From: Dehalococcoidia bacterium
Lineage (GTDB): Bacteria; Chloroflexota; Dehalococcoidia; Lucifugimonadales; Australimonadaceae
Assembly: GCA_034423175.1 (NCBI GenBank)
Contig: DAOUJA010000057.1
Coordinates: 2,800-66,799 of the forward strand
Direction: 5' to 3'
Length of the DNA stretch: 64,000 bases
Position numbers and translations under genes: made by a program
Notes under the pieces: generated by a model
Seen by the model: the letters and a program-made list of their open reading frames with translations, nothing else
The model's database searches: none
Told to the model about the DNA's origin: nothing
Shown: in pieces, positions 1 through 64,000 of the stretch
Position numbering within the stretch: the stretch's first letter is position 1
How the letters are laid out: every line of letters starts with the position of its first letter

Positions 1-3000
1 CTGCCCACGCGATGCGGGACGGCGCAGACATCATCGTGCAGGCTTCGCTGGCGATGGGCCGATGGGTGGGCATCGCGGACATCCTGCGGAGGGTGGACAC
101 GCCAAGCAGCCTCGGCCGTTGGTCGTACGAGGTTATCGACACCAAGCTCTCACGCAACACCCGCGCGGGAACGATACTTCAGCTGTCCCTCTATTCCGAG
201 ATCGTGGCCAACATCCAGGGCATTCTCCCCGACCGGATGGGCGTCGTCTCTCCCTCGGACACGGAGGACACGCCGTTCAAGGAAGAGTGGTTTCGCCTCT
301 CCGACTACGGCGCGTACTACCGGCTGGTCAAGACGCAGTTGGGGGAGGCGGTCGAGCGCGCGCTGGCCGGCGCCAGCGACGAAACCTATCCGGAGCCTGT
401 GCCCCAGTGCGACACCTGCCGATGGATTCTCGAGTGTGACCGCAGGCGACGCCAGGATGACCACCTCTCTCTCGTCGCCGGGCTTGCAGTGCGCCAGCAG
501 AAAGAGGTGCGGGGTTGGGGCATCCCGACGCTGGAGGCCTTTGGAGAGGAACCCACACCGCTGCGACACAAGCCGGAGCGCGGGGCGGTCGAGTCATACG
601 AGAACGCGCGCAATCAGGCCCACGCACAACTCGAGGGACGCCGCCTCCAGGCGCCCTACTACGAGTTGCGGCCGCTCAGACCGGAAGGCGGGCTATCCCG
701 CCTTCCAACACCTTCGCCCGGAGATATCTTCTTCGACATCGAAGGAGACCCCTTTGCAGGTACGCACGGGTTCGAGTACCTGTTCGGCTGGGCAACGATC
801 GACGCAAGCGGCGAACCGATCTACAGCTCACAGTGGGCGTTCGATGCTGGCGACCCGTCGAGCTTCGCGAAGGGCGAACAAGCGACCTTCGAGGCATTCG
901 TCGACGCCGTGATGGCGCGCTGGGAGGAGCACCCCGACCTCCACATCTACCACTTCGCTCCGTACGAACCGAGTGCGCTCAAGCGCCTGATGGGCAGGTA
1001 CGCGACCCGCGAAGACGAAGTAGACAGCATGTTGCGCGCGGAACTCTTCGTCGACCTGCTCGCCGCAACGCGGCAGGCGCTCTGGGCGAGCGTCGAGAGG
1101 TACTCGATCAAGGACCTCGAGCAGTTCTACGGCTACGCGAGGGAGGTCGAACTGCGGCAGGCGAATATCAACCGCCATGCACTGGAACTGCTGCTGGAGA
1201 ACGGTCAGCAGGAAGACGTCACCGAGGAGATGCGGCGTATCGTCGAACGATACAACCGCGACGACTGTATCTCGACGGTATGGCTCCGCATTTGGTTGGA
1301 GCATATCCGGGCCGGCCTCGTAGATCAGGGCGAGGATATTCAGCGCCCAACCCCTCCTGAGGCCGCACCGGAAGAGGTCAACGAGCAACAGGAGCGCCTG
1401 GACGCAGTGATGGGGCGTCTCCTGCAGGACGTGCCGCTGGAGCGCCGCGAACGTTCAGACGAGCAACATGCGCGTTGGCTCCTCGCCCATCTCCTTGAAT
1501 GGCATCGCCGCGAGGACAAGTCCGCGTGGTGGGAATTCTTCCGGTTGGCCGACCTCGACGAGGAGCAGTTGCTCAATGAGCGCACCGGCATCGCCGGACT
1601 CCGACTGCTGGAAGAACTCCCCGCCGAAGGGAGGGGGCAGACGCCCACTCACCGCTACACGTTCGCGAGGCAGGAAACCACCATCGGCAGTGGGGACGCC
1701 CTCCATCTGCCCGGCCCACAACCGCTGGGCTCGGTTGCCGGCATAGACATGCTGAACCAGACAATAGACATCAAGAAGCGCAGGGACACTGTCGATGTCC
1801 ATCCTGCGGCGGCGTTCGCCTTCGGCAGACCCATCTCCGCCAATGCGCAGAAGGAATCTCTCCTGGCGTTGGGGGAATGGGTAGCGGATCACGGCATAGA
1901 CGCGCCGGGCGAGCACCGCGCGGCCCGCGACCTGCTGCTGGGCAGGCCGCCGCGCCTGTCGCCTCCGCCGCGGAATGGAGCGCCGCTGCGTCAGGCGGGG
2001 GAGACGGAGTTGGACGCGGCGCGGAGGACCGTCACGCAGCTGGACGGCGGCGTCCTCGCCGTCCAGGGTCCGCCGGGCTCTGGCAAGACGTACACCGGCG
2101 CGCGCATGGTCTGCGACCTGGTGCGCGCCGGGAAGCGTGTTGGTATAACCGCCAACAGCCACGCTGTTATCCGCAACCTGCTCGACGCCGTAGTACGCGC
2201 TGCCACCGAGGAGGGTGTAGACGTTCAGTGTGTCCAGCGCGTCGGAGGTAGTCCCGCCGGTGGAGGAAGCGCACCTATCCTGGAGACCGCCGACAACGCT
2301 GACGTCCTCAGCGCGCTTCAGGACGGCCAGGCGCAGGTGGGCGCCGGGACAGCATGGGTCTGGTCGCGCCAGGAGTTCGCGGAGGCGGTCGACGTACTGT
2401 TCATTGACGAGGCAGGCCAGATGTCGTTCGCGAACGCGCTGGCCGTCGCGCAGGCGGCCCGCAGCCTCGTGCTTCTCGGCGACCCGCAACAGCTCGAACA
2501 ACCGCAGCAGGGGAGCCACCCCGAGGGCGCCGAAGCATCGGTACTGGAGCACGTGCTTCAGGGACGCCGCACGATCCCTGACCATCAGGGACTCTTCCTG
2601 GAAGAGACCTGGCGGCTGCACCCCTCCATCTGCGATTTCACATCCGAACTGTTCTACGAAGGCCGGCTCGGGTCGCGGAGCGGGCTGGACGAGCAAGCGC
2701 TCGCTGGAACGGGAAGCATCGACGGCGCGGGGCTCTGGATCGTACCCGTGGAGCACGAGGGGAACACCAGCGCGTCGACCGAAGAGGCTGACTGCGTTGC
2801 TGACCTGTACCGGAAGCTGCTCGGCGGCGGCGTTTCCTGGACCGACCGGGATGGGATCACCCGACCGCTCGGCAGGGAGGACGTTCTTATCGTCGTTCCG
2901 TATAACCTCCATTTGGCGGAGATCGTCCGGCGACTGGGAGGGGATGCCCGCGTCGGCACGGTCGACAAGTTCCAGGGACAGGAAGCTCCGGTAGTGATCT

Positions 3001-3215
3001 ATTCGATGGCAACGTCTTCACCGGAAGATGCTCCACGCGGAATGGAATTCCTGTTCAGCCTGAACCGGCTCAATGTGGCAACCTCACGAGCGCGATGCGC
3101 AAGCATCCTCGTAGCAAGTCCACGCCTGTTCCAGCCAGAGTGCCGCACCCCACGCCAGATGCAACTCGCCAACGCCCTCTGCCGCTACCGGGAGATGGCC
3201 TGTAACGTGGACTGA
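1..3215 (+). CDS. RecB-family (PD-(D/E)XK) nuclease fused to SF1B DNA2/Upf1-like helicase; 5' end probably off-window
   Basis: Track ORF 12..3215 stays open to position 1, so it is likely 5'-partial. N-terminal 'GIADIL...SYEVIDTKLS' resembles a D...ExK nuclease core. Helicase motifs: GPPGSGKT (Walker A), LFIDEAGQM (Walker B), LLGDPQQL, VDKFQGQEAPVVIYS, LNVATSRAR. Confidence 0.8.
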   Translation, partial: AHAMRDGADIIVQASLAMGRWVGIADILRRVDTPSSLGRWSYEVIDTKLSRNTRAGTILQLSLYSEIVANIQGILPDRMGVVSPSDTEDTPFKEEWFRLSDYGAYYRLVKTQLGEAVERALAGASDETYPEPVPQCDTCRWILECDRRRRQDDHLSLVAGLAVRQQKEVRGWGIPTLEAFGEEPTPLRHKPERGAVESYENARNQAHAQLEGRRLQAPYYELRPLRPEGGLSRLPTPSPGDIFFDIEGDPFAGTHGFEYLFGWATIDASGEPIYSSQWAFDAGDPSSFAKGEQATFEAFVDAVMARWEEHPDLHIYHFAPYEPSALKRLMGRYATREDEVDSMLRAELFVDLLAATRQALWASVERYSIKDLEQFYGYAREVELRQANINRHALELLLENGQQEDVTEEMRRIVERYNRDDCISTVWLRIWLEHIRAGLVDQGEDIQRPTPPEAAPEEVNEQQERLDAVMGRLLQDVPLERRERSDEQHARWLLAHLLEWHRREDKSAWWEFFRLADLDEEQLLNERTGIAGLRLLEELPAEGRGQTPTHRYTFARQETTIGSGDALHLPGPQPLGSVAGIDMLNQTIDIKKRRDTVDVHPAAAFAFGRPISANAQKESLLALGEWVADHGIDAPGEHRAARDLLLGRPPRLSPPPRNGAPLRQAGETELDAARRTVTQLDGGVLAVQGPPGSGKTYTGARMVCDLVRAGKRVGITANSHAVIRNLLDAVVRAATEEGVDVQCVQRVGGSPAGGGSAPILETADNADVLSALQDGQAQVGAGTAWVWSRQEFAEAVDVLFIDEAGQMSFANALAVAQAARSLVLLGDPQQLEQPQQGSHPEGAEASVLEHVLQGRRTIPDHQGLFLEETWRLHPSICDFTSELFYEGRLGSRSGLDEQALAGTGSIDGAGLWIVPVEHEGNTSASTEEADCVADLYRKLLGGGVSWTDRDGITRPLGREDVLIVVPYNLHLAEIVRRLGGDARVGTVDKFQGQEAPVVIYSMATSSPEDAPRGMEFLFSLNRLNVATSRARCASILVASPRLFQPECRTPRQMQLANALCRYREMACNVD

Positions 3216-4597
3216 TGACCACCGCCGCACCGCCGCACAGGCCTGCCGGGTTCCTCTGGCCGTTCGACGCCTACTACGGCTGGGCGATCGCGTGGACGGC
3301 CCTCGTCGTCTCGTTCGCGTCGTCGGTCTTCTACGGACCGGTGCTCAGCGTCTGGTTCGAGCCGATACGCGAGGAGACCGGCTGGAAGTCCACGGAGATC
3401 GCCGCGTCGTTCACCATCGGCAGCTTCTCCGGCTCCATCCTCACCGCCGTCATCGGCAGGGTCATGGACCGCTACGGCACACGCACCATCATGGCGGTCT
3501 CCGGCATGGTGCTCGCGGGGTGCATGGTCGGCCTGGCCTTCATGCAGGCCCCATGGCAGATGTGGCTCTTCTTCGGCACGGGGCGGGCCTTCGCCATCGC
3601 GGGCGTCCAGATCGGCACGACGGTGGCCATCGCCAACTGGTTCATCCGCAAACGCGGCGCCGCGACGTCCTTCGCGGGGTTCGGCCTCCGCGCGGGGCAG
3701 GCGCTCGTGCCGCTCGCGGCGGCGGTCATCATCGTGCTGCTGAGCTGGCGGTGGGCGTACGGGCTGCTCGCCATCTCCGCCGTCCTGCTCGTCACCGCGC
3801 CCGCGCTCGTCTACCTCCGGCGCAGGCCGGAGGACTACGGCCTCCTGCCCGACGGCGGCCCCCCTCCCGAACCGGCGAACGGCAGCGGCGGCGGACCGCA
3901 GGAGACGGAAGCCCAGTGGACGACGTCCCAGGCGCGGAAGACGCTCGCCTTCTGGCTCATCCTGCTCACCACTTCCATCATGTTCTTCGCGCAGACGGCG
4001 ACGAACCTCCACGCTGCGCCGCACTTCCAGACGCGCGGCGTCTCGTTCGAGAGCTCGGTCGTCGTCGTATTCCTGTTCGCCGCCATCTCGGCGGTGATGA
4101 CCGTCCCCTGGGGCTGGGTGATGGACCGCGTCCACGTGCGCTTCGTCATCGCGATGGTCTCACTGCTTTACTTCGGGTCGATGCTCGTCATCATCAACGC
4201 GCACACGTTGTCGGGCGCCATCCTCTTCGGCGTCGTGTTCGGCGTCGCGCAGGGAGGCTGGACCGTCAGCCAGCGCATCGTCGTGCCGAACTACTTCGGA
4301 CGGCGCTCCGTCGGAGGCATACGCGGCCAGATGGGGCTGATGACGGCGTTCATCAACCCGGTCGGGCCGCTCGCCGCGGGCTGGATACGCGACCAGACCG
4401 GCAGCTACGAGCAGGCCTTCAGCATCTTCTCGTTCATGTTCCTCGCGGCCATCGTGATGATGCTCATCGCCACGCCGCCCGTCCTGCGCGCCGCTCCCGT
4501 CCGCAGCACCGTTCGCAGCGCCCTGCTGCTGTGGGCTGTGCTCGTCGCCGTTTACCTCCTGGCGCAGCGGCTCCTCCGCAGGAACGAGGACGCGTAA
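3215..4597 (+). CDS. MFS-type transporter
   Basis: 460 aa, about 12 hydrophobic helices in a 6+6 layout split by a charged loop (RRRPEDYGLLPDGGPPPEP...). Start overlaps the upstream stop (TGATG). High GC3. Confidence 0.7.
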   Translation: MTTAAPPHRPAGFLWPFDAYYGWAIAWTALVVSFASSVFYGPVLSVWFEPIREETGWKSTEIAASFTIGSFSGSILTAVIGRVMDRYGTRTIMAVSGMVLAGCMVGLAFMQAPWQMWLFFGTGRAFAIAGVQIGTTVAIANWFIRKRGAATSFAGFGLRAGQALVPLAAAVIIVLLSWRWAYGLLAISAVLLVTAPALVYLRRRPEDYGLLPDGGPPPEPANGSGGGPQETEAQWTTSQARKTLAFWLILLTTSIMFFAQTATNLHAAPHFQTRGVSFESSVVVVFLFAAISAVMTVPWGWVMDRVHVRFVIAMVSLLYFGSMLVIINAHTLSGAILFGVVFGVAQGGWTVSQRIVVPNYFGRRSVGGIRGQMGLMTAFINPVGPLAAGWIRDQTGSYEQAFSIFSFMFLAAIVMMLIATPPVLRAAPVRSTVRSALLLWAVLVAVYLLAQRLLRRNEDA

Positions 4598-4659
4598 GCC
4601 GCCGCCGGACGGGATGCTAGAATGTTCTCCGCGCTCCTCGTTCGGAGCGCTATCCGAGG

Positions 4660-4734
4660 GCCACCGTAGCTCAGTGGCAGAGCAGCTGTTTCGTAAACAG
4701 CAGGTCAACGGTTCGAATCCGTTCGGTGGCTCCA
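4660..4734 (+). tRNA. tRNA-Thr: tRNA-Thr, anticodon CGU, CCA encoded
   Basis: Manual cloverleaf. Acceptor GCCACCG/CGGTGGC. D arm GCTC-AGTGGCA-GAGC. Anticodon stem GCTGT/ACAGC with loop TTCGTAA (CGT at 4692-4694). T arm AACGG-TTCGAAT-CCGTT. Discriminator T followed by CCA. Confidence 0.9.
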
Positions 4735-4779
4735 GCCCACCCCGCGCTCATGAATCCGTCCACCCTCCCGTAACGTATC

Positions 4780-5310
4780 ATGCGGTGCATGGACGATAAC
4801 CCGAGCCCCACCACTGCGCCCGTGCGAGGAGCGCTCCTCGCGGGGGCGCTCGCGGCTGTCGTGGCCGCCCTCGTCTCGCTGCCGCTGCGGTCGCCGCACG
4901 ACGCTCTCCTGAACTCGGCGAGCGTCACGTGGGGCGTGCTGCTGCTTGGGTTGGTGAGCGGCCTCGTCTGGCGCCGGCTCAGCCGCGGTCAGGACTCGTT
5001 GCGACGCTTCACTATTGTCATGGTGGTCGGATTCCTCGTCTGGGTAGCCGTCGCGTTCGCCATCGGGACGATGCTCACGCGGATGGTCTCGTTCAGCGTG
5101 CCGCTCGCCGCGATAGCGTTCGGCGGCATCGGCGTCCTCACGCCGCTGCTCTCGCGGGCGCCGCTTGCAGCGCGGTGGCCGGTCGTCGTCGTGGCGCTCG
5201 TGGTCGCTGCCGCTGTCGGTGTCGGCCTCGCTGGTCAGGGCGACCAGGAGAGCGGACGGTTGGAGCTGCCGCCCCGCGCCGGGTACGACACATATAGAAT
5301 CGACGCATAG
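4780..5310 (+). CDS. hypothetical integral membrane protein
   Basis: 176 aa with 4-5 hydrophobic segments and high GC3. The competing minus-strand ORF 4705..5313 is Arg/Asp-rich low-complexity and looks spurious. Confidence 0.45.
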   Translation: MRCMDDNPSPTTAPVRGALLAGALAAVVAALVSLPLRSPHDALLNSASVTWGVLLLGLVSGLVWRRLSRGQDSLRRFTIVMVVGFLVWVAVAFAIGTMLTRMVSFSVPLAAIAFGGIGVLTPLLSRAPLAARWPVVVVALVVAAAVGVGLAGQGDQESGRLELPPRAGYDTYRIDA

Positions 5311-5327
5311 CACCTCAGGAGTAACCC

Positions 5328-6176
5328 ATGCCCGTCTTCCCGATGCGATATGTGAGACTCGCCCTGCCGCTGGCTCTCACCGCGCTGCTGGTGCTCCCCG
5401 CCTGCGGAGCGGACCCCACACCCACACCTGTCCCGGCCCCCACGACCGACGTCACCCCGGATGCCCCCACCCCTGCGACTACCGCAACGGCGGCAACTCC
5501 GGCTGGTCCCACCCCCACCCCGGCGCCTACGACGGCGCCCGCTGCCCCATCGCCGGACGGCAGCGACCCCGCCCCTGCCGCTGACACGCCTACACCTCCT
5601 CCCGCGGAGGCGCCTGCTGCATCCGAGCGCTCCACCGGCCAGGTGGACGGCATCGTCTTCGTCGTGTCCGAAGGCTCCCAGGCGACGTTCTCCGTGGGCG
5701 AGGTGCTGGCCGGCGTCTCCATCCCCAACTACGAGGCCGTCATGCGCACCACCGGCCTCTCCGGCGAGGTGCGGCTCGACGGCGGTCAGTCGCTCGTCAC
5801 CGTCGACCTGCACAGCATGACGAGCGACGAACCGTTCCGCGACCGCTACGTTCAGAACCGTATGTTCCCCGGCCAGCCGACTGCGAGCGTGACGTTCGGC
5901 GACCTGACACCCCTGCCCGACGGTTTCACGAACGGCGACCCCGTCTCAACGGGAGTCACCGGCACGCTCCGCATCAACGACATGGACGTGCCGCTGGTGT
6001 TCGCCATCGAGGCCCGCGACGACGGCGACATCGACGGCACTGTCCATGTGGTCGGGCGCTCCACCTTCACGTGGGACCAGATCGGCGAGCCGGTGCCGAC
6101 CGCCCGGAGTGTCGTCAGCGTCGAGGACGAGGTCGACGTCAACGTGCTGCTCGCGCTGAAGCCGCAGGCCGGCTGA
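5328..6176 (+). CDS. YceI-like lipoprotein with Pro/Thr-rich linker
   Basis: Signal peptide plus lipobox-like LVLPAC-G, then a long P/T/A linker. The C-terminal ~170 aa resemble a YceI domain (SQATFSV..., DLHSMTSDEPFRDRYV, GTLRINDMDVPLVF). Confidence 0.6.
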   Translation: MPVFPMRYVRLALPLALTALLVLPACGADPTPTPVPAPTTDVTPDAPTPATTATAATPAGPTPTPAPTTAPAAPSPDGSDPAPAADTPTPPPAEAPAASERSTGQVDGIVFVVSEGSQATFSVGEVLAGVSIPNYEAVMRTTGLSGEVRLDGGQSLVTVDLHSMTSDEPFRDRYVQNRMFPGQPTASVTFGDLTPLPDGFTNGDPVSTGVTGTLRINDMDVPLVFAIEARDDGDIDGTVHVVGRSTFTWDQIGEPVPTARSVVSVEDEVDVNVLLALKPQAG

Positions 6177-6237
6177 TCCCCTCTCCCCGCCTTGCGCCGA
6201 CGTGCGCCGTTAGCGCATCATTGCCCGGCGTCACCCA

Positions 6238-7314
6238 ATGCAGATGGAGGGAGTTATGGCCGTTCCCAAGGTCGTCGTCTTTGCGCCCGGAGACCAGAAC
6301 AGTTACCTGCGGTTCGAGGAGGCCGGCTGCGAGATCACACTCGGCAAGGCCTCCTGGGCCGACCCAACCGGCAACACCACTGAGGAGATCGCCGCGATGG
6401 CCGTCGACTCCGACGCGCTCGTCGGCACCTCCATCAAGGGAGGACGCATAGACCGCAGCGTCATGCTCGCCTCGGAGCAGCTCCGCATCGTCGCCAAGTA
6501 CACCGTCGGCGTCGACGAGATCGACACCGACGTCGCCACCGAGCTCGGCATCATCGTCACCCACGCGCCCACCGAGGCGAACTGGGGCGGTGTCGTCGAG
6601 ACCACCATGCAGCAGATGCTCACCCTGCTGAAGAAGTCCCGCCAGCGCGACAACGCCATGAAGCACGGAAGCGTCTGGCGCACGCCGGAACTGACCGCGA
6701 CGCATGTCGGACGCAGGGAAGACGGCTATCCCGGCCTCACGGTCGGCATCGTCGGCCTCGGGCGCATCGGCGGACGGCTCGCCCAGATGCTGGCTCCCTG
6801 GCGCGTCCGCATGATCGCCTACGACCCCTACCAGCCCATAGACCGCTTCATCCACGCCAACGTCGAGCGCGTCGACCTCGACACGCTCCTGCAGGAGTCG
6901 GACGTGGTCACGCTCCACGTCATCCTGACGCCGGAGACGCATCACATGATCGGCGAGCGCGAGTTCGGCCTGATGAAGCCCACCGCCATCCTCCTCAACA
7001 CCTCGCGCGGCCCGGTCATCGACGAGAAGGCGCTCGTCGCTGCCCTGCAGAACGAGACCATTGCGGGCGCCGGGCTGGACGTCTTCGAGGTCGAGCCGTT
7101 GCCGGTGGACAGCCCGTTGCGCCAGATGGACGAGCGCGTGCTCCTGTCGCCACACGTCGCCGCGCACAACCACGGCGCGGGCATCGGCCCCGGCATCGAG
7201 TGGGGCACCGAGGACGTCCTGCGGGCCCTCCGCGGCGAGGTGCCGGAGCACGTCTTCAACAAGGACGTCATCCCCCGCTGGCGCGAGCGCTTCGAGGGCC
7301 GCGCGCTCATCTAG
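6238..7314 (+). CDS. D-isomer-specific 2-hydroxyacid dehydrogenase family, NAD-binding
   Basis: GIVGLGRIGGRLAQM Rossmann motif, NTSRGPVID, SPHVAAH. Start uncertain among Met codons at 6238, 6244 and 6256. Confidence 0.8.
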   Translation: MQMEGVMAVPKVVVFAPGDQNSYLRFEEAGCEITLGKASWADPTGNTTEEIAAMAVDSDALVGTSIKGGRIDRSVMLASEQLRIVAKYTVGVDEIDTDVATELGIIVTHAPTEANWGGVVETTMQQMLTLLKKSRQRDNAMKHGSVWRTPELTATHVGRREDGYPGLTVGIVGLGRIGGRLAQMLAPWRVRMIAYDPYQPIDRFIHANVERVDLDTLLQESDVVTLHVILTPETHHMIGEREFGLMKPTAILLNTSRGPVIDEKALVAALQNETIAGAGLDVFEVEPLPVDSPLRQMDERVLLSPHVAAHNHGAGIGPGIEWGTEDVLRALRGEVPEHVFNKDVIPRWRERFEGRALI

Positions 7315-7345
7315 CTCTGTCGCACCCCCCACGAGGAGAAACCGC

Positions 7346-9124
7346 ATGACCACCAACGGGCGCATCAGCAAGGCCGAGTGGGGCTCCGACGTCATCGTCG
7401 AGACGCTGCGCGGCCTCGGTATCGAGTACGTCGCCATGAACCCCGGCGCAAGCTTCCGCGGCGTCCACGACTCGCTCGTCAACTACCTCGGCAACGAACG
7501 CCCCGAGCTCATCCTCTGCCCGCACGAGGAGATCGCCGTGGCCGTCGCTCACGGCTACGGCAAGGCTGCGGGCAAGCCGATGGCAGCCTACGTCCACAAC
7601 GTCGTCGGCCTCCTCCACGCGACCATGGCCATCTTCAACGCGTCGATGAACCGGTCCGCCGTCCTCGTGCTCGGCGGCACCGGCCCCATGGCCGCCGACG
7701 AGCGCCGCCCGTGGATCGAGTGGATACACACGGCCAACGTCCAGGGCAACGTCGTCCGAGACTACGTGAAGTGGGACGACCAGCCCGCCAGCGTGGGCGC
7801 CACGGTCGAATCGCTCGTCCGCGCCTACCACGTCGCCACCAGCCAGCCGGAGGGCCCCGTCTACGTCTGCTTCGACGTCTCGACACAGGAGCAGCAGCTC
7901 ACCGAGCCGTTCGAGATGCCGGACCTCGGTACCTTCCCCAGGCCCACCCGGCTCCAGGCCGACCCCGAGGCGCTCGACCTCGCAGCCGGACTCCTCGTCG
8001 ACGCGCAGCGCCCCGTCGTGCTCGCCGACTTCCTCGGACGCTCCGAAGAGGCGACCGGCGGCCTCGTCCGGCTCGCGGAGTTGCTCTCCCTGCCCGTCGT
8101 CTCCGGCGGCGACCTCTACAACTTCCCGTCGCGCCACCCGCTCAACGCGACTACGGCCAAGCGCCAGCTCCTGCAGGAGGCCGACGTCGTGCTCGCGCTC
8201 GACGTCTACGACCTTCAGCAGTCGCTCACCGGGCAGGACTACCGCGCCCGGCAACTGCAGCACCTCATGTCGCCCGACGCGAAGCTCATCGACGTTTCGC
8301 TCCGCCAGCTCTCCGTCCGCAGTTGGGCGGCGGACTACGGCGGCCTCTACCCCACCTCCCTTTCCGTGCAGGCCGACACCGCGCTCGCCGTCCCCGCACT
8401 CGCTGACCTCGTCGAGCGTCGCCTCAACGACGGCCCCGACCGTTCGAGCGAACTCCGCGAGCGCCACGCCCGCGTCGCCGCGCTGCACGACGCTGCCGCG
8501 AAGCAGGCGGCGGACGTCGTCGCGTCGCGCTCCGGCGAGTCGCCTATCGCCTTGCCCTTCCTCGCCGCCGAGATGTGGGAGGTCATCAAGGACACGGACT
8601 GGGTACTCGGCAACGGCAACCTGCGCGGCTGGACGGAGCGGCTCTGGGATTACAACGCGCCGCACCAGGTCATCGAGTCCCGTGGCGGAGGCGGGCTCGG
8701 CATGGGCTTCCCGCACGCGCTCGGCGTCGCGCTCGCGAACCGGGACAAGGGACGGCTCACCGTCAACATCCAGTCGGACGGCGACTTTCTCTTCACCCCA
8801 GCCGCGGTCTGGACCGCCGCCCACCACCGCATCCCCATGCTCGCCGTCATGTACAACAATCGCACCTACGGCAACGACCTCGGCCACCAGGGTCTCATGG
8901 CGGAGGTGCGCGGCAGGCCCATCGAGAACCGGACCATCGGCATCGACATCGACGACCCCTACGTGGACTTCGCCGGCATGGCGCGCTCCTTCGGCGCATG
9001 GGCCGAGGGCCCCATCGAGGACCCCGCAGACCTCCGCGGTGCCCTGGAACGCGCCAAGCGCGAGGTCGTCGAGAACGGACGCGTCGCCCTCGTCGACGTC
9101 GTCACCGAGGTCGGCGAGCGGTAG
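7346..9124 (+). CDS. thiamine-pyrophosphate-dependent enzyme (acetolactate synthase / benzoylformate decarboxylase-like)
   Basis: The in-frame ATG at 7346 follows GAGGAGAA. N-terminal WGSDVIVETLRGLGIEYV. TPP motif GGGGLGMGFP...QSDGDFLF...AVMYNN. The track ORF 7061..9124 has a spurious N-terminal extension overlapping the previous gene. Confidence 0.8.
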   Translation: MTTNGRISKAEWGSDVIVETLRGLGIEYVAMNPGASFRGVHDSLVNYLGNERPELILCPHEEIAVAVAHGYGKAAGKPMAAYVHNVVGLLHATMAIFNASMNRSAVLVLGGTGPMAADERRPWIEWIHTANVQGNVVRDYVKWDDQPASVGATVESLVRAYHVATSQPEGPVYVCFDVSTQEQQLTEPFEMPDLGTFPRPTRLQADPEALDLAAGLLVDAQRPVVLADFLGRSEEATGGLVRLAELLSLPVVSGGDLYNFPSRHPLNATTAKRQLLQEADVVLALDVYDLQQSLTGQDYRARQLQHLMSPDAKLIDVSLRQLSVRSWAADYGGLYPTSLSVQADTALAVPALADLVERRLNDGPDRSSELRERHARVAALHDAAAKQAADVVASRSGESPIALPFLAAEMWEVIKDTDWVLGNGNLRGWTERLWDYNAPHQVIESRGGGGLGMGFPHALGVALANRDKGRLTVNIQSDGDFLFTPAAVWTAAHHRIPMLAVMYNNRTYGNDLGHQGLMAEVRGRPIENRTIGIDIDDPYVDFAGMARSFGAWAEGPIEDPADLRGALERAKREVVENGRVALVDVVTEVGER

Positions 9125-9337
9125 CAGGGCGACACGGGGCTGTTGACGCTGTTGGCTGGGCATACCTAGGCTTCGCCTACCTCGCGACACCTAGGACAGT
9201 CCTGTGACGATTAGGGACAACTACGTACCAGCAATACGTGACATCATGGCCCAGCAGGGCATTGAGGCCGCGACCAAACAGCCGCAGTATGAAGTGCAGG
9301 CGAGTGTTTCGTTCGCCAACGCTGTCCAATACACAGA

Positions 9338-9970
9338 TTGGTACCTGACTACGACCGGAACGAGTTCGAGCACTACCGATTTGACCGGTACCTCAGTGCA
9401 ATCGACCAAGCTATGCCCAGTCGAGGAGGTCGATGGATACACATCGACATAGGATGCGGGGCAGGACCGTTCTCTTGGGCATTCCTGGACTGGGCAACGC
9501 AGCACGACATCCCACCTGCTGACGTCAGTCTGTACGGTTACGACCCCAGCCAAGAGATGATTCGCCTTGCATGGATGCTCCGCGCCAGATTGCGGAGTGC
9601 GATTCCGGGCTACCCGAATCTACAGTACGAGAGCGACTACGATTCCTTCGTACGGAGACTGGCCAACATCCGCAGTCAGGCGAGCTGTCTTATGACCCTT
9701 GGCCACGTCCTTGCCGGCAATCACGACAGCGAGGACATCGGCACCTTCACACGTATCATAGAACGCGTGACGACGTTGACCGACTACATCAGCGATGTCA
9801 GGTTATTGGCAAGCGATGCTACTTCCGGTAGACATCGGCAATCCTTCGAGAGTGGGTGGCGCACTCTACTCTCGGCGTTGCAGGGCATCGGGGTACGGTA
9901 CCGCAGTATGCCCGTGTCCACAGGGAAGTCCAGCGACCGCTGCGTGATACTATCGCGCAAGGAGGTGTAG
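9338..9970 (+). CDS. class I SAM-dependent methyltransferase (substrate unknown)
   Basis: Motif I HIDIGCGAGPFSW and motif II-like VSLYGYDPS. Apparent TTG start, and frame B has no ATG upstream. The region is visibly more A/T-rich than its surroundings. The stop lies 2 nt before the alkB-like start. Confidence 0.55.
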   Translation: MVPDYDRNEFEHYRFDRYLSAIDQAMPSRGGRWIHIDIGCGAGPFSWAFLDWATQHDIPPADVSLYGYDPSQEMIRLAWMLRARLRSAIPGYPNLQYESDYDSFVRRLANIRSQASCLMTLGHVLAGNHDSEDIGTFTRIIERVTTLTDYISDVRLLASDATSGRHRQSFESGWRTLLSALQGIGVRYRSMPVSTGKSSDRCVILSRKEV

Positions 9971-9972
9971 CC

Positions 9973-10605
9973 ATGACCGAGCAGCTAACCCTCTTCCCTG
10001 CTGATCCCGACCTGGAACGGCGGGAACCGGATGTGCCCGGCATACACTATCGCTCTGGCTTCATCACTCCTGAAGAAGAGGCAGCGTTCATCCGCCTCAT
10101 CGATGAGAACGAGGGCGCGTGGCTCACCGATCTCAGCCGCCGCGTGCAGCACTACGGCTGGCGCTACGACTACTCCGAGCGGACGGTCACCGCGGACATG
10201 CGCATCGGCCCGCTGCCGGACTGGCTACAGGCGTTGGCCCAGCGTCTGTACGAGACGGGCTACTTCGACCGCCCGCCCGAGCAGGTCATCGTCAACGAGT
10301 ACGAGCCGGGGCAAGGCATCGCGATGCACACCGACCATTCCGGTTTCGGACCAGCCGTCGCAATGGTCTCGCTGGGCGATGAATGGCAGATGGACTTCGC
10401 GAAGTCTCTCGGAGACGGCTCTGAAGCCAAGTCACACATGATGCTGGAGCGCGGCTCGGCACTGGTGCTCACCGGAGAGGCCCGCAAGAGATGGCGGCAC
10501 GGTATCGCCAAACGGAAGACGGAAGGCCCCGGTCGCGAACGCAATCGCAAGCGCCGCCTTTCCTTGACGTTCCGAACGGTCAATCACCCGGCAGAGATCC
10601 AATAG
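9973..10605 (+). CDS. alkB: AlkB-family Fe(II)/2-oxoglutarate dioxygenase
   Basis: GQGIAMHTDH (HxD), RHGI distal His, RLSLTFR (RxSxTxR). ATG at 9973 is in frame with track ORF 9856..10605. Confidence 0.8.
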   Translation: MTEQLTLFPADPDLERREPDVPGIHYRSGFITPEEEAAFIRLIDENEGAWLTDLSRRVQHYGWRYDYSERTVTADMRIGPLPDWLQALAQRLYETGYFDRPPEQVIVNEYEPGQGIAMHTDHSGFGPAVAMVSLGDEWQMDFAKSLGDGSEAKSHMMLERGSALVLTGEARKRWRHGIAKRKTEGPGRERNRKRRLSLTFRTVNHPAEIQ

Positions 10606-10625
10606 GTCCGGAGAGGAGAACCCCC

Positions 10626-11033
10626 ATGGCAGGACTGAAATACATGCGGTTCGGCGAGCAGGCCCCCATCTCGCGGGGGAATGGCGCGATGACGTACCCC
10701 CTCGTCGGGGGCGCGGACGGGACCGAAGCGTTCACCGCCGGCATCAGCCACTTCCCTCCGGGGCTCAACGTGCCGATGCACTCGCACAACGTCGAGGAGA
10801 TGGTCACAGTGCTGGAGGGCTCAGGCGAGTGCGAGATAGACGGCGTCGTCAGGCCGGTCGGCCTCTTCGACACCACGTTCATCCCGGGAGGCGTCACCCA
10901 CTGCTTCCGCAACACCGGCGACGTGCCGATGAAGATCATGTGGGTCTACGCTTCAACGAGCGTCACTCGGACCTTCGCCGACACCGGCCAGACCGTCGAG
11001 CACCTCTCAGGCGAGGACCTCATCGGGCGCTAG
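10626..11033 (+). CDS. small cupin-domain protein
   Basis: NVPMHSHNVEEMVTVLEGSGECEIDG matches the cupin HxH...E...G motif. ATG at 10626 follows GGAGAGGAG. Confidence 0.65.
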   Translation: MAGLKYMRFGEQAPISRGNGAMTYPLVGGADGTEAFTAGISHFPPGLNVPMHSHNVEEMVTVLEGSGECEIDGVVRPVGLFDTTFIPGGVTHCFRNTGDVPMKIMWVYASTSVTRTFADTGQTVEHLSGEDLIGR

Positions 11034-11034
11034 G

Positions 11035-12642
11035 CTACCGCCGGATTCCGTCGAGCACCTTGTCCGCTACGCCGGGCGCCACCCAGGACTTCCACTCGTT
11101 CGAGTCGAGCAGCCACGCGAAGGCGGCTTCCCGGAACTGGAGTTCGTTCAGCAGGAAGAACCGGAACCGCGCCTTGGTCGCGAGCAGGTCTCTCAGCCCC
11201 GCCTCGCTCAGTCTCCATTTCTTGAGAAACTCGAACGCGTCAGGCGCCTCCTGCTGCACCTCGTTGCGCACCACCTTGATCATCGAGGTGGACTGATAGC
11301 CGCACGCCCGGCCGATGTTGGCTGCCGCAACGGTCGAGGTCAGCCTGTCCCAGCAACTCTGCCCCCACGCCGGCTCCGTCAACTGGTAGTACCCGCCGAA
11401 CTGCTCGATCACTTCCGTAATCAGCGACGACGGCCACCAGTAGTAGAAGAGGATGTCCTGCTGGTTCTCGAAGGCCGACCGTATCCGGTTGTACAGCGTC
11501 TCCGGGTTGTGCGGCACCTCGAGGTGTACCCACTGCTCCAGCTCGTACCCGTACACCTGCTTCTCGTTGATGCGCTCGCACTCCCACGCCGCGACGCACG
11601 TGACCAGGACCGCCTTTCCGTCGCTGTTCCCGGTGGCGAAGACCCGCTGGGACTCCGGCCGCCTCAGGTCCTCCACGCTGTTGAGGCCGGGGTTCGCGGT
11701 CTTCGTGTACCGGGGGATCAGGAACGCGCTCCGGGACGAGACCCCTTCGACGCTCGCCGTGAGCCTCTGGAGACTGCCTCCCCGCTCCGCCTCGACCAGG
11801 ACCGTTTCGTGGGTGGGCAGACGCACAGCCATGTGGACGTTCGTCACCCTGTTGCCGAGGTTCCGTATCGACTCCATCTCGGCGCCGCGTATCGTGTGCG
11901 TCTGGTAGCCGTAGCCGTACTCCAGGATGGTGCGCGCTACCGCATTCTGGAGCGAGGTCACCTCGTCGCCGGGGCCGGGGTCGGAGAATATGAGAAGCTG
12001 CCCGCCCGGTCTGGGAGTCGGTTTCGGTGGAGGCAGGGTCTGTGCCCTGCCGGAGCCGGACCACTCGCCGGCGCCGCCCGGGTTCACCGCCCGTACCTGC
12101 ACCTCGTACGTTGCCCCGGGCATCAGGCGGTCGATCTCGACCTGCGTCGAGGTCTGTTCCGTGTCGGTCACCTCTGTCCAGTAGGCCGTGTGGATGTAGG
12201 GGCGGTAGCGGTAGTCGTAGTCGGCCACCGGTTGCGGGCCGGTCGGCGCGGCCCACGTCACGAGCACGGTATCCGTCCCGCGCTGCTGCACCGTGGGCGC
12301 CAGGGGAGGGAGCGGGGTCGGCGTCGGCAGAGGCGTGGGGGTGTGCGTCGGCGTGGCTGTTGGCGTCGGGGTTGGCGTCGGCGTTCCCGTGGGCGTGGGC
12401 GTCAACGTCGGGGTCGGCGTCAGCGTGGGTGTGGGCGTAGGCGTCAGCGTGGGTGTGGGCGTCAACGTTGGCGTGGGGGTCAACGTCGGGGTCGGCGTCA
12501 ACGTCGGCGTCGGCGTGACGGTCGGGGTCGGCGTGGGCGTCGGCCTCGACACGATCGGCTGCGGCGTCACGGGCTCCCCGCAGGCCCCCAGGAGGAGGAC
12601 GACAACGAGAAGAGGGATGGTGCAAAGAAACAGGCGAGACAT
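11035..12642 (-). CDS. lipoprotein: Pro/Thr linker + fibronectin type III-like domain + glycine-betaine-type (OpuAC/ProX-like) substrate-binding domain
   Basis: Start moved to MSRLFLCTIPLLVVVLLLGAC-G (CAT at 12640-12642). FN3-like VLVTWAAP...YEVQVRAVNPGGAGEWS. SBP-like LLIFSDPGPGD...YYWWPSSLITEV...WKSWV. Confidence 0.65.
   Translation of the reverse strand: MSRLFLCTIPLLVVVLLLGACGEPVTPQPIVSRPTPTPTPTVTPTPTLTPTPTLTPTPTLTPTPTLTPTPTPTLTPTPTLTPTPTGTPTPTPTPTATPTHTPTPLPTPTPLPPLAPTVQQRGTDTVLVTWAAPTGPQPVADYDYRYRPYIHTAYWTEVTDTEQTSTQVEIDRLMPGATYEVQVRAVNPGGAGEWSGSGRAQTLPPPKPTPRPGGQLLIFSDPGPGDEVTSLQNAVARTILEYGYGYQTHTIRGAEMESIRNLGNRVTNVHMAVRLPTHETVLVEAERGGSLQRLTASVEGVSSRSAFLIPRYTKTANPGLNSVEDLRRPESQRVFATGNSDGKAVLVTCVAAWECERINEKQVYGYELEQWVHLEVPHNPETLYNRIRSAFENQQDILFYYWWPSSLITEVIEQFGGYYQLTEPAWGQSCWDRLTSTVAAANIGRACGYQSTSMIKVVRNEVQQEAPDAFEFLKKWRLSEAGLRDLLATKARFRFFLLNELQFREAAFAWLLDSNEWKSWVAPGVADKVLDGIRR
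12292..12543 (-). repeat. coding tandem repeat, ~18-nt period (TPTPTL)n Pro/Thr linker
   Basis: Repeated gtcaacgtcggggtcggc / gtcagcgtgggtgtgggc units on the plus strand. The plus-strand 'GVGVGV' translation in track ORF 12293.. is the antisense shadow. Confidence 0.7.
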
Positions 12643-12829
12643 GCGGCTCACTATGTGCAGGGGACTAAGAACAGTATACCGGAGCGGACCTACGCCCCGT
12701 GCCCTCCGGGTCACGGGGTGGGCCCTGGCAACGCACCCACCGGTGTGCATCCCTGTTGATTCCTCCTCCCTTGTGCTAATGTGCACCCGTCAACCGGCTG
12801 AACGGCAACGGAGCAGAAGGAGGCCTGTC

Positions 12830-13942
12830 ATGGCAGTCATCGATGCTGACGCCCACGTCGTCGAAACGGAGCGCACCTGGGACTTCATCCCGCCATCCGA
12901 CCAGAACCTGCGGCCCGTCATGATCACGAAGCCGGACTCCTCCGGCAACGACGTGCGCTACTGGGAGATCGACGGGGTGATACGCGGCACGGTCCGCCAG
13001 CCCATCGGCAAGCGCGAGGAGTGGGACCCCTCCCGCGTCGCGCCGGACATGGCCGCCTCGCAGGCGAACTCCGGACGGAAGATGGCGACGCCGGATGCCT
13101 CCAAGCACATGGAGGACGTCGGCGCCCGGCTGCGCCACATGGACGAGTTGGGCATCGACTACCAGATGCTCTACCCCACCATCTTCCTCCGCAAGCTCGC
13201 CGACCGCGACGAGACCCGCGTCGCCCTCGCCAGGGGTTACAACCGCTGGCTGGCCGACATCTGGACTCAGTCCGAGGCCCGCCTGCGCTGGGCCGCCGTG
13301 CTCCCGCTCTCCGTCATGGACGAGTCGATCAAGGAGCTGCACTGGGCGGCGGAGCACGGCGCGAACGGGGTGTTCATGCGCGGCGTCGAGGAAGAGGGCA
13401 TGCTCCAGGACGAGTACTTCTTCCCCCTGTACGAGGAGATGAGCAAGCTGGACATGGCCGTCACCGTCCACATCGGCAACGGCAACCCCATGATCGAGAG
13501 CCTGCTGAACCACGGGGCGGGCGGCTCGCCGTTCTCCTCCATGCGCATCTTCTCGGTCGCGGCCTGCCACGCGTGGATACTCGCGGGCATCCCGCAGCAG
13601 TTCCCCAACCTGCGCATCGCGTTCGTGGAGGCCGCGGCGCAGTGGGCGCCCTACGTCGTCAACGACCTGCGCCGGCGCTTCCCCGGACGGCACGGCAGGC
13701 CTGCGCCCGACGACCTCTTCGCGGAGAACCGCATCTGGGTGACGTGCCAGACCGACGACGACATCGGCTACCTGGTCGACTACGCCGGCGAGGACAACCT
13801 GCTCATCGGCACCGACTACGGCCACACCGACCAGTCGTCCGAGATCGAGGCGATGCGCATCTTCCAGGAGCAGGGCACCGTTGCGCCGGGCATCGTCAGC
13901 AAGATACTGGACGCGAACCCGCGCGCCGTCTACGGTTTCTAG
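12830..13942 (+). CDS. amidohydrolase-2 family metal-dependent hydrolase/decarboxylase
   Basis: ATG at 12830 follows GAAGGAGG. VIDADAHVVE N-terminus, TVHIGNG, IGTDYGHTD. Confidence 0.75.
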   Translation: MAVIDADAHVVETERTWDFIPPSDQNLRPVMITKPDSSGNDVRYWEIDGVIRGTVRQPIGKREEWDPSRVAPDMAASQANSGRKMATPDASKHMEDVGARLRHMDELGIDYQMLYPTIFLRKLADRDETRVALARGYNRWLADIWTQSEARLRWAAVLPLSVMDESIKELHWAAEHGANGVFMRGVEEEGMLQDEYFFPLYEEMSKLDMAVTVHIGNGNPMIESLLNHGAGGSPFSSMRIFSVAACHAWILAGIPQQFPNLRIAFVEAAAQWAPYVVNDLRRRFPGRHGRPAPDDLFAENRIWVTCQTDDDIGYLVDYAGEDNLLIGTDYGHTDQSSEIEAMRIFQEQGTVAPGIVSKILDANPRAVYGF

Positions 13943-13960
13943 GCGCTCGTCGCCCGGGGC

Positions 13961-13984
13961 AGGGGCGGTTTTGAAACCGCCCCT
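13961..13984. repeat. palindromic REP-like element (family B, ...GCCCCTAC)
   Basis: aggggcggttttgaaaccgcccct is a near-perfect palindrome, 19 nt after the amidohydrolase stop. A longer copy lies at 15861-15889. Confidence 0.6.
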
Positions 13985-14035
13985 ACGTCCCCGCCACCGC
14001 ATCCTGATATAGGCTATCCCCCTGGAGGATGCCCG

Positions 14036-14335
14036 ATGACGACCACCGCCGTAAACGACCCGTTCGACGACGCCGAGCGAGGCCTCGAATGGCTGGAGAA
14101 GCTGGAGGCGCTGCAGGCGCGCTCCGCCTCCTACCGCGCCGCGTTCGAGGTCGCCGAGTACGTGATGCAGCTCCGCGCTGCGGTGACCGCCCTCGCCGGA
14201 GAGCGCACCGCCGCCGAGTTGGCCGAGGCCGTCGGGCCGGAGACGGCGCAACTCGTCGAGCAACTCCGCCAGGCGGGCGATAAGGACTACTGGAACACGC
14301 GCGTCCTCCCGGCGTTGCTGAAGTCGGACCGCTGA
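14036..14335 (+). CDS. hypothetical helical protein
   Basis: 99-aa ORF with good GC3, preceded by GGAGGA. No recognisable motif. Confidence 0.35.
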   Translation: MTTTAVNDPFDDAERGLEWLEKLEALQARSASYRAAFEVAEYVMQLRAAVTALAGERTAAELAEAVGPETAQLVEQLRQAGDKDYWNTRVLPALLKSDR

Positions 14336-14348
14336 GGGTGGGAGCCGT

Positions 14349-14666
14349 ATGACAACTGAGGCGACCATCTCAACCATGGTTGACCGCATCGTCGGGCGGT
14401 TCCAGCCGTCCCGTGTCGTGCTCTTCGGCTCCCACGCACGGAATTCCGCCAGCGAGTGGAGCGACGTAGACCTGCTCGTGGTCATGAGCGACGTACCGGA
14501 CAAGCGCGGGACCGCCATCGAGATGCGCCGCTCGCTCGGCGACATGCCGGTGAGCAAGGACATCCTCGTTACCACGCCGGACGAGATAGCCCGTCGAGGA
14601 GGCGTGGCAGGCACGGTACTGAACGCCGCCTTGCGAGAGGGAAAGGTCGTGTATGAGCGACCCTGA
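14349..14666 (+). CDS. MNT-type minimal nucleotidyltransferase (putative antitoxin)
   Basis: VVLFGSHARNSASEWSDVDLLVV matches the GSxxR...SDxDLxV motif. Overlaps the HEPN gene by 14 nt. Confidence 0.75.
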   Translation: MTTEATISTMVDRIVGRFQPSRVVLFGSHARNSASEWSDVDLLVVMSDVPDKRGTAIEMRRSLGDMPVSKDILVTTPDEIARRGGVAGTVLNAALREGKVVYERP

Positions 14667-15069
14667 GGCGACCGTGTCGGAAGCGCTCCGCTGGCTGCGG
14701 TTCTCCAGAGACGATCTGGACGTCGCCCAACACCTGCTGACCTCCCTTCCATCCGCGCCGCGCCATGTCTGTTCACTCTCCCAGCAAGCAGCGGAGAAAG
14801 CCCTGAAGGCGGCCCTGGTACTGGAGGGAACCGCGTTCCCCTTCAGCCATGACCTCGATGCTCTTCGCAACCTCCTTCCTGGCAGTTGGCCCGTGCGTGC
14901 GGACCACCCGGACCTCGCCGCACTGACGGAATGGGCGGTGGAAACGAGGTACCCGGGCGACTGGCCGGAGCCGACCGATGAGGATGCCAGGCAGGCAGAG
15001 GCGGAAGCCCGCGCTGTCCATGATTCCGTAGCCTTTGAGTTCAGGCGCCGCGGGATACCGCACGCGTAG
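14653..15069 (+). CDS. HEPN-domain protein (putative toxin partner of MNT)
   Basis: LSQQAAEKALKAALVLEGTAFPFSHDLDAL and VETRYPGDWPEP are typical of HEPN proteins paired with MNT. Confidence 0.7.
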   Translation: MSDPEATVSEALRWLRFSRDDLDVAQHLLTSLPSAPRHVCSLSQQAAEKALKAALVLEGTAFPFSHDLDALRNLLPGSWPVRADHPDLAALTEWAVETRYPGDWPEPTDEDARQAEAEARAVHDSVAFEFRRRGIPHA

Positions 15070-15082
15070 TGCACCCCGCTCA

Positions 15083-16762
15083 TCACCACACCCCGAACCG
15101 GTTCGCCGAGGCGCCGCCGTCGTCCTCGTCCGGACCGACGTCCTCAGAGAACGGCGGTGGACGGTCGTAGCCGAAGGCCTCAATGGTCGCCTTCGGCGGC
15201 GGGTCGTCGCGGAGGAAGGGCTCGGCGCCCGTCCATATGCCGAAGGACGGCGGGACGAGGAACGCGAGCGCGAGGGCGTCGGCCTTGTCAGGCGACGGCA
15301 TGCCGCGCTTGCGCATCTCCTGCTTGCCCTCCAGCCGCACCTGCCCGGAGCTCGATACGCCGTAGCGCAGCGCGAGCAGTTGGCCGGCAATCTCGTCGTC
15401 GCGGGGGATGGCGATCAGCCGGCGCTCCAGCAGCCGGGCCAGCTCCCAGAATATCTCCGAGCGCCGGTTGAAGAAGCGCCTGGGACGCTGCGCCCCGCCG
15501 CCGAAGTGCACGCCGTACACGGGCGCGCCGAGCTCCCGCAGCCGGTCCACGACCCCGCCGCCGACTCCGCCCTCGTCCACGAACACGGCCTCCGCGCCCA
15601 CCTCCCGCACCGTACCCAGCACCTCGTAGACGAGGCGCATCGTGTCCATGCGCTCGAACGACCGCACCGACAGCACGCGCTGGCCCTGCCGCACGCAGAC
15701 CGCCGACTTGTCGAACCCGAAGCGGGCGACGTCGACGCCGACGTAGACGGGCTCGTCTCCTGACAGCAGGGTTGTCATGTTGAGCGAAGTCGAAACATCT
15801 CTCGGGGAGCGTTCGTCCGCCGTGTCACCCTCGCCCTCCGCCGTTCCTGCGGAGCGGGACGTAGGGGCGGTTTTCAAAACCGCCCCTACCCCCGGCGAGG
15901 TTCCTGCCTCCGCAGGAACGACGATGTCCTCCTCCCACCGCGCCATCGCCGACTCCACGGCGTCGCGGCCGATGAGCGAGTCGTCGAGCGAGTCCGGGAA
16001 CTGCGCGAGGACGGACGCCGCATAGAGCGGGTGGTCCTCGCCGTAGTCGAGCGCGAACTCGTCGACGTACTCCGGCGTGATCATGCCGCGTCTGCCGCCG
16101 TCCTCACCGGTGAAGTTCGGCGTATCGAACGCGGAGACGGCCATCCGGTGGTAGAGGTGCTGCTTCGCGTGGTGCGAGTCGTAGAACTCGCCGTCGCGCG
16201 AGAGCGCGTTGCCCACCAGCAGCAGACGGTCAGGCTGGAGCCGCTTGATGGCGTCCATCTGCGCCTGCGGCATGGCGTGCGCTTCCGTGACGACGACGAG
16301 CAGCTGCTCCGAGTGGAAGCCCTGGATGTTCAGGGCGTTGTTCGTCGAGAAGCCCAGCGCGAAGCGTTCCTCGTCGATGCGGTACTTCGACGAGAACATC
16401 CTGCCGCTGAGCACGCCGGGGGCCGCCGCGTACGCCTCGCGCATCTCCTGCCAGACGATCTCCTGCACCTGCCGCTGCGTCGGCCCGAGCACGAGCGACT
16501 TCGCCTGCGGACGGGTCTCCAGCCACCAGAGCACGGCGCGACCGGCGACCCAGTCCTTGCCGGAGCCGTTCGCTCCCACGACGCTGACGCGCCGGTGGTC
16601 CACCAGCGCTTCGAGCATCCGGGCCTGCTTCGAGTAGGGCGTCCCACCTGCGCCGAGCACGTCCGTCACGAAGCCGACGGGGTCGTCCGCGTAGCATGTG
16701 AGGTCTGTCGTTCCTGCGCAGGCAGGGACCTCGCCCCACTCAGCTGCCTCTTCTTCTGCCAC
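15083..16762 (-). CDS. phage terminase large subunit-like protein (ATPase + RNaseH-like nuclease), with ~50-aa REP-derived insertion in the interdomain linker
   Basis: Walker A VVGANGSGKD and Walker B LLVVVTEAH. Nuclease VGVDVARFGFDKSAV...VFVDEGGVGGGVVD...SPDKADALALAF. The reading frame stays open through the repeat mosaic at 15774-15923. Confidence 0.75.
   Translation of the reverse strand: MAEEEAAEWGEVPACAGTTDLTCYADDPVGFVTDVLGAGGTPYSKQARMLEALVDHRRVSVVGANGSGKDWVAGRAVLWWLETRPQAKSLVLGPTQRQVQEIVWQEMREAYAAAPGVLSGRMFSSKYRIDEERFALGFSTNNALNIQGFHSEQLLVVVTEAHAMPQAQMDAIKRLQPDRLLLVGNALSRDGEFYDSHHAKQHLYHRMAVSAFDTPNFTGEDGGRRGMITPEYVDEFALDYGEDHPLYAASVLAQFPDSLDDSLIGRDAVESAMARWEEDIVVPAEAGTSPGVGAVLKTAPTSRSAGTAEGEGDTADERSPRDVSTSLNMTTLLSGDEPVYVGVDVARFGFDKSAVCVRQGQRVLSVRSFERMDTMRLVYEVLGTVREVGAEAVFVDEGGVGGGVVDRLRELGAPVYGVHFGGGAQRPRRFFNRRSEIFWELARLLERRLIAIPRDDEIAGQLLALRYGVSSSGQVRLEGKQEMRKRGMPSPDKADALALAFLVPPSFGIWTGAEPFLRDDPPPKATIEAFGYDRPPPFSEDVGPDEDDGGASANRFGVW
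15774..15923. repeat. mosaic of three REP-like hairpin elements inside the terminase ORF
   Basis: Family C at 15774-15807 (gtcatgttgagcgaagtcgaaacatctctcgggg; a second copy lies at 55546-55590). A 29-nt perfect palindrome gtaggggcggttttcaaaaccgcccctac at 15861-15889 (family B). A hairpin ggttcctgcctccgcaggaacgacg at 15899-15923 (family A variant). Confidence 0.65.
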
Positions 16763-16798
16763 GGTCCACCTTCCTCACCCGGATAACCCCAGGCCTCC

Positions 16799-16826
16799 GG
16801 ATCCCCGTGTTCACGGGAATGACGGG
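16799..16826 (+). repeat. REP-like hairpin, family A
   Basis: ggatccccgtgttcacgggaatgacggg closely matches ggattcccgttttcacgggaacgacggg in the 19.5-19.9 kb cluster. Confidence 0.55.
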
Positions 16827-16847
16827 ATGTGGGGTTAACACAGAAAG

Positions 16848-16871
16848 CCCCCTCGCTCATCGCTGAGGGGG
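16848..16871 (-). terminator. candidate intrinsic terminator after the coiled-coil gene
   Basis: Stem ccccctc / gaggggg with a 10-nt loop. On the minus strand it is followed by CTTTCTGTGTT. Confidence 0.35.
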
Positions 16872-17040
16872 CAGCGTTCTTCCTGCGGCTCATCCGCCAG
16901 GGTCTATGTGCGCGCTCTACGTCGCGCTCTACCATCGTGCGGCAAGGGCGTCACACCGCGCAAGGGGCGGGTGTCACACCTCCGACAATCAACATCGATG
17001 GACAGGATGTACAGGATCGGGGGAGTGGCAAGGAACAGGG

Positions 17041-17355
17041 TTAGAGTCTGTCCGCGAGGAGCAGGTCGACCTTCCGGTTAAGCTCTCGGAGCTCTCCCCC
17101 CAGTTCATCAATGCGGCCCCCCAGAGAGTCCCTCACCTCGTCAATGCGGCCCCCCAGGGTGTCCTTCACCTCGTCGATGTGGCCCCCCAGGGCTTTGAGC
17201 TCCTCCATGATGAGATGGTCACGCTGGCGGATGTCATCGCCAAGTGCTTCAATCCGCTGGTAGAGGTCGTCGTGCTGCCTGTCGTTCTCCTGCACGAACG
17301 CGCGGAAGTCGGTTTCGAGAGTCCTGAGGCGCGTCTCGATGTTGGGAGTTGTCAT
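17041..17355 (-). CDS. hypothetical coiled-coil protein with three 11-aa repeats (LGG[HR]IDE[VL]...)
   Basis: 104 aa, heptad/hendecad-like and charged. A 33-nt DNA periodicity is visible at 17092-17190. Confidence 0.5.
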   Translation of the reverse strand: MTTPNIETRLRTLETDFRAFVQENDRQHDDLYQRIEALGDDIRQRDHLIMEELKALGGHIDEVKDTLGGRIDEVRDSLGGRIDELGGELRELNRKVDLLLADRL

Positions 17356-17490
17356 GGTCCGAATCTTCCTACCATTGAAGTAGCATGAGGAGACTATTCG
17401 GTTGCTTCTGGTCTGTCAAGGCAATCGTGACAGACTGGAACCATCCTGTCACCGCACGATGAGGCAGTCCCGCCGCGTGTGATACAGCCA

Positions 17491-17874
17491 TTACTCCGGA
17501 CCCTCGCTCTCCCGGGTGTGACGGGGTACATGTTGGAAGAGGGGGCGGCGGGCGGGGCAGCGGCAGGTCTTGCCGGCGTTGAGGAGGTCGCCCTCGGCCC
17601 AGGCGTGGGCGATGGCCTGGACGATGCGGTCGGGACCGGGGATGCGGGCGGTCCTGGCGCACTGGCGGAGGTAGGCGTGGACGGGGACGGGGCTGAGGAC
17701 GGGGATGCTGGCGGCGCCCACGGCTTCAAAGAGGTCCGCGACGTCGGGCGGGTAGTCGCCGCGCTCGACGGCTTCGGCCCAGCGGTCGACGTAGTCGTCG
17801 GCGATGGGCCTGAGTGCAGCCTGCACCGCCAAGCAGCCGAGATAGCGCTCCATTGACCTGACGCCGCTTCTCAT
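17491..17874 (-). CDS. hypothetical protein
   Basis: 127 aa. Its ATG overlaps the upstream stop as ATGA (17871-17874), which suggests translational coupling. No recognisable motif. Confidence 0.4.
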   Translation of the reverse strand: MRSGVRSMERYLGCLAVQAALRPIADDYVDRWAEAVERGDYPPDVADLFEAVGAASIPVLSPVPVHAYLRQCARTARIPGPDRIVQAIAHAWAEGDLLNAGKTCRCPARRPLFQHVPRHTRESEGPE

Positions 17875-18272
17875 CGCTGCTGCCTTATCAGGGTGATGGC
17901 GTTCTCCAGAGTATCCATCCGACGCCGCGTTTCGCGCTGGTCGCGGATGCTTATCGACATGGAGATCGTTGTCTTCGACGCGCGATGGGCCACGTTGGGG
18001 TCGTCGCTGTCCATCAATTGCTCGATGCGGCAGGCGGCCTTGAGGGTGAGAGCCTCCAACTGCGAGTAGGCGAAGTCCGCGATGTTGTTCCGGATGCGCT
18101 CCAGCTCAGCGCGGAAGGCGGGCTCGTTCATCCAGCGAGCGAGGGTGCGCCGGGTGATCTGCGCGGCCTGGGCCCCTCGCGTGAGGGTGGGCTCGGACGC
18201 GACGTACGGCAGGGCAGCGGCCTGGCGGGGTCTGAGGGCAATCGCTCTCTCGGGTGTGACATTGTGTGACAT
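17871..18272 (-). CDS. helix-turn-helix protein, possibly terminase small subunit-like
   Basis: Start moved to MSHNVTPER (CAT at 18270-18272). GAQAAQITRRTLARWMNEPAFRAELERI looks like an HTH. It sits upstream of the terminase large subunit on the same strand. Confidence 0.45.
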   Translation of the reverse strand: MSHNVTPERAIALRPRQAAALPYVASEPTLTRGAQAAQITRRTLARWMNEPAFRAELERIRNNIADFAYSQLEALTLKAACRIEQLMDSDDPNVAHRASKTTISMSISIRDQRETRRRMDTLENAITLIRQQR

Positions 18273-18478
18273 TCCGGGACATACCTCCTGTGGGATTCGG
18301 CCCCGCGCCCGGCAATAGGGCCGAGTGGCAGTGGGCCGTGCAGGACAGGGTAAGGAGGGGTGGGTTGTCCGCGCAACGGGCGGATGTCGCGTTGCAGACA
18401 ATCAACGGGGACGGGGAGAGGAGGGGCAGGAAGGGGGGTGCTATGCTCATACCAGCCGGAGTCGAACGGGAGTGAATC

Positions 18479-19480
18479 ATGTGGGGGAGCCCGCATTTCT
18501 TCTGGGTGAACCTCGGGGTCTCGGCGGCACTGCTGGCCATCGCGGTCTACCTGATGGTTGGACCCGCCCAGCACCGGTTGGTCCGCGTCACGAGGGCACA
18601 CCGATGGGAGACGTTCCTGATGCTGGGGATCCCCGCCGGGACCGGCTGTCTCGTGGCGATGCACCTATGGAGCTCAGTATCAGTACCGCTATGGGGGTGG
18701 TCCCATGTCGTGAAGTGGCTGGCATTGGCGGTGCTCGTCGCTACGTATCCGGCCATCCGGCGGTACGGCCATGAGCTACTGACGACGCTGTGGGGATTCA
18801 CGATCGCCATGGCGGCCATCGGACTCGTTGCGGGCCTAGGCGCCGCTTTTGCCAGAAGTCCGGGAGAGGCTTTCCCGCTGCCTATCGTGCTGTTCAAGTT
18901 CCCGACCGATAGCTGGGCTGTCGGGGAGGCCTACTTCGGACCGCTCGTGTACTTCAGTCTCCGGGACGCACTCCGGCTGGTCGTGATGTTCTGGTTCATC
19001 CGCAGGGCCGCGCGCGTCAGCATAGCGCACGCATTCCTGCTGCTCGGTCTCTCGATGTCAGACCGGTCGTTCGATATCTCGCAGCTGTGGCCGTTCCTGC
19101 ACGGGCTGGACGCCATCCCGGTTGCAGCCGCGCACCTTGCGGCGCAGGTGGCGCTGAACGTACTGCTGCTCTGGGCGCTCATCCGGCACGAGACGTTCAC
19201 GGCGTCCGTCCTAAGGGCAACAGCGGCGGCCACTATCGCAGCGTCAGGACTGGCGCCGCTGATAGGGTCGGTGCTCTGGAGAGCAATCACGGTGTGGCCC
19301 ATCACGTCGGGAGTCGAAGCGGGCAACGTCGTGTTCTCGCCACCCGGTGTCTTGTTCGTGGCCGTGCGGAGCGTCATCGGCCTGCTGCCGGTGCTCGTGC
19401 TGGGCTACCTGTACGCCCGGACGGTCAGACCACGCATCCCACACGAGGAGACCCGGGGAGGTCTCGTGCCTCCGGGGTAG
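18479..19480 (+). CDS. hypothetical polytopic membrane protein
   Basis: 333 aa with about 9 hydrophobic segments. No family recognised. Confidence 0.5.
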   Translation: MWGSPHFFWVNLGVSAALLAIAVYLMVGPAQHRLVRVTRAHRWETFLMLGIPAGTGCLVAMHLWSSVSVPLWGWSHVVKWLALAVLVATYPAIRRYGHELLTTLWGFTIAMAAIGLVAGLGAAFARSPGEAFPLPIVLFKFPTDSWAVGEAYFGPLVYFSLRDALRLVVMFWFIRRAARVSIAHAFLLLGLSMSDRSFDISQLWPFLHGLDAIPVAAAHLAAQVALNVLLLWALIRHETFTASVLRATAAATIAASGLAPLIGSVLWRAITVWPITSGVEAGNVVFSPPGVLFVAVRSVIGLLPVLVLGYLYARTVRPRIPHEETRGGLVPPG

Positions 19481-19880
19481 CAGGGGGAGGGACGGTCTGC
19501 AAGACCAGCGCAGCCGCCCCGCCGCGTGACCTGGCGGGCACTCTGGATTCCCGTTTTCACAGGAACGACGGGGGGGCCGGGCGCCTCCAAGAGACGCCCC
19601 TACACCAGACACCCCGCCGCGGGGGGAGGGGGGGCCGGGCACCCACAAGGGATGCCCCTACACCAGACACCCTTCCGCCCTACACCACCGCCCCGCCGCG
19701 GGACCTGGCGGTCACTCTGGATTCCCGTTTTCACGGGAACGACGGGGGGGGGGGCACCCACAAGGGATGCCCCTACACCGGGCACCCTTCCGCCCTGCAT
19801 CACCGCCCCGCCGCGTGACCGGGCGGTCACTCTGGATTCCCGCTTTCGCGGGAACGACGGGGGGGGGGGCCGGGCGTCTA
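19481..19880 (+). repeat. BIME-like cluster of alternating REP-like hairpin elements with long poly-G tracts
   Basis: Three ~64-nt family-A units start at 19514, 19688 and 19803 (ccgccccgccgcg[t/g]gacc[t/g]ggcgg[g/t]cactctggattcccg[t/c]ttt..gggaacgacggggggg). They are interleaved with three family-B units (gggc[a/g]cc.caag.ga.gcccctacacc) at about 19578, 19636 and 19752. G11 runs lie at 19744-19754 and 19859-19869. Confidence 0.75.
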
Positions 19881-19959
19881 CTCGCCGACCAATTCGATGC
19901 GGTCGCTGTAGCGGCGGAAGTCAGCGGCGTTGAAGGTCAGCAGGCGGCGCTCGACGTGC

Positions 19960-20205
19960 CTACACGCGCTCCTCGTACATATCCTCCCGCCTGAGGCTCA
20001 CGCCTTCCGACAGCCGTGCCGTGGGGTGAGGCGGCCACCACTCGTTGAGATTGGCAGAGCGGGACCTGTGCGCCGCGATGTACTCGCGCATGGCATCTTC
20101 GAGCACGGCGTTTAAGCGGCGTCCGTCCCTTTTGGCAAGTTCGCGCAGGTCGGCCAGCAACTCGGAGTCAACCCGGCTGGAGAATCTCTCGCGCTGGATG
20201 GTCAT
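19960..20205 (-). CDS. ribbon-helix-helix (CopG-like) DNA-binding protein
   Basis: Start moved to MTIQRERFSSRVDSELLADLRELAKRDGRRLNAVLEDAMREYI (CAT at 20203-20205, preceded by GAGGAGG). Confidence 0.55.
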   Translation of the reverse strand: MTIQRERFSSRVDSELLADLRELAKRDGRRLNAVLEDAMREYIAAHRSRSANLNEWWPPHPTARLSEGVSLRREDMYEERV

Positions 20206-20221
20206 TGTCGCCTCCTCGACT

Positions 20222-20509
20222 TCAACCAATCGACTCGTGCCGCTGGACGTGCTCGCGGAGCGCACGGTTGATGTCCGTCTGGTAGCCGCGGCCATCGCGC
20301 GCATGCACCTTGAACCAGGTCAACACGTCCGCGTCCAGCCGGAGCGTGACCTGCCGCTTCACGGGACGGTAGAACAGTCCCCGCCTCGCGTTCGACCAGT
20401 CGAGCACCTCGGGGATATCTGCCGTATCGATCTCGTCGTCCGACAGCCTCTCCAGAGCCTCGATCTGTGCTCGCTGCTCTGCGGTCAACTCAGCTCGTTC
20501 CTTCTTCAT
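20222..20509 (-). CDS. brnA: BrnA-type antitoxin
   Basis: DIPEVLDWSNARRGLFYRPVKRQVTLRLDADVLTWFK...GYQTDINRALREHV. Start ambiguous between 20509 and 20524. Overlaps the brnT stop. Confidence 0.75.
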   Translation of the reverse strand: MKKERAELTAEQRAQIEALERLSDDEIDTADIPEVLDWSNARRGLFYRPVKRQVTLRLDADVLTWFKVHARDGRGYQTDINRALREHVQRHESIG

Positions 20510-20795
20510 ACGCGTCCCTTTCATGACCGGTCGCCTTCCGCGCGCTGATGATGCGTCCAACCTCATTCCCCGTGTCCGCGTCACGCTCGGGCCAAGTATG
20601 TACAACCATCAGGACCACCGTGCCGACCATTCCTATCGTCCGCCACCGTTGCTCGTAGGGATACGGATCCTCGACCGTAGCTGCAAGCGGATCATCGAAC
20701 ACCAGCGCGGCGGTCTCGAATCTGAGGTCGTGAATGCGCCGGTTTGTTGCGTCCTTCGCCGGGTCCCATTCCCAGAGCGGTGCGCCATCTGTCAT
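20490..20795 (-). CDS. brnT: BrnT-type ribonuclease toxin (DUF497)
   Basis: WEWDPAKDATNRRIHDLRFETAALVFDDPLA...RIISARKATGHERDAYEE. Confidence 0.8.
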   Translation of the reverse strand: MTDGAPLWEWDPAKDATNRRIHDLRFETAALVFDDPLAATVEDPYPYEQRWRTIGMVGTVVLMVVHTWPERDADTGNEVGRIISARKATGHERDAYEEGTS

Positions 20796-20832
20796 TACAG
20801 GATTGTAGTTACAGAATATGGCTCAGGCAACC

Positions 20833-21492
20833 CTACCCGCCGGTCACCGCGGCCCGGCAGCACTGCTCGTCCTGGTCGGGGGCGCCGCCGGCAACGCCGA
20901 TGGCGCCGACGACGTAGGGTCTGCCGATGGGGATGGCGCCGGGGCCGGCGGTGAGGCGCGTGCGGTCCAGCGACTCGGGGGCGCGTTCGAGGGAGCGCTC
21001 GTTGATCTGCGACGTGGAGAGCGTGAAGCCGACGGCGGTGTATGCGCGGTTGGCGGCGGTCTGCGCCTTGGCGGCGTCGTCCGATGCGGCCGGGGAGGTC
21101 GCGACGGGCTCGCCGTGCTGGTCGACGACGGCGACGCTGACGTCGATGCCGAGCTCGCCCGCGCGGACGAGGGCCGACCGGATGAGCTGCTCCGCCCACT
21201 CGACGGAGACGGCGGGGGTGTCCTGCTTCGCTTCGAGGAAGAAGACGCGGTTGCGCTCGATCGAGGCCTTCCACTGCTCGGGCACCTCGTGTTCGAGGTA
21301 GATGGCGTCCACGGGGCAGACGAGCACGCACTGCTCGCAGGCGATGCAGAGGGCCGGGTCGATGAAGAACTGGGGCTCGTCGTCGGAGGAGGCGATGCAG
21401 TCGACGGGGCAGACCTCGACGCAGGTGCCGTCCTTCACGCCGATGCAGGGGTCAGTGATGACGTAGCTGGAGAAGGGGGCGTCCGTGGTCAT
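20833..21492 (-). CDS. 2x[4Fe-4S] ferredoxin fused to a GlcG/HbpS/PduO-C (DUF336)-like domain
   Basis: CIGVKDGTCVEVCP and CIACEQCVLVCP cluster motifs. C-terminal ANRAYTAVGF...GAIPIG...VGAIGVAGGAPDQDEQC. RBS GGAGGA lies 15 nt after the upstream stop. Confidence 0.7.
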   Translation of the reverse strand: MTTDAPFSSYVITDPCIGVKDGTCVEVCPVDCIASSDDEPQFFIDPALCIACEQCVLVCPVDAIYLEHEVPEQWKASIERNRVFFLEAKQDTPAVSVEWAEQLIRSALVRAGELGIDVSVAVVDQHGEPVATSPAASDDAAKAQTAANRAYTAVGFTLSTSQINERSLERAPESLDRTRLTAGPGAIPIGRPYVVGAIGVAGGAPDQDEQCCRAAVTGG

Positions 21493-21507
21493 GCGCGCGT
21501 CCTCCGG

Positions 21508-22065
21508 TTACGAGTCGGGACGGCCGACGACCAGCGGGAGGTCGGTCAGCACGGCGTCGCCGACGTACTCATCGCGCCCCGGCGCGAGGCCGGCTGCGTT
21601 AGCGGCAGCAGCCGAGTCCACAGGGCGGACCGTCGCGCGGTAGCCCAGCTCCCGGATGTAGGCCGCGAGGCTGAAGTTGACGGAAGCCGACTCGTGCAGA
21701 ACGTGCTGTCCGGCCATGCCCTTCGCCCTGTCCGGGTGGTGCTCGGCGTGGACGGCGACCACGACGGTGAAGGGGTGGTCCCCGGCCAGTCGTGCGGGGT
21801 CCGTGTCGTCATCCGGGAGAAGGAAGGCGGTGTCGGTCCTCGCCACGCCCAGGGCGCTCGCGCCCAGGAACGCGGTCAGTTGGCCCAGGTCGTCCACCAG
21901 CCGCGCAGGTCCGGGCAGCTCGCTGCGGACCGGGAAGGTGCGCCCCTCCGGCGCGCGGCGTATCGCCTCGGTGATGGAGTTCGCCGGGTCGGCGAGCGGC
22001 CTGTTGACGAAGGCGTCCCAGTAGGGGTCGCGCGAGCGGCGCAGGGGCCAGCGGAGGAGTCCCAT
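21508..22065 (-). CDS. truncated reductive-dehalogenase-like paralog (core fragment, no Fe-S domain)
   Basis: The 185 aa align by eye to the upstream RdhA-like protein (FLGASALGV vs HLGASDVGI; AAYIRELGYRATV vs AGYIRELGYGVATRV; VLTDLPLVVGRP vs ILTDLPLVPDEP). They stop exactly where the Fe-S domain would begin. Confidence 0.5.
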   Translation of the reverse strand: MGLLRWPLRRSRDPYWDAFVNRPLADPANSITEAIRRAPEGRTFPVRSELPGPARLVDDLGQLTAFLGASALGVARTDTAFLLPDDDTDPARLAGDHPFTVVVAVHAEHHPDRAKGMAGQHVLHESASVNFSLAAYIRELGYRATVRPVDSAAAANAAGLAPGRDEYVGDAVLTDLPLVVGRPDS

Positions 22066-22068
22066 GCC

Positions 22069-23373
22069 CTACGCCTTGCTCTTCAGCTTCTCTTTGAGGA
22101 TGTCGAAGCGGCGCGTGTTCTCCTTGAGCGGATAGTAGTAGCCGCGCTCCGGCTCCTCCGGCATGACCGTCCCGTCCGGCAGCTTGAGGCGTCCGGAGTC
22201 GTGGCTCATCCACTGCACCCGCTTGCGGCCGAGCTTGCCCCAGAAACGGTCGTCTATCCACTTCAGCGCGCGGGTCGTGATGCCGCGCAGGGGGATGGGC
22301 GTCCACTTGATGGACCGCACGGCCACGGTGCGCCACCAGACGTCCGGTTTGGTGTAGGGGCAGACGGCCACACAGGTCATGCAGATGTCCCAGTACTCCA
22401 TGACGTGGGGGCGCAGGCGGTAGCAGGTCTCCCAATTGATCTTGTACTTCTCGACGCCGTTGACGACCTTCTTGCCCTCCGTGGAGATGCTGTTGGTGGG
22501 GCAGGTGTTGGCGCACTTGCGGCAGACCTTGCAGAAGTCCTCGACGCCGATGTCGATGGGCTCGTCGGGCACGAGCGGGAGGTCGGTGAGGATGGGGTCG
22601 CCGAGATGGACGCGCGCGCCGAACCGCTCGGTGATGAGCATGCCGTGCCGGCCGATCTCGCCGAGCCCGGCCCCGAGCGCCACGGGCATGGGCGTCGCCA
22701 CGCGCGTCGCCACGCCGTAGCCCAGCTCGCGGATGTAGCCCGCGAGGTTGGCGTAGGTGGAGCGGAGCGCCTCAGCGCCGAAGTGGTAGGCGGCGTCGCC
22801 GATGCGGTGGCGGTGCGCGCGGCCCATCTCGTAGTCCCAAGCGTAGATGCAGGCGATGGCGTACGGGTAGCGCCGGGCGGTCTCCTCGGCGCTCACCATG
22901 ATCGTGCCGCCCCCGCCGTCGGCGCCCCGGCCGTCGTCGGGATAGCGTCCTTCCTTGTAGAGGAACGACGGGTGGACGCGCATGATGCCGACGTCCGACG
23001 CGCCCAGATGCTTGGCGACGCGCTTGATGTGCTCGGTCATGACCTTCGGGTCGACGACCTCGGTGCGCTGGGGGTTGATCTTCCCTCGCGGCGCCCCGGC
23101 GATGTGCGTTTCTATGGCGTTGCGCCGGTCAGCCGACGAGTTGGCCGTCGCGACGCGCCCGAGGGGGTCGCGGGAGGTGCGGTTGAAGTACCAGTTGTGG
23201 AGGGGCTTGCCGAGCTCGCCCCGCTTGTTCTTCTCGTGGGGGGTCTGCGAGGCGTCGACGGACTGCCAATCGCCCACGACCCGGACGCTGCGTCCCAGGT
23301 ACGGAATAGGCTCCCACGCCGCTTCCTCGTTCCGCGTTTCGTCTGTCGTGACCATGGGCGACCTCCCTGTCAC
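22069..23373 (-). CDS. reductive dehalogenase homolog (RdhA-like), no TAT signal
   Basis: C-terminal CKVCRKCANTCP and CMTCVAVCP Fe-S motifs, and the GEIGRHGMLITERFGARVHLGDPILTDLPL core. The N-terminus lacks an RRxFLK motif. No rdhB-like anchor gene is adjacent. Confidence 0.75.
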   Translation of the reverse strand: MTGRSPMVTTDETRNEEAAWEPIPYLGRSVRVVGDWQSVDASQTPHEKNKRGELGKPLHNWYFNRTSRDPLGRVATANSSADRRNAIETHIAGAPRGKINPQRTEVVDPKVMTEHIKRVAKHLGASDVGIMRVHPSFLYKEGRYPDDGRGADGGGGTIMVSAEETARRYPYAIACIYAWDYEMGRAHRHRIGDAAYHFGAEALRSTYANLAGYIRELGYGVATRVATPMPVALGAGLGEIGRHGMLITERFGARVHLGDPILTDLPLVPDEPIDIGVEDFCKVCRKCANTCPTNSISTEGKKVVNGVEKYKINWETCYRLRPHVMEYWDICMTCVAVCPYTKPDVWWRTVAVRSIKWTPIPLRGITTRALKWIDDRFWGKLGRKRVQWMSHDSGRLKLPDGTVMPEEPERGYYYPLKENTRRFDILKEKLKSKA

Positions 23374-23463
23374 GGGGTTACGGGGACACTATACGCCAGA
23401 AAGGAGCGAAACGCGCCGCCGTCGGATGACGGGAACCTGCCGAGGCGTGGGCCGCCGGACGCC

Positions 23464-23493
23464 CTGGGTTCCAGCCTCCGCTGGAATGACGGG
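23464..23493 (+). repeat. REP-like hairpin, family A variant
   Basis: ctgggttccagcctccgctggaatgacggg (stem TTCCAGC/GCTGGAA), in the gap between the SDR and the RdhA-like gene. Confidence 0.45.
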
Positions 23494-23497
23494 AGCT

Positions 23498-24295
23498 CTA
23501 GCGGCGGGCGCCGCCGTTGGCGTCGATGACTTCGCCGGTGATGTAGCCGCCGTAGTCGGAGGCGAGCCAGACGACGGTGCCGGCGTGCTCCTCCGGCTTG
23601 CCGAGGCGTCCCATCGCGGAGACGCCGCCGGGGCCGTAGGCCGCGGAGGAGTCCTCGCGCCAGCGGGGGCGGTGCGGCGTCTCGATGCCGCCGACGGCGA
23701 TGGCGTTGACGCGGACCTCCGGCCCCCAGGCCTGCGCCATGGAGAGCGTCATGTTGATGACGCCCGCCTTCGCCGCGCCGTAGGCGGGGGAGTCCGGGCT
23801 CGGCGCGCGTCCGGCGACCGAGGCGATGTTGATGATGGCGCCCTTGCCCTGCTGCTTCATGGCGGGGACCGCCGCGACGCTGCACTGGAACATGGTGACG
23901 ACATTCACGCGGTACGCCTCGATGAGGTCGTGCTCGGTCAACTCCATCAGCGGGCCGGCCTTGAACGTCTCGCCCCAGCTGCCGCCAACGACGTTCACGA
24001 GGACGTCGATGCGCCCACACTCGGCGAGGACGCGCTCGACCATGGCGTCGACCTGCGCCTTGTCGCGGACGTCGGCGGTGACGCCGAGGGCGCGTCGTCC
24101 GAGGGCCTCGACGGCTGCGACGCCGTCGCTCACCGGCGCGTGGGGCCGGGCGCGCCCGTCCGTGACTTCCTCCGGCTCGCGGGCGACGACGACGATGTCG
24201 GCGCCGTGCTTCGCGAGCTCGGTGCAGCAGGCGAAGCCGAGTCCCTGCGCTCCGCCGGTAACGATGGCCACCCTGCCAGTGAGGTCGAAGTCCAT
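23498..24295 (-). CDS. short-chain dehydrogenase/reductase (FabG-like)
   Basis: VAIVTGGAQGLG, NIASVAG, YGAAKAGV. Confidence 0.8.
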   Translation of the reverse strand: MDFDLTGRVAIVTGGAQGLGFACCTELAKHGADIVVVAREPEEVTDGRARPHAPVSDGVAAVEALGRRALGVTADVRDKAQVDAMVERVLAECGRIDVLVNVVGGSWGETFKAGPLMELTEHDLIEAYRVNVVTMFQCSVAAVPAMKQQGKGAIINIASVAGRAPSPDSPAYGAAKAGVINMTLSMAQAWGPEVRVNAIAVGGIETPHRPRWREDSSAAYGPGGVSAMGRLGKPEEHAGTVVWLASDYGGYITGEVIDANGGARR

Positions 24296-24412
24296 GATGT
24301 GTGCTCCTTTCGGTTGCGTCCGCGTCCGTCATCCCGGGATGCGGGGGCCCCGCGGTCCGTGGCGGGGCTGAGGATACAGCACCCGGCGACACCGGCTCCC
24401 GGGCGTCGCTTC

Positions 24413-25159
24413 CTAAGGCGGAGCGTCTCCTTCATCGCGGGCAATCCGCTGGCCCCGGAACCAGGCGAGGACCGTCAGGGCGAGCAGTAGGGCCGCGCCG
24501 CCTCCTACCACCGCCACGGCCACGGACGACCCGTCCAGCAGGCCGTCGTACCTCGCCAGAACCGCCGCAACCGCCACCATGAGGCCGGCCACCAGCAAGC
24601 CGGCAACGATGAGTCCGGCGAGCATGAGGCCCTCGTGCCGGAGGACCAGCCGTCTCTCGCCGGGGTCCACCCCCTGCGACTCCATGAGGCGTCCCTGCCG
24701 CATGATCCCCGTGATGCGATGCACGGCGATGAGGCCGACCAGGCACGCGACGAAGAGCGCCGCGTCCAGGTAGACGGAGCGGTCATCCACCAGCCCCTCC
24801 TGGAACTCGAGCAGTTCATGCCATCCGATGCGGTTGTGCGACCAGGCCGGAAAGGCGTGAGGCACGGAAACCGCGAACGCGACGAGCCAGAAGGCTATGC
24901 GGTCGCGACCGAGGGCCTGAAGCACCCGGTACGCGGCAAGACCCGCACCCGCCACAACCACCGGCTGCCACGGGACGAAGCGCAGGAGCAGCTCGTCCGC
25001 TCTCTCCACCCACGAGGTCACTCCCACGTTCAGGATGAAGCCTGTGTCCCACAGCACGTAGACGGCGAGCAGCAGCAGGGCGGCAATGACCGCCGACTCC
25101 ACGGCGGCGAACCACGCGCTTCCGTCGCGCCGGTCCGGTCTACCGATAGGTCTCAACAT
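24413..25159 (-). CDS. hypothetical membrane protein, last gene of the MoxR/DUF58 operon
   Basis: Start moved to MLRPIGRP (CAT at 25157-25159). It overlaps the DUF58 stop by 20 nt. About 6 hydrophobic segments. Confidence 0.5.
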   Translation of the reverse strand: MLRPIGRPDRRDGSAWFAAVESAVIAALLLLAVYVLWDTGFILNVGVTSWVERADELLLRFVPWQPVVVAGAGLAAYRVLQALGRDRIAFWLVAFAVSVPHAFPAWSHNRIGWHELLEFQEGLVDDRSVYLDAALFVACLVGLIAVHRITGIMRQGRLMESQGVDPGERRLVLRHEGLMLAGLIVAGLLVAGLMVAVAAVLARYDGLLDGSSVAVAVVGGGAALLLALTVLAWFRGQRIARDEGDAPP

Positions 25160-26471
25160 GCCGCACCAACACCGACGTGAACTCCTCCCGAGAAGGCTCC
25201 CACTCGATGACCGACGCACCCGCGTCACGAAGGTCCCTGGCGACCAACCGCGTTTCCCACGCGGTCAGCCCCAGTCCCTGCGTCGTGTCCCGGGACCCGT
25301 GCGGGGCCACGTGCACCACCCGGACCGGGTTGTTCCGCCCGGGGAGCGTTCCGAGCGACGCAAGACGCGTGACCGCCGTCTTGAAGCGGTCGAAGGAGCC
25401 CGCGGCCTCCCCGGGCCTTGCGTAGTGGACGTCCAACCGCGTGATGACGTAGACGGCCGGGTCCAGCCGGAGGAGGAAGCTCTTGCATCGTTCCACGGCC
25501 TGCAGGAGGTCTTCCTCGGGCGGGCCCGGTCTGAGGCCGGCCAGCATCTGTATGAGGCGGTTGAACTGGCGCTTCCCGGACTCGGGCGTCAGCAACTCGC
25601 CCCTGCCGTCGTAGCTGTTGTAGGCATAGGCGCCGAGCGTGGAGCCCTGGGCGAGGTAGTACTGCGCCAGGGTGCCGGATGCCTCCACCGTGTTCTCCAA
25701 CGGATTGGACAACGGGACGCCCACGTCCATGTAGTCCGCCATGTCCAGGAAGATCCAGACCCCTTTCTTCGCCTCCGGCTCCACATCGTTGACCAGCGGG
25801 AGGTTGTCCGCCCTCACCCCCCTCGCACTGGCCTTCCAGTTGATCCGCTTGAACGGGTCTCCCGGCTGGTAGGGCCGCAGCTCCCGGAACTCGTCCGTGG
25901 CCGCTCCCGTCCTGGAAAGGTCTCCGAGGTACCGCCCGTGCCTGGTCACGGCGCGGACCGCGTTCAGACGGGTGATGCTACGAATGCGGGGCACCACGGA
26001 GACCTGGTACGCGGAGCCGGATGAACCGGCCGTGCCCCGGTTGACGCCGAAGGGGGCGCGCGATTCCCAAGCGGTCTCCCGCAAGGCGAACTGCCCCCGC
26101 TTCGAGAACTGCACGCGGTATGAGACGTCAGCGGAGCGGCCCCCCGGCCACTTCCACACCACGCGCAGGTTGCTTCCGCTCACCACCCGGGCCTCCGGCG
26201 GCAGATCGTCGTGCACGAAGATGGCGCCGATGCCGCCGCGGGCCGTCAGCCGGCGCTCCACGGTGAGCGTGTCGCCGACCCAGCACGCGACCTTCGCCAG
26301 GCTTCGGGTCACGACTATGCCGGACGGCGGGGGAAGAGCGGTCGACAGGAGGGCCGAGACGAGGAGGAAGACCGCGCCGACCAGCAGGACGAGGTTGCCC
26401 AGGACGAACCCCGCCACCAGGATGACGAGGGAGACGGCAACCCAGCTCAGTTGCGACGGCTGTTGCTTCAC
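25140..26471 (-). CDS. DUF58 (vWA-like) protein
   Basis: FRELRPYQPGDPFKRINWKASAR...VWIFLDMADYM signature with an N-terminal TM hairpin. Likely GTG start at 26471, 14 nt after the moxR stop. The track start at 26531 would overlap moxR by 47 nt. Confidence 0.8.
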   Translation of the reverse strand: MKQQPSQLSWVAVSLVILVAGFVLGNLVLLVGAVFLLVSALLSTALPPPSGIVVTRSLAKVACWVGDTLTVERRLTARGGIGAIFVHDDLPPEARVVSGSNLRVVWKWPGGRSADVSYRVQFSKRGQFALRETAWESRAPFGVNRGTAGSSGSAYQVSVVPRIRSITRLNAVRAVTRHGRYLGDLSRTGAATDEFRELRPYQPGDPFKRINWKASARGVRADNLPLVNDVEPEAKKGVWIFLDMADYMDVGVPLSNPLENTVEASGTLAQYYLAQGSTLGAYAYNSYDGRGELLTPESGKRQFNRLIQMLAGLRPGPPEEDLLQAVERCKSFLLRLDPAVYVITRLDVHYARPGEAAGSFDRFKTAVTRLASLGTLPGRNNPVRVVHVAPHGSRDTTQGLGLTAWETRLVARDLRDAGASVIEWEPSREEFTSVLVRHVETYR

Positions 26472-26484
26472 TCCAACACCTATC

Positions 26485-27459
26485 TCACCCGGCCTCGCCG
26501 GGCACGGGCACCTGCGACAGGACCTCCTCAACGACGAGGCCGCCCTGAACGCCCTCCAGCGTGTCCTCGATGTTCAGGATGATGCGGTGGGTGAGCACGT
26601 CCGAGACGAGCATCTTGACGTCGTCCGGAACGACGAAGTCCCTGCCGTGGACGAGGGCCATAGCGCGCGAGGCCCTGAGCAGGGCCAGGCCTCCCCTCGG
26701 ACTGACGCCCACCGCCACCCTGGCGTGTTCGCGGGAGAGCCTGACCAGCTGCGTGATGTAGTCCACGATGAGCCGGTCCGTGTAGACGCCGGTCTCCACG
26801 AAGCGCTGCAACTCCACGAAGCGGCGCACGTCCACCGCCGGCTGTATGTCCGCGGTGGGGTCGTCCTTCTGCCAGTGGATGCGCCTCAGCAGGATGTCGT
26901 TCTCCAGGGCCGCATTGGCGGGATATCCCGCCGAGAGCTTCAGCAGGAAGCGGTCCAGCTGGGCCTCCGGAAGCGGATACGTGCCCTCCTGTTCGATGGG
27001 GTTCTGCGTGGCGATGACCACGAAGGGGAGCTCGAGGCGCCGCGTCACGCCGTCGATAGTGACCTGCCGCTCCTCCATGGCCTCCAGGAGCGCGGACTGG
27101 GTCTTCGGCGGGGCCCGGTTGATCTCATCGGCCAGGAGCACGTTGGTGAACACGGGGCCGGGCATCATCTGGAACGTCGAGTCCTTCTGCCTCCAGACGT
27201 TCATCCCCAGGATGTCCGACGGGAGCAGGTCCGGCGTGAACTGGACGCGCTTGGTGTCTCCGCCTATGGCCCGCGCGAAGACCTTTGCGAGGAGCGTCTT
27301 CCCCAGGCCGGGGAAGTCCTCGAAGAGCACGTGACCGTTCGCCAGGGCCGCCGCGAGGAGCTTGCGGAGCAGGAGGCGATTGCCAACGAACACCTCGGCC
27401 ACGCGGTCAATGATCTGTTCGCAGGACAGGCGAGCCTGCTCCAGTTCTTTCTCATTCAT
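26485..27459 (-). CDS. MoxR-family AAA+ ATPase
   Basis: LFEDFPGLGKTLLAKVFA (Walker A), VLLADEINRAPPKTQSALLEAMEERQVT (Walker B / sensor), ATQNPIEQEGTYPLPEAQLDRF. Confidence 0.9.
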   Translation of the reverse strand: MNEKELEQARLSCEQIIDRVAEVFVGNRLLLRKLLAAALANGHVLFEDFPGLGKTLLAKVFARAIGGDTKRVQFTPDLLPSDILGMNVWRQKDSTFQMMPGPVFTNVLLADEINRAPPKTQSALLEAMEERQVTIDGVTRRLELPFVVIATQNPIEQEGTYPLPEAQLDRFLLKLSAGYPANAALENDILLRRIHWQKDDPTADIQPAVDVRRFVELQRFVETGVYTDRLIVDYITQLVRLSREHARVAVGVSPRGGLALLRASRAMALVHGRDFVVPDDVKMLVSDVLTHRIILNIEDTLEGVQGGLVVEEVLSQVPVPGEAG

Positions 27460-27566
27460 GGGTGAGCACCACCCTGTCATCGCCAGGCATCGTTCTCAAC
27501 AGCATAGCCAACCTCCTTGCAAGTGGTCGCGGGCCTAGGCGCACCGCATCCCGGTCCGTCCATGAA

Positions 27567-30062
27567 TCACTGAAGGCTCCCCTCGTGTCCGAGCGCCGGC
27601 CCACGCGACGGGGCAGGCCCCGACGGCACCGGGGCCTCGAAGATCGACGCGACCGCCTCGTCGACCAGGTCCTGGCGGCGCAGCGCGGCGCCAACCCTCG
27701 TGTTGGACCTGCTCCGCCACCGGGTGAGCCACTCCAGGAAGGGGTCCGCGGTGTCCAGCAGCGAGAACCAGCGGTCTACGGCTTCTTCAGGGCGGTCCCC
27801 ACGCTGGCAGTGGGCGACGATGAGGGCCACGGCCAGCGGCTCCGGGTCCGTTCCTCTCTGTACGTACGACGCCCCCGCCCTCCGCACGTCGTCCTGACGC
27901 ATGCGTTCGAGTTGCGGTGCAGAGGAGGCCAGCGCCCAGCCCGCCGCATCCAGGGCATGTTCCAGCGCAGCGGTCCTCGCCGCCGTCCTCCGTTTCCTGC
28001 CCAGAACGTTCCACGCCAGGGGCGTGACGGCTCCACGGCGGAGGGACCGGCAGACCGCCGCCATGGCATCCGCGGAAACGTCACTTCGGTAGAGCAGCCC
28101 CAGCAGGTACACCCACAGGGGCCGCCAATCGCCGTGGTCCACGAACCGGCGCCGCATGGCGTCGGTCAGCGCGGCGCGCGGGTCCGCCTTGCTTTCGAGC
28201 ACCTGCCGGTGGTGGGACCAGTCGGCCCAACCCGGTCCCGGAGCTTCGCGGGCACCGGCGACGACGCGCAGCCTGTTGACGACGTTCATGAGCACCGCCA
28301 GCAGCAGGACGAGGAGCGCGGTGTACTCGTAAAGAGCGGCAAGCCACAGCATCTCGTAGACGACGGGACGCAGCAGCAACACGTAGAAGGCCAGGGCGGC
28401 ACCGAACGTGAAGCCCCGCACCTGAGAGGCAGCGAGCCATCCGGCGACGTCGGCCACCGCCGGGTTGGAAGAAGAGGAGGCGTACGGGGCCAACCGGGTC
28501 AGCGCCAGGGAGAACATGCCCGCCGTGGCAACGGCACCGCCGAAGGTGAAGCCATGTCCGAACGAGGACAGGCCGGAGGCCGTGAGCCAGGTGAGACATC
28601 CCACGGCAAAGTAGCTCACGGCGGAGAGGATGGGCCGGTAGCGCAGGAAGGGCTGCCCGCTCAGGACCCTGGGCAGGAGGACCATCGCGGTTGCAGCGAA
28701 CGACAACCACGCGATGGAGTACCGGGCTTCGTGGAACCCTCCCAGGAAAGGCAGCAGGTCCTCCCCGAGTCCTGTCGTTCCGGGGCGGTCCAGGAGCACG
28801 GCATTGGCCGCCGGAAGGTGAGCGAGGGCAGCCCCGACGACGACGGCCAGGCCCGCGGCCACGGCCAGGGCGCCCAGCACCCTCGATGCGTTCGCCGTCA
28901 GCAAGGCATACCGCTGCGGGACGTCGAGCGTCGCCACGTTCCGCAGCACCGTCGCCGCGTAGGAAAGGAGAACCGCGGCGAGGAGCGCAGTGAGCATCCC
29001 GGAGACGTCGACCCCGAACGCCGTCGAGAGCAGGCCGCTGCCGGAGAAGACGACGTACACGACAGCCAGCGCCGCGAGGCGCCCGATGGGGGTCCCCAGA
29101 ATGCGGGCGACGCCGGGCCGGAGCACCCCCCAGTAGTGGACGAGTGCGAAGGGAAGCAGCACGGCCAGTACCTGCACAACCGACGGGGAGTAGAGCACCG
29201 CCAGGTACGATGGGTCCACGGAGCCCGGGCCCACCGCGCCAGGGCCTACGGACGCGCTCTCCGCGGCGAGGGCCAGCACCGCAATGGCTATCCACAGCGC
29301 AACAATCCATGCAGCCTCGGTCACGAGGAGCGCCCTGCGGAGGCGGGGCACGCGCGCAGGCGGGCCGACTACCAGGGCGCGCCGAATGACCGAGGCTGCG
29401 TACGACAACCCCACCGCGAGGCCAACAGCCAGCAATGCCCAAGCCCCGCTCAAGGCGAAGGCGGCAGAGAGCGCACCATCGACCCCCAGCAGGGCATAGG
29501 CAGCGCCGAAGGCCGCCAGGTGCACACGCGGGAAGCCGACAACCGCGGCTACGCTCGGGCGGACTTCCGCAACCGCCCGAGCTGCGATGAACGGGGCCAG
29601 GAGCAGGATGCCCCAGGCCGCGAGCGAGTCGAAGCCGCGCAGGTAGGGCGACAGGGAAGCGACATCCGGGACCCACGGAAGACCAGACACCAGAGCCGGC
29701 AGGTCCGATGCGCCCGACAGCAAGCCCAAGCCCAGCGCCGTCCAGCCCAGGTCCGTCAGCAGCCGATGAGCGACGGGAAGCACTTCCGCGAGAGGCAGCA
29801 GGCGCACTCCCCCTCTGCCGACCCGCACCCTCAGGGTTACCCGTTCCGCGAACTCACTTCCGCGCATCCACAGGGCCAGCCTGCCCAAGGCCAGCAAGAG
29901 CCCGCACAGCGCCACCGGCAGAGCCATGAAGCTCAAGTCCAGCCGCAACAACCGGGAGAGCGGGCTGTCCGCACCCCACAGCAGCACAAGCGCCACCAGA
30001 GCGCCGCCTGCCAACAGTGCGGCGGCCAGGTCCGGGCGCCGGACGAGCACAGCGTTCCTCAT
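27567..30062 (-). CDS. 831-aa polytopic membrane protein with ~250-aa soluble C-terminal domain, family unknown
   Basis: Start moved to MRNAVLV. Its ATG (30062-30060) overlaps the giant gene's TGA (30061-30059) as ATGA. The first ~570 aa carry roughly 16-20 hydrophobic segments, followed by an Arg/Ala-rich helical tail. Confidence 0.6.
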   Translation of the reverse strand: MRNAVLVRRPDLAAALLAGGALVALVLLWGADSPLSRLLRLDLSFMALPVALCGLLLALGRLALWMRGSEFAERVTLRVRVGRGGVRLLPLAEVLPVAHRLLTDLGWTALGLGLLSGASDLPALVSGLPWVPDVASLSPYLRGFDSLAAWGILLLAPFIAARAVAEVRPSVAAVVGFPRVHLAAFGAAYALLGVDGALSAAFALSGAWALLAVGLAVGLSYAASVIRRALVVGPPARVPRLRRALLVTEAAWIVALWIAIAVLALAAESASVGPGAVGPGSVDPSYLAVLYSPSVVQVLAVLLPFALVHYWGVLRPGVARILGTPIGRLAALAVVYVVFSGSGLLSTAFGVDVSGMLTALLAAVLLSYAATVLRNVATLDVPQRYALLTANASRVLGALAVAAGLAVVVGAALAHLPAANAVLLDRPGTTGLGEDLLPFLGGFHEARYSIAWLSFAATAMVLLPRVLSGQPFLRYRPILSAVSYFAVGCLTWLTASGLSSFGHGFTFGGAVATAGMFSLALTRLAPYASSSSNPAVADVAGWLAASQVRGFTFGAALAFYVLLLRPVVYEMLWLAALYEYTALLVLLLAVLMNVVNRLRVVAGAREAPGPGWADWSHHRQVLESKADPRAALTDAMRRRFVDHGDWRPLWVYLLGLLYRSDVSADAMAAVCRSLRRGAVTPLAWNVLGRKRRTAARTAALEHALDAAGWALASSAPQLERMRQDDVRRAGASYVQRGTDPEPLAVALIVAHCQRGDRPEEAVDRWFSLLDTADPFLEWLTRWRSRSNTRVGAALRRQDLVDEAVASIFEAPVPSGPAPSRGPALGHEGSLQ

Positions 30063-33000
30063 CTGCCGGCCTCCATCACCGCACTCCATGCCCGGTACAT
30101 CGCCTCGTAGTGCCGGCGCGCGATCGGGTGCTCGCTGTAGTCCGCCTCCTCGAACCTGGAGATGAGTTCGTCGAGCGCCTTCTGGGGGACCGGGAGCCCC
30201 CGGGACACCAGGATGAGCTCCACTTCCCGCGGCGTGGAGCGTTCCGTCACACCCCCGGTCGTCTCCTTCGCCCACTCCCAGAAGAGGTTGTACAAGCGAA
30301 CGATCTCCTCCCGGAAGTCCACTACCCGAAGGATTCGAGACTCGGAGGAGGGAAGGTAGTCGTAGTCGCCGGCGAACTCCGCGGACACCGGATACTCACC
30401 GGGCTCCGCACCGGTCCAGCCGAAGGTGTAGGCCCCGTCGTTGCCAACGACCGCGAGTTGCGACGGAGCATCGCCGGCAACAGCCACCTCGACTATGGCC
30501 CCGGCAACGGCACGCCCCTCCTCGTCGCTCACGTTCACGGTGATGCGCACCTCTTCCCCAACCCCCCAGACGTCCGCCAGGTCTTCCGCCTCCTTCCGGA
30601 ACGCGATCCACAACAGGACCGGCCGGGGCGCCGGGCCCGCATCGTCCTCGAGGCCCGTACCTTGGTCAGCCGCGTCAGGACCCGCGGCCGGCCCGGCCTC
30701 CGCACGCCTCCAACGCGCGAGCACCGCCAGCGGCCTCACCCTGAACCTCCTGCCGGAGTATGCGGCGGCAGCGGCCACGGCAAGGAGACCGGGGATGCCC
30801 GCCCAAAGGAGCCAGTTGATCCCGGCGGGCGTGATCGCGCCCTCCCAGAAGTACGGCGTGCCGAGCGGAGCGTGCAGGTCGTCCCCGGCATAGGTGAATT
30901 CCACGAAGCTGCCGTGGAGGGCCTCCTCGGCCGGCACCGCAAGCTCCAGCATCGCCACCCCGGACTCGTCGGTGGTGGCGTCCACCCCCTGGCTCGATCG
31001 CACGGCCGCCAGCGGTATACCGGTCCCGGTGTCGTCCAGGAGCGCCACCTGGAGCAACGTCATGCCGCCGGGGCGCACCCTGCCCACCGGGGTCACGATG
31101 AGGTTGGCAGCGGACCTGACCACCAGCGTTGCCGTGGCGCCGGCATCCAACGCCGGGGCGTCGATGACGAGTTCGGCGGTCCCCAGCGGTCCATCCCCCG
31201 GCACCGGGTACGTCTGCACGAAGGCGCCAACGTCGTTGGACCTGAACACGAGGTCGGGACCGACGTTCAGTTCGGCGCCGGGCACGGGATGAGTCCCCAG
31301 CAGGACGGTCCCGCGGAGGACCGCCCCGGCGCCGCGCACAACGGGTGCCAGCGGTTCCACCAGGACCCGGGGAAGCCCGACCGCAACGTCCAGCGTGGCA
31401 CGGCTGGAGGCCAGTTGCTCCGTATCGTCGAAGACCACCTCGACGCTCATGGCGGACTCATGCGGACCGCGCGCGGAACCCTCGTCGAAGACTGCCCGGG
31501 CGTCCCACGCGAACCTGCCTTCAGCATCGGTCGTCAGAGAGAGGGGCTCACTGCCGACCACGCGCACTTCGGCGTTCGAGACCGGGCTTCCGCCACTCTC
31601 ACGCAGGATGCCCGTGAGCCGGAAGCCCTCGCCATCCCTCACGACGACGGGGCCGTCGAGCGCCAGGACGGTGGGCTCCAGCACCTCGAAAGCGGCCTCG
31701 GCGGAGGCCGGACGGACGAACTCTCCCCCGTCGAAGCGGCCCGTGAGCGTATGGGGGCCTGTGCTTCCGAAGGACGGATGCCGGTATCGAAACGTCCCAT
31801 CCTCACCGACGTTCACCGTGACAAGCTGCTCAACTCCGGCGGCCTCTATGGTCAGCTCCACGGCGCCGGTCGGCGAGAGCGTATCCGACGTAAGCGCGCC
31901 CTCGAACGTCGCTCCATCGCCGCGCTTCAGCCTGAGCGGCCCCTCCAGCGTCAGAGCTACGGCGTGGAGGGCTTCGGCGCGAGCCGTTGCGCTGGAAGCG
32001 AGCACCGAGCCCTCGCCCCGGTACGCGGCGTTGACGGTGAACTGCCCGGGACTCGACATCATCCCGGCGACCTCGAACCAGCCTTCCGCGTCCGTGTTGA
32101 CCGACTGCTCGGGGTTGCGGCCAACTCTCACGCCGAGAGGCTTCCCCGCGAGAGGACTCCCGTCGGCCCCGCGAAGGACACCCGCCACAGGGAACTCCTC
32201 ACCTATCACCACGGAATCGGGGGCGTAGACCATAACCTCGGTGGGCAGGACGACCTCGAAATCCAAGCGGGCGGTGTTATCCAGCAGGAACTCCTCCCCC
32301 CGAATCTCCACCTCCACCCAGTGTCGTCCAAGCCGCGAGAAGGACTCGGAGAACGTAAACCGGCCCGACGAGTCAGTCACCACAGAAGCCGTGGCGTCTC
32401 CGTCGAACGTTACTGCGAGCTCGCGCGAAACCACTCCCCGTCCGGAGTCTTCGATCAGCATACCCTGGAACACGGCTACAGCGTTCCGGACTACTTCCGC
32501 CGGGCCACTGAGCTCGATCCTGTTTCCGGAGAAGACCTTGATGTCAGGGTCGCTCCAGGACTCATTGAACCGGTCGTTCCCGACGGCGCGGGCCAGGAGC
32601 TGGTAGCCGCCCAGTTCCAGATCCGCGGGCAGTTGCACCTCGGCCCGGAAGCGCCCCGCACCGGACGTGGTCGTCCCGATAATCGTGCCGCCGTGGTCCT
32701 TGGTCTCGTTGACGTAGATCTCGACCGTCATACCGCTGACGTTCTGTCCGTCGACGGTGCGCACCGTTCCTCCCACCACGAACGGCGTCTGACGACGGAC
32801 CTCCGCGGGCCAGAGGGTGATGTCCGTTACGGTGTCAACGAGGGAAGGCGGCGCCACGCCACCGCTCTCGTCGATACCCCTGACGACGGGGATGGGCCTG
32901 ACCGCAGGCGGAATGTCCGTCACCCTTGACGGGGCTCCGCCGGACGCAGTGGGGTCAAAACGCACCCAACCGATGCCCTCCAGCCCGACCTCTGCCCATT

Positions 33001-36000
33001 GATGCGCCTGGTTCGAGTAGACGACGATCGCTTCGGCAGAGGGGGAGGTGACCCATCCCGAGACGATCCTGGCGGGTATGCCCACGGACCGGGCCATCAC
33101 GACGAATGCGCTGCTGAACTGCCCGCACGTTCCCTGGCGCGTGTCGAAGAGGAACCAGTCCACCGGATCGCGTCCCGAGGGCGCAATGCCCGCGGCGAAG
33201 TTGTCTGCGTACCTGTAGGCGTAGCGCGTTTGCAGGTACCGTTCCAGCGCCTCAGCCTTCGCATACGGAGAGTTGTGGGGACGCGTGATCTCCTCAGCCA
33301 GCTGCGCGATCCGGTCAGGGAGGCCCGGAGGCAACCGGGTATAGATGGTGTCGGCGACGGCAGCGGCGGCCTGGTACTGCTGGAGCGAGTAGAACAGGAC
33401 ATCAGAGGTCCAAAGATACCGGGCTCCCGGACTTGGGGAACGAAACGTGGCGCTGAAGGGATAGTAGAACCCGTCGAGATCGACGTCCTGCAGGTCGAGG
33501 GACGTGGGCAATACTCCGAAGGGCAATTCGTCGAACACGCCGTGGGAGCTCAACTGGACCCGGTCGGAGAAGGCGGTATGCGGGTTGCTCCGGAACCCGA
33601 AGAGCGACGGGAAGGCCTGCCTTTCAGAGGGGAGCGCGCCGAAGGCCCCCGTGGCATCATCGTAGACGGCGGCTGTGGCAGCCAAGACACTGCTTCCGGC
33701 CGCGTACGGGACCTCTACGGGGTCCAGTTGGCTCCAGCCGCCGTCCGCGTATACGTCTCCCGTAGAGGTCCGCAGATAACTGGTGTGAGCGGCGCCCTGC
33801 ACCGTGAAGACCGGGATACGCGGCGGCTGTGCAATCTGGCGGGTTGTCGTTCCCTCGGTGGAGAGACCACCCCCGGAATGCATGATGAGCGCCGCTCCGT
33901 TCTCCAACCGGGTCACACCGGCCCCGAGCTCCTCGAGAGCACCGAGCGCGGCGTCCCTGGCCGCCTCGTCTCCCTGCCCAAGCGAGGCGAGTCCCGACGC
34001 CGACAACAACTCTCCCAAGCCCGTGCCGCTCCCCTCTCCACCTGTGCCCGTGCCATCCCCCTGCCCGCCCGTGCCGGCGCCGCCCTCCAGTCCGGTTGTG
34101 TCTGCGCCCAGTCTCTCCAGGGCTTCCCGCGCAGCATCCCGGACATCCGCAGCGGGATCGGCCAAGGCCCTCGTCAAGGCGGGTATCGCCCCGGTAAGCC
34201 CCCGCTCCCCCATGAGCTGGGCTGCCGCAGCCCTCTGGGACGGGTCCGCTGCGTCTTCGAGGGCCGACAGGAGGGCATCGAAGTCCCATCCGGCCAGGCC
34301 CTCCGCTGCCGCGTTCCTGACGTCAGGCGATCCGTCATCGGAACGGGCGTCGAGCAGCGCTCTCAGCGCTGCGCCGTCCCCGATCTCAGCCAAGGCCAAG
34401 GCCGCCGCCGTCCTGACATAGGCGGACTCATCCGTAGCCAAGGCTCTCAGCAATGCTTCCAACGCCATGGTGTGGGAGTACTTTCGCTCCCCCATGAGCT
34501 GAGCAGCCGCGGCTCTCTGGAGCGGGCTCACCGCGGTCTCGAGGACCAGGACCAGTGCGTGGGAGTCCCACCTGGTCAGGGCCTCCTCCGCCGCGGCCCT
34601 GACTTCAGCCGATGCGTCGTCGGCCCGGGCGTCCAGCAGCGGCAGCAGGGCGACGTTGTTCCTGATCTCCCCCAAGGCCAGTGCGACTTCCGCTCGAACC
34701 AGTGAGACGGGGTCAGAACCGAGAACGGGGACCATCTCCGACGCGGCCGCCGGGTACCTTCGCTCCCCCATGAGCCGGGCCGCCACGGCCCGCTGCTCCG
34801 CGTCCCCGGCATTCAGGAGGACGTTCAGCAAGGCGGCGAAGTCCCACCCTTCCAAGGCCTCATCCGCCGCCGTCCTGACGTCAGCCGATGCGTCGTCGGA
34901 CCGAGCGCGCACCAGCGGCAGCAGGGCGAGGTCGTTCCTGATCGCGCCCAAGGCGAGCGCAACTTCGGCGCGCACCTCCGGGGCGGGGTCCGAGACGAGG
35001 ACGGGCACCATCCTTTCCGCCGTCCAATCGGTCTCGAGAGCGCCCAGAGCCCGGGCCGCGGCCTCCCGGACGGCGGCGTCCGAGTCTGCTTCCAGCGCCC
35101 GCAGCAGCGGCCCTTCAGCCTTGTCCTTCCCCAGGGCGGCCAGCGCATCGATAGCCTCCACCCTGACCCGGGCGTCCTCATCCGAAACCAAGGCCTGTAT
35201 CAGGGCGTCCACCGCCTCAGGGTCGGCGAGCACTCTCAACCCGAAGGCCGCCGAGGCCCTCATGAGGGGGTCTTCATGGTCCAGCAGGACCCCGATGGGC
35301 CAGTCGAGGGCCAGCACGCTCAGAGCAGCCTGCGCAGCGCGGCGGGCACCAGGTTCCAGGGCGTTGTCTATCTCCTTGAACAGCAGGCGCAGCGCCTCCG
35401 GGTCGTTCAGATCGACCCTGAGCGCAGCCACCGCGCCCCGTACCTGCGGCGCAGCACTGGCGGCCAGTTCGTCGAGCGCGGTCTCCAGCGGATGGTTGAC
35501 GTCCGTGTCCGTGAAGGCGTCCCTGGGCAAGGGGTCGACGGTGACCCAACCGAGGCCGTCCAGGGCGATCTCCGCCCACTGGTGGGCCTGGTTCCTACGG
35601 ACCGTTTGTGTTTCCTCCCGCCTCGCTACGACCCAACCGGACACGGCCCTGGCCGGGACCCCGGCCGCCCGGGCGAGCACCACGAACGCGCTGCTGAAGT
35701 TGCTGCCAGCGCCCACGCCGTGGTCGAAGAGGAACCAGTCGACCGGATCCCGGCCCGGAGGCGGCCGGGTCTCCTCTTCCGTGCTTGCGACGCCGACGGA
35801 GTACTCCTCCTGGAGGTGTACCTGCAGCAGGCGGGCCTTCAGGTATGGAGAGGCGACAGCGGCGACCCGCTCAGCCAGCTCATGGACACGCGGCGACAGG
35901 CCATCCGGCAGCTGCAGATACGTCCCGTCCGCCACCGGAGGCGCGTCAATCTTCTGCCCCAGCGCGAAGAGCGGAAGGGTGGACTCCGTCCGATAGGCGG

Positions 36001-37120
36001 ACACCCTATCGTCAGCTGCCAGGGTCTGGCTGAAGGGGAAGTAGGTCGCGGTAGTGTCGATGCTGTGCAGGTTCGCGGGTACCGGGAGCACGCCCGCCGC
36101 GAGCGAGTCCGCCCCTTCGATGGGCGAGACCACGACGTGGTCGACGAATTCGTGGAGCGGAGCTGCCGTCGGCAGATGGAGCTGCCCAGCCAGAGGCGCC
36201 AACGCATCAGGAACAGAGGCGTTCCCTTCCAGCGTAACGGCGGCGGGGTCCAACTGGCCCCACGTTCCTTCAGTGTACGCGTCGCCCGTGGAAGTCCTGA
36301 GATACCTGGTGTGGACAGCGCCCGTCACGCGGAAAACCGGAGCGTCGCCGGGTAGAAGAGGCTGCAACGCCGTGATCTCCGACAGCAGAGACGTGTCCGC
36401 GGGCACGTTGGCGGCGGTCGTTGCCGATGCCGCCGGCTGCGCGGTCGACGCTCCCCCCGCCTGGCGGAGGCCATCAACAACCGCCGCGAACCCGGCGGGG
36501 ACCTCCAGGAGATGGGTGCGGGGAAAGAGGAGCAGCCCATCGATGGGCTCGGTGTCCAGGAAGCCGAAGACGCCCGCGGCGGCCAGCCAGACCACGAGCG
36601 CAAGCGCCAGCAGTCTCCAGTTGAGTATCCCGGCGATGGCGACAGAAAGGAAGAACGCCGCCAGGAGGACCAAGCTCTCCGGCTCCAGGTAGATGCGCTG
36701 CACCATGTGCTCGTCGTAGGAGACCGAACTGCCCAGCGTGCCGGAGAAGGCGAGGTACGCTCCGGCCACGATCAGGGCAAGCGCAGCGAGCACGCCCATC
36801 GCGAGGGACCACGAAGGTCGGAGGGAAGCCCTTCCCAGCGGCCATGGGACGGAGACCACCATAGCGGCGGCCGCAAGGACGATGGCGACGGGCAGTACGA
36901 GGAACTCGAGCAGGCCGACACCACTGGGTACGCCGAAGGTCCTCTCCTGGGAGGACGCGGCAGCCAGTATGTCGCGGGGGCCCGTGGACACCAAGGCGAC
37001 GACGAACTCGAGCACCAGGAAGAAGCCTGCCAGTGCGGCGAGCAGCAGGAGGAGGAGACTGGCTTGACGCGCGGGGCCACTGACCAGCGGCCCCGCCGGC
37101 ATTGCGGTCAAACTACGCAT
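30059..37120 (-). CDS. giant (2353 aa) TgpA-like transglutaminase-family membrane protein
   Basis: Domain layout in window coordinates. N-terminal ~5 TM helices (36551-37063). Transglutaminase-like module 1, DPVDWFLFDHGVGAGSNFSSAF...NQAHQWAE...GWVTVDP (35528-36349). HEAT-like repeats (34106-35323). Gly/Thr linker. Module 2, DPVDWFLFDTRQGTCGQFSSAF...NQAHQWAE...GWVRFDP (32948-33823). About 7 beta-sandwich repeats (30851-32833). TM helix INWLLWAGIPGLLAVAAAAAY (30755-30829). An 8th beta-sandwich, then a DUF4129-like tail ...STPREVELIL...FEEADYSEHP... Confidence 0.85.
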   Translation of the reverse strand: MRSLTAMPAGPLVSGPARQASLLLLLLAALAGFFLVLEFVVALVSTGPRDILAAASSQERTFGVPSGVGLLEFLVLPVAIVLAAAAMVVSVPWPLGRASLRPSWSLAMGVLAALALIVAGAYLAFSGTLGSSVSYDEHMVQRIYLEPESLVLLAAFFLSVAIAGILNWRLLALALVVWLAAAGVFGFLDTEPIDGLLLFPRTHLLEVPAGFAAVVDGLRQAGGASTAQPAASATTAANVPADTSLLSEITALQPLLPGDAPVFRVTGAVHTRYLRTSTGDAYTEGTWGQLDPAAVTLEGNASVPDALAPLAGQLHLPTAAPLHEFVDHVVVSPIEGADSLAAGVLPVPANLHSIDTTATYFPFSQTLAADDRVSAYRTESTLPLFALGQKIDAPPVADGTYLQLPDGLSPRVHELAERVAAVASPYLKARLLQVHLQEEYSVGVASTEEETRPPPGRDPVDWFLFDHGVGAGSNFSSAFVVLARAAGVPARAVSGWVVARREETQTVRRNQAHQWAEIALDGLGWVTVDPLPRDAFTDTDVNHPLETALDELAASAAPQVRGAVAALRVDLNDPEALRLLFKEIDNALEPGARRAAQAALSVLALDWPIGVLLDHEDPLMRASAAFGLRVLADPEAVDALIQALVSDEDARVRVEAIDALAALGKDKAEGPLLRALEADSDAAVREAAARALGALETDWTAERMVPVLVSDPAPEVRAEVALALGAIRNDLALLPLVRARSDDASADVRTAADEALEGWDFAALLNVLLNAGDAEQRAVAARLMGERRYPAAASEMVPVLGSDPVSLVRAEVALALGEIRNNVALLPLLDARADDASAEVRAAAEEALTRWDSHALVLVLETAVSPLQRAAAAQLMGERKYSHTMALEALLRALATDESAYVRTAAALALAEIGDGAALRALLDARSDDGSPDVRNAAAEGLAGWDFDALLSALEDAADPSQRAAAAQLMGERGLTGAIPALTRALADPAADVRDAAREALERLGADTTGLEGGAGTGGQGDGTGTGGEGSGTGLGELLSASGLASLGQGDEAARDAALGALEELGAGVTRLENGAALIMHSGGGLSTEGTTTRQIAQPPRIPVFTVQGAAHTSYLRTSTGDVYADGGWSQLDPVEVPYAAGSSVLAATAAVYDDATGAFGALPSERQAFPSLFGFRSNPHTAFSDRVQLSSHGVFDELPFGVLPTSLDLQDVDLDGFYYPFSATFRSPSPGARYLWTSDVLFYSLQQYQAAAAVADTIYTRLPPGLPDRIAQLAEEITRPHNSPYAKAEALERYLQTRYAYRYADNFAAGIAPSGRDPVDWFLFDTRQGTCGQFSSAFVVMARSVGIPARIVSGWVTSPSAEAIVVYSNQAHQWAEVGLEGIGWVRFDPTASGGAPSRVTDIPPAVRPIPVVRGIDESGGVAPPSLVDTVTDITLWPAEVRRQTPFVVGGTVRTVDGQNVSGMTVEIYVNETKDHGGTIIGTTTSGAGRFRAEVQLPADLELGGYQLLARAVGNDRFNESWSDPDIKVFSGNRIELSGPAEVVRNAVAVFQGMLIEDSGRGVVSRELAVTFDGDATASVVTDSSGRFTFSESFSRLGRHWVEVEIRGEEFLLDNTARLDFEVVLPTEVMVYAPDSVVIGEEFPVAGVLRGADGSPLAGKPLGVRVGRNPEQSVNTDAEGWFEVAGMMSSPGQFTVNAAYRGEGSVLASSATARAEALHAVALTLEGPLRLKRGDGATFEGALTSDTLSPTGAVELTIEAAGVEQLVTVNVGEDGTFRYRHPSFGSTGPHTLTGRFDGGEFVRPASAEAAFEVLEPTVLALDGPVVVRDGEGFRLTGILRESGGSPVSNAEVRVVGSEPLSLTTDAEGRFAWDARAVFDEGSARGPHESAMSVEVVFDDTEQLASSRATLDVAVGLPRVLVEPLAPVVRGAGAVLRGTVLLGTHPVPGAELNVGPDLVFRSNDVGAFVQTYPVPGDGPLGTAELVIDAPALDAGATATLVVRSAANLIVTPVGRVRPGGMTLLQVALLDDTGTGIPLAAVRSSQGVDATTDESGVAMLELAVPAEEALHGSFVEFTYAGDDLHAPLGTPYFWEGAITPAGINWLLWAGIPGLLAVAAAAAYSGRRFRVRPLAVLARWRRAEAGPAAGPDAADQGTGLEDDAGPAPRPVLLWIAFRKEAEDLADVWGVGEEVRITVNVSDEEGRAVAGAIVEVAVAGDAPSQLAVVGNDGAYTFGWTGAEPGEYPVSAEFAGDYDYLPSSESRILRVVDFREEIVRLYNLFWEWAKETTGGVTERSTPREVELILVSRGLPVPQKALDELISRFEEADYSEHPIARRHYEAMYRAWSAVMEAGR
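34181..35011 (-). repeat. three tandem ~276-nt (92-aa) coding super-repeats of HEAT-like units
   Basis: Giant-protein aa 704-795, 796-888 and 889-980 align end to end (MVPVL.SDP...VRAEVALALG.IRN..ALLPL..AR.DDASA.VR.AA.EAL..WD...L...L......QRA.AA.LMGER). Identical DNA strings such as cagccgatgcgtcgtcgg recur near 34610 and 34880. Confidence 0.7.
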
Positions 37121-37206
37121 AGTACACGTGCGGTCAGCGGACCATGGCAGCGAACCGCGTCCCCAGAATACGGCACCCGGCCTTCTTCACGCGAGCGGAG
37201 CAGTCC

Positions 37207-38367
37207 CTATGCGTCCCTGGCGGAGGTGGGGCCGACTTCACCCTTGCAGTAGGAGATGAAGGCCTTCATGCGGCAGGTGACGCCGTTCTTGTCCAGCTCT
37301 CCCTCGAAGATCTCGTGGATCCTGGGGTCCTCGTCCTGGTATTCGATCTGGTAGCCGCCCTCCTTGAAGCTCTGGTCCGCGCCCTGACCGCGGGGGACGG
37401 CTGCGCGCAGGCCGTGGGTGCCGGGCGTGAGCGCCATGTAGCGCGCCCGCCGGGTGCCGGAGTTGAAGTGCTGGTGGTAGGTGCCGTCGCTCGGCACGAT
37501 GACGAGCGAGCCAACCTTCCAGTCGGCCTTGCGGATGTCGGACATGTCGTCCTTGGTCCACAGGAGCGAGAAGCCGGCGTCTCCGCTGAGGAGCACGAGG
37601 TTGGCGCCGGGGCCGTGGCGGTGCGCCTTCTTGTAAGTGCCGACGGGGAACTCGGAGATGTGGGCCTTGGAGAGGTTGCCGGCCATCTCGAACATGGAGT
37701 TGATGCCGCCCGCTCCGCGCTCGTTCCATGCGTAGAGGGCCATGTCCGGAGCGTTGGGCATGAAGTTGGACGCCCAGATGCGGCGGGTGTAGAGCTTGCC
37801 GTTGCCGCTGAAGAAGTCGTCCTCGCCGCTGTAGCGGCTGGAGAACGGGTAGTCGCACTGGAAGATGAAGTCGTTGTCGGAGAAGAGGCGCATGTTCGCC
37901 GGAGCGGTCGTGACGGAGAGGTAGCGGGCGGGCTCAGAGCCGCTGCCGTTGAAGTGCTGGTACCAGCAGTTGAGGGGGATGGAGAAGAGGCTTCCCTTCT
38001 TCCACTCGAACGTCTTCTTGTCCTCGCTGCCCTGCGGCCAGATGCTGGTCGCGCCGCGGCCGGAGACGATGTAGACGTACTCCTCGTAGACGTGGTGCTC
38101 GGGCTCCGAACTGCCGCCGGGGTCGATCTCGACGATGTGGGTGTCGTTGGTGAGGACGTGGTAGGGGATGTTGATGACGGCGCCCTTCCCGCCCTTGCGT
38201 TCCCACGGGCCGAGCTCGACGTTGGCGATGTCGTCGAAGGCGTAGTCGACGATGACCTTCACGCCCTCGGCCTTGAGCCAGTCGGCATAGGGGTCCGGTA
38301 TGGCGAAGTCCTCGAGTCCGTCGGGTGTCGGCGCGTACTTGATCGCCGCATCTGCGTCGGTGGTCAT
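37207..38367 (-). CDS. bicupin protein, gentisate-dioxygenase-like (paralog 1 of 3)
   Basis: N-cupin GGSSEPEHHVYEEYVYIVSGRGAT and C-cupin YKKAHRHGPGANLVLLSG...YHQHFN. C-terminal IEYQDEDPRIHEIFEGEL is shared with the paralogs at 45801..46919 and 54428..55525. The family assignment is tentative. Confidence 0.65.
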   Translation of the reverse strand: MTTDADAAIKYAPTPDGLEDFAIPDPYADWLKAEGVKVIVDYAFDDIANVELGPWERKGGKGAVINIPYHVLTNDTHIVEIDPGGSSEPEHHVYEEYVYIVSGRGATSIWPQGSEDKKTFEWKKGSLFSIPLNCWYQHFNGSGSEPARYLSVTTAPANMRLFSDNDFIFQCDYPFSSRYSGEDDFFSGNGKLYTRRIWASNFMPNAPDMALYAWNERGAGGINSMFEMAGNLSKAHISEFPVGTYKKAHRHGPGANLVLLSGDAGFSLLWTKDDMSDIRKADWKVGSLVIVPSDGTYHQHFNSGTRRARYMALTPGTHGLRAAVPRGQGADQSFKEGGYQIEYQDEDPRIHEIFEGELDKNGVTCRMKAFISYCKGEVGPTSARDA

Positions 38368-38705
38368 GGCTCCCTCCTATGGTCAGGTTGTTTGGGTGGC
38401 GTTGCTGGACTGTTGTTGGACAGCTCCTGGGCAAGCAGTTTCGCCGCAGTATCCACAGCAACATTGGTAGAGCTGCGCTTGGAACGCACAGGCTTGGACC
38501 TAGCGGCAAGGTCGGCGATGAACTCGCGCGCCCCGCCCATAATCTCGATGCCTATCGCGTTGCCGTCGGCGTCGTAGTCAACCACGATGCCGGGCGTCAC
38601 CTCATCGCCGTGGTCGGCAGGGCCATCCTTCCAGAACACAACGAGGCTGTTCGTCTCGGGCACGAACTCGACCTCCAAGCCTGTTATTCCGGTTCTCGTT
38701 GCCAT
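38364..38705 (-). CDS. DUF2283-family protein (putative antitoxin)
   Basis: LEVEFVPETNSLVVFWKDG...GIVVDYDADGNAIGIEIMG. Confidence 0.65.
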   Translation of the reverse strand: MATRTGITGLEVEFVPETNSLVVFWKDGPADHGDEVTPGIVVDYDADGNAIGIEIMGGAREFIADLAARSKPVRSKRSSTNVAVDTAAKLLAQELSNNSPATPPKQPDHRREP

Positions 38706-38720
38706 GGCCGCCTATGCCTT

Positions 38721-38969
38721 TCACTCGCGCTGAGGGTGATAGTCTGGGATAAAGAACGCGTTGTGTACAGTCTCTCCGTCTTCCTCGACTATCACTCGCA
38801 ACCGTCTGCCTGCCTCAAGGACGAACCCGGTCAATGCGATGCGTCCTTCAGGTTGGTCTCCAGCCTCCTGGTGATCAGGAGCAGAGAGGACGCCTTCTAT
38901 CCAGTCTTCTCTGTTTGCCTCAGGATGTTTGTGCCTGGCTATACGGTCGAAATAGGCAGTTGTCTTCAT
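38721..38969 (-). CDS. DUF4258-family protein (putative toxin)
   Basis: The 82-aa tail of track ORF 38721..39740, starting at MKTTAYFDRIARH (CAT at 38967-38969). IEGVLSAPDH...GRIALTGFV...RLRVIVEEDGETVHNAFF. The rest of the 339-aa ORF is antisense to the next gene. Confidence 0.6.
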   Translation of the reverse strand: MKTTAYFDRIARHKHPEANREDWIEGVLSAPDHQEAGDQPEGRIALTGFVLEAGRRLRVIVEEDGETVHNAFFIPDYHPQRE

Positions 38970-39089
38970 TCGAGGCCACTCTCGTTGACAGCAACCATAC
39001 GCCAGCCGTGCGGCGCGTGCACGCTTGACTGCGCCTCGCGCCGGGCGCACACTGCCGCCATAAGCAGGACGCATGAAGGAGGCGCCGCC

Positions 39090-39710
39090 ATGGTCGTTGA
39101 GACGAGGACACAGAACGCGCTGGACCGGTTCGTGCACAAGACGCGGGAGCTGTTCGCGAGCGAGCCGGACCTCGACAAGCGATGGAATGCGCTCGCTCCC
39201 ATCCTGGCGGAGCTGCTCGCCGACCCGACAGTCATCGAGGCGTCGCAGAACTGGCCGGACTGCGAGGCGAGGGAGGGCCGCGGCGAGAACCTCATCTTCT
39301 ACGAGGACCCGGACTTCGGGTTCGCGATCAACGGCCTCACGAAGGGGCAGTCGCGGCAGGGCAGGCTCTCCCGCGTCCACGACCACGGTGAGATCTACAC
39401 GCTCTACGGCGTTCTCGACGGCCACGAGCGCATCGAGCGCTACGACCGGCTCGACGACCGCTCGCGCCCGGACTACGCGGAGATCGCGCTGGCGTCGAAC
39501 AAGTACTGCGGTCCGGGAGAGATCGACCTGGTTGGTCCGTACGAGATACACCGTGAGAACACGGTGGGCGAGCGGACGGTGGCGGTCATCATCCGCAGCA
39601 AGAAGGCGGGCAACCACCTGCAGGGCCGCTACAACCAGGAGACCGGGGAGTACTTCGAGGGCTACGGTCCGCGCCAGACGCCCGTGGAGATGTTCGGGAA
39701 CCCTGGGTGA
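39090..39710 (+). CDS. cysteine-dioxygenase-type cupin protein
   Basis: ATG at 39090 follows GAAGGAGG. RVHDHGEIYTLYGVLDGHE cupin motif. Confidence 0.5.
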   Translation: MVVETRTQNALDRFVHKTRELFASEPDLDKRWNALAPILAELLADPTVIEASQNWPDCEAREGRGENLIFYEDPDFGFAINGLTKGQSRQGRLSRVHDHGEIYTLYGVLDGHERIERYDRLDDRSRPDYAEIALASNKYCGPGEIDLVGPYEIHRENTVGERTVAVIIRSKKAGNHLQGRYNQETGEYFEGYGPRQTPVEMFGNPG

Positions 39711-39807
39711 ACGTCCAGCTAGCCGTGTGTAACACGTCAAGGGGCATGCCGAGAGGCCGATGGTAGAATGAGGGCAGCGCGCTCACGTGTGGGCGCGGAG
39801 GCTGACC

Positions 39808-39999
39808 ATGGCAAACACGCGCAAGAAGGTCCAACTGACGCCGGAAGGCGAGGCGCTGCGTCGTGAGGCGTTGAGCAGGGCTGACGACATCCAGGCACAA
39901 TACGAAGAGTCCCAGCGGCGTAAGGCAGCCGGGGAGAAGGGGCTCTACATCCGCCACAACAGACCTGACGATGACCAGCGGCAGTTCCCCAGCAGTTGA
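39808..39999 (+). CDS. small charged protein, possible antitoxin of the downstream ParE/RelE-like remnant
   Basis: MANTRKKVQLTPEGEALRREAL... is 63 aa and overlaps the next ORF by 29 nt. No motif recognised. Confidence 0.3.
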   Translation: MANTRKKVQLTPEGEALRREALSRADDIQAQYEESQRRKAAGEKGLYIRHNRPDDDQRQFPSS

Positions 40000-40249
40000 C
40001 GCCGTCCTAGAACCCGTCGCACGCACCTTCCTAGAAGCCCAGTCCGAGGAGCACCAGCAGCAGCTCAACGCCGGGGTTGACCAAGTGATGGCCAACCCCT
40101 ACGAGGACGGCCGCTCCAAGGTCGCCATAGGATTCCCGTTCCGCTACGACAGCATCTGCTATGCCACCTAGGACTTCCTGATCGCGTACTACTTCGAGAA
40201 CGCGGCGGTGGTCACGGTCTACGCCATAGTGCCGCGACTGAAGGGCTAG
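39971..40249 (+). pseudogene. ParE/RelE-like toxin interrupted by an in-frame TAG
   Basis: The frame reads ...NPYEDGRSKVAIGFPFRYDSICYAT*DFLIAYYFENAAVVTVYAIVPRLKG*. The TAG at 40169-40171 splits a typical ...Y.I.Y.......V.V..I..R toxin C-terminus. Confidence 0.45.
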
Positions 40250-42492
40250 CCTGACGCCTGTCCGGCCTCGTGGAGGGCGCGCCAGACGCGCTCGGGGGTG
40301 AGGGGGAGCGTGGAGATGCGGACGCCCGTCGCGTTGAAGATGGCGTTGGCTGTCGCAGGCGCGACGCAGACGATGCCGCCCTCGCCGACGCCCTTCGCGC
40401 CGTAGGGGCCGGGGCCATTGCCGCTCTCGATCAGCACGGTCTCGAACTCGTGCGGGAGGTCGGTGAAGACGGGTACGCGGTAGTCGACGAGGTTCGGGTT
40501 CAGGAGCTGGCCGTCCTCGTAGAGCATCTCCTCGAAGAGCGTGTGGCCGATGGCCTGCATCGCAGCGCCCTCGTCCTGGCCCTCGACCTGCTTGGGGTTG
40601 ATGGCCTTTCCGGGGTCGGAGATGGAGTAGTAGCGGAGCAGACGGACCTCGCCGGTGGCAGTGTCCACCTCGACCTCGGCCGCGCCGATGCTCACCTCCC
40701 AGAAGACGGGGTCCTGGCGGAGCTTGCCGCTGGCGTGCTTCGGCGTGACGTAGCCTCTGCCCATGAGCTCGCCGCCGGAGCCGCCGAACATGTTGCGGAC
40801 GAGCGCAGCGAACGCGACGGACTCGCCCTTGAAGGACGCGCGCCCGTCCTCGGCCTCGATCTCCTCGGGGAAGGCCTCGAAGTGCTCGGCGGCGAGGTCG
40901 AGCAACTGCTGGCGGACATCGATCGCGGCGTCGTGCACGGCGAGTCCCATGAGGGTTGTGGACCGGCTGGAGCCGGTCGAGCGGTCCCACGGCACCGCCG
41001 TGGTGTCGGACGCGACGACGCGCACCTTCCCGTAAGGGATGCGCAGCTCCTCCGCGGCGATCTGCGCCATGACCGAGCGGGAGCCCTGCCCCATCTCGGC
41101 GCTGCCGATGTAGACGGTCGCGCTGCCGTCGGCGTGGAAGCGCACGAGCGAGGTGGACGTGGGGCTCGCGCCGGAGTTGGTGACGCCGCACGCGAAGCCG
41201 ATGCCGCGCTTCACGCCGGGCGGGGTCGGGCCCGGCGTCCACGAGTCCCAACCGAACTCGTCGGCGACCCGGCGCAGGGCGTACTCGAGATCTCCCTCGA
41301 TGGGGCGCCTGCCGCGCCGGACCTCCTCGCCCTCCCGGACGAGGTTCTTGACGCGGAACTCGAACGGGTCCATGCCGAGGGCATGGGCGATCACGTCAAT
41401 CTGGGACTCGCACACCCATATGGCCTGCGGTCCGCCGATGGAGCGATACGAGCCCGCGGGAGTCGAGTTGGTGAAGAGGCCGTAGGTCTTCACCCGCACG
41501 TTCGCCAGCGAATAGGGGCCGGGCATGCGGTCGCCGAAGCGCTCCGTGACACGGACACCGTTGTCGGTGTAGCCGCCGGTGTCGACGTAGCCGGTGCACT
41601 CGCGGGCGACGATAGTGCCGTCGTTCATCACGCCGGTGCGGATGGTGCCGCGTGCGGCGTGGCGGCGCACGGTGCGCATCGCCTCGTCGACGCTGAGCGC
41701 CAAGCGCACCGGTCTGCCGGCCTCACGGCTCAGGGCGGTGACGAGCGGCTCGATCTTGGTGTACGACTTGCTGCCGTAGCCGCCGCCCACGAACGGGACG
41801 ACGACCTGGACCTGGTCCAACTGGCGTCCGAAGAGGCGCGCTATCTCCGCCTGCACGAGAAAGGGGTGCTGGGCCGACGTCCAGAGGCGGATGCGGTCCG
41901 GCTCGTAGCTGGCGATGCAGGTGTGGGGTTCCATCGCGTAGTGGTAGACCATCGGGAATGTGAACGTGTCTTCGAAGACGCGGTCGCAATCGCGGAAGGC
42001 CGCATCGACGTCGCCCCACTCGTAGCCGTACTCGTGGCAGAGGTTGGAGTCGTGGACGGGCTCGCTGGAAGGGTCGAGCGCTTCGTCGATGCCGGTGACG
42101 GTGGGGAGTTCCTCGTACTCCACGTCGACGAGCTCGGCCGCAGCCTCGGCGGTCGCAAGGTCGACGGCGGCAACGGCGGCGACAGGCTCGCCCTGGAAGC
42201 GGACCTTGTCGATGGCGATAACGGGGCGGTCCTTCTTGTCGGAGCCGTAGTGGGTCTCCATGTTGACGAGTTCTGCCGCGGTGAGCACGGCATAGACACC
42301 GGGGTGGGCACGCGCCCGGCTGGCGTCGACGCGCACGATGCGCGCATGGGGCAGCGGACTCGTCACGAGCCTGCAGAACGCCATGCCCGGGACCTCGATG
42401 TCACCGGTGAACTGCGCGCGGCCCGACAGCTTGTCGTCCGCGTCTACCCTGCGCACCGCCGTTCCCACCGTCCTGAACTCGCGCGTGGTCAT
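40246..42492 (-). CDS. xanthine dehydrogenase / CoxL-family molybdopterin-binding large subunit
   Basis: Start at MTTREFRTVGTAVRRVDADDKLSGRAQFTGD (ATGA overlap with the small-subunit stop at 42489-42492). VVPFVGGGYGSKS. The C-terminal end is typical of the aldehyde oxidase/XDH family. Confidence 0.85.
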   Translation of the reverse strand: MTTREFRTVGTAVRRVDADDKLSGRAQFTGDIEVPGMAFCRLVTSPLPHARIVRVDASRARAHPGVYAVLTAAELVNMETHYGSDKKDRPVIAIDKVRFQGEPVAAVAAVDLATAEAAAELVDVEYEELPTVTGIDEALDPSSEPVHDSNLCHEYGYEWGDVDAAFRDCDRVFEDTFTFPMVYHYAMEPHTCIASYEPDRIRLWTSAQHPFLVQAEIARLFGRQLDQVQVVVPFVGGGYGSKSYTKIEPLVTALSREAGRPVRLALSVDEAMRTVRRHAARGTIRTGVMNDGTIVARECTGYVDTGGYTDNGVRVTERFGDRMPGPYSLANVRVKTYGLFTNSTPAGSYRSIGGPQAIWVCESQIDVIAHALGMDPFEFRVKNLVREGEEVRRGRRPIEGDLEYALRRVADEFGWDSWTPGPTPPGVKRGIGFACGVTNSGASPTSTSLVRFHADGSATVYIGSAEMGQGSRSVMAQIAAEELRIPYGKVRVVASDTTAVPWDRSTGSSRSTTLMGLAVHDAAIDVRQQLLDLAAEHFEAFPEEIEAEDGRASFKGESVAFAALVRNMFGGSGGELMGRGYVTPKHASGKLRQDPVFWEVSIGAAEVEVDTATGEVRLLRYYSISDPGKAINPKQVEGQDEGAAMQAIGHTLFEEMLYEDGQLLNPNLVDYRVPVFTDLPHEFETVLIESGNGPGPYGAKGVGEGGIVCVAPATANAIFNATGVRISTLPLTPERVWRALHEAGQASG

Positions 42493-42977
42493 CGGCCCGC
42501 CTCCGACGCTTCGTGGACAGCCTCCACGATCTTCTTGTAGCCGGTGCAGCGGCATACGTTGCCGCGCATGTAGTCCTTGATCGCCTCCTCGGAAGGCGAG
42601 GGATCGGCATCGAGCAGGGACTTCGCGGCGAGGAGCATGCCCGGCGTGCAGAAGCCGCACTGGAACGCCGCATTGTTCACGAACGCCTCGATGAGCGGAG
42701 ACGAACCCTCGTCCGCCGCGAACCCCTCCACCGTGAGCACGGCCCTACCCCGCGCTTCGAACGCAGGGACGGTGCAGGAACTGACGGGCGCGCCATCCAA
42801 CAACACCGTGCACGCGCCGCAGACCTGCACGTCGCACGAGCGCTTCGTGCCCGTGAGGCCGAAGCGCTCGCGCAGGAGGTCGATGAGCGGCATCTGCGGC
42901 TCGACCGCGGCCTCGACCGGCGCACCGTTCAGTTGGAATGCGACCGCCATCGTGTCCTGCGCCTCAGGCATCGGCAT
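42489..42977 (-). CDS. (2Fe-2S)-binding small subunit (CoxS-like)
   Basis: KRSCDVQVCGACTVLLDG and QCGFCTPGM...CRCTGY motifs. Start ambiguous among 42977, 42971 and 42950. Confidence 0.85.
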   Translation of the reverse strand: MPMPEAQDTMAVAFQLNGAPVEAAVEPQMPLIDLLRERFGLTGTKRSCDVQVCGACTVLLDGAPVSSCTVPAFEARGRAVLTVEGFAADEGSSPLIEAFVNNAAFQCGFCTPGMLLAAKSLLDADPSPSEEAIKDYMRGNVCRCTGYKKIVEAVHEASEAGR

Positions 42978-43848
42978 CTCCTCCTCCGTTCCGGGCCAGC
43001 GCGCGCAGCAGGGTGCGCTCCATGAAGACGCGCACGAGGTGCTCCTTGTAGTCGACGGCGCCGTGCATGTCCTCGACGGCGTCAGCGTCCCCGGATGCCA
43101 GGCGGGACGCCTCACGCAAGGCCGCCGCTCCTTCGGTGAGCGTGTCGACGCGCTCGCCGCGCAGCACGTCCTCCGAGCGCGGGAGCCGCCGGGCCACCGG
43201 CGATACGCAGCCGAGCGCGAGGCGGGCGTCGGTGACGACGCCATCCTCCACCGCGAGCGCGGCGGCGATGCCAAGGGTCGGGCGGTGGTGGTAGCCGAAC
43301 TTGGAGTAGGCGGCACGCACGCCCGCCTGGAAGGCAGGGACGCGCACGGCGGTCAGTAGCTCGTCGGGCGCGAGCGACGTCTCGTACGAGCCAGTCTGCA
43401 GGTCGCCGACGGCGATGCGCCGCGCGCCGGAGGGGCCCGCGACGTCAAGCTCCGCCCCGTAGACCAACAGGAGCGTCGCGGGGTCGGAGTGCGGTTCGGC
43501 GAAACAGAGGTTGCCCGCGAGGGTGCCGACGTTCCGCACGCGCAGGTTGGCCACGCCGTGCTCTACCTCCGAGAACAGGGGCAATCGTTCGCGCACGAGC
43601 GGGTCGTGCTCGACGGCGCTGTGCGTCGCGCTCGCGCCGATGACGACGGCGTCGCCGTCGACTGCAATGGCGTCGAGTCCGGGGATGCTCTTCACGTTGA
43701 TGAGCGTGTCATAGGCAAGCAGGCCGGACTTCATGGCGAGCAGGAGCTCGGTGCCTCCGGCGTAGAGCGCGGCAGCGCCGCCAGCGTCGGCGAGGGCGGA
43801 CGCGGCCTCGTGCACGGTGGCGGGCTCGTGCAAGCTGAAGGGCTTCAT
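42964..43848 (-). CDS. FAD-binding medium subunit (CoxM-like)
   Basis: MKPFSLHEPATVHEA...LYAGGTELLLAMK...VRNVGTLAGNL. Confidence 0.8.
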   Translation of the reverse strand: MKPFSLHEPATVHEAASALADAGGAAALYAGGTELLLAMKSGLLAYDTLINVKSIPGLDAIAVDGDAVVIGASATHSAVEHDPLVRERLPLFSEVEHGVANLRVRNVGTLAGNLCFAEPHSDPATLLLVYGAELDVAGPSGARRIAVGDLQTGSYETSLAPDELLTAVRVPAFQAGVRAAYSKFGYHHRPTLGIAAALAVEDGVVTDARLALGCVSPVARRLPRSEDVLRGERVDTLTEGAAALREASRLASGDADAVEDMHGAVDYKEHLVRVFMERTLLRALARNGGGDADA

Positions 43849-44149
43849 GGCGCAGGCGATGCTATCCGCAGGAACGGCAGGGGGCAAGCGTCAGCCCCAA
43901 TAGTCAGGGTTGTCCCAGCCCACATAATGCACCAGCACTGTCGTGGCGCTCGCAATGCTGTACACGATGAAGAAGCCGCTGGCTTTACAGCCGATACTGC
44001 CGAAGCGGTACGGCAGAGGCAAGGGTATCCTGGTGCGCCGATCAGGATGCGGAGACTCCAGAATGCTGTGCACCACCGTCATCGCGCGGCCATAGTCTCA
44101 CGGCGTCAGACTGTCCAAGAAGTCTCTTGCGCGTTGTTCGAACTCCGCT

Positions 44150-44350
44150 CTATACGGGACGCGGCCGGGTTGGGTCATCTAACCACGCCTTGATGTCGTC
44201 CGCGCTGACTACAAATCCACGCTCTCCCGCCTGGAAGCGGTCAAGAGCCCCGTTGGCCATCTCAACGGCTTTCTCGTCCGCCACCATTGCGCGGACGAGG
44301 TCCTCGCCGGTGAGGGGCCGCGGTGTGTTCTTCCTGCGCTTCGATGCCAT
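44150..44350 (-). CDS. small hypothetical protein
   Basis: MASKRRKNTPRPLTGEDLV... is 66 aa (CAT at 48-50 of the 44341 block). No motif. Possibly a TA-like remnant. Confidence 0.3.
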   Translation of the reverse strand: MASKRRKNTPRPLTGEDLVRAMVADEKAVEMANGALDRFQAGERGFVVSADDIKAWLDDPTRPRPV

Positions 44351-44505
44351 GGTGCGTGCTCCTCCCGCATCGTTCGATGCAGTATAGCATGCGTGCGTCA
44401 CAATGAACCTGCCAACGCTCTGCCAGTTGCAGCCGATGAGCAACGCGGCCTTCCCCGGCCTATGCCGTCCCTCAGGGTTGAACGCCCGGCGCAGTCGTTC
44501 GCCGG

Positions 44506-45276
44506 CTACTCGTTCGGGTCGATGGCGAGCGCCCCGTCGACAAAGACGATCTGGTGGCCCGAGAACTCCATAGGGGCCTCGGCAGCGAGGACATAACGGT
44601 CCCCCACCGAATCGATGGGCGCCATGCCGGAGCGGTACTGCTCCTCGATGTCCTCGGTCCAGATCCCGCGGTACCGGCCTCCGCCGCTTCCCGGGCCCAT
44701 GCTGACGATACAGACGTTGTGCTCTGCTTCCTCAGCCGCCACGTGGTTGGTGAAGGAGCGCACGGCCACCTTGCTCATGGAGTACATGGCGCTGCCGATG
44801 TTGTCGGTCCGTGTGGACGCCTTCAACGCACCCTGGCCGATGTTGACGATGTGCCCGGAGCCCTGCGCCTCCATGTAAGGGAGCACGTACTTCGTGCAGA
44901 GGATGACGCCGATGACGTTGGTGCGGACGACGTTGTCGATGAACTCCTCATCCATGTCGCGGATGCGCGGCCACGGAGTCTTTCCCCCGCCCGGAAAGTG
45001 CGTGACGATCGCGGCGTTGTTCAGCAGCACGTCGATCCGGCCGTACCGGTCGTGGACCTGCTGCATGAGCGACTCGACCTCGTCGTCGATGCGCACGTCC
45101 GTCGGTACGGTGAGCACTTCGGCACCGGCCGACGCGACCTCCTCAGCGACCGCATCCATGGGGGCCACGTCAGCGATGGCAAGACGGGCCCCCGCGGCGG
45201 CGAAGGTGCCGGCCACGAAGCGACCGATGCCCGACGCCCCACCCGTGATGACGACGACCTTGCCCTCCATGGACAT
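44506..45276 (-). CDS. short-chain dehydrogenase/reductase
   Basis: VVVITGGASGIGRF, NNAAI, YSMSKVAV. Confidence 0.8.
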   Translation of the reverse strand: MSMEGKVVVITGGASGIGRFVAGTFAAAGARLAIADVAPMDAVAEEVASAGAEVLTVPTDVRIDDEVESLMQQVHDRYGRIDVLLNNAAIVTHFPGGGKTPWPRIRDMDEEFIDNVVRTNVIGVILCTKYVLPYMEAQGSGHIVNIGQGALKASTRTDNIGSAMYSMSKVAVRSFTNHVAAEEAEHNVCIVSMGPGSGGGRYRGIWTEDIEEQYRSGMAPIDSVGDRYVLAAEAPMEFSGHQIVFVDGALAIDPNE

Positions 45277-45401
45277 CTGGCACCTCCCTGTCCTTCGCCG
45301 AGCTTCCCCAGCACGTGGAGCTTATCCCGGCTCGCTGGCGAGCACCAGTCTGTCGCAGTATCCGGCATAACATCCGTGCGTCACTGCAGGGTTGACTACG
45401 G

Positions 45402-45677
45402 TTGCTGGTGGCTGCATCATGGTGCCATACAGATTGCATGACAGTCGACCAGGCGCAAGCAACGATGAGCACGCAAGGCATGAGCGTTGAGGAGATGACG
45501 CGGCAGATGTACGCCGACCTCTATACCAACACGCCCAGCATCAAGTCCACCCTCATGAAGCTGGAAGCCGACGTCGCCTGGATCAAGCGACTGATGATGC
45601 TCATGCTCGGCATGGGCGTGCCGCTGGTCCTTTCCATCGTCGCGGCGGCGGTCAAGTTCATCCTGTTCGGGGCGTGA
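45402..45677 (+). CDS. small membrane protein, XhlA/holin-like architecture (tentative)
   Basis: An N-terminal helical segment (IKSTLMKLEADVAWIKRL) followed by one C-terminal TM (LMLGMGVPLVLSIVAAAVKFILF). Start uncertain. Confidence 0.35.
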   Translation: MLVAASWCHTDCMTVDQAQATMSTQGMSVEEMTRQMYADLYTNTPSIKSTLMKLEADVAWIKRLMMLMLGMGVPLVLSIVAAAVKFILFGA

Positions 45678-45800
45678 GGGAACGGTCGCCGACGAAGCAC
45701 CTCCCCTTCCCATCCCAACTACGGCCTGCCGGAGTTATGCAGCGGTCTCCTCAAGGGAGAGGGACCAGGACGACGCATGTCTATGGCAGGTCGGAGCGGG

Positions 45801-46919
45801 TCAGTCCTCCTCCTCGTAGGCGAACTGGTAGTCCCTGTCGAGGTAGGCCTCTGCCGGCATGAGGCTGGTGAGGTTTCGCTCGGCGAGCTCGGCCTCGAAC
45901 TTCTGCCTGATCCAGGGGTCTTCTTCCGGGTACTCGATCTGGTCGTTCTGGTACTGGACGCGCTCGCTCTGGCCGGTGCCGCGGGGGGCGTGGAACGCGA
46001 GGTAGCGCGCAGGCGTCTCACCGATGTTGAAGTGCTGATGGAACCACCTGTTGGGGGGCACGAACACGCTGCCCTCCGCCCATGGAATCACCACCCGCTC
46101 GCCGCCTTCGGGCCACATGATGGAGTAGCCCTCTCCGCCCGGAATCACGATCACCACGCCGGGGCCGTGACGGTGGCCCTTCTTGTAGGTGCGGGACGGG
46201 AACACGGACATGTGGCTCCACATGGTGGAGCCGGGGAACATGACGCCCACGCGGTGGCCGCCGGCCCCGCGCTCCTGGTACGTGTGCAGCTTGTCCCAGG
46301 CGAGCATGTCCGGGAAGAAGCGCCCGTTCCAGATGACGCGGCCCTGGCCCCTGGGATGATCGACGGGGGTCGAGGTCGCTTCGGAGTAGAGGTCGCCCTC
46401 ACCCATGATCCCGGTGTTCACGAAGTCGTTGTCGAAGAAGAACTTCGGGTCGGGCACGATGCTCATGGAGATGGGCAGGTAGTTGTAGTGCAGTAGCCGG
46501 ACGCGCTGCGAGCCGCTGGAGTTGGCCAACTGGTGATGGTAGCCGCGCGGGACGATGAACATGCTGTGCTTGCCCCACTCGAACGTGCGCGTCGGGCCGT
46601 CGCCGGCCCAGATCGTGGTCATTCCGCGCCCTTCAGCGACGTAGACCACCTCGTCGAGCGCGAACCGGTGGGGCGGGAGGGTTGTGGCAGGCGCGATCTC
46701 GGTGACGCGCGCCTCGGTTACTCCCTCCTGGCCCGCCAGGACGAGGAAGGCGGCGCTGCACCCGCGCTCGTCCCACGGCGCCACCTCGACGGTCCGAACG
46801 TCATCTATGAAGTACCCCCGATGGATGGGGAGGCCCGTCTCCTTGATCCACTCCTCGTAGGCGGATGGCCGGCGGTAGGGGTTGGCCGGGGCCTGCTGCT
46901 GGTCGTTCGCGTTCGTCAT
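45801..46919 (-). CDS. bicupin protein (paralog 2 of 3)
   Basis: YKKGHRHGPGVVIVIPGGEGYS, WFHQHFN, IEYPEEDPWIRQKFEAEL. Confidence 0.65.
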   Translation of the reverse strand: MTNANDQQQAPANPYRRPSAYEEWIKETGLPIHRGYFIDDVRTVEVAPWDERGCSAAFLVLAGQEGVTEARVTEIAPATTLPPHRFALDEVVYVAEGRGMTTIWAGDGPTRTFEWGKHSMFIVPRGYHHQLANSSGSQRVRLLHYNYLPISMSIVPDPKFFFDNDFVNTGIMGEGDLYSEATSTPVDHPRGQGRVIWNGRFFPDMLAWDKLHTYQERGAGGHRVGVMFPGSTMWSHMSVFPSRTYKKGHRHGPGVVIVIPGGEGYSIMWPEGGERVVIPWAEGSVFVPPNRWFHQHFNIGETPARYLAFHAPRGTGQSERVQYQNDQIEYPEEDPWIRQKFEAELAERNLTSLMPAEAYLDRDYQFAYEEED

Positions 46920-47269
46920 AGCTGCCTCCTCCTACGCCTTCGCTCTCCGGTACGCTGACGCTCTGCCAACGAGGCGAGCGTAAGAAGCTCTCTCCAGCAT
47001 GTCAAGGCAAGGCGTCCCGACGCAGCTGGCCAGGCTTGATGGGTCATGTCCCCCCAGAGCGAGACTCTTGCGTGATCGCGTTCAGCGCAAGGTGGTCCTT
47101 CCCACCCGCCCGCCCGAACGCTTGTGGGGGACACCTTTACGCCCCCGGCACAGGGCTCCGCCCTCTGCCCTCCCTCATTCTGAGCAACTCCCGTGGTCCG
47201 ACAGGCTCACCATGGGCGGAGCATTCGGTATAAGCGCACCGCAGCCCGTCGCGGGGGTGAATGAGGGGA

Positions 47270-47807
47270 TCAGCGGTTTGCTCTTGCCTCGATGCTGGCG
47301 CATCGCGCCATCAGTTCAGGGAACGATTCCGCGTCGTCGTCGAGCATTCCGCCGTCCACCATCCGTTTGTAGTCGTCGGCAAGCGCGCCGATTGCGACGC
47401 CATCCGGGATGAGACGGAGGCTTCCTGAGACTGCCGCCTCGTAGTCCACCTTTGCTCCGTCCGCGCCCTTCGCGCGATAGGACGCGGCCTTGTGCCGGGC
47501 CACTAGCTGCGCGAGGCCGCGGTCGTCTAGGGCAGTCTCCGCGTAGCCCGCGTCGTCCAGCCGCACGAGGTCGTGCCAGTGCCGGGACAGCCGCTCGCCT
47601 CTGATCTCCTGCTGTTCGCAGAAGACGTGTATCGCCGTCGCCTTCTCCCAGAACGTGCGCTCCGGCAGCATGACGAACGGAGAGGCGGAGGAAATATGAC
47701 GCCCTGGATAAAGTCCGCGGCATCGCATCGAATGGTGCGTTCTTCGCGTGGTTCTCCGGTGGCGCGTCCTCCAAATTCGTCAGCGCAGAGAAGGAGGCGT
47801 CAGGCAT
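47270..47807 (-). pseudogene. AbiEii/AbiGii-family nucleotidyltransferase toxin remnant (N-terminal NTase half missing, frame broken)
   Basis: The C-terminal half is intact in track ORF 47270..47728 (LPERTFWEKATAIHVFC...HWHDLVRLD). A different frame opens at 47807, overlapping the abiEi stop. Only ~179 codons of space remain, versus the ~280-300 aa typical of the family. Confidence 0.6.
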
Positions 47808-48402
47808 GGGCTGACAGGGCGCTCAGCGGTCTGGCGATCCATGAGGGCATCAGGGGGCGCGCATGGGCCATCTCGTCGAAGTCCGGCGCCGGGACTGCAC
47901 GCTTGATGGCCTCCAGGTTCTCCTCCACCTCTTGAGGACCCAACCACGCGAGCGCCCGGATAGCGGCGCCCGCAAGCCGGTTGGGGGCTGCCAGCTGCCA
48001 ACTCGGCGCGTGCTGCAGGCGCACGGCTTGAGTACCGAGATGCAGAGTGTGGCTCGCGCCGGAGGTGAGATACACAGGGCGCACCGGCACCTGGGTCGTC
48101 AGCCCAAGCGCGTTGGCCGAGGCGCTCCCGCTGGGAACGATCGTCTCGCCCCAGAGTTCCGACAGGGAAGCGATGACTTTTTCGACGGAAGGCGGACGCG
48201 GGCCGAAGCGCGTTTCGACCGGCGGAGTGTAGATGCCCTGGCAAACACGCAAGAGGCTCCCCGAACGCGCCAACCGAGACAACGCCTGATCCACCGCTGC
48301 CCTGTTGCCCAAGTGGAGCAGCGCGTTCGGGAAGAGAAGCCCGCCTTCCGGGAGTGCCTCTGCCTGACTCATTATCTGGTGCGGCAAGCCTGTCGCGTTC
48401 AT
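47800..48402 (-). CDS. abiEi: AbiEi-family antitoxin / transcriptional regulator
   Basis: N-terminal winged-helix-like AVDQALSRLARSGSLLRVCQGIYTPP. 200 aa, positioned directly upstream of the AbiEii remnant. Confidence 0.7.
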   Translation of the reverse strand: MNATGLPHQIMSQAEALPEGGLLFPNALLHLGNRAAVDQALSRLARSGSLLRVCQGIYTPPVETRFGPRPPSVEKVIASLSELWGETIVPSGSASANALGLTTQVPVRPVYLTSGASHTLHLGTQAVRLQHAPSWQLAAPNRLAGAAIRALAWLGPQEVEENLEAIKRAVPAPDFDEMAHARPLMPSWIARPLSALSAHA

Positions 48403-48434
48403 GCCAACTGCCCTTCTCGCACTGCAAGAGAAAC

Positions 48435-48470
48435 TGTCAGAAATATAATCTCAAATCTGACATATGTCAA
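48435..48470 (-). promoter_or_regulatory. sigma70-like promoter with overlapping inverted-repeat operator upstream of abiEi
   Basis: The minus strand reads TTGACA (48470-48465), a 17-nt spacer, then TATATT (48447-48442), ~40 nt before the ATG. A perfect 7-bp inverted repeat, TGTCAGA (48435-48441) and TCTGACA (48456-48462), brackets the -10. Confidence 0.5.
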
Positions 48471-48732
48471 GCGTGGTCCCCACGTCTCGTCCGGTAATCG
48501 ACCAGGGCACACCCTCAGAGGCCAGTGAAGTGTGCAGTCAACGCTCCCACATCCTCAGGCGCCACCATCTCCCCACTGCATTTGATGGGGTCCTGGGCGC
48601 ATCCGAGCAGATAGGCCTCCTGTAGCGGCAGCGCCTCGCTGCCCATTAGAGCGCCACCTCCCATCTGAAAGTTCGCAGTACGGTATCCCCTGGCTCACCA
48701 TGGGCGGGAGAGGGCCACCTGCGCCCCGACAT

Positions 48733-48763
48733 GAAGCGAGCCCCACAGGGTGGAGCTCGCTTC
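48733..48763 (-). terminator. strong hairpin downstream of the collagen-like gene (no U-tract)
   Basis: gaagcgagc / gctcgcttc 9-bp stem with an inner ccac/gtgg extension, ~30 nt after the stop at 48792. Confidence 0.35.
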
Positions 48764-48791
48764 GCGCGGTATCGTCGTCAAGGCGACCCTG

Positions 48792-49565
<774 letters not shown>

Positions 49566-49755
49566 TCAAGCAGCCGACGGCGCTTCGCTCCGTTGTTCAT
49601 GGCGGCCGCCTATCGTTTCAGCATTCCTGATACGTACTCCCGTCATCGAACAGTTGGCCGATGCCGGAAAGACCGGCAAACCGAGGTCAATCTGTGTGTT
49701 CGCTTCGCGCGTACCCTATCATACGACGAAATACAGCGAAATACCGCGCAGGGAT

Positions 49756-49784
49756 TTGACAGGAGCCACCAGCCGGGCTAGTCT
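49756..49784 (+). promoter_or_regulatory. candidate sigma70-like promoter for the first ABC uptake locus
   Basis: TTGACA (49756-49761), 17 nt, TAGTCT (49779-49784). It lies ~100 nt upstream of the ATG at 49888. Confidence 0.35.
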
Positions 49785-49887
49785 CGCGGCGCACATGCGC
49801 ACGTCGCAGCTCCAACGACGGAGCCCGCACTCATCGCAGCAGGTCCGAGAGGACCGCCAGTCTGGAAACAGCAGGGAGGTCCGGTCC

Positions 49888-51216
49888 ATGAATCGCAAGC
49901 ACATCTTCCTCGCAGCGATCGTAGCAATCATGCTCGCGTTGCCTGTCACGGCCTGCGGAGCCGAGGAGACACCCACGCCACGAGGCGAAGCCCCGGCAAC
50001 GCCCACTCCCGTGTTGCTCCCGACGCCCACGCCCCTGCCCGGGGTTGCGACCCCCACACCCCTGCCCACTCCGACGCTTCGCCCTGGCGCGGAGCCATTC
50101 GTGCAACCTCCCACGGCCACACCCGCACCTACCCCTACGCCTGACCCGAGCTTCGAGGCGCGGTGGAACGCGCTGATCGCAGCGGCGCAGGAAGAGGGCG
50201 AACTGGTCATCATCGCCGGAGGCAGCGCGTCCGTCGGCATGAGGAACCACATCGAGTTCTTCCAGAACAAGTACGGCATCAAGGTCGTCGTGGGCCGGGG
50301 CTCCGGCACCGACCAGGCGAACCGCCTGCTCGCCGAGCGCGGCAACGGCCGATACACCGCGGACGTGGTCCACGTCGGGCCCACATCCGGGAACACCCGG
50401 CTGATCCCCAACGGCGCCTACGACCCCATCAAGCCGCTGCTCATCCACCCCGAGGTGATCGACACGTCCCTCTGGCTCAACAACCAGCACCACTACGCCG
50501 ACCCGGACCAGGACAAGATCTTCCTTTGGAACGGCGTCGCGGACGTGGAGCGCTTCCCGTCCTGGTACAACACCGACCTTGTGGCGCACGACGAGCTGCC
50601 GCGCTCCGTAGAAGAGATCTTCGACCCGCGGTGGAAGGGCGTTATCGCCATGCAACCCCCTAACGTCGGAGGCGCCGGCGGCACCTATTTCGAGATGTAC
50701 ATCCACCCGGACTTCGGTCCGGAGTTCCTGGAGCGGTTCATCCGGGAGATGGACGTGACGTTCACGGCGGACACGCTCGGGATGGTGAACGGGCTGGTGC
50801 AGGGCAAGTACCACGCTCTCCACGGCGGCCTGGGGACTCAAGACCCGGACGACCTGGTGGAGAAGGGCCTCCCCCTCGCCGAGCCTGACATCGACATCGC
50901 CTCCATCAAGACGATCTCCCCATCCGGCAGCAGCAACAACGTGGCCGTACTGAACCGCAGGCCCAACCCCAACGCGGCCCAGCTCTACGTCAACTGGCTG
51001 CTCTCCCGCGAGGGGCAGACCGTGTGGCAGGACGACCCCTACCGGTTCCAGAACCCGACGCTGCGGACCGACAACATCCCCGTGGGCTCGACCAGGGAGC
51101 AGGACCGGCGCAAGGAAGGCGTTTCCTACGTCATCCTCATCGCGGACCCGGTGGTGCTCGCCAAGAGAGACGAGGCTCTGGCATTCGCCACGAGGATCTA
51201 CGAGGAGACGCGCTAG
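49888..51216 (+). CDS. ABC transporter substrate-binding lipoprotein (family-1 / Fe3+-polyamine-like)
   Basis: MNRKHIFLAAIVAIMLALPVTAC-G lipobox and a Pro/Thr linker. SBP-like body (ELVIIAGGSA..., NWLLSREGQ). Paralog of 60273..61442. Confidence 0.8.
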   Translation: MNRKHIFLAAIVAIMLALPVTACGAEETPTPRGEAPATPTPVLLPTPTPLPGVATPTPLPTPTLRPGAEPFVQPPTATPAPTPTPDPSFEARWNALIAAAQEEGELVIIAGGSASVGMRNHIEFFQNKYGIKVVVGRGSGTDQANRLLAERGNGRYTADVVHVGPTSGNTRLIPNGAYDPIKPLLIHPEVIDTSLWLNNQHHYADPDQDKIFLWNGVADVERFPSWYNTDLVAHDELPRSVEEIFDPRWKGVIAMQPPNVGGAGGTYFEMYIHPDFGPEFLERFIREMDVTFTADTLGMVNGLVQGKYHALHGGLGTQDPDDLVEKGLPLAEPDIDIASIKTISPSGSSNNVAVLNRRPNPNAAQLYVNWLLSREGQTVWQDDPYRFQNPTLRTDNIPVGSTREQDRRKEGVSYVILIADPVVLAKRDEALAFATRIYEETR

Positions 51217-51332
51217 ACTGGATGACACCAGGGCTCCGCGCCGCCGAACCAACGGCGCGGAGCTCAGCGTCCCTCTTGCGCTCTGCCCGAGGGCACCGCA
51301 GACAAGACGAGTGGCAGGGGATGTAGAGCACG

Positions 51333-53138
51333 ATGTTAGGCATAGCCGGGAGCCAAACGTCCCTCGCCACCCGCCTGCAGCGCAGGCTCCGCTCGGAACG
51401 CAGCACGTTCATCATGGCGGTCGTCATCGTGGTGCTGGGCTTCTTCCTCATCTGGCCGGTGGGCGTCATCTTCATCATGAGCTTCAACACGGCGCCCGAG
51501 ATGTTCATCGGGGAGCGCATCTGGGGGCTCGACAACTGGCGCACCGGGTTCAACGACGGACGCATCCCCCGCGCCATCTGGAACACGTTCATGGTGTGGG
51601 GCCTCCAGTTCATCATCGCCATGCCGGTGTCCATCGCCATCGCGTGGGCGCTCGCGCGCACCAAGTTGCCGTTCAGCCACAGCCTGGAGTTCTTCTTCTG
51701 GGTGGCCTACGTCACACCGGGCGGGGCGGTCGCCTGGATACTGCTGCTGGACCCCGACCTCGGCTACATCAACCTGGTATTCAGGCAACTGCCGTTCATC
51801 GACAGCCACATCTTCGACATCTTCAGCGTCGCGGGCATCGTGTGGACGGGGCTGATGGGGAACGGCATCGCGCTGAAGGTGATGCTGCTGACTCCGGCGT
51901 TCCGCAACATGGACTCGGCGCTGGAGGAGGCGGCGCGGGTCGGCGGCGCCTCCAACATCAGGACGATGATCAAGGTAACGATCCCGCTCATGATCGCCCC
52001 CATCGCACTGGTGACGGCGCTGCAACTGATGCGCATCTTCCAATCGTTCGAGACGGAGCTGCTGCTGGGCGTGCCCATCGGCTTCTTCGTCTACTCGACG
52101 CTGATATTCGAGCAGGTGCGCCTGCACGAGCCCCCGCTGTACGGACAGGCGACGGTGCTCGCATCGGTGACGCTGGTCGTGCTCGCGTTCATCATCCCGA
52201 TACAGCGTTGGATACTGTCTCGCCGCCGGTACACGACGATCGCGAGCGGGTTCAAGCCGGGGCTGATCGACCTGGGGCGATTCAAGTGGCCGGTGGTGGG
52301 CTCGATCGCATTCCTGCACGCACTGCTGACGTTCGTGCCGGTCGCCGCGCTGCTGCTGGGCAGCTTCATGTGGCGGACGGGGTTCTTCAACGTGGAAGGG
52401 GCCTTCACGCTGGACAACTGGCGGTTCGTGTTCAACGAGGAGGTGTTCTTCATAGCGATCCGCACCACTCTCATCCTGTCGTTCACGACAGCGCTCCTCA
52501 GCCCGATCCTCTTCTCCATGATCGGCTACATCCTCGTGCGCACACGGTGGCGAGGCCGCTGGCTGCTCGACTCCATCATCTGGGTGTCGGCGGCGATACC
52601 GGGGATGCTCACGTCGCTCGGGCTGCTGATGGTGTTCCTCGGAACCCCTGTCATCTCCTTCCTCTACGCCACCATCTGGGCGCTGCTCATCGTGGTGATA
52701 CTGCAGGGGAACACGACCGGGGTGAACATATCCAAGTCGGCCATCGTGCAGGTGGGGTTCGAGATGGAGGAGGCCGCGCGCATCGCGGGAGCAGGATGGG
52801 TGAGCACCTACTTCAGGGTGTGGCTGCGGCTGCTGATGCCCACGCTGATCCTGCTGGGCACGCTGAACTTCACCATCGCGGCCGGCACGACCGCCAGCAT
52901 CATCCTGCTGGCCTCCCGCGAGACGATGACGATGTCGCTGCTCACGCTGGAGTACGCGATGAACGGGTGGCGCGAGGCTGCGAGCGTCATGAACATCCTG
53001 GTAGCGATGATCATCCTGGGCACCGCACTGGTCGCCCGGAGGTTCGGTCTGCGGCTGGGCGTGCGTCACGACGCCCAGCGATCGGACGCGCGGTCGGTTG
53101 CGCCAGCACGACAGGAGGCAGGCCATGCTAACGGCTGA
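51333..53138 (+). CDS. ABC transporter permease, two fused permease domains (FbpB-like)
   Basis: 601 aa, ~12 TM. Two EAA-like loops (LEEAARVGGASNIRT and MEEAARIAGAGWVST). Paralog of 61498..63318. Confidence 0.8.
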   Translation: MLGIAGSQTSLATRLQRRLRSERSTFIMAVVIVVLGFFLIWPVGVIFIMSFNTAPEMFIGERIWGLDNWRTGFNDGRIPRAIWNTFMVWGLQFIIAMPVSIAIAWALARTKLPFSHSLEFFFWVAYVTPGGAVAWILLLDPDLGYINLVFRQLPFIDSHIFDIFSVAGIVWTGLMGNGIALKVMLLTPAFRNMDSALEEAARVGGASNIRTMIKVTIPLMIAPIALVTALQLMRIFQSFETELLLGVPIGFFVYSTLIFEQVRLHEPPLYGQATVLASVTLVVLAFIIPIQRWILSRRRYTTIASGFKPGLIDLGRFKWPVVGSIAFLHALLTFVPVAALLLGSFMWRTGFFNVEGAFTLDNWRFVFNEEVFFIAIRTTLILSFTTALLSPILFSMIGYILVRTRWRGRWLLDSIIWVSAAIPGMLTSLGLLMVFLGTPVISFLYATIWALLIVVILQGNTTGVNISKSAIVQVGFEMEEAARIAGAGWVSTYFRVWLRLLMPTLILLGTLNFTIAAGTTASIILLASRETMTMSLLTLEYAMNGWREAASVMNILVAMIILGTALVARRFGLRLGVRHDAQRSDARSVAPARQEAGHANG

Positions 53139-54390
53139 AGAGAATGCACTTTTCACCAGCGTGGGGCCGGGGACGGCAGGGGGCGACCTGCTCCGGCGGT
53201 ACTGGCATCCCATATGCACAACGGGCGAGATCAGCCCTTCGAAGCCCACGAGACGCATCACCCTGCTGGGTGAGCAACTCGTCGCCTACCGAGACCGCCG
53301 CGGCGTCTACGGGCTGGTCGCCGAGCATTGCCCGCACCGGAGCGCGTCGCTCTACTACGGGTACGTCGAGGAGGAGGGCATCCGCTGCGCCTACCACGGC
53401 TGGATGTTCAATGAAGAGGGCCGCTGCCTGGAGCAGCCGTTCGAGCCGAAGCAGGAGACGACGAGGGACGCCTTCCGCCATACGGCCTACCCCGTGCAGG
53501 AACTGGGCGGCCTGCTCTTCGCCTACCTCGGGCCGCAGCCCGCGCCGCTGGTGCCCAGGTGGGACGTGCTCGCCCGCGAGGACGGCAACCGCGCCGTGGA
53601 GGTCCACGAGCTGCTGAACTGCAACTGGCTTCAGTGCCAGGAGAACTCGCTGGACCCGTCGCACACGTACTACCTGCACCTGCGCAGGATGATCGAGAAG
53701 GGCAAGTTCCGCGGCAGGGAGCTGCGCGCGCCGGAGCGCTACATGTTCCAGGAGCACCCGTACGGCATCGTGAAGCGGCGGGTCTTCGGCGGGGACGGAG
53801 CGATCGAGTGGGAGCAGCTTGGGCATCCCGCGATATTCCCGAACATCCTCCGTCACGCGACCGAACGGCCCAGCGCAACAGGCGACCCGACGCCCGAGGA
53901 AGCATCCGCGTGGCCGATAGACCTCCAGATCCGCGTGCCCATCGACGACACCCACACGCAGATCTACATTATCTACTTCACGCCCACGCCCGACGGCACG
54001 CTGGACGACGTGACCGGCGAGACAACGTTCACCCGCCACGTCGTGCGCAACGAGGACGGCGACTTCCACCTGGAGACCTTCCCCAGCCAGGACGAGATGG
54101 CATGGGAGACCCAGGGCCCGATAGCGGACCGGACCGTCGAGCGGTTGGGCGTTTCGGACATGGGGATAGCCATCTGGCGGCGGATGCTGCACGAGCAGAT
54201 CAAGATCGTGCAGGACGGCGGCGACCCGATGTGCGTGTTCCGCACGAACGACGGCATCATCGACATCGGGCCGTCGCGGGAGTGGAACGGCGAACGGTAC
54301 GTGCCGAAGGCCTGGGAGGGCTGGGGCGACGGCAAGGTCTGGACGACGCCCAACGTGTGGCTCGGTCACGAGGCGGCGTTGGCGTCCTAG
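53125..54390 (+). CDS. Rieske [2Fe-2S] non-heme-iron oxygenase, alpha subunit
   Basis: CPHRSASL...CAYHGWMF Rieske motif. Mononuclear iron motif NSLDPSHTYYLH. Start at MLTAEEN, overlapping the permease stop by 14 nt. Confidence 0.8.
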   Translation: MLTAEENALFTSVGPGTAGGDLLRRYWHPICTTGEISPSKPTRRITLLGEQLVAYRDRRGVYGLVAEHCPHRSASLYYGYVEEEGIRCAYHGWMFNEEGRCLEQPFEPKQETTRDAFRHTAYPVQELGGLLFAYLGPQPAPLVPRWDVLAREDGNRAVEVHELLNCNWLQCQENSLDPSHTYYLHLRRMIEKGKFRGRELRAPERYMFQEHPYGIVKRRVFGGDGAIEWEQLGHPAIFPNILRHATERPSATGDPTPEEASAWPIDLQIRVPIDDTHTQIYIIYFTPTPDGTLDDVTGETTFTRHVVRNEDGDFHLETFPSQDEMAWETQGPIADRTVERLGVSDMGIAIWRRMLHEQIKIVQDGGDPMCVFRTNDGIIDIGPSREWNGERYVPKAWEGWGDGKVWTTPNVWLGHEAALAS

Positions 54391-54427
54391 CCGGGCGCGC
54401 ATTCGGTTTGCAGAGGAGGGCCAACGC

Positions 54428-55525
54428 ATGACCAACGAGCGGAACGCAACCTGGAGGCTGACCCCGTTCGAGCGCTGGGTGCAGGACGAGGGGCTGAAGG
54501 TCATCACTCAACATACGGTGCCGGACCTGTTCACGGAGGAGCTCGCCCCGTGGGAGCGCACCGGCTGCGACGCCGCGCTGCTCGACCTGACACACCATCC
54601 TTCCGAACAGCGGCTCGTGCAGAACCAGGGAGGCATCCGCTACCTGATCGAGATCCCGCCGGGGGGCACGCTCAACCTCGAACGCCACATGTACGAGGAG
54701 ATCTTCTACGTGCTGTCCGGCCGCGGCGCGACGACGCTCTGGTACGACGGCACTCCGCGCCAGACCTTCGAATGGCATACCGACAGCGTCTTCGCCATAC
54801 CGCTCAACGCCTGGCACCAACTGCATAACGGGAGCGGCACGGAGCCGGTGCGGCTGTACGCGGCCACGAACATGCCGCACATCTTCAACCTGTTCGCCAA
54901 CGCGGACTTCGTGTTCAACACGCCGAAGGCGTTCCTGGACCGGTTCGACCCGAGCGACGAGATGTACTTCAGCGGCCAGACCACGCGCATCGCCGACCGC
55001 CTCATGACCGCCAACTTCATCCCCAGCGTGACGGGCATGTCACTGGACCAGTGGTCGTACCGGGGGCCGGGCTCCAACATGTTCGTCATCATGGCCGGCG
55101 GGCGGTACATCTGCCACGTGTCCGAGTTTCCCACCGCGTCCTACAAGAAGGGGCACGGCTTCGGGGGCGCCGTCCAGGACCCGCGAAGGGGACAGACGAC
55201 GGACGTGAGCTACCTCTTCCTGACCGGCGAGGGGTACGACCTGCAGTGGCCTCCCGGCGCCCTGCCCGGGCCGGACACGGAGTGGACGCGCTGCGACTTC
55301 AAGCGGGGCTCGCTCATGTCCAACGGCCACGGCGGGCACCAGCACTTCAACGTGAGCGACGAGCCGGCGCGCTACCTGGTTTTCCGGGAAGGACACCCGG
55401 GATACGCGGGCGGCGGAGCGAGGGCCGGAGAGGGCCAGGGGCAGATCGAGTTCGAGGACGAGGACCCGCGCATCCGCGAGATGTTCGACGAGGAGTGCGC
55501 GGCGTGGCGCGCCCGGACCACATAG
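54428..55525 (+). CDS. bicupin protein (paralog 3 of 3) with degenerate C-terminal metal motif
   Basis: Shares FEWHTDSVFAIPLNAWHQLHNGSG and IEFEDEDPRIREMFDEE with the other two. It has YKKGHGFGGAVQDPRRGQTTDVSYLFLTG where the paralogs have YKK[AG]HRHGPG. Confidence 0.65.
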   Translation: MTNERNATWRLTPFERWVQDEGLKVITQHTVPDLFTEELAPWERTGCDAALLDLTHHPSEQRLVQNQGGIRYLIEIPPGGTLNLERHMYEEIFYVLSGRGATTLWYDGTPRQTFEWHTDSVFAIPLNAWHQLHNGSGTEPVRLYAATNMPHIFNLFANADFVFNTPKAFLDRFDPSDEMYFSGQTTRIADRLMTANFIPSVTGMSLDQWSYRGPGSNMFVIMAGGRYICHVSEFPTASYKKGHGFGGAVQDPRRGQTTDVSYLFLTGEGYDLQWPPGALPGPDTEWTRCDFKRGSLMSNGHGGHQHFNVSDEPARYLVFREGHPGYAGGGARAGEGQGQIEFEDEDPRIREMFDEECAAWRARTT

Positions 55526-55545
55526 CCGGCGCCCAAGGATTCCTG

Positions 55546-55590
55546 CCCGAGAGATGTTTCGACTCCGCCTCCGGCTTCGCTCAACATGAC
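55546..55590. repeat. REP-like element, family C (second copy, inverted relative to 15774-15807, with a 10-nt insertion)
   Basis: cccgagagatgtttcgact[ccgcctccgg]cttcgctcaacatgac, compared with the reverse complement of 15774-15807. Confidence 0.55.
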
Positions 55591-55830
55591 AAGCTCCCGG
55601 CTCTGTTTCCGCTCCGCTTCCGGTCCAACACGACGAGCTCCCGACTCCGAACAGTTACCCCCGGTCACGGGGATTGACACGTCAAGCAGCGCGTCGATAG
55701 GGTTGCGCCAAATCTCCAGTCCCCGACGGTCAGAGGTGTCCAGGTGACCTCCGCATGCTTCTGTTGCTGCTGTAGCGCCCACGAAGCCGGGGTGTGTTGT
55801 TGCACGCACCCCTCCGGCATGGACACGCCT

Positions 55831-55864
55831 GCCCCGCACCACACCTGAGGCTGCGGGGCTTTTT
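55831..55864 (+). terminator. rho-independent terminator
   Basis: gccccgca - 13-nt loop - tgcggggc followed by TTTTT. It lies 36 nt upstream of the next start codon. Confidence 0.55.
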
Positions 55865-55899
55865 CATGCCCCGCGACCGACGACACAAGGAGGAGACCG

Positions 55900-56982
55900 A
55901 TGGACTCGAAGCCCACACCCGAAGGCACGCACGTCAAGCCGACGCCCAGCGAGCTGTTCTTCCACCACGACGTCTGCGTGGAGACACGCTGGGAGAACCT
56001 GTACAGCCGCGGGTACCTGACCCCCGAATCGCTGTTCTACATCCGCAACCACGGCCCGACGCCGATCATCGACGCGAAGACGTGGCGGCTCAGCGTGGAG
56101 GGGCCGGGCGTCGAGAACCCGCTGAGCATCAGCTACGACGAGCTGCTGCGGATGCCGTCGGTAACGGTGACGCGGTTCATCGAGTGCGCGGGGAACGGGC
56201 GCATCTTCTTCAAGGAGTACCAGGGGAAGATGCCGGCAGGGCGGCCCTGGCGCTACGGCTCCTACGCCGTGGCGGAGTGGACCGGGGTGCCGCTGCGCGA
56301 GATCCTGGAGCGCGCGCGCATCAAGCCGACAGCCGTCGACGTGATGCCGACGGGACTGGACCAGGCCGCGGTGGAGCGTCCGATGCCGGTGGCCAAGGCG
56401 ATGGAGCCGGACACGATCGTGGCGTACGCGATGAACGGCGACCTCATCCCGCCCGACCACGGCTATCCGGCGCGGGTCATCGTGCCGGGGTGGGTCGGCA
56501 TCAACAGCATCAAGTGGGTGGGGAAGATCGTGGTGTGCGAGGAGCCGATCCACGTTATGCGGAACACGGAGGAGTACGTGCTGGACGGGCCGGACTTCGC
56601 GCCGGAGCCGCCGGCGCTGGGGCCGGTGCTGACGACGACGCCGGTACGCTCCGGCATCGCGATGGCATGGCCGGGGACACTGCAGGCGGGCACGCAGGCG
56701 ATCCGAGGGTTCGCGTGGTCCGGACACGGCAGCATCAGCCGGGTCGAGTACAGCCTGGACGACGGCAAGACGTGGGCCGACGCCACCATCCAGGAGCCGA
56801 ACATTCCCCTGGGCGGCTGCCGGTGGGAGTTCATGTGGGACGCACCGAAGGGCGAGCACACTATCACGATGCGGGCCACGGACAGCGCGGGGAACACGCA
56901 GCCGGAGCCGGACACGATGAAGTGGAACGAGCGCGGCTACGACTTCTGGGCGGCGGTGCCGCACCCGGTGACCGTGGAGTAG
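55900..56982 (+). CDS. sulfite-oxidase-family molybdopterin oxidoreductase (with C-terminal dimerisation/Ig-like domain)
   Basis: RFIECAGNGR (Mo-ligand Cys loop), GYPARVIVPGWVGINSIKWV, preceded by AAGGAGGAG. No signal peptide. Confidence 0.8.
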   Translation: MDSKPTPEGTHVKPTPSELFFHHDVCVETRWENLYSRGYLTPESLFYIRNHGPTPIIDAKTWRLSVEGPGVENPLSISYDELLRMPSVTVTRFIECAGNGRIFFKEYQGKMPAGRPWRYGSYAVAEWTGVPLREILERARIKPTAVDVMPTGLDQAAVERPMPVAKAMEPDTIVAYAMNGDLIPPDHGYPARVIVPGWVGINSIKWVGKIVVCEEPIHVMRNTEEYVLDGPDFAPEPPALGPVLTTTPVRSGIAMAWPGTLQAGTQAIRGFAWSGHGSISRVEYSLDDGKTWADATIQEPNIPLGGCRWEFMWDAPKGEHTITMRATDSAGNTQPEPDTMKWNERGYDFWAAVPHPVTVE

Positions 56983-57055
56983 CCGGCTCTCCCCGGCAGG
57001 GGACATCTCCATATGCCTCGAGGGCAGCCGCTACACGCAACGCCGTCGCCCACCG

Positions 57056-57211
57056 TCACCGCGTATCCGCACGCCAACTGCGTTCAGCGTAGAGTGGTTC
57101 TTCCCGCCCGCCCGCCCGTAACGCCTCGCCGAGGATGACCGCCAGCTCCAGCGTGTCGGCGAACGGCATCCGGGCAAGCGCATCGAGCAGTTCTTCTTCG
57201 GTGAGTCTCAT
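57056..57211 (-). CDS. short ORF, possible N-terminal fragment of an HTH protein
   Basis: MRLTEEELLDALARMPFADTLELAVILGE... is 51 aa. Its 3' part runs into the 45-nt repeat at 57080-57124. Doubtful as a functional gene. Confidence 0.2.
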   Translation of the reverse strand: MRLTEEELLDALARMPFADTLELAVILGEALRAGGREEPLYAERSWRADTR

Positions 57212-57409
57212 AGAACGAGCGTAACGAGGAAGAGCACGACCCACCGCGCTGCTCACGGGCAATGACGGCGCTCCTCAGGACGGCGAAGACCGGCTCCGCG
57301 CTGCGCCGCATCGCGGCCCACGATCAATCTACTACAGCCACCAGCGCTACAATCCCGTCATCGACGAAATCGTGGCGATGTTCCCGGAGTAGGAGCAGTC
57401 ACTTCCGGC

Positions 57410-58471
57410 CTAGCATGACTCGAGCCCGAAGTCTGTAATGGCATTCATTTGCTTCAGGCTCAGATTGCCGCCAACGGGGCCTTCGTATCCGCTGCTGCGA
57501 ACCAGATTTGGATTATCCAAGGCGAATTCGGTAACGAACAGCGTCTCTGTTTCCTCAGAAGAATCAAAGAAGAATGGTCCCGGGAATCGAAGTTCGTAAC
57601 GGATCGCTTCGTGGCCGAACATCTCGGAACTTCCAGCGTAGGAGTACAACTCTGGAAGCGAGGACGAGTAATAGAACGACAAGCTAGAGTCAAAGTAGGA
57701 CGTGGCTCTATCAGTATAGAATTCGGCTCCCCTAGGTTGATAGAACGAGTTCACCGCCAGGCGGACTGCGCTCCAACCATCGCCAACGACCGAATCCCAT
57801 GGCACCTCTGGGTCGATGGCTCCTTCATCATAATCCGTAGGGTCGAACGTCGTTTCGAATTCCCTGGTCCAGTTCTGCCCGTCTTCTACGAAGTCCTGTA
57901 AGCGGCCGTGAATGAGCCATCGTGTCCCCTCACCAGGCGTGAGCCTGGCATGCACTTTACGCGTTGTCTCTAGCATTCTATCGGTGGATATCAGGCTGAA
58001 GAACTCTTGGGAAACAGTCAACGTGCATCCTTCAGAGATTCCCTCTAGCAGCTTGCGATACACACCCGTCAGGTTGCGCTCCAGCATCGCTCGCGCCTCT
58101 TCGCTGCCACGGCTGAGCGACTCGATGCGCACTTCTGAGGTTGGCGTAATCGTAAGGGGCGGCATCGTCGTGAGCATCTTGTCAGGAATCTCTGGAACTG
58201 GCGTCCAGACAGAGTCCGAGGTAGGGGTCGGCGTGGAAAGTAACGGCGTAGTTGTTGGTGTGGAGATGGCCGTCGAGCCCAGCGTCGGCGGGAGGGTAGG
58301 CGCCGCAGTCGGTGTTGGCGTTGGACTAAGCGTGGCGGCAGGCACCGTACCCGACGTTGTGACCATTGAGGGCAATGGTGTCGCAATCGGCGTAGGTGTC
58401 GACGAAGTGCAGGCGACCGTCGCCATCAACACCAACGACACCGATGCCATTGGGATACACAGCCTAACCAT
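57410..58471 (-). CDS. secreted hypothetical protein with Thr/Pro-rich linker, in a lower-GC islet
   Basis: N-terminal hydrophobic segment ending VAC-T, then a ~100-aa T/P/S linker, then a ~230-aa domain rich in Y/F/E/S with no motif I recognise. Composition is visibly A/T-richer than the flanks. Confidence 0.5.
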   Translation of the reverse strand: MVRLCIPMASVSLVLMATVACTSSTPTPIATPLPSMVTTSGTVPAATLSPTPTPTAAPTLPPTLGSTAISTPTTTPLLSTPTPTSDSVWTPVPEIPDKMLTTMPPLTITPTSEVRIESLSRGSEEARAMLERNLTGVYRKLLEGISEGCTLTVSQEFFSLISTDRMLETTRKVHARLTPGEGTRWLIHGRLQDFVEDGQNWTREFETTFDPTDYDEGAIDPEVPWDSVVGDGWSAVRLAVNSFYQPRGAEFYTDRATSYFDSSLSFYYSSSLPELYSYAGSSEMFGHEAIRYELRFPGPFFFDSSEETETLFVTEFALDNPNLVRSSGYEGPVGGNLSLKQMNAITDFGLESC

Positions 58472-58582
58472 GCGGGCGAGTATACCCTAGCACGACAAGT
58501 GCTTGCCGTGATCGCATCCTACGACCAACACGACACCTTCGGGTGTCCCTTGTCGAAGAGCCAGGGCAGAGACGATCCAGCG

Positions 58583-60079
58583 CTACGGGGTTGAGTCGGG
58601 CGGTCTGCGGTGGTGCGTCGCCTGTTCGTATGCGTAGGCGAGAGCAATCATCGCACCATCGCTGTAGGGCCTTCCCAGGAAGGTCATGCCGACGGGCAGC
58701 GAGTCCGCAGTGAACCCGATGGGCACTGAAATCGACGGGACGTAGACGAGGAACGTGTTCAGGTGGGTTGCGCCGCGCATACCCACGAAGGGTGGAACGA
58801 AGGCGTCCCGGATGAGGGTCGGCTGGTGCTCGGCAGTCTTGTGGACGATGGCATCGAGTCCCAGGTCGGCCATGGTCGTCATGACGTTGAACATGAGTTG
58901 CGTCCGGGCCATGAGGTACTCGTGATGCGCCTCGACGTCCCATGCGCCGATGGTCGCCATGCGCTTGTTGAGCACGAGCTCGAAATCAGGCGAGGCCAGC
59001 ATCTCCTCGCGAGAGCTGAAGGGAGGATGAGCGCTGCGCCCGAAATAGACGTCCCATGCGGGCGCGGCGTCAGGGCCGCCCGCTCTCTTCGCCAGGAGTT
59101 CCCTGAGCCGGGGAATCGTGACCGGGTCGACCACCACGGCCCCCGCTTCTTCGAGTTCCACAACTGCCCTGTCGAATACGGCGGACACCTGCGCGAAGTC
59201 CTCCGAGTCCGGGTCCGTGCCCGCTCCCATGGGCTCACGCAGGACACCGATCCTGGCGCCTGCCAGACTCCCGGCGTCGAGACCGCTGACGAACGGTCCC
59301 CGTTGTGTCCCAACCCCCATCGCGGTGACGGGGTCCTCAGGGTCGTACCCGACGAGGACGTCGAGCAGCGCGGCAGCGTCCGCGACGGTGCGCGTCATGG
59401 GCCCCAGCGAAGCCTGAAGTCCCGGCCACCCTGCATAAACGCCACTGCGGCTCACGAGTCCGACGGTTGGCCGCATGCCGACGATGCCCGTCCAGGCCGA
59501 GGGTCGCCGGATGGAGGCGAAGGCCTCCTGGCCGACGCCAACCGCCCCCAGACTGGCCGTGACCGCCGCTGCCGGGCCCCCGGACGACCCCCCGACGGTC
59601 CGGTCGAGATCGTAGGGATTCCTGGTTGAACCGAACAGCGAGCCATGGGTATCGCCGCCGCCCATCTCCCCGAGGGTCGCCTTTGCGAGGATGAGGGCGC
59701 CCGCCTGTTTCAATCGCTCGACGACAAAGGCGTCACGGTCCGGATAGTAGTCCTTGAACAGCACGGACCCCAGGGTGGTGGCCATGCCGGCAACGTCTAT
59801 CTGGTCCTTCAGGATGACCGGCACGCCATGGAGCAACCCTTTCGGCCCGGAAGCCGCACGCGCGGCATCCAGTGCCTCGGCGTCTTCGATCACCCTCGGA
59901 TTGATCGAGATGATGGAGTTGATGGCGGGACCGCCGCGATCGAGCGCCTCGATGCGATCGAGGTAGCCATGGACAAGCTCCCTGGACGAGAGCTCTCCCG
60001 CGTCAAAGGCCAGGCGGATGTCCTCAAGGGTAGCCTCTACGGTCTCGAAGCCTGTGCGCGGCCCTGTGTCCTGTTGCAT
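58583..60079 (-). CDS. amidase (amidase-signature family)
   Basis: Start at MQQDTGPR (CAT at 60077-60079). LHGVPVILKDQIDVAGMATTLGS, TVGGSSGGPAAAV. Confidence 0.85.
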   Translation of the reverse strand: MQQDTGPRTGFETVEATLEDIRLAFDAGELSSRELVHGYLDRIEALDRGGPAINSIISINPRVIEDAEALDAARAASGPKGLLHGVPVILKDQIDVAGMATTLGSVLFKDYYPDRDAFVVERLKQAGALILAKATLGEMGGGDTHGSLFGSTRNPYDLDRTVGGSSGGPAAAVTASLGAVGVGQEAFASIRRPSAWTGIVGMRPTVGLVSRSGVYAGWPGLQASLGPMTRTVADAAALLDVLVGYDPEDPVTAMGVGTQRGPFVSGLDAGSLAGARIGVLREPMGAGTDPDSEDFAQVSAVFDRAVVELEEAGAVVVDPVTIPRLRELLAKRAGGPDAAPAWDVYFGRSAHPPFSSREEMLASPDFELVLNKRMATIGAWDVEAHHEYLMARTQLMFNVMTTMADLGLDAIVHKTAEHQPTLIRDAFVPPFVGMRGATHLNTFLVYVPSISVPIGFTADSLPVGMTFLGRPYSDGAMIALAYAYEQATHHRRPPDSTP

Positions 60080-60137
60080 AAACCCCTCGCCTTCTCCTGT
60101 AATCGGCGTCCAGATGGACTGCTCGGATATCGTCGCT

Positions 60138-60167
60138 CTTGACCCGATAATACAGCCGCAAATATAC
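60138..60167 (+). promoter_or_regulatory. candidate sigma70-like promoter for the second ABC uptake locus
   Basis: TTGACC (60138-60143), 18 nt, TATACT (60162-60167), in an A/T-rich divergent intergenic region. Confidence 0.4.
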
Positions 60168-60272
60168 TTTATGGCAACATTTGTATGGGTGATTCGTCGC
60201 ACAACACCCTGGGAGTAGCACTCCAGCCCGCCACACGCTTGCACAGAACAGACTGGCTCACGGAGGTCGGTG

Positions 60273-61442
60273 ATGAACAGCCGCTTGACCGCGCTCATTC
60301 TCGTTGCAGCGTTGGCCCTGGTCCTCGCAGGGTGCGGAGGAGATGATCCCGCAACCCCTACGCCAACCGAAGCTCCGGCTGCCGCCCCCGAGTCCGACTA
60401 CCAGAGCGAGTACGACGCCCTGGTAGCGGCTGCCCAGGAGGAAGGGGAGATAGTCACCTTCATCTGCTGCGGCGTGGGGCGCGCCATCGGCAAGATCGCG
60501 CCGGTGTTCGAGGAGAAGTTCGGCATCACGTGGACCAACTCAACAGGAGGGTCCGAGCAGCAGGCCGACAAGATCCTCGCCGAGAGAGATGCCGGGAAGT
60601 ACACGCTCGACGTCTGGATGGGAGGCATCTCGACCGCAAACGTCCGCCTCATCCCCGGCGGCGTTCTTGCGCCGTTGAAGCCACTCCTGTTCTTCCCGGA
60701 AGTGGTGGATGAGTCCAACTACTACACCGGCAAGATCGTGTGGATGGACCCGGGCACCCAGGACAGGATCATCCCGTACGGCCTGAATGCATCCAACGCA
60801 CCGTTCAGCGTGAATACCGACCTGGTGAAGCCGGGGGACATCACCTCCTACTGGGACCTGCTCGAACCGGAGTGGCACGGCAAGATCGTGATGAGAGACC
60901 CCAGGAGCGAGAACGTCGGCAACACGATGCCGTACTACTACAGCCACCCGGACCTCGGCGAGGAGTACATGCGCAGGCTGCTGACCGAAACCGGAGCGGT
61001 CATCACCTCCGACGCCCGCCAGGCGGCGGAATGGCTGGCCGCGGGCCAGTACGCGATCTGCATGTTCGGCTGCAGCCGCGAGGTCGGCTCAGCCCAGGCG
61101 GACGGTCTGCCGGTCGAGGCGGTCTACTCAACCCCGCTCAAGGAAGGAGCGATCGTCGGTGTGGGCGGCTCCACGATGTACGCGGTAGACAGTCCTCCCA
61201 ACCCGAACGCACAGAAGCTGTTCATCAACTGGTGGTTGACCAAAGAGGGCCAATACCTGATGCAGAGCACCGACGGCACCAACTCGGTCCGTACCGACAT
61301 AGCCAAAGACAACGTACGGCCGGACAGAGTGATCCGCGATGACGTCGAATACGGGTGGCCTGAGAGCAATCCCGACCATGTCGGCAATATCGGCGCCGCC
61401 CTCGAGAGGAACAGGGCATTCCTCGCCGAGCTTGGCCTGTAG
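60273..61442 (+). CDS. ABC transporter substrate-binding lipoprotein (paralog of 49888..51216)
   Basis: LVAALALVLAGC-GG lipobox. GGAGG lies 7 nt before the ATG at 60273 (the track starts at the GTG at 60270). INWWLTKEGQ is comparable to VNWLLSREGQ in the paralog. Confidence 0.8.
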   Translation: MNSRLTALILVAALALVLAGCGGDDPATPTPTEAPAAAPESDYQSEYDALVAAAQEEGEIVTFICCGVGRAIGKIAPVFEEKFGITWTNSTGGSEQQADKILAERDAGKYTLDVWMGGISTANVRLIPGGVLAPLKPLLFFPEVVDESNYYTGKIVWMDPGTQDRIIPYGLNASNAPFSVNTDLVKPGDITSYWDLLEPEWHGKIVMRDPRSENVGNTMPYYYSHPDLGEEYMRRLLTETGAVITSDARQAAEWLAAGQYAICMFGCSREVGSAQADGLPVEAVYSTPLKEGAIVGVGGSTMYAVDSPPNPNAQKLFINWWLTKEGQYLMQSTDGTNSVRTDIAKDNVRPDRVIRDDVEYGWPESNPDHVGNIGAALERNRAFLAELGL

Positions 61443-61497
61443 AACCGCAGGCGTGGCATTGTCTGGGCGAAACGATAGCGGGGTCCCGGTATAGAAG

Positions 61498-63318
61498 ATG
61501 TTGCCGGGACCCCGCATTCGACTGTGGAAGGCAACCCCTCCCCTGTCACTCCCGCCAACAGGAACCTTCGTCGTCGGTATCCTCATTCTGGTCCTGGGTT
61601 TCTACATCCTGGTCCCAGTCGTCCTGATCCTCATCAACAGTTTCAACGTAGCCAGTGTCGGGCAACCATCAGAGTGGTCGCTGGACAATTGGCGCTTCGC
61701 ATTCGCTGAACCTGCCGTGTTCGTCGCGTTGCGCAACACGTTCCTCATCTTCGGCCTCTATACGGTAATCAGCTTTCCGGTGGCCGTCGCCATCGCGTGG
61801 ACGCTTGCCCGTACGAACATCGCCTGGAGCCACGCGCTGGAGTTCGCCTTCTGGATCTCATTCATGATCCCGACCATCTCGGTCACCATCGGGTGGACGT
61901 TGCTCCTGGACCCCGGCATCGGATTCCTCAACAAGCTGGTGGAGATGCTGCCCCTGACGGACGCGCGGCCGTTCAATATCTACAGCATCGAGGGCATCAT
62001 CTGGGTCCACCTCATGGCCAACGCCACGTCCGGCAAGGTGATGCTGCTCACTCCGGCGTTCCGGAACATGAACCTCGCCATGGAGGAAGCGGCACGGGTA
62101 TCGGGCGCCACCAACCTCCGGACGGCGATGCGCGTGACCCTGCCCCTGATGACGCCTGCGATGGTCATCGTGTTCATGCTGCAGTTCGTGAGGATCTTCC
62201 AGTCGTTCGAAACCGAACAGATACTCGGCACTCCCATCGGGTTCTTCATCTACTCGACAAAGATCTACGAATTCGTGCGGTTCTTCAATCCTCCCGAGTA
62301 TGGAGCGGCGACGGCGCTCGCCAGCGTGACGCTGCTGCTGATCGCCGTGATCTACCCCACGCAACGGTGGCTGACCACCCGCCGGCAATACACAACGGTC
62401 AGCGGGCAGTTCAGGCCGGGGCTCATCGACCTCGGCCGGCTGAAGGTCCCGGTGTTCCTGGCGATACTGACAGTCGTCCTGCTCCTGACGGTTGTTCCGA
62501 TAGTAACCGTCGTGGTGGGAAGCTTCATGAACCGTGTCGGTTGGTTCAACGTCACACCGGTCTGGACGCTTGAACACTGGCAAGTCGTGCTCTCCGACCG
62601 TTTCTTCCTGAAGGCGCTGCGCACAACGCTCGTCTTGAGCGGGACAACGGCGATCGTGTCTCCGTTGATCTTCTCCATCGTCGCGTACATCATCGTGAGA
62701 ACGCCCTGGCGCGGGCGGGGCCTTCTGGAAACGATCCTCTGGACCTCCTCGGCGGTCCCGGGCATCCTTGCGGGACTCGGCCTGCTGTGGATGTTCCTTG
62801 GCACTCCATTCCTGGCGCCCATCTACGGGACCATCTTCGCCTTGTTGCTGGTCGTGACGCTGCAAGGGCAGCTGACGAGTACGCAACTCGTCAAGGCTGC
62901 GTTCCTCCAGATCGGGTCAGACATGGAGGAGGCCGCGCGTGTGTCCGGCGCCGGCTGGGTCCGCACCTACCTTCGCATCTGGCTGCCGTTGATCATGCCG
63001 ACGCTTGTGTTGATAGGGACTCTGAACTTCGTATTCGCCGCCGGCGCCACGGCCAGCATCATCCTGCTGGCAAGCCGGGACACCATCACCCTGGCGATCC
63101 TGGCGCTCGAGATGATGACGTACACGGACGGCAAGCTGTTGGAAGAAGCCGGGATAGTCAGCCTGTTCATCGTCGCCATGACGGTCGCAATGGCAGTGGT
63201 CGCCAGGACGGTTGGTCTCCGGATGAGCGTGAGCCACACCATGCGAGCCCAACAGGAAGCCGCACCCGGAGAGAGGGCCGGACTACCCGTCACCGGTGGA
63301 ACCCTGAACCGTCCGTAG
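61498..63318 (+). CDS. ABC transporter permease, two fused domains (paralog of 51333..53138)
   Basis: 606 aa. MEEAARVSGATNLRT and MEEAARVSGAGWVRT loops. FQSFETEQILGTPIGFFIYS is comparable to FQSFETELLLGVPIGFFVYS in the paralog. Confidence 0.8.
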   Translation: MLPGPRIRLWKATPPLSLPPTGTFVVGILILVLGFYILVPVVLILINSFNVASVGQPSEWSLDNWRFAFAEPAVFVALRNTFLIFGLYTVISFPVAVAIAWTLARTNIAWSHALEFAFWISFMIPTISVTIGWTLLLDPGIGFLNKLVEMLPLTDARPFNIYSIEGIIWVHLMANATSGKVMLLTPAFRNMNLAMEEAARVSGATNLRTAMRVTLPLMTPAMVIVFMLQFVRIFQSFETEQILGTPIGFFIYSTKIYEFVRFFNPPEYGAATALASVTLLLIAVIYPTQRWLTTRRQYTTVSGQFRPGLIDLGRLKVPVFLAILTVVLLLTVVPIVTVVVGSFMNRVGWFNVTPVWTLEHWQVVLSDRFFLKALRTTLVLSGTTAIVSPLIFSIVAYIIVRTPWRGRGLLETILWTSSAVPGILAGLGLLWMFLGTPFLAPIYGTIFALLLVVTLQGQLTSTQLVKAAFLQIGSDMEEAARVSGAGWVRTYLRIWLPLIMPTLVLIGTLNFVFAAGATASIILLASRDTITLAILALEMMTYTDGKLLEEAGIVSLFIVAMTVAMAVVARTVGLRMSVSHTMRAQQEAAPGERAGLPVTGGTLNRP

Positions 63319-63406
63319 GCAACGAAGCGCGGGCCCGCCCATTGACGGCGCGGCACGCACCTCCCTACCCTCACGCCCGCCAACCTACGCAACGGAGCGC
63401 GACGCC

Positions 63407-64000
63407 ATGACCACGCCCCCGACCGAACGTACCGTGACCGCGCATGGACTCGACCTGCACTACCTGGACTGGGGGAACCCGGGCGCGCAGCCCGTGCTAC
63501 TGCTGCACGGGCTGCAGGACTCGGCGGCGCTGTGGGGAACGTTCGCCGAGGCGATGCGCGATGAGTTCCACGTCGTGGCGCTCGACCATCGCGGCCACGG
63601 CGACAGCCCGCGCGCCGAGACGTACGCGCTCGCGGACTACATCGCAGAGACGCGCGACGTGATACGCAACCTGGGCCTGGAGGCGCCCGTGCTCATCGGG
63701 CATTCGGCGGGCAGCAAGAACGCGTGGATGTGCATCGCAGACAACCCCGGCATCGCCTGGAAGCTCGTCATCACCGACATGGACCCGGACTCCTACAACC
63801 CCGGCTCCGTCGCGATGATCTCGCGCTACAAGGACGAGACCGACTTCTACGCGGGCCGGCAGGCGGTCGTGGAGCGGCTGCGCTCGCGGCAGCCGAACGC
63901 GTCGGACGAGGAGCTGGAGCGCGACGTGGACGCGCTCGCGATCCGGCTGGACGACGGCCGGTATACGTGGAAGCGCAGCCGCGACGTGGTGACGAAGTAC
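63407..64000 (+). CDS. alpha/beta-fold hydrolase, 3' end off-window
   Basis: Not in the track because it is open at the window end. My translation from the ATG at 63407 reads MTTPPTERTVTAHGLDLHYLDWGNPGAQPVLLLHGLQDS...LDHRGHGDS...VLIGHSAGS (GxSxG nucleophile elbow). There is no stop through 64000. Confidence 0.75.
   Translation, partial: MTTPPTERTVTAHGLDLHYLDWGNPGAQPVLLLHGLQDSAALWGTFAEAMRDEFHVVALDHRGHGDSPRAETYALADYIAETRDVIRNLGLEAPVLIGHSAGSKNAWMCIADNPGIAWKLVITDMDPDSYNPGSVAMISRYKDETDFYAGRQAVVERLRSRQPNASDEELERDVDALAIRLDDGRYTWKRSRDVVTKY

Follow-up and report, generated by a model that had tools for sequence, protein, structure and literature searches.

A five-gene MoxR-DUF58 cassette with a giant TgpA-like protein in Dehalococcoidia

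Membrane systems that combine a MoxR-type AAA+ ATPase, a DUF58 protein and a TgpA-like transglutaminase (TGase) protein are widespread and functionally unsolved. A 64,000-nt stretch of DNA from a Dehalococcoidia bacterium (the window) had been predicted to encode an enlarged variant, in which the TGase protein grows to 2353 aa and two further membrane proteins are added; the literature searched holds no description of such a variant. Do these five genes form a genuine unit, and what might that unit do?

Gene layout and conservation of the cassette

The cassette spans positions 24413-37120 of the window, and all five genes are co-directional. The ORFs lie where the original prediction had placed them:

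30059-37120, minus strand: G1, 2353 aa, giant TgpA-like membrane protein, the T component (ORF)
27567-30062, minus strand: G2, 831 aa, polytopic membrane protein, the U component
26485-27459, minus strand: G3, 324 aa, MoxR-type AAA+ ATPase
25140-26471, minus strand: G4, 443 aa, GTG start, DUF58 protein
24413-25159, minus strand: G5, 248 aa, membrane protein, the Y component

The ATGA overlap of G1 and G2 at 30059-30062 (-4 nt) and the 20-nt overlap of G4 and G5 (-20 nt) are as predicted, but the G2/G3 and G3/G4 gaps, put at 108 and 14 nt, measure 107 and 13 nt. All five genes have a coding-type composition, with GC3 of 0.82-0.91 vs GC2 of 0.38-0.53. A protein in NCBI/ENA (P0040) is 100% identical to G1; the NCBI call of the identical protein begins at M7, giving 2347 aa.

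The T-U-MoxR-DUF58-Y order and strand are repeated in 63 other species-representative genomes, all but one of them (62/63) titled Dehalococcoidia or Chloroflexota, and the five-gene synteny also holds in the most divergent relatives. Such recurrence places the cassette far beyond chance. The flanks of the 63 cassettes are unrelated, with no flank family present in more than 7 loci. The claimed linkage of the giant and 831-aa genes to MoxR/DUF58 was thus borne out by the neighbourhood survey, and we conclude that this is a real five-gene cassette whose gene order is conserved in Dehalococcoidia (Chloroflexota).

A CoxL/CoxM-like enzyme is encoded at 40246-43890, and a CoxD/CoxE-type role of MoxR/DUF58 in Mo-dehydrogenase maturation was considered. 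It was rejected because MoxR and DUF58 accompany T, U and Y throughout 63 genomes with differing flanks.

The giant ORF could in principle be an assembly or annotation artefact (chimeric contig, collapsed repeats, fused genes): the source is MAG-type sequence, G1 carries internal repeats, and long spurious ORFs arise from high GC. The chance of this is close to nil. Tandem repeats at the DNA level are limited to one 57-bp array, with none found in the HEAT region of G1, whose units are 36-73% identical to one another as protein. GC3 is 0.82 along the entire ORF, and an independent Logan assembly is identical over the end of G1, G2 and the start of the MoxR gene. G1 homologs make up at least 176 clusters; the 120 listed are 2,000-3,800 aa long, and some clusters sit on chromosome-scale MAG contigs. 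By these matches, the G1 architecture is shared by a whole protein family (at least 176 clusters) and is not unique to this locus.

Domains and predicted topology of the five proteins

The signatures sought by HMM search (Transglut_core, DUF4129, DUF58 and MoxR AAA_3) were all found, and Pfam and PDB matches agree with the assignment of a MoxR, DUF58 and TgpA-like trio. The following features were assigned to G1:

36557..37063, minus strand: N-terminal bundle of five TM helices, aa ~20-188 (hydropathy)
35501..36373, minus strand: TGase module 1, G-H-D at the triad positions, aa ~250-540 (Transglut_core 2e-19)
34106..35293, minus strand: HEAT_2 solenoid of 4-5 units, ~92-aa period, aa ~610-1005 (HEAT_2 2.6e-52)
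32921..33847, minus strand: TGase module 2, Cys-His-Asp triad intact, aa ~1092-1400 (best Transglut_core stretch aa 1273-1390)
30851..32803, minus strand: about seven beta-sandwich domains (CarboxypepD_reg/Big/MG-like), ~95-aa period, aa ~1440-2090 (Pfam MG2, DUF6795, YtkA; internal repeats)
30764..30835, minus strand: TM helix 6, with an Arg-rich segment after it, aa 2096-2119 (hydropathy)
30062..30562, minus strand: predicted cytoplasmic tail, a beta-sandwich and a four-helix DUF4129, aa 2187-2353 (DUF4129 30.3 bits, Big_3_5)

The Pfam scan of G1 returned two Transglut_core stretches (2.9e-48), five HEAT_2 stretches (2.6e-52) and CarboxypepD_reg/Big_3_5/Big_1 matches. DUF4129 fell below reporting in the full-length protein and scored 30.3 bits vs a cutoff of 24.8 when the tail was scanned alone. 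Pfam TgpA_N/DUF3488 (PF11992) was absent from aa 1-540 even at E <= 10.

The enlargement of G1 had been ascribed to TGase duplication and to HEAT and beta-sandwich arrays. All three are present, with the qualification that the duplicated N-terminal core is dead. The two TGase modules are paralogous (31-64% identity in self-comparison), and the catalytic Cys position of core 1 is Gly, which makes module 1 catalytically dead; the Cys is missing from the first core in most of 126 homologs. Core 2 matches the crystal structure of P. aeruginosa TgpA (6G49) at 6.2e-15 and has a median identity of 63% over 124 homologs. Family members carry 2-4 TGase modules, and ~90% of the 126 homologs have at least one core with C-H-D/E, usually the last. 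A few lack Cys in any core (SHD x3, AHD x3), so that catalysis may not be universal.

In the homolog alignment, G1 is least conserved in its pre-core regions and in the HEAT region, which matches alphaRep/HEAT structures in the PDB. It is most conserved in DUF4129 (70% median identity), in which ISRFEEADYSEH is nearly invariant. AF2 models the tail (aa 2187-2353) with pLDDT >90 and TM6 as a helix, and Foldseek matches the tail beta-sandwich to CARDB and MG domains.

By hydropathy, aa 1-190 contain five TM helices and aa 2096-2119 a sixth, with ~1,900 aa of G1 in between; the flank after TM6 is Arg-rich (RRFRVR...RWRR). Like the original prediction, our in silico analysis, based on hydropathy and the positive-inside rule, puts the DUF4129 tail inside. 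G1 would thereby fit a TgpA-type topology of N-terminal TM bundle, external TG domain, further TM helix and DUF4129 tail, although this would put a folded Ig-like domain in the cytoplasm, an unusual arrangement that counts against it.

G3 is a MoxR protein by its matches to AAA_3 (2.4e-64, 215.5 bits), AAA_lid_2 (1.9e-21) and PDB 2R44 (6.8e-72). Walker A (GLGKT) and Walker B (DEINR) motifs are kept across 61 sequences, and G3 has neither a signal peptide nor a TM segment. G4, 13 nt downstream, carries a TM segment at its N-terminus and matches DUF58 (PF01882; 3.1e-13, 49.9 bits vs a cutoff of 23.4); across cassettes it is 47-73% identical, with conserved RPY.GD and NWKA motifs.

The location of G3 bears on a mechanism that Zhang & Aravind (2012) proposed for the widespread MoxR-vWA-YebA operon (PMC3495828), a membrane-proximal ATP-dependent protease in which DUF58 recruits, MoxR unfolds and the TGL domain cleaves at the cytoplasmic face. 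TGL domains are papain-like and capable of peptidase action. However, the TGase modules of G1 are predicted between TM5 and TM6, on the opposite side from the Arg-rich cytoplasmic flank, and the P. aeruginosa TG domain is predicted to be periplasmic (PMC3507681). Enzyme and unfoldase would then occupy different compartments, and we regard such a protease as highly improbable here.

G2 has ~14-16 TM helices and a ~230-aa Arg-rich helical C-terminal domain; G5 has about four TM helices. As predicted, neither matched a Pfam or NCBIfam family. Homologs of G2 (39 by word search, 234 by profile search) always lie between T and MoxR in the cassettes compared, and those of G5 (27-42% identity) hold the same position in all cassettes; both proteins are conserved components of the unit. 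The AF2 model of G2 (pLDDT 68) found no fold match in the PDB. Three compact relatives (P0270, P0263, P0260) have precomputed PF27715 'UCP019236' hits. The G2 profile finds them at 1e-20 to 1e-22 and the family HMM of G2 at 1e-32 to 1e-42, and by this profile similarity G2 is distantly related to proteins with that hit. A local Pfam scan, whose copy of Pfam may lack the model, returned PF27715 neither for G2 nor even for P0270.

Compact relatives and candidate functions

Compact T-U-MoxR-DUF58-Y cassettes, likewise undescribed, occur in distant, uncultured low-GC lineages (L073/L074, L076, L077) that fall outside the high-GC Dehalococcoidia. Their TGase protein has ~1,000 aa and their two membrane proteins ~400 aa (U) and ~225 aa (Y); MoxR and DUF58 complete the set. 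Their five gene families are homologous to ours and identical in kind and order; the G5 family HMM finds their Y proteins at 9e-12 to 3e-5. In compact T, the active TGase module and Ig array are colinear with G1 aa ~1037-1703, and the tail (Ig + DUF4129, VDYREEIV...FEEADYS.H) with aa 2181-2353. Unlike G1, it measures only 926-1112 aa, is anchored at the N-terminus by one element, contains just one TGase module and has lost or never had the HEAT array. A ~375-aa block of extra TM helices found in G2 is missing from compact U, L073 carries one more membrane gene (329 aa), and the T protein of L076 has a weak precomputed TgpA_N/DUF3488 hit.

We tentatively propose that the cassette encodes an extracytoplasmic transglutaminase/peptidase platform acting on surface proteins, assembled or switched by MoxR/DUF58 via the DUF4129 tail. 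The five-helix bundle and the single C-terminal helix would fix the two ends of T in the cytoplasmic membrane, leaving ~1,900 aa outside the cell. There, the Cys-less TGase module and the HEAT solenoid may serve as binding or scaffold elements, next to one catalytically competent Cys-His-Asp module and a stalk of about seven Ig domains. The active module would cross-link, deamidate or cleave surface proteins. Inside, the beta-sandwich and DUF4129 tail may act as a handle that membrane-tethered DUF58 presents to the MoxR ring, and ATP hydrolysis would assemble, remodel or switch the T-U-Y complex and so control the external enzyme.

Several observations favor this proposal: the domain identities, the TgpA-like topological frame and the conserved MoxR Walker motifs; core 2 and the DUF4129 tail as the most conserved parts of T; the prevalence of C-H-D/E cores among homologs; and strict synteny amid unrelated flanks, with all five components homologous in compact cassettes. 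By analogy, the DUF4129-DUF58-MoxR linkage of haloarchaea and a TGase encoded with MoxR/vWA in oral Actinobacteria point the same way. Marine Dehalococcoidia/SAR202 are reported to be monoderm, with peptidoglycan genes absent and an S-layer-like coat (PMC10284905, PMC10444878), so the likely substrate would be an envelope protein and not murein; no candidate substrate gene linked to the cassette was found. The ATP-driven envelope-remodelling or cross-linking machine originally suggested would be compatible with all of these findings.

In another reading, T is chiefly a giant adhesin, or a protein by which sponge symbionts interact with their host (a 'eukaryotic-like' surface protein with HEAT repeats); MoxR, DUF58, U and Y would serve only as its dedicated chaperones for insertion and folding, and the TGase for self-anchoring. 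MoxR proteins are generally viewed as assembly chaperones, only the Dehalococcoidia version has HEAT arrays, and several carrier MAGs are named SB0664_bin, RHO1_bin, RHO3_bin and APA_bin, names that we read as those of sponge-metagenome bins. Anchoring of surface proteins is a role of EsrD-type TGases (bioRxiv 10.64898/2026.09.08.750141). Nevertheless, we consider an adhesin quite unlikely: the sponge link rests on several bin names among 63 genomes, HEAT is among the least conserved regions whereas the catalytic core and tail are the most conserved, and the compact cassette keeps all five genes without HEAT.

Alternatively, the flow of information may run outside-in, as in an Esr-like surface sensor or a MoxR-vWA 'ternary' conflict system whose HEAT/Ig/pseudo-TGase ectodomain detects an external ligand or attacker and signals through the TM segments and DUF4129 tail to DUF58/MoxR, which set off a response. 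MoxR-vWA pairs of the Esr pathway, which also has a TGase and an Ig-repeat surface protein, transduce a surface signal (bioRxiv 10.64898/2026.09.08.750141). The modular ectodomain, with its 2-4 TGase modules, changes far faster than MoxR (37-72% identity across cassettes for G1 vs 70-98% for G3), and G3 has a weak match to bpMoxR (PF20030, 32.8 bits, cutoff 27). That match lies far below AAA_3 over the same region, and strong conservation of the triad in the last core speaks for enzymatic activity as the output. No output domain of any kind (kinase, FHA, transcription factor, toxin or other) occurs in the cassette, conservation does not extend into its flanks, and PADLOC gave no defence hit at the locus save a generic HEAT model. 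A sensor thus seems unlikely, and we retain the TGase platform as the preferred reading.

Comparison with known systems

The yeaC-yeaD-yebA operon of B. subtilis is a related known MoxR-DUF58-TGase operon. In P. aeruginosa the order is PA2875-PA2874-tgpA (PA2873); TgpA (668 aa in the TMHMM legend, 688 aa in the text) has five TM helices within its first 180 aa and a TG domain predicted to be periplasmic, with in vitro transglutaminase activity for aa 180-544 (PMC3507681). This system and the MoxR-vWA/DUF58-YebA operons of Zhang & Aravind likewise co-encode MoxR, DUF58 and a membrane TGase-like protein, and G1 is predicted to share with TgpA the five N-terminal TM helices, extracytoplasmic Transglut_core, further TM helix and cytoplasmic tail. 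G1 is, however, ~3.5x larger than P. aeruginosa TgpA, matching the three- to fourfold estimate made beforehand, through an extra dead TGase module, the HEAT solenoid and about seven Ig-like domains. The gene for this effector-like protein indeed comes first here and last there, U and Y are additional, TgpA_N/DUF3488 is undetected in G1, and the host class includes lineages reported to be without peptidoglycan. Domain content and gene order thus identify the locus as an enlarged subtype, with five components, of the MoxR-DUF58-TgpA (YebA-like) membrane system. In P. aeruginosa tgpA is essential and the MoxR gene PA2875 dispensable (PMC3507681), suggesting that the ATPase may be only accessory.

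A general DUF4129-DUF58-MoxR partnership is supported by haloarchaea: on Natribaculum luteum plasmid NZ_CP095398.1, genes for DUF4129, DUF58 and a MoxR-type AAA protein sit side by side, and one for a small hypothetical protein comes next. That cluster differs from ours in several ways: DUF4129 is a protein of its own, the annotation of the stretch includes no TGase, the ATPase gene runs in the opposite direction, and the DUF58 proteins share only 26% identity.

The Esr clusters, threat-sensing loci of oral Actinobacteria, and the Bifidobacterium PFNA cluster (pkb2, fn3, aaa-atp, duf58, tgm; PMC8430577) also combine MoxR, vWA/DUF58, a TGase and an Ig/FN3-repeat surface protein. TGases are implicated in surface-protein retention in both (bioRxiv 10.64898/2026.09.08.750141; PMC8430577), and in oral Actinobacteria the TGase encoded with MoxR/vWA retains an Ig-repeat surface protein at the cell (bioRxiv 10.64898/2026.09.08.750141). 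Ser/Thr kinases, phosphatases, FHA proteins and beta-propeller sensors are all missing from the cassette; neither its five genes nor their neighbours include a pkb2-type kinase, a separate FN3 gene or an Esr/ternary-type sensor or output (beta-propeller, STK/FHA, toxin, nuclease). In contrast to the Esr and PFNA clusters, the Ig array and the TGase are fused here in one polypeptide, and U and Y are present.

Organization and integrity of the five-gene unit

Five genes on the minus strand make up the cassette at 24413-37120; G1, G2 and G5 are also called T, U and Y. All five combine a GC3 of 0.82-0.91 with a GC2 of 0.38-0.53, which is a coding signature. Since the G+C content of the window is 61-70%, long spurious ORFs arise in every frame. 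Four long antisense ORFs (502-970 aa), most of which lack the GC3-over-GC2 signature of G1-G5, are by-products of this high G+C content.

Cassette genes, antisense ORFs and neighboring dehydrogenase
30059-37120, minus: G1 (T), 2353-aa ORF, giant TgpA-like transglutaminase (TGase) protein
27567-30062, minus: G2 (U), 831-aa ORF, membrane protein
26485-27459, minus: G3, 324-aa ORF, MoxR ATPase
25140-26471, minus: G4, 443-aa ORF with GTG start, DUF58 protein
24413-25159, minus: G5 (Y), 248-aa ORF, membrane protein
22982-24490, plus: antisense ORF overlapping a real cassette gene
25897-27465, plus: antisense ORF opposite MoxR/DUF58; passed a crude composition filter
27462-30110, plus: antisense ORF overlapping real cassette genes
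30017-32929, plus: antisense ORF overlapping real cassette genes
40246-43890, minus: CoxL/CoxM-like molybdopterin dehydrogenase (MoCoBD_1/2, Ald_Xan_dh_C, FAD_binding_5, CO_deh_flav_C)

G1 and G2 overlap by 4 nt (ATGA) and G4 and G5 by 20 nt; gaps of 107 nt and 13 nt separate G2 from G3 and G3 from G4, and the outer gaps of the cassette measure 86 and 117 nt. The original prediction had both overlaps right but gave each gap one nucleotide too many (108 and 14). The cassette is surrounded by unrelated metabolic genes, a cupin upstream and an SDR followed by Fe-S proteins downstream, with the CoxL/CoxM-like dehydrogenase ~3 kb upstream. Elsewhere, MoxR/vWA pairs mature CoxL/CoxM-type Mo enzymes. 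A CoxD/E-like role of the cassette for its neighbor was ruled out, as the flanks are not conserved; because this linkage is not maintained across loci, the proximity appears coincidental.

Promoter and terminator scans revealed nothing above shuffled background, and Rfam had no match in 23000-39000. ARAGORN called a tRNA-Leu(gag) at 34322-34399 (minus strand), inside the HEAT-coding part of G1. Rfam has no tRNA there at the gathering threshold, and this call within GC-rich coding DNA is almost certainly spurious. Lysine is nearly absent from the cassette proteins (0.6% of G1, 0.2% of G2, 0 in G5), with arginine as the basic residue, a bias typical of high-GC genomes. Lysine is also the usual acyl acceptor of transglutaminases, and the rare lysine positions in G1 and surface proteins might be candidate cross-link sites.

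An assembly artefact as the source of the giant ORF, which the original prediction had named as a possible error, is excluded. Tandem Repeats Finder (TRF) detected only one 57-bp array in the G1 DNA, and the HEAT units are 36-73% identical at the protein level; the absence of long DNA repeats rules out collapsed repeats. An independent Logan assembly contains an identical G1 end, G2 and MoxR start, and an identical G1 is deposited in NCBI/ENA (2347 aa, starting at M7). The Transglut_core, HEAT_2 and Ig-like architecture is common to at least 176 protein clusters. The 120 listed G1-homolog clusters comprise proteins of 2,000-3,800 aa, several on MAG contigs of 2-5 Mb; the named ones come from Chloroflexi/Chloroflexota MAGs, where their annotation is either 'HEAT repeat domain-containing protein' or 'transglutaminase-like putative cysteine protease/HEAT repeat protein'. 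Two distinct giant homologs, P0046 (2524 aa) and P0048 (2333 aa), are both recorded with a longest contig of 3,014,901 bp, so that paralogous pairs of giant TGase genes, or of whole cassettes, may coexist in some genomes.

Domain architecture and conservation of the components

Pfam identifies in G1 two Transglut_core stretches (2.9e-48), five stretches of HEAT_2 (2.6e-52) and CarboxypepD_reg/Big_3_5/Big_1 domains. DUF4129 went unreported in the whole-protein scan and scored 30.3 bits, against a curated cutoff of 24.8, when the tail was scanned alone. All four predicted signatures (transglutaminase core, DUF4129, DUF58 and MoxR) are thus matched by Pfam. Pfam domains and internal repeats likewise bear out the enlargement of G1 by TGase duplication and by HEAT and beta-sandwich arrays.

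Segments of G1 (minus strand)
aa 1-190: five TM helices (hydropathy)
aa ~250-540: TGase module 1 (Pfam, internal comparison)
aa ~610-1005: HEAT solenoid, ~92-aa period
between HEAT solenoid and TGase module 2: Gly/Thr/Glu-rich linker
aa ~1092-1400: TGase module 2, 31-64% identical to module 1
aa ~1440-2090: about seven beta-sandwich domains (Pfam, internal comparison)
aa 2096-2119: sixth TM helix (hydropathy), followed by RRFRVR...RWRR
after the sixth TM helix: disordered acidic/Pro-rich linker, beta-sandwich, four-helix DUF4129

TGase module 2 matches the TgpA crystal structure (6G49) at 6.2e-15. AF2 models the beta-sandwich and DUF4129 of the tail with pLDDT >90; Foldseek matched the tail beta-sandwich to CARDB and macroglobulin (MG) domains, and none of its top-ranked matches covered the DUF4129 helices.

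We aligned every TGase core in 126 giant homologs; 14 of them have two cores, 85 have three and 27 have four. In the first core, Ser, Ala, Gly or His mostly takes the place of the catalytic Cys; C-H-D/E is kept in at least one core, usually the last, in ~90% of the homologs. In G1 of the window, core 1 reads G-H-D and core 2 C-H-D. Thus, the duplication appears to have given one pseudo-enzyme module and one predicted competent enzyme. In a minority of the giant homologs, every core is without the catalytic Cys (SHD-SHD-SHD, AHD-AHD-AHD and similar); such proteins may either use Ser as the nucleophile or be binding versions with no catalysis at all.

Region-by-region comparison of G1 revealed a graded conservation profile, and the tail motif ISRFEEADYSEH is almost invariant among the homologs.

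Median identity of G1 regions over 124 homologs
DUF4129 tail: 70%
active core 2: 63%
dead core 1: 54%
HEAT array: 44%, at about half coverage
pre-core 1 region: 33%

G3, a canonical MoxR, matches AAA_3 (2.4e-64) and AAA_lid_2 in Pfam and 2R44 in the PDB (6.8e-72); its Walker motifs A (GLGKT) and B (DEINR) are both conserved. G4 matches DUF58 (3.1e-13), carries an N-terminal TM segment and the DUF58 motifs RPY.GD/NWKA, and has no sequence relative in the PDB. At aa ~236-250, where the DxSxS of a vWA MIDAS is expected, G4 has D-x-A-x-Y-M (D-M-A-D-Y), and the DUF58 protein of 62/62 cassettes has W.F.D.A.YM.VG at this site. DxSxS is likewise missing from the aligned site of one haloarchaeal DUF58 whose gene lies beside a DUF4129 gene; the degenerate MIDAS therefore supports no distinguishing claim, and we dropped it as a G4 trait. 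The DUF4129-linked DUF58 group may be metal-independent.

G2 is predicted to have ~14-16 TM helices, followed by a ~230-aa C-terminal domain that is helical and rich in Arg; W612, W615, H618, D627 and R629 are among the invariant residues of G2. G5, with about four TM helices, shows weak conservation. Neither matches a Pfam or NCBIfam family, and both have homologs in other cassettes, in line with the two extra membrane proteins of no known family that had been proposed. A Foldseek search of the PDB with the AF2 model of G2 (pLDDT 68, pTM 0.45) found no counterpart (best E 0.27, TM ~0.1), so that G2, as modeled, remains a fold orphan.

Conservation of the unit and a compact form

A word search with G2 found 39 homologs, the named ones from Chloroflexi/Chloroflexota. 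The three most divergent (35-49% identity) lie in the order giant TGase, G2, MoxR, DUF58, small protein, with different flanks, and distant G1 homologs (37-39% identity) used as starting points have the same five-gene neighborhood. BLASTP identities across these loci are 30-49% for G2, 27-42% for G5, 47-73% for G4 and 71-88% for G3; as judged by alignment, the G2-like and G5-like proteins of the divergent loci are true homologs.

A G2-alignment scan covering one genome per GTDB species yielded 63 loci, 62 of them titled Dehalococcoidia, Chloroflexota or Chloroflexi MAGs. As far as the contigs extend, G1-G2-G3-G4-G5 occur in the same order and strand in 63/63 loci (tblastn), confirming the predicted linkage of the giant and 831-aa genes to MoxR/DUF58. 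No flanking gene family is common to more than 7 loci, and the unit therefore consists of exactly these five genes. The exceptional locus, L031 (OZ241894.1, 2572905-2595373), is titled 'Candidatus Aldehydirespirator sp.', a genus of Acidimicrobiia (Actinomycetota) in NCBI taxonomy. Synteny between its upstream flank and Chloroflexota loci L038 and L020 makes a mislabel probable; its G2 is 64% identical to that of the window, and horizontal transfer of the cassette is a possible alternative. By these counts, at least 63 Dehalococcoidia species have conserved the cassette.

A G2 profile search against 1.84 billion representative proteins returned 234 relatives, among them proteins of ~400-430 aa that match the conserved core only (profile positions ~450-715). 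They are encoded on contigs of 44-47% G+C in the five-gene order T, U, MoxR, DUF58, Y; two shorter contigs contain parts of this arrangement.

Components of the compact cassette
T: 926-1112 aa, TGase and Ig protein with DUF4129-type C-terminal tail
U: ~400 aa, some with a precomputed PF27715 'UCP019236' match
MoxR: ~61% identity
DUF58: G4 family HMM 1e-93 to 1e-106
Y: 224-268-aa membrane protein

HMMs built from the Dehalococcoidia G2, G4 and G5 families detect the compact proteins (G2 to U, 1e-32 to 1e-42; G5 to Y, 9e-12 to 3e-5), and compact T is colinear with G1 aa ~1037-1703 and 2181-2353. The gene order and homology of all components therefore identify the window operon as the expanded form of a broader T-U-MoxR-DUF58-Y system. 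G1 differs from compact T by the five-helix bundle, the dead TGase module(s) and the HEAT arrays, and G2 has ~375 aa of additional TM helices that compact U lacks. With compact U P0270 as the query, a homolog search gave 5 matches; a cluster look-up named one relative, a 'Spirochaetota' MAG protein.

Compact cassette L073/L074 contains an additional 329-aa membrane gene. In L073 (5510-7791), this gene and a 431-aa gene occupy the G2 position; the 329-aa protein could not be linked by homology to the G2 N-terminal half. At the same position of L007 (19806-22135), from a Dehalococcoidia genome, two ORFs of 349 and 430 aa both match G2. These arrangements could reflect a split/fusion history or, in L007, a frameshift.

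Several of the 63 carriers have isolate names resembling sponge-metagenome bins, and the HEAT arrays are lineage-specific; both fit a sponge-symbiont adhesin with dedicated chaperones. Against this reading, the HEAT array ranks among the least conserved regions, and the compact cassette has no HEAT.

Proposed mechanism and relation to known systems

The observations on which a model can be built are the identities of the domains, the conserved motifs, synteny and the profile of conservation. The two most constrained parts of T are the competent TGase core and the DUF4129 tail. Hydropathy would place the core outside and the tail inside the membrane, where it would share the cytoplasm with the highly conserved, apparently active MoxR and the membrane-tethered DUF58. 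This pattern points to coupling between an outside enzyme and an inside ATPase. Constraint on opposite sides, the shared cytoplasm and the linkage of DUF4129, DUF58 and MoxR elsewhere therefore lead us to favor a complex of DUF58, MoxR, the DUF4129 handle and T-U-Y, for which we infer protein contacts, catalytic activity and substrate. DUF58 would present the handle to the MoxR ring, and ATP hydrolysis would assemble, remodel or gate the T-U-Y membrane complex. The external TGase module would cross-link, deamidate or trim surface proteins, the dead module and HEAT solenoid would serve as scaffolds for binding, and the Ig array would form a stalk.

Published reports describe marine Dehalococcoidia, cultured SAR202 among them, as monoderm bacteria with an S-layer-like coat and no peptidoglycan synthesis genes (PMC10284905, PMC10444878). 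Presence of the cassette in this class argues against murein as the universal substrate; if the host lacks murein, as reported for its marine relatives, the substrate would likely be envelope protein. We consider it unlikely that the cassette is a trans-membrane machine in which an AAA+ motor drives or gates a multi-TGase ectodomain that builds or repairs a cross-linked coat replacing the cell wall. MoxR would then act via DUF58 and the DUF4129 handle, U and Y would serve as membrane stator or conduit, and the product would be a covalently cross-linked protein coat in peptidoglycan-less marine and sponge Dehalococcoidia; if true, this would reveal the function of the whole MoxR-DUF58-TgpA family.

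By itself, the locus uncovers no new principle; it does place useful constraints on a long-standing unsolved system, beyond those that small versions give. U and Y emerge as two further obligate membrane partners, and pseudo-TGase modules have been recruited repeatedly. In SAR202-type and sponge-associated Chloroflexota, an ecologically important group, the G1 family provides a conserved surface protein of very large size and probably high abundance, at present annotated only as 'HEAT repeat domain-containing protein'.

In oral Actinobacteria, a MoxR/vWA cluster senses epibionts, and the transglutaminase EsrD is required for retaining the Ig-repeat sensor EsrA on the cell (bioRxiv 10.64898/2026.09.08.750141). 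A similar outside-in sensor would fit the modular, fast-evolving ectodomain of T but is weakened by the conserved catalytic triad, a negative PADLOC search and the lack of any output domain found in the cassette. The three-gene MoxR-vWA(DUF58)-YebA/TgpA-like TGL operon, described as very common in prokaryotes and unexplained, has been proposed as a membrane-proximal ATP-dependent degradation system (PMC3495828); a protease at the cytoplasmic face conflicts with the compartments predicted here. The Bifidobacterium PFNA cluster comprises kinase, FN3, AAA, DUF58 and TGase genes (PMC8430577). On a haloarchaeal plasmid (Natribaculum luteum, NZ_CP095398.1), MoxR-type AAA, DUF4129, DUF58 and small hypothetical genes are adjacent, so that DUF4129, DUF58 and MoxR are also linked without a TGase.

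The literature searched does not link a transglutaminase to Dehalococcoidia, SAR202 or sponge Chloroflexota, mention UCP019236 or describe this five-component cassette. The five genes, their domains and their conserved order are all confirmed, and the descriptive interpretation in the original prediction was essentially right. In P. aeruginosa, TgpA is essential and the MoxR gene dispensable; the TG domain of TgpA is predicted to be periplasmic and has transglutaminase activity in vitro (PMC3507681). TgpA has the same frame as G1: its five TM helices within aa 1-180 precede a periplasmic region (aa 180-544), a sixth TM helix and a tail (PMC3507681). The locus is classed as an expanded five-component subtype of the MoxR-DUF58-TgpA system.

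Follow-up and report, generated by a model that had tools for sequence, protein, structure and literature searches.

A giant TgpA-like protein of Dehalococcoidia carries a duplicated transglutaminase ectodomain whose first copy lacks the catalytic cysteine

Introduction

Transglutaminases of the TgpA type occur very widely, as do their MoxR-DUF58 partners, and one of these transglutaminases was reported to be essential in Pseudomonas aeruginosa. In this bacterium TgpA (PA2873), for which lengths of 668 and 688 aa are both given, starts with five transmembrane (TM) helices, continues into a transglutaminase domain that faces outwards and, after a sixth TM helix, ends in a cytoplasmic tail; its operon has the order MoxR (PA2875), DUF58 (PA2874), tgpA (PMC3507681). 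The PFNA operon of bifidobacteria is composed of pkb2-fn3-aaa-duf58-tgm (PMC8430577), and in the Esr clusters the transglutaminase EsrD is found with the Ig-repeat surface protein EsrA (bioRxiv 10.64898/2026.09.08.750141). Transglutaminase-like domains devoid of the catalytic cysteine have also been described; those of Rad4/XPC, Cyk3 and CC2D2A/MKS6 keep the papain-like fold and are thought to bind peptides or ligands (PMC3495828).

We analysed a 64,000-nucleotide stretch of the genome of a Dehalococcoidia bacterium (contig DAOUJA010000057.1, hereafter the window), in which a giant gene encodes a TgpA-like protein of 2,353 aa. An earlier note on this DNA had proposed that the protein contains an internal duplication of a ~290-aa transglutaminase module, with an inactive first copy (Cys to Gly) paired with an active one. 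The few database records carrying any name call this gene only 'HEAT repeat domain-containing protein', and full-text literature searches (Chloroflexi/sponge; DUF4129/DUF3488/DUF58) returned no description of this transglutaminase and HEAT repeat family.

Results

Architecture of the giant protein

The giant gene is a single open reading frame on the minus strand, from 37120 to 30059, whose translation is free of stops. Pfam recognises in the product two Transglut_core, five HEAT_2, Big_1/Big_3_5/CarboxypepD_reg and DUF4129 domains (Table 1). According to hydropathy, TM1 to TM5 span residues 23-41, 73-91, 106-124, 145-163 and 170-188; the N-terminus contains two K/R and no D/E, and the loop past TM5 is acidic. 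No DUF3488 match was obtained over the N-terminal TM region (Pfam, aa 1-200, even at E values up to 1). Since TM6 is followed by basic residues, the C-terminus is predicted to be cytoplasmic; the tail would comprise an Ig-like domain (Big_3_5, 35.0 bits, just below the 35.5-bit cut-off) and DUF4129 (PF13559, aa 2277-2345, window 30086-30292; 27.4 bits for a cut-off of 24.8). A C-terminal DUF4129 is usual in TgpA-type proteins, and the giant protein also ends in one. The predicted topology is that of TgpA, namely N-in, five TM helices, an extracytoplasmic loop of ~1,900 aa, TM6 and a cytoplasmic tail with the Ig-like domain and DUF4129.

The two modules are separated, as the earlier note had described, by HEAT repeats and a Gly/Thr-rich linker: the spacer is 568 aa long, with five HEAT_2 stretches (190 bits), and HEAT, HEAT_EZ and HEAT_PBS match there as well. 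At the DNA level, three direct repeats of ~280 nt lie in the solenoid (34196-35012), and a 27-nt repeat at 34019-34075 in the linker (GLEGGAGTGGQGDGTGTGGEGSGTG) is the sole tandem repeat found by Tandem Repeats Finder. In the beta-sandwich region, CarboxypepD_reg (68 bits), Big_3_5, Big_1, MG2 and MG4 were matched. The non-catalytic HEAT and Ig-like/beta-sandwich repeats make up about 1,160 aa, about half of the protein.

Table 1. Features of the giant gene and of its neighbours, in window coordinates.
Feature	Position	Strand	Evidence
Giant TgpA-like membrane protein, 2,353 aa	30059..37120	-	single ORF; Pfam; 120 full-length homologues
Five N-terminal TM helices, aa 23-188	36557..37054	-	hydropathy scan
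Module 1, aa 250-531: complete TgpA-type ectodomain without nucleophile	35528..36373	-	Pfam, AlphaFold2, Foldseek
Gly472 (GGC), module 1 nucleophile position	35705..35707	-	alignments
Ser473 (AGC), +1 of module 1 nucleophile position	35702-35704	-	alignments
Retained module 1 His513 (35582-35584) and Asp529 (35534-35536)	35534..35584	-	translation
HEAT-repeat solenoid, about aa 540-1009	34094..35503	-	Pfam HEAT profiles
Gly/Thr-rich linker, aa 1010-1034	34019..34093	-	translation; 27-nt repeat
Module 2, aa 1092-1391: complete TgpA-type ectodomain, Cys-His-Asp triad intact	32948..33847	-	Pfam, phmmer, AlphaFold2, Foldseek
Cys1332 (TGC), catalytic nucleophile of module 2	33125..33127	-	alignment, translation
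His1373 and Asp1389, partners of Cys1332 in module 2	33002-33004 and 32954-32956	-	translation
Ig-like / MG2 / CarboxypepD_reg beta-sandwich region, aa 1400-2055	30956..32923	-	Pfam
Sixth TM helix, aa 2101-2122, then GRRFRVRP	30755..30820	-	hydropathy scan
Predicted cytoplasmic tail, aa 2123-2353: one Ig-like domain and DUF4129	30062..30754	-	Pfam
831-aa polytopic membrane protein, no family match	27567..30062	-	ORF; coupled to giant gene
MoxR-family AAA+ ATPase, 331 aa	26485..27480	-	Pfam AAA_3 215 bits, AAA_lid_2, bpMoxR
DUF58 protein, true start probably near 26480	25140..26531	-	Pfam DUF58 49.8 bits
Small protein, ~220-270 aa, N-terminal hydrophobic segment, start uncertain	24413..25228	-	ORF list

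Two TgpA-type modules, one of them without nucleophile

When aa 231-560 were compared with aa 1071-1420 by BLASTP, one alignment was obtained, with 127 of its 299 columns identical (42%, E 4e-64), and the proposed internal duplication is thus confirmed. The common strings listed earlier (PVF.V.GA.HT.YLRTSTGD.Y, GRDPVDWFLFD, FSSAFVV.AR..G.PAR.VSGWV, NQAHQWAE and GW...DP) were all recovered and the coordinates proved exact, 32948 being the end of aa 1391 and 36349 that of aa 258. The extent of the repeat can be refined: the repeated unit exceeds the transglutaminase core and is equivalent to the periplasmic domain of TgpA in its entirety, with a ~180-aa N-terminal beta subdomain ahead of the core in each copy. 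A recent duplication at the DNA level was rejected: the two modules share only 42-44% identity, versus 58-79% between orthologous modules, and the linker repeat is all that Tandem Repeats Finder gives.

Both modules score well above the 23-bit cut-off of Transglut_core (PF01841), module 1 with 71.9 bits and module 2 with 101 bits. The AlphaFold2 model of module 1 (pLDDT 91.1, pTM 0.90) has as best Foldseek matches the TgpA structures 6g4h/6g49 (E 3e-17, TM 0.61-0.66 over 296 columns). That of module 2 has a pLDDT of 80.6, with residues 215-244, right before the Cys, poorly defined; it matches 6g49/6g4h with E 2.5e-12 and TM 0.53-0.62, and phmmer relates module 2 to 6g49 with E 2.5e-15. The Foldseek alignments to the TgpA ectodomain span 291-325 columns, and both modules are, on these models, predicted to adopt the whole ectodomain fold, beta subdomain and core. 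In NCBIfam neither module has a specific family.

In module 2, where the motif GTCGQFSS begins at aa 1330, the triad is complete as had been claimed: Cys1332, His1373 and Asp1389 align with the Cys, His and Asp of TgpA (6g49). Cys1332 is also the only cysteine among the 2,353 residues. In module 1 the corresponding motif, GAGSNFSS, begins at aa 470; the Cys is missing, and His513 and Asp529 are kept. The Cys and Gly codons are both where they had been placed. The question had been raised whether another residue of module 1 might occupy the nucleophile position. It does not: Gly472 is found there, with no indel and between the conserved residues Gly470 and Phe475-Ser476, in three independent alignments (the pairwise BLASTP, an HMM alignment of all 372 modules, and phmmer to 6g49). 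In the last of these, FLFDHGVGAGSNF lies over FLFDTRSGFCAHY, with Gly472 opposite the TgpA Cys. Ser473, at +1, was rejected as an alternative nucleophile on the same alignments. The Cys-His-Asp/Glu triad of a catalytically competent transglutaminase is thus found in module 2 and is incomplete in module 1 and, judging from these residues, thiol chemistry (transamidation, deamidation or cleavage of isopeptides via a thioester) would be possible in module 2 only.

The nucleophile site across the family

We collected 120 full-length giant homologues, mostly from Dehalococcoidia metagenome-assembled genomes, which contain 2-4 modules each. The earlier note had asked whether the loss of Cys from module 1 is conserved in orthologues; indeed, the first module is Cys-less in 110 of the 120, and the usual replacement is Ser. 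The residues at this site are S (73), A (15), C (10), H (7), G (5), V (3), T (2), Y (2) and D, N and P (1 each). First modules retain the His in 114 cases and the Asp/Glu in 117. The last module has a Cys in 107 homologues and, in most close orthologues, the protein has no other cysteine; the family as a whole has 449 Cys, of which 208 are at catalytic positions. By parsimony, at least 26 changes occurred at the first-module site versus 4 at the last-module site, which indicates that the former is not under catalytic constraint. In 45 columns, among them H-Q-W-A-E and D-P, conservation reaches at least 90% and both module classes have the same residue.

The change 'Cys to Gly' is right as to the loss of Cys but not as a direct step, because the closest orthologues have Ser (GTSGNFSS). 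Where they read AGC GGC (Ser-Gly) the window reads GGC-AGC (Gly-Ser) and, on the codons, Gly472 is derived from Ser by a swap of AGC-GGC to GGC-AGC. The same swap is present in another homologue, L016.

With Ser-His-Asp in orthologues and Ser473 in the window protein, module 1 could still be an enzyme using a serine nucleophile, a serine-type peptidase or acyltransferase beside the thiol module. Ser occupies the site more often than any other residue (73/120 first modules), with His and Asp kept, the swap leaves a Ser one position later here as in L016, and Ser-containing transglutaminase-like domains were proposed as possible serine peptidases (PMC3495828). We nevertheless consider this improbable. 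The 26 or more changes include Ala, Gly, Val, Pro, His, Asp, Asn, Tyr and Thr, and a site that tolerates so many residues has no required nucleophile; the window protein itself has Gly at the aligned site, and Ser473, at +1, starts a predicted helix and so probably does not have the position of the Cys. Moreover, lineages with Ala at the site of later modules retain His and Asp too, so that this retention does not imply catalysis.

Pairing of an inactive copy with an active one was observed here, but it is not a fixed two-module rule in a family with 2-4 modules, nor is the active partner obligatory: eight of the 120 homologues lack the catalytic Cys in every module (SSS, or Ala in later modules), and these are still full-length, with 50-64% identity. 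Pairing with an active module is therefore non-essential, and a structural role may take precedence over catalysis. This speaks for another explanation, in which the giant protein serves mainly as a surface scaffold, structural or adhesive, all its transglutaminase-like modules chiefly bind or anchor, and catalysis by module 2 is accessory, for instance a one-off covalent attachment of the protein itself or of a partner to the envelope. The large share of non-catalytic repeats is in line with it. So is the observation from actinobacteria that an Ig-repeat surface protein is released when EsrD of a MoxR/vWA cluster is lost, which speaks for a function in anchoring (bioRxiv 10.64898/2026.09.08.750141), and so is the view of inactive transglutaminase-like domains as peptide binders (PMC3495828). 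However, the last-module Cys was lost only about four times, and its persistence in 107 homologues, in most close orthologues as the only cysteine, indicates strong selection for a thiol in most lineages. We therefore regard a mainly structural protein as an unlikely but serious alternative.

Age and conservation of the Cys-less module

In comparison with ten two-module orthologues, the core identity is 78% for module 1 and 70% for module 2; the module 1 core and the N-terminal TM region, 78% identical each, are the two best-conserved regions. Family-wide, first modules are on average 45% identical among themselves and last modules 52%, so that the higher conservation of module 1 is true of close orthologues only. 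Among the 60 nearest neighbours of the window module 1, 57 are first modules, so that the duplication is older than the family.

A missing nucleophile, replaced by a Gly that is rare at this site (5/120 first modules), might also suggest that module 1 is a functionless decaying relic, due to recent inactivation or to an assembly error. We give this almost no credit: the frame is open across the entire protein, the module 1 core belongs to the two best-conserved regions and has a predicted fold of pLDDT 91, and the Cys-less state is common to 110 homologues from independent assemblies. The orthologue survey rules out a recent mutation or an assembly error behind the Gly. Two marks of a pseudo-enzyme are found in module 1, namely loss of a catalytic residue with the fold kept (Gly472; pLDDT 91; TgpA fold) and maintenance across species (110/120 Cys-less, 78% core identity, 45 conserved columns). 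These comparisons indicate that module 1 reflects an old functional divergence and not a strain-specific mutation, and that it is probably a long-standing pseudo-enzyme module.

Gene neighbourhood

The ATG of the next gene, at 30062, overlaps the TGA stop of the giant gene and, from this arrangement, the 831-aa protein gene appears translationally coupled to it. This protein has no Pfam, NCBIfam or PADLOC match; a counterpart lies downstream of the giant gene in two other genomes, as one protein of 816 aa or as two of 349 and 430 aa. The MoxR and DUF58 genes occupy equal positions in two relatives (L001 and L002), where DUF58 is followed by Pfam-negative genes of 220 and 231 aa. The counterpart of these in the window, the small-protein gene, is the final conserved gene of the cluster, and its only match is weak and sub-threshold, to the Rv2743c family. 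The operon is conserved around an orthologue that is 72% identical and also around a distant relative of the all-Cys type. In NCBIfam no specific family was found for the 831-aa, DUF58 or small protein either; for these and the modules together, the only matches were generic HEAT/lyase and AAA+ ones below threshold. A known anti-phage defence system was rejected, as PADLOC gave only a weak HEAT-ARM match and nothing for the other four cluster genes.

Discussion

The reading that we favour, with a probability of roughly 0.6, is that the protein is a TgpA variant with several modules, in which a single thiol site is catalytic and a conserved module without catalytic function serves for binding or as a scaffold. 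The giant gene would encode an enlarged TgpA-type membrane transglutaminase, whose extracytoplasmic loop would hold two paralogous TgpA ectodomains split by the HEAT solenoid and the Gly/Thr linker, with an Ig-like stalk after the second. Copy 2 would be the sole thiol catalyst, using the single cysteine of the protein in its Cys-His-Asp triad. Copy 1, predicted to be the ectodomain nearest the N-terminal TM bundle, would have lost its nucleophile anciently (Cys to Ser, then Ser to Gly in the window protein) and appears to be maintained by purifying selection; its fold, His, Asp and most residues of the groove are intact. It is most likely non-catalytic and could recognise or hold a peptide ligand or substrate for copy 2, or alternatively preserve an ancestral contact with the TM bundle. 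By analogy with other MoxR-DUF58-transglutaminase clusters, the giant protein probably cooperates with the co-transcribed 831-aa protein, the MoxR ATPase and the DUF58 protein. Against this reading, the retained His and Asp together with the commonest Ser leave a Ser-His-Asp option for the orthologues.

More speculatively, and with the odds clearly against it, the family might represent an undescribed class of cell-surface machine in which the TgpA ectodomain was multiplied and specialised by position: the TM-proximal, non-catalytic copy would be a 'reader' of a peptide or envelope ligand, later copies would be thiol 'writers' that cross-link or trim, and the DUF4129 tail would couple them to the MoxR-DUF58 ATPase. 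Such a class would occur in Dehalococcoidia and possibly in Acidimicrobiia too, several members being from sponges. If true, one polypeptide would form an enzyme/pseudo-enzyme relay to assemble or sense a proteinaceous envelope.

Whichever reading holds, the family is a natural experiment, in which one ectodomain is present two to four times per protein, nucleophile loss is position-dependent and repeatedly varied, and some lineages are thiol-free; this pattern of modules separates the binding contribution of the fold from the catalytic one. It also offers a functional label for one of the largest genes in many marine and sponge-associated Dehalococcoidia genomes.

Among known systems, TgpA is matched by the predicted TM layout, by the residue-by-residue alignment of the module 2 triad, by the folding of both modules as the whole 6g49/6g4h ectodomain, and by the MoxR and DUF58 genes of the cluster, here on the same strand and downstream of the giant gene. 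It differs in having one ectodomain in a class of ~650-700 aa, whereas the giant protein has 2,353 aa with two copies (up to four in relatives), one of them nucleophile-less, and its loop also contains a HEAT solenoid of ~470 aa and Ig-like domains that total ~650 aa. Unlike the tgpA operon, the order here is giant gene, 831-aa membrane protein gene, MoxR, DUF58; the TM region has no DUF3488 match, and the sequence identity of TgpA to the modules is merely about 21-22%.

With the PFNA and Esr clusters the locus shares a membrane transglutaminase next to MoxR and DUF58/vWA together with a repeat-rich surface protein, a likeness of gene content. There, the FN3/Ig-repeat surface protein is a separate gene, whereas here Ig-like and HEAT repeats are fused to the transglutaminase, and no kinase or FHA gene was identified among the scanned cluster genes.

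Erythrocyte band 4.2 is, like the inactive eukaryotic domains cited above, a Cys-less transglutaminase-like protein. Module 1 resembles these inactive eukaryotic domains in keeping a transglutaminase fold without the catalytic Cys. They are single domains in unrelated proteins, whereas module 1 is a 42%-identical paralogue of an active copy in the same chain, keeps His and Asp, is predicted to face the outside, and has its inactivity tied to the first position.

A duplicated TgpA-like ectodomain

The giant protein, a TgpA-like membrane protein, was proposed in an earlier note to contain two copies of a transglutaminase module. Comparing the regions around aa 258-531 and aa 1100-1391 by BLASTP, we observed one alignment of 299 columns with 127 identities (42%; E 4e-64), which confirms the internal duplication. 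All the identical strings quoted for the two copies are found in the protein, and the positions given for the module 2 Cys codon and the module 1 Gly codon are exact. Taken alone, each module is recognised by the Pfam Transglut_core model (71.9 bits for module 1 and 101 bits for module 2; cut-off 23 bits). The proposed spacer of HEAT repeats and a Gly/Thr linker is also present; it is 568 aa long, with five HEAT_2 matches in Pfam. The HEAT region contains three direct repeats of ~280 nt (~93-aa units, 64-76% nucleotide identity); the solenoid was enlarged by tandem duplication of multi-repeat blocks.

The AlphaFold2 model of module 1, built on an alignment of first modules (A1), has a pLDDT of 91.1 and a pTM of 0.90; that of module 2, built on Cys-bearing later modules (A2), has a pLDDT of 80.6 and a pTM of 0.84. 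In Foldseek searches, the top PDB matches of both models are the entries 6g4h and 6g49 for the periplasmic part of TgpA, the membrane transglutaminase of Pseudomonas aeruginosa (291-325 columns aligned, E 3e-17 and 2.5e-12, TM 0.53-0.66). Since these best matches extend over 291-325 columns, each module is, as modelled, a complete TgpA ectodomain, made of an N-terminal beta subdomain and the core. Both copies carry Transglut_core, but the repeated unit is larger than this core. In the module 2 model (m01d7806db13e), pLDDT falls below 50 at residues 215-244, just before the catalytic Cys (...GRDPVDWFLFDTRQGT); the matching segment of module 1 is modelled confidently and is partly helical. Either the lesser depth of the alignment or a lid that is truly mobile may account for the low values.

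Positions of the features discussed, counted within the window
Feature	Position	Strand	Remark
Giant protein ORF	37120..30059	minus	single uninterrupted ORF, 2,353 aa
Gly472	35707-35705	minus	GGC; module 1 residue aligned with Cys1332
Asp529	35534-35536	minus	module 1 third triad position
HEAT-region direct repeats	34196-35012		
Gly/Thr linker	aa 1010-1034	minus	within the 568-aa spacer
Low-pLDDT segment of module 2 model	~33131-33220 (aa ~1301-1330)	minus	
Cys1332	33127-33125	minus	TGC; module 2 nucleophile position
Asp1389	32954-32956	minus	module 2 third triad position
831-aa polytopic membrane protein	27567-30062	minus	ATG at 30062 overlaps TGA stop of giant gene
Cupin-domain protein and molybdopterin oxidoreductase set	37207-38367 and 40246-43887	minus	upstream of giant gene

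The nucleophile position of module 1

The nucleophile position was located in three independent alignments: the pairwise BLASTP alignment, an HMM alignment of 372 modules from 120 homologues, and a phmmer alignment of module 1 with the TgpA structure, in which FLFDHGVGAGSNF stands above FLFDTRSGFCAHY. Gly472 occupies this position in all three, without any gap between the conserved Gly470 and Phe475-Ser476, and no nearby Ser or Cys takes its place. Ser473 lies one residue further, at the start of a helix predicted for residues 228-241 in the model of module 1. The Cys, His and Asp of module 2 align onto the same TgpA residues as the module 1 positions. As claimed, then, the triad is complete in module 2 (Cys1332, His1373, Asp1389), and module 1 keeps His513 and Asp529 with Gly at the nucleophile position.

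The Gly was believed to have replaced Cys. In the closest orthologues, the codons of this stretch are GGC ACC AGC GGC AAC (G-T-S-G-N), against GGC GCT GGC AGC AAC (G-A-G-S-N) in the window; the Ser and Gly codons have been exchanged through two point changes, and the GS order is also present at the locus L016. A direct change from Cys to Gly is ruled out, as the closest orthologues have Ser at the site. The path was an old change from Cys to Ser, then one from Ser to Gly in the window lineage; the Gly itself stands, but the ancestral replacement was Ser.

A Cys-less first module in most of the family

A search of a 5.8-billion-protein collection gave 176 matches, and the family counts below use the best 120 of these. 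All 120 have 2,000-3,800 aa and the same domain set, with two modules in 13, three in 82 and four in 25. At the nucleophile site of the first module we observed Ser in 73, Ala in 15, Cys in only 10, His in 7 and Gly in 5, followed by Val (3), Thr (2), Tyr (2) and Asp, Asn and Pro (1 each). The His of the first module is nevertheless kept in 114 of the 120 and Asp/Glu in 117. The last module has Cys in 107/120 and His in 120/120, and middle modules lie in between (Cys 91, Ser 37, Ala 4). A survey of genomes, with one genome per species, agrees (patterns such as SCC, ACC, SC, DSCC and HSCC). A recent defect or an error in module 1 is excluded by these orthologue data. At the third triad position, Asp is found in 95% of Cys-less first modules and Glu in 84% of Cys-bearing later ones; module 2 of the window, with Asp1389, belongs to the Asp minority of the latter.

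On a neighbour-joining tree, a rough distance tree whose input was these same first and last modules, parsimony requires at least 26 changes at the nucleophile site of the first module, against 4 in the last. The Cys root state follows from rooting on an all-Cys clade and is not independent; that Cys is ancestral is indicated by its presence in TgpA and the wider superfamily. Forty-five columns, including HQWAE and DP, show at least 90% conservation, with the same residue in Cys-less first modules and in Cys-bearing later ones. The contrast of 26 with 4 changes shows that the module 1 site is free of catalytic constraint and its surroundings are not.

For the orthologues, an enzyme using serine as nucleophile is possible in principle; the wide range of residues tolerated at the first-module site argues against it, as does the persistence of His and Asp in lineages with Ala at the nucleophile site. 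Module 1, a paralogue that is folded and conserved, is incapable of thioester formation, and the single thiol centre is located in module 2.

Among the 60 nearest neighbours of the window module 1, 57 are first modules, and those of module 2 are later modules only; because neighbours sort by module position, the duplication is older than the divergence of the sampled homologues. In a comparison with ten orthologues that have two modules, identity is 78% for the core of module 1, the same as for the TM region, and lower for the core and N-subdomain of module 2 (70% and 56%). This higher conservation of module 1 belongs to the ten-orthologue comparison: family-wide, the mean identity of first modules among themselves (45%) is below that of last modules (52%). 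By sequence comparison, the protein appears to be a clean, family-wide and position-specific case of a pseudo-enzyme in a giant surface protein.

Thiol-free homologues and distribution

Eight of the best 120 homologues have no catalytic Cys at all: four are Ser-Ser-Ser (P0015, P0017, P0024, P0040), and in the other four Ala fills the site of the later modules (P0045, P0052, P0053 and P0057; AAA twice, NAA, PAA). These thiol-free homologues are a subclade of full-length three-module proteins that keep His and Asp (loci L008, L012, L014, L017, L018). It follows that in some lineages the protein works without any thiol chemistry. This speaks for a mainly structural or binding role in the family and makes an obligatory pair of enzyme and pseudo-enzyme less likely. 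The pairing with an active module holds for the window protein, but module number and active partner vary across the family. With three corrections, on the ancestral Ser, on the whole-ectodomain unit and on the variable modules and partners, the earlier reading is essentially right, and the duplication is real.

Labels of Chloroflexota or Dehalococcoidia MAGs are carried by 68 of 70 genome loci; isolate names such as SB0664_bin_11, RHO1_bin_8 and APA_bin_2 resemble those of sponge-microbiome bins. Two loci bear the names Candidatus Poriferisodalis and Candidatus Aldehydirespirator. Both taxa are assigned by NCBI taxonomy to the Acidimicrobiia (Actinomycetota) rather than to Chloroflexota; these could be cases of cross-phylum transfer or mislabelled MAGs. 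Both genomes belong to the thiol-free subclade.

When 1.84 billion cluster representatives were searched with a profile, 2,042 proteins reached an E-value of 1e-30 or better; the multi-module giants ranked first, and many ~1,250-aa proteins have two Cys-bearing modules. Cys-less copies also occur in more distant tandem-module proteins (P0256, P0196, P0243, P0191, P0171), with an S-C-S-C alternation over four modules in P0256 and six modules with degenerate triads in P0171 (2,678 aa). Multiplying and inactivating this domain is therefore a recurrent theme.

Gene cluster

The giant gene is followed by that of the 831-aa membrane protein, which has no match in Pfam, NCBIfam or PADLOC, then by genes for a MoxR AAA+ ATPase (215 bits against AAA_3), for a DUF58 protein and for a small one whose N-terminus has a hydrophobic segment. 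The gene order is the same next to a 72%-identical orthologue (L001) and in a distant relative (L002), where the middle gene is divided in two. In both relatives examined, the giant gene and MoxR flank an equivalent of the 831-aa protein (816 aa, or 349 + 430 aa). We regard it as a conserved, uncharacterised partner, and the MoxR and DUF58 cluster is likewise conserved.

In L001 (OZ242210.1), a gene annotated as 7,175 aa (24655-27107, continuing past the locus end) starts ~7.5 kb downstream of the giant gene's orthologue, beyond a methyltransferase and a MarR regulator; we saw no counterpart in the window. Upstream of the giant gene, the window has a cupin gene and a three-gene molybdopterin oxidoreductase set of xanthine-dehydrogenase/CO-dehydrogenase type (MoCoBD, 2Fe-2S and FAD-binding subunits). 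These are not kept beside the giant gene in L001 or L002 and appear unrelated to the transglutaminase cluster.

Topology, proposed working and comparison with TgpA

A hydropathy scan gave five TM helices within aa 23-188 and the next hydrophobic stretch only at aa 2101-2122, followed by the basic stretch GRRFRVRP. The short N-terminus carries basic charge, and the long loop opens with an acidic stretch. Both termini are predicted to lie inside the cell, with a loop of ~1,900 aa outside. Along the loop come module 1, the HEAT solenoid, the linker, module 2 and ~650 aa of Ig-like, MG2 and CarboxypepD_reg domains; the C-terminal tail has an Ig-like domain and DUF4129 (27.4 bits; Pfam cut-off 24.8). 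Cys1332 is the sole cysteine of the 2,353 residues. In the best 120 of the 176 matches, 0.14% of residues are cysteines, of which 208 out of 449 are at catalytic positions.

We propose that module 1 is a non-catalytic binding or scaffold unit, which may hold or recognise a peptide ligand or retain an ancestral contact between ectodomain and TM region. Envelope or partner proteins would be modified by module 2 through transamidation, deamidation or isopeptide cleavage; reach and interaction surface would come from the HEAT and Ig-like regions, and the DUF4129 tail would link to the cytoplasmic MoxR-DUF58 pair. Support comes by analogy: inactive transglutaminase-like domains are considered peptide binders (PMC3495828), and in an actinobacterial MoxR/vWA cluster deletion of the EsrD transglutaminase releases an Ig-repeat surface protein (bioRxiv 10.64898/2026.09.08.750141).

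Full-text literature searches gave no description of this family or architecture. MoxR-vWA-transglutaminase operons are described as very common and unexplained (PMC3495828). TgpA (PA2873) has five TM helices in its first 180 aa and a sixth after a periplasmic domain (aa 180-544) that trypsin shaving supports, and its gene clusters with MoxR (PA2875) and DUF58 (PA2874) (PMC3507681). The giant protein resembles it in its predicted layout of five TM helices, outer domain and sixth TM helix, and in having MoxR and DUF58 genes in the same cluster. We class it as a membrane transglutaminase of TgpA type, encoded in a MoxR-DUF58 cluster; it does not amount to a separate type of system and keeps to known principles.
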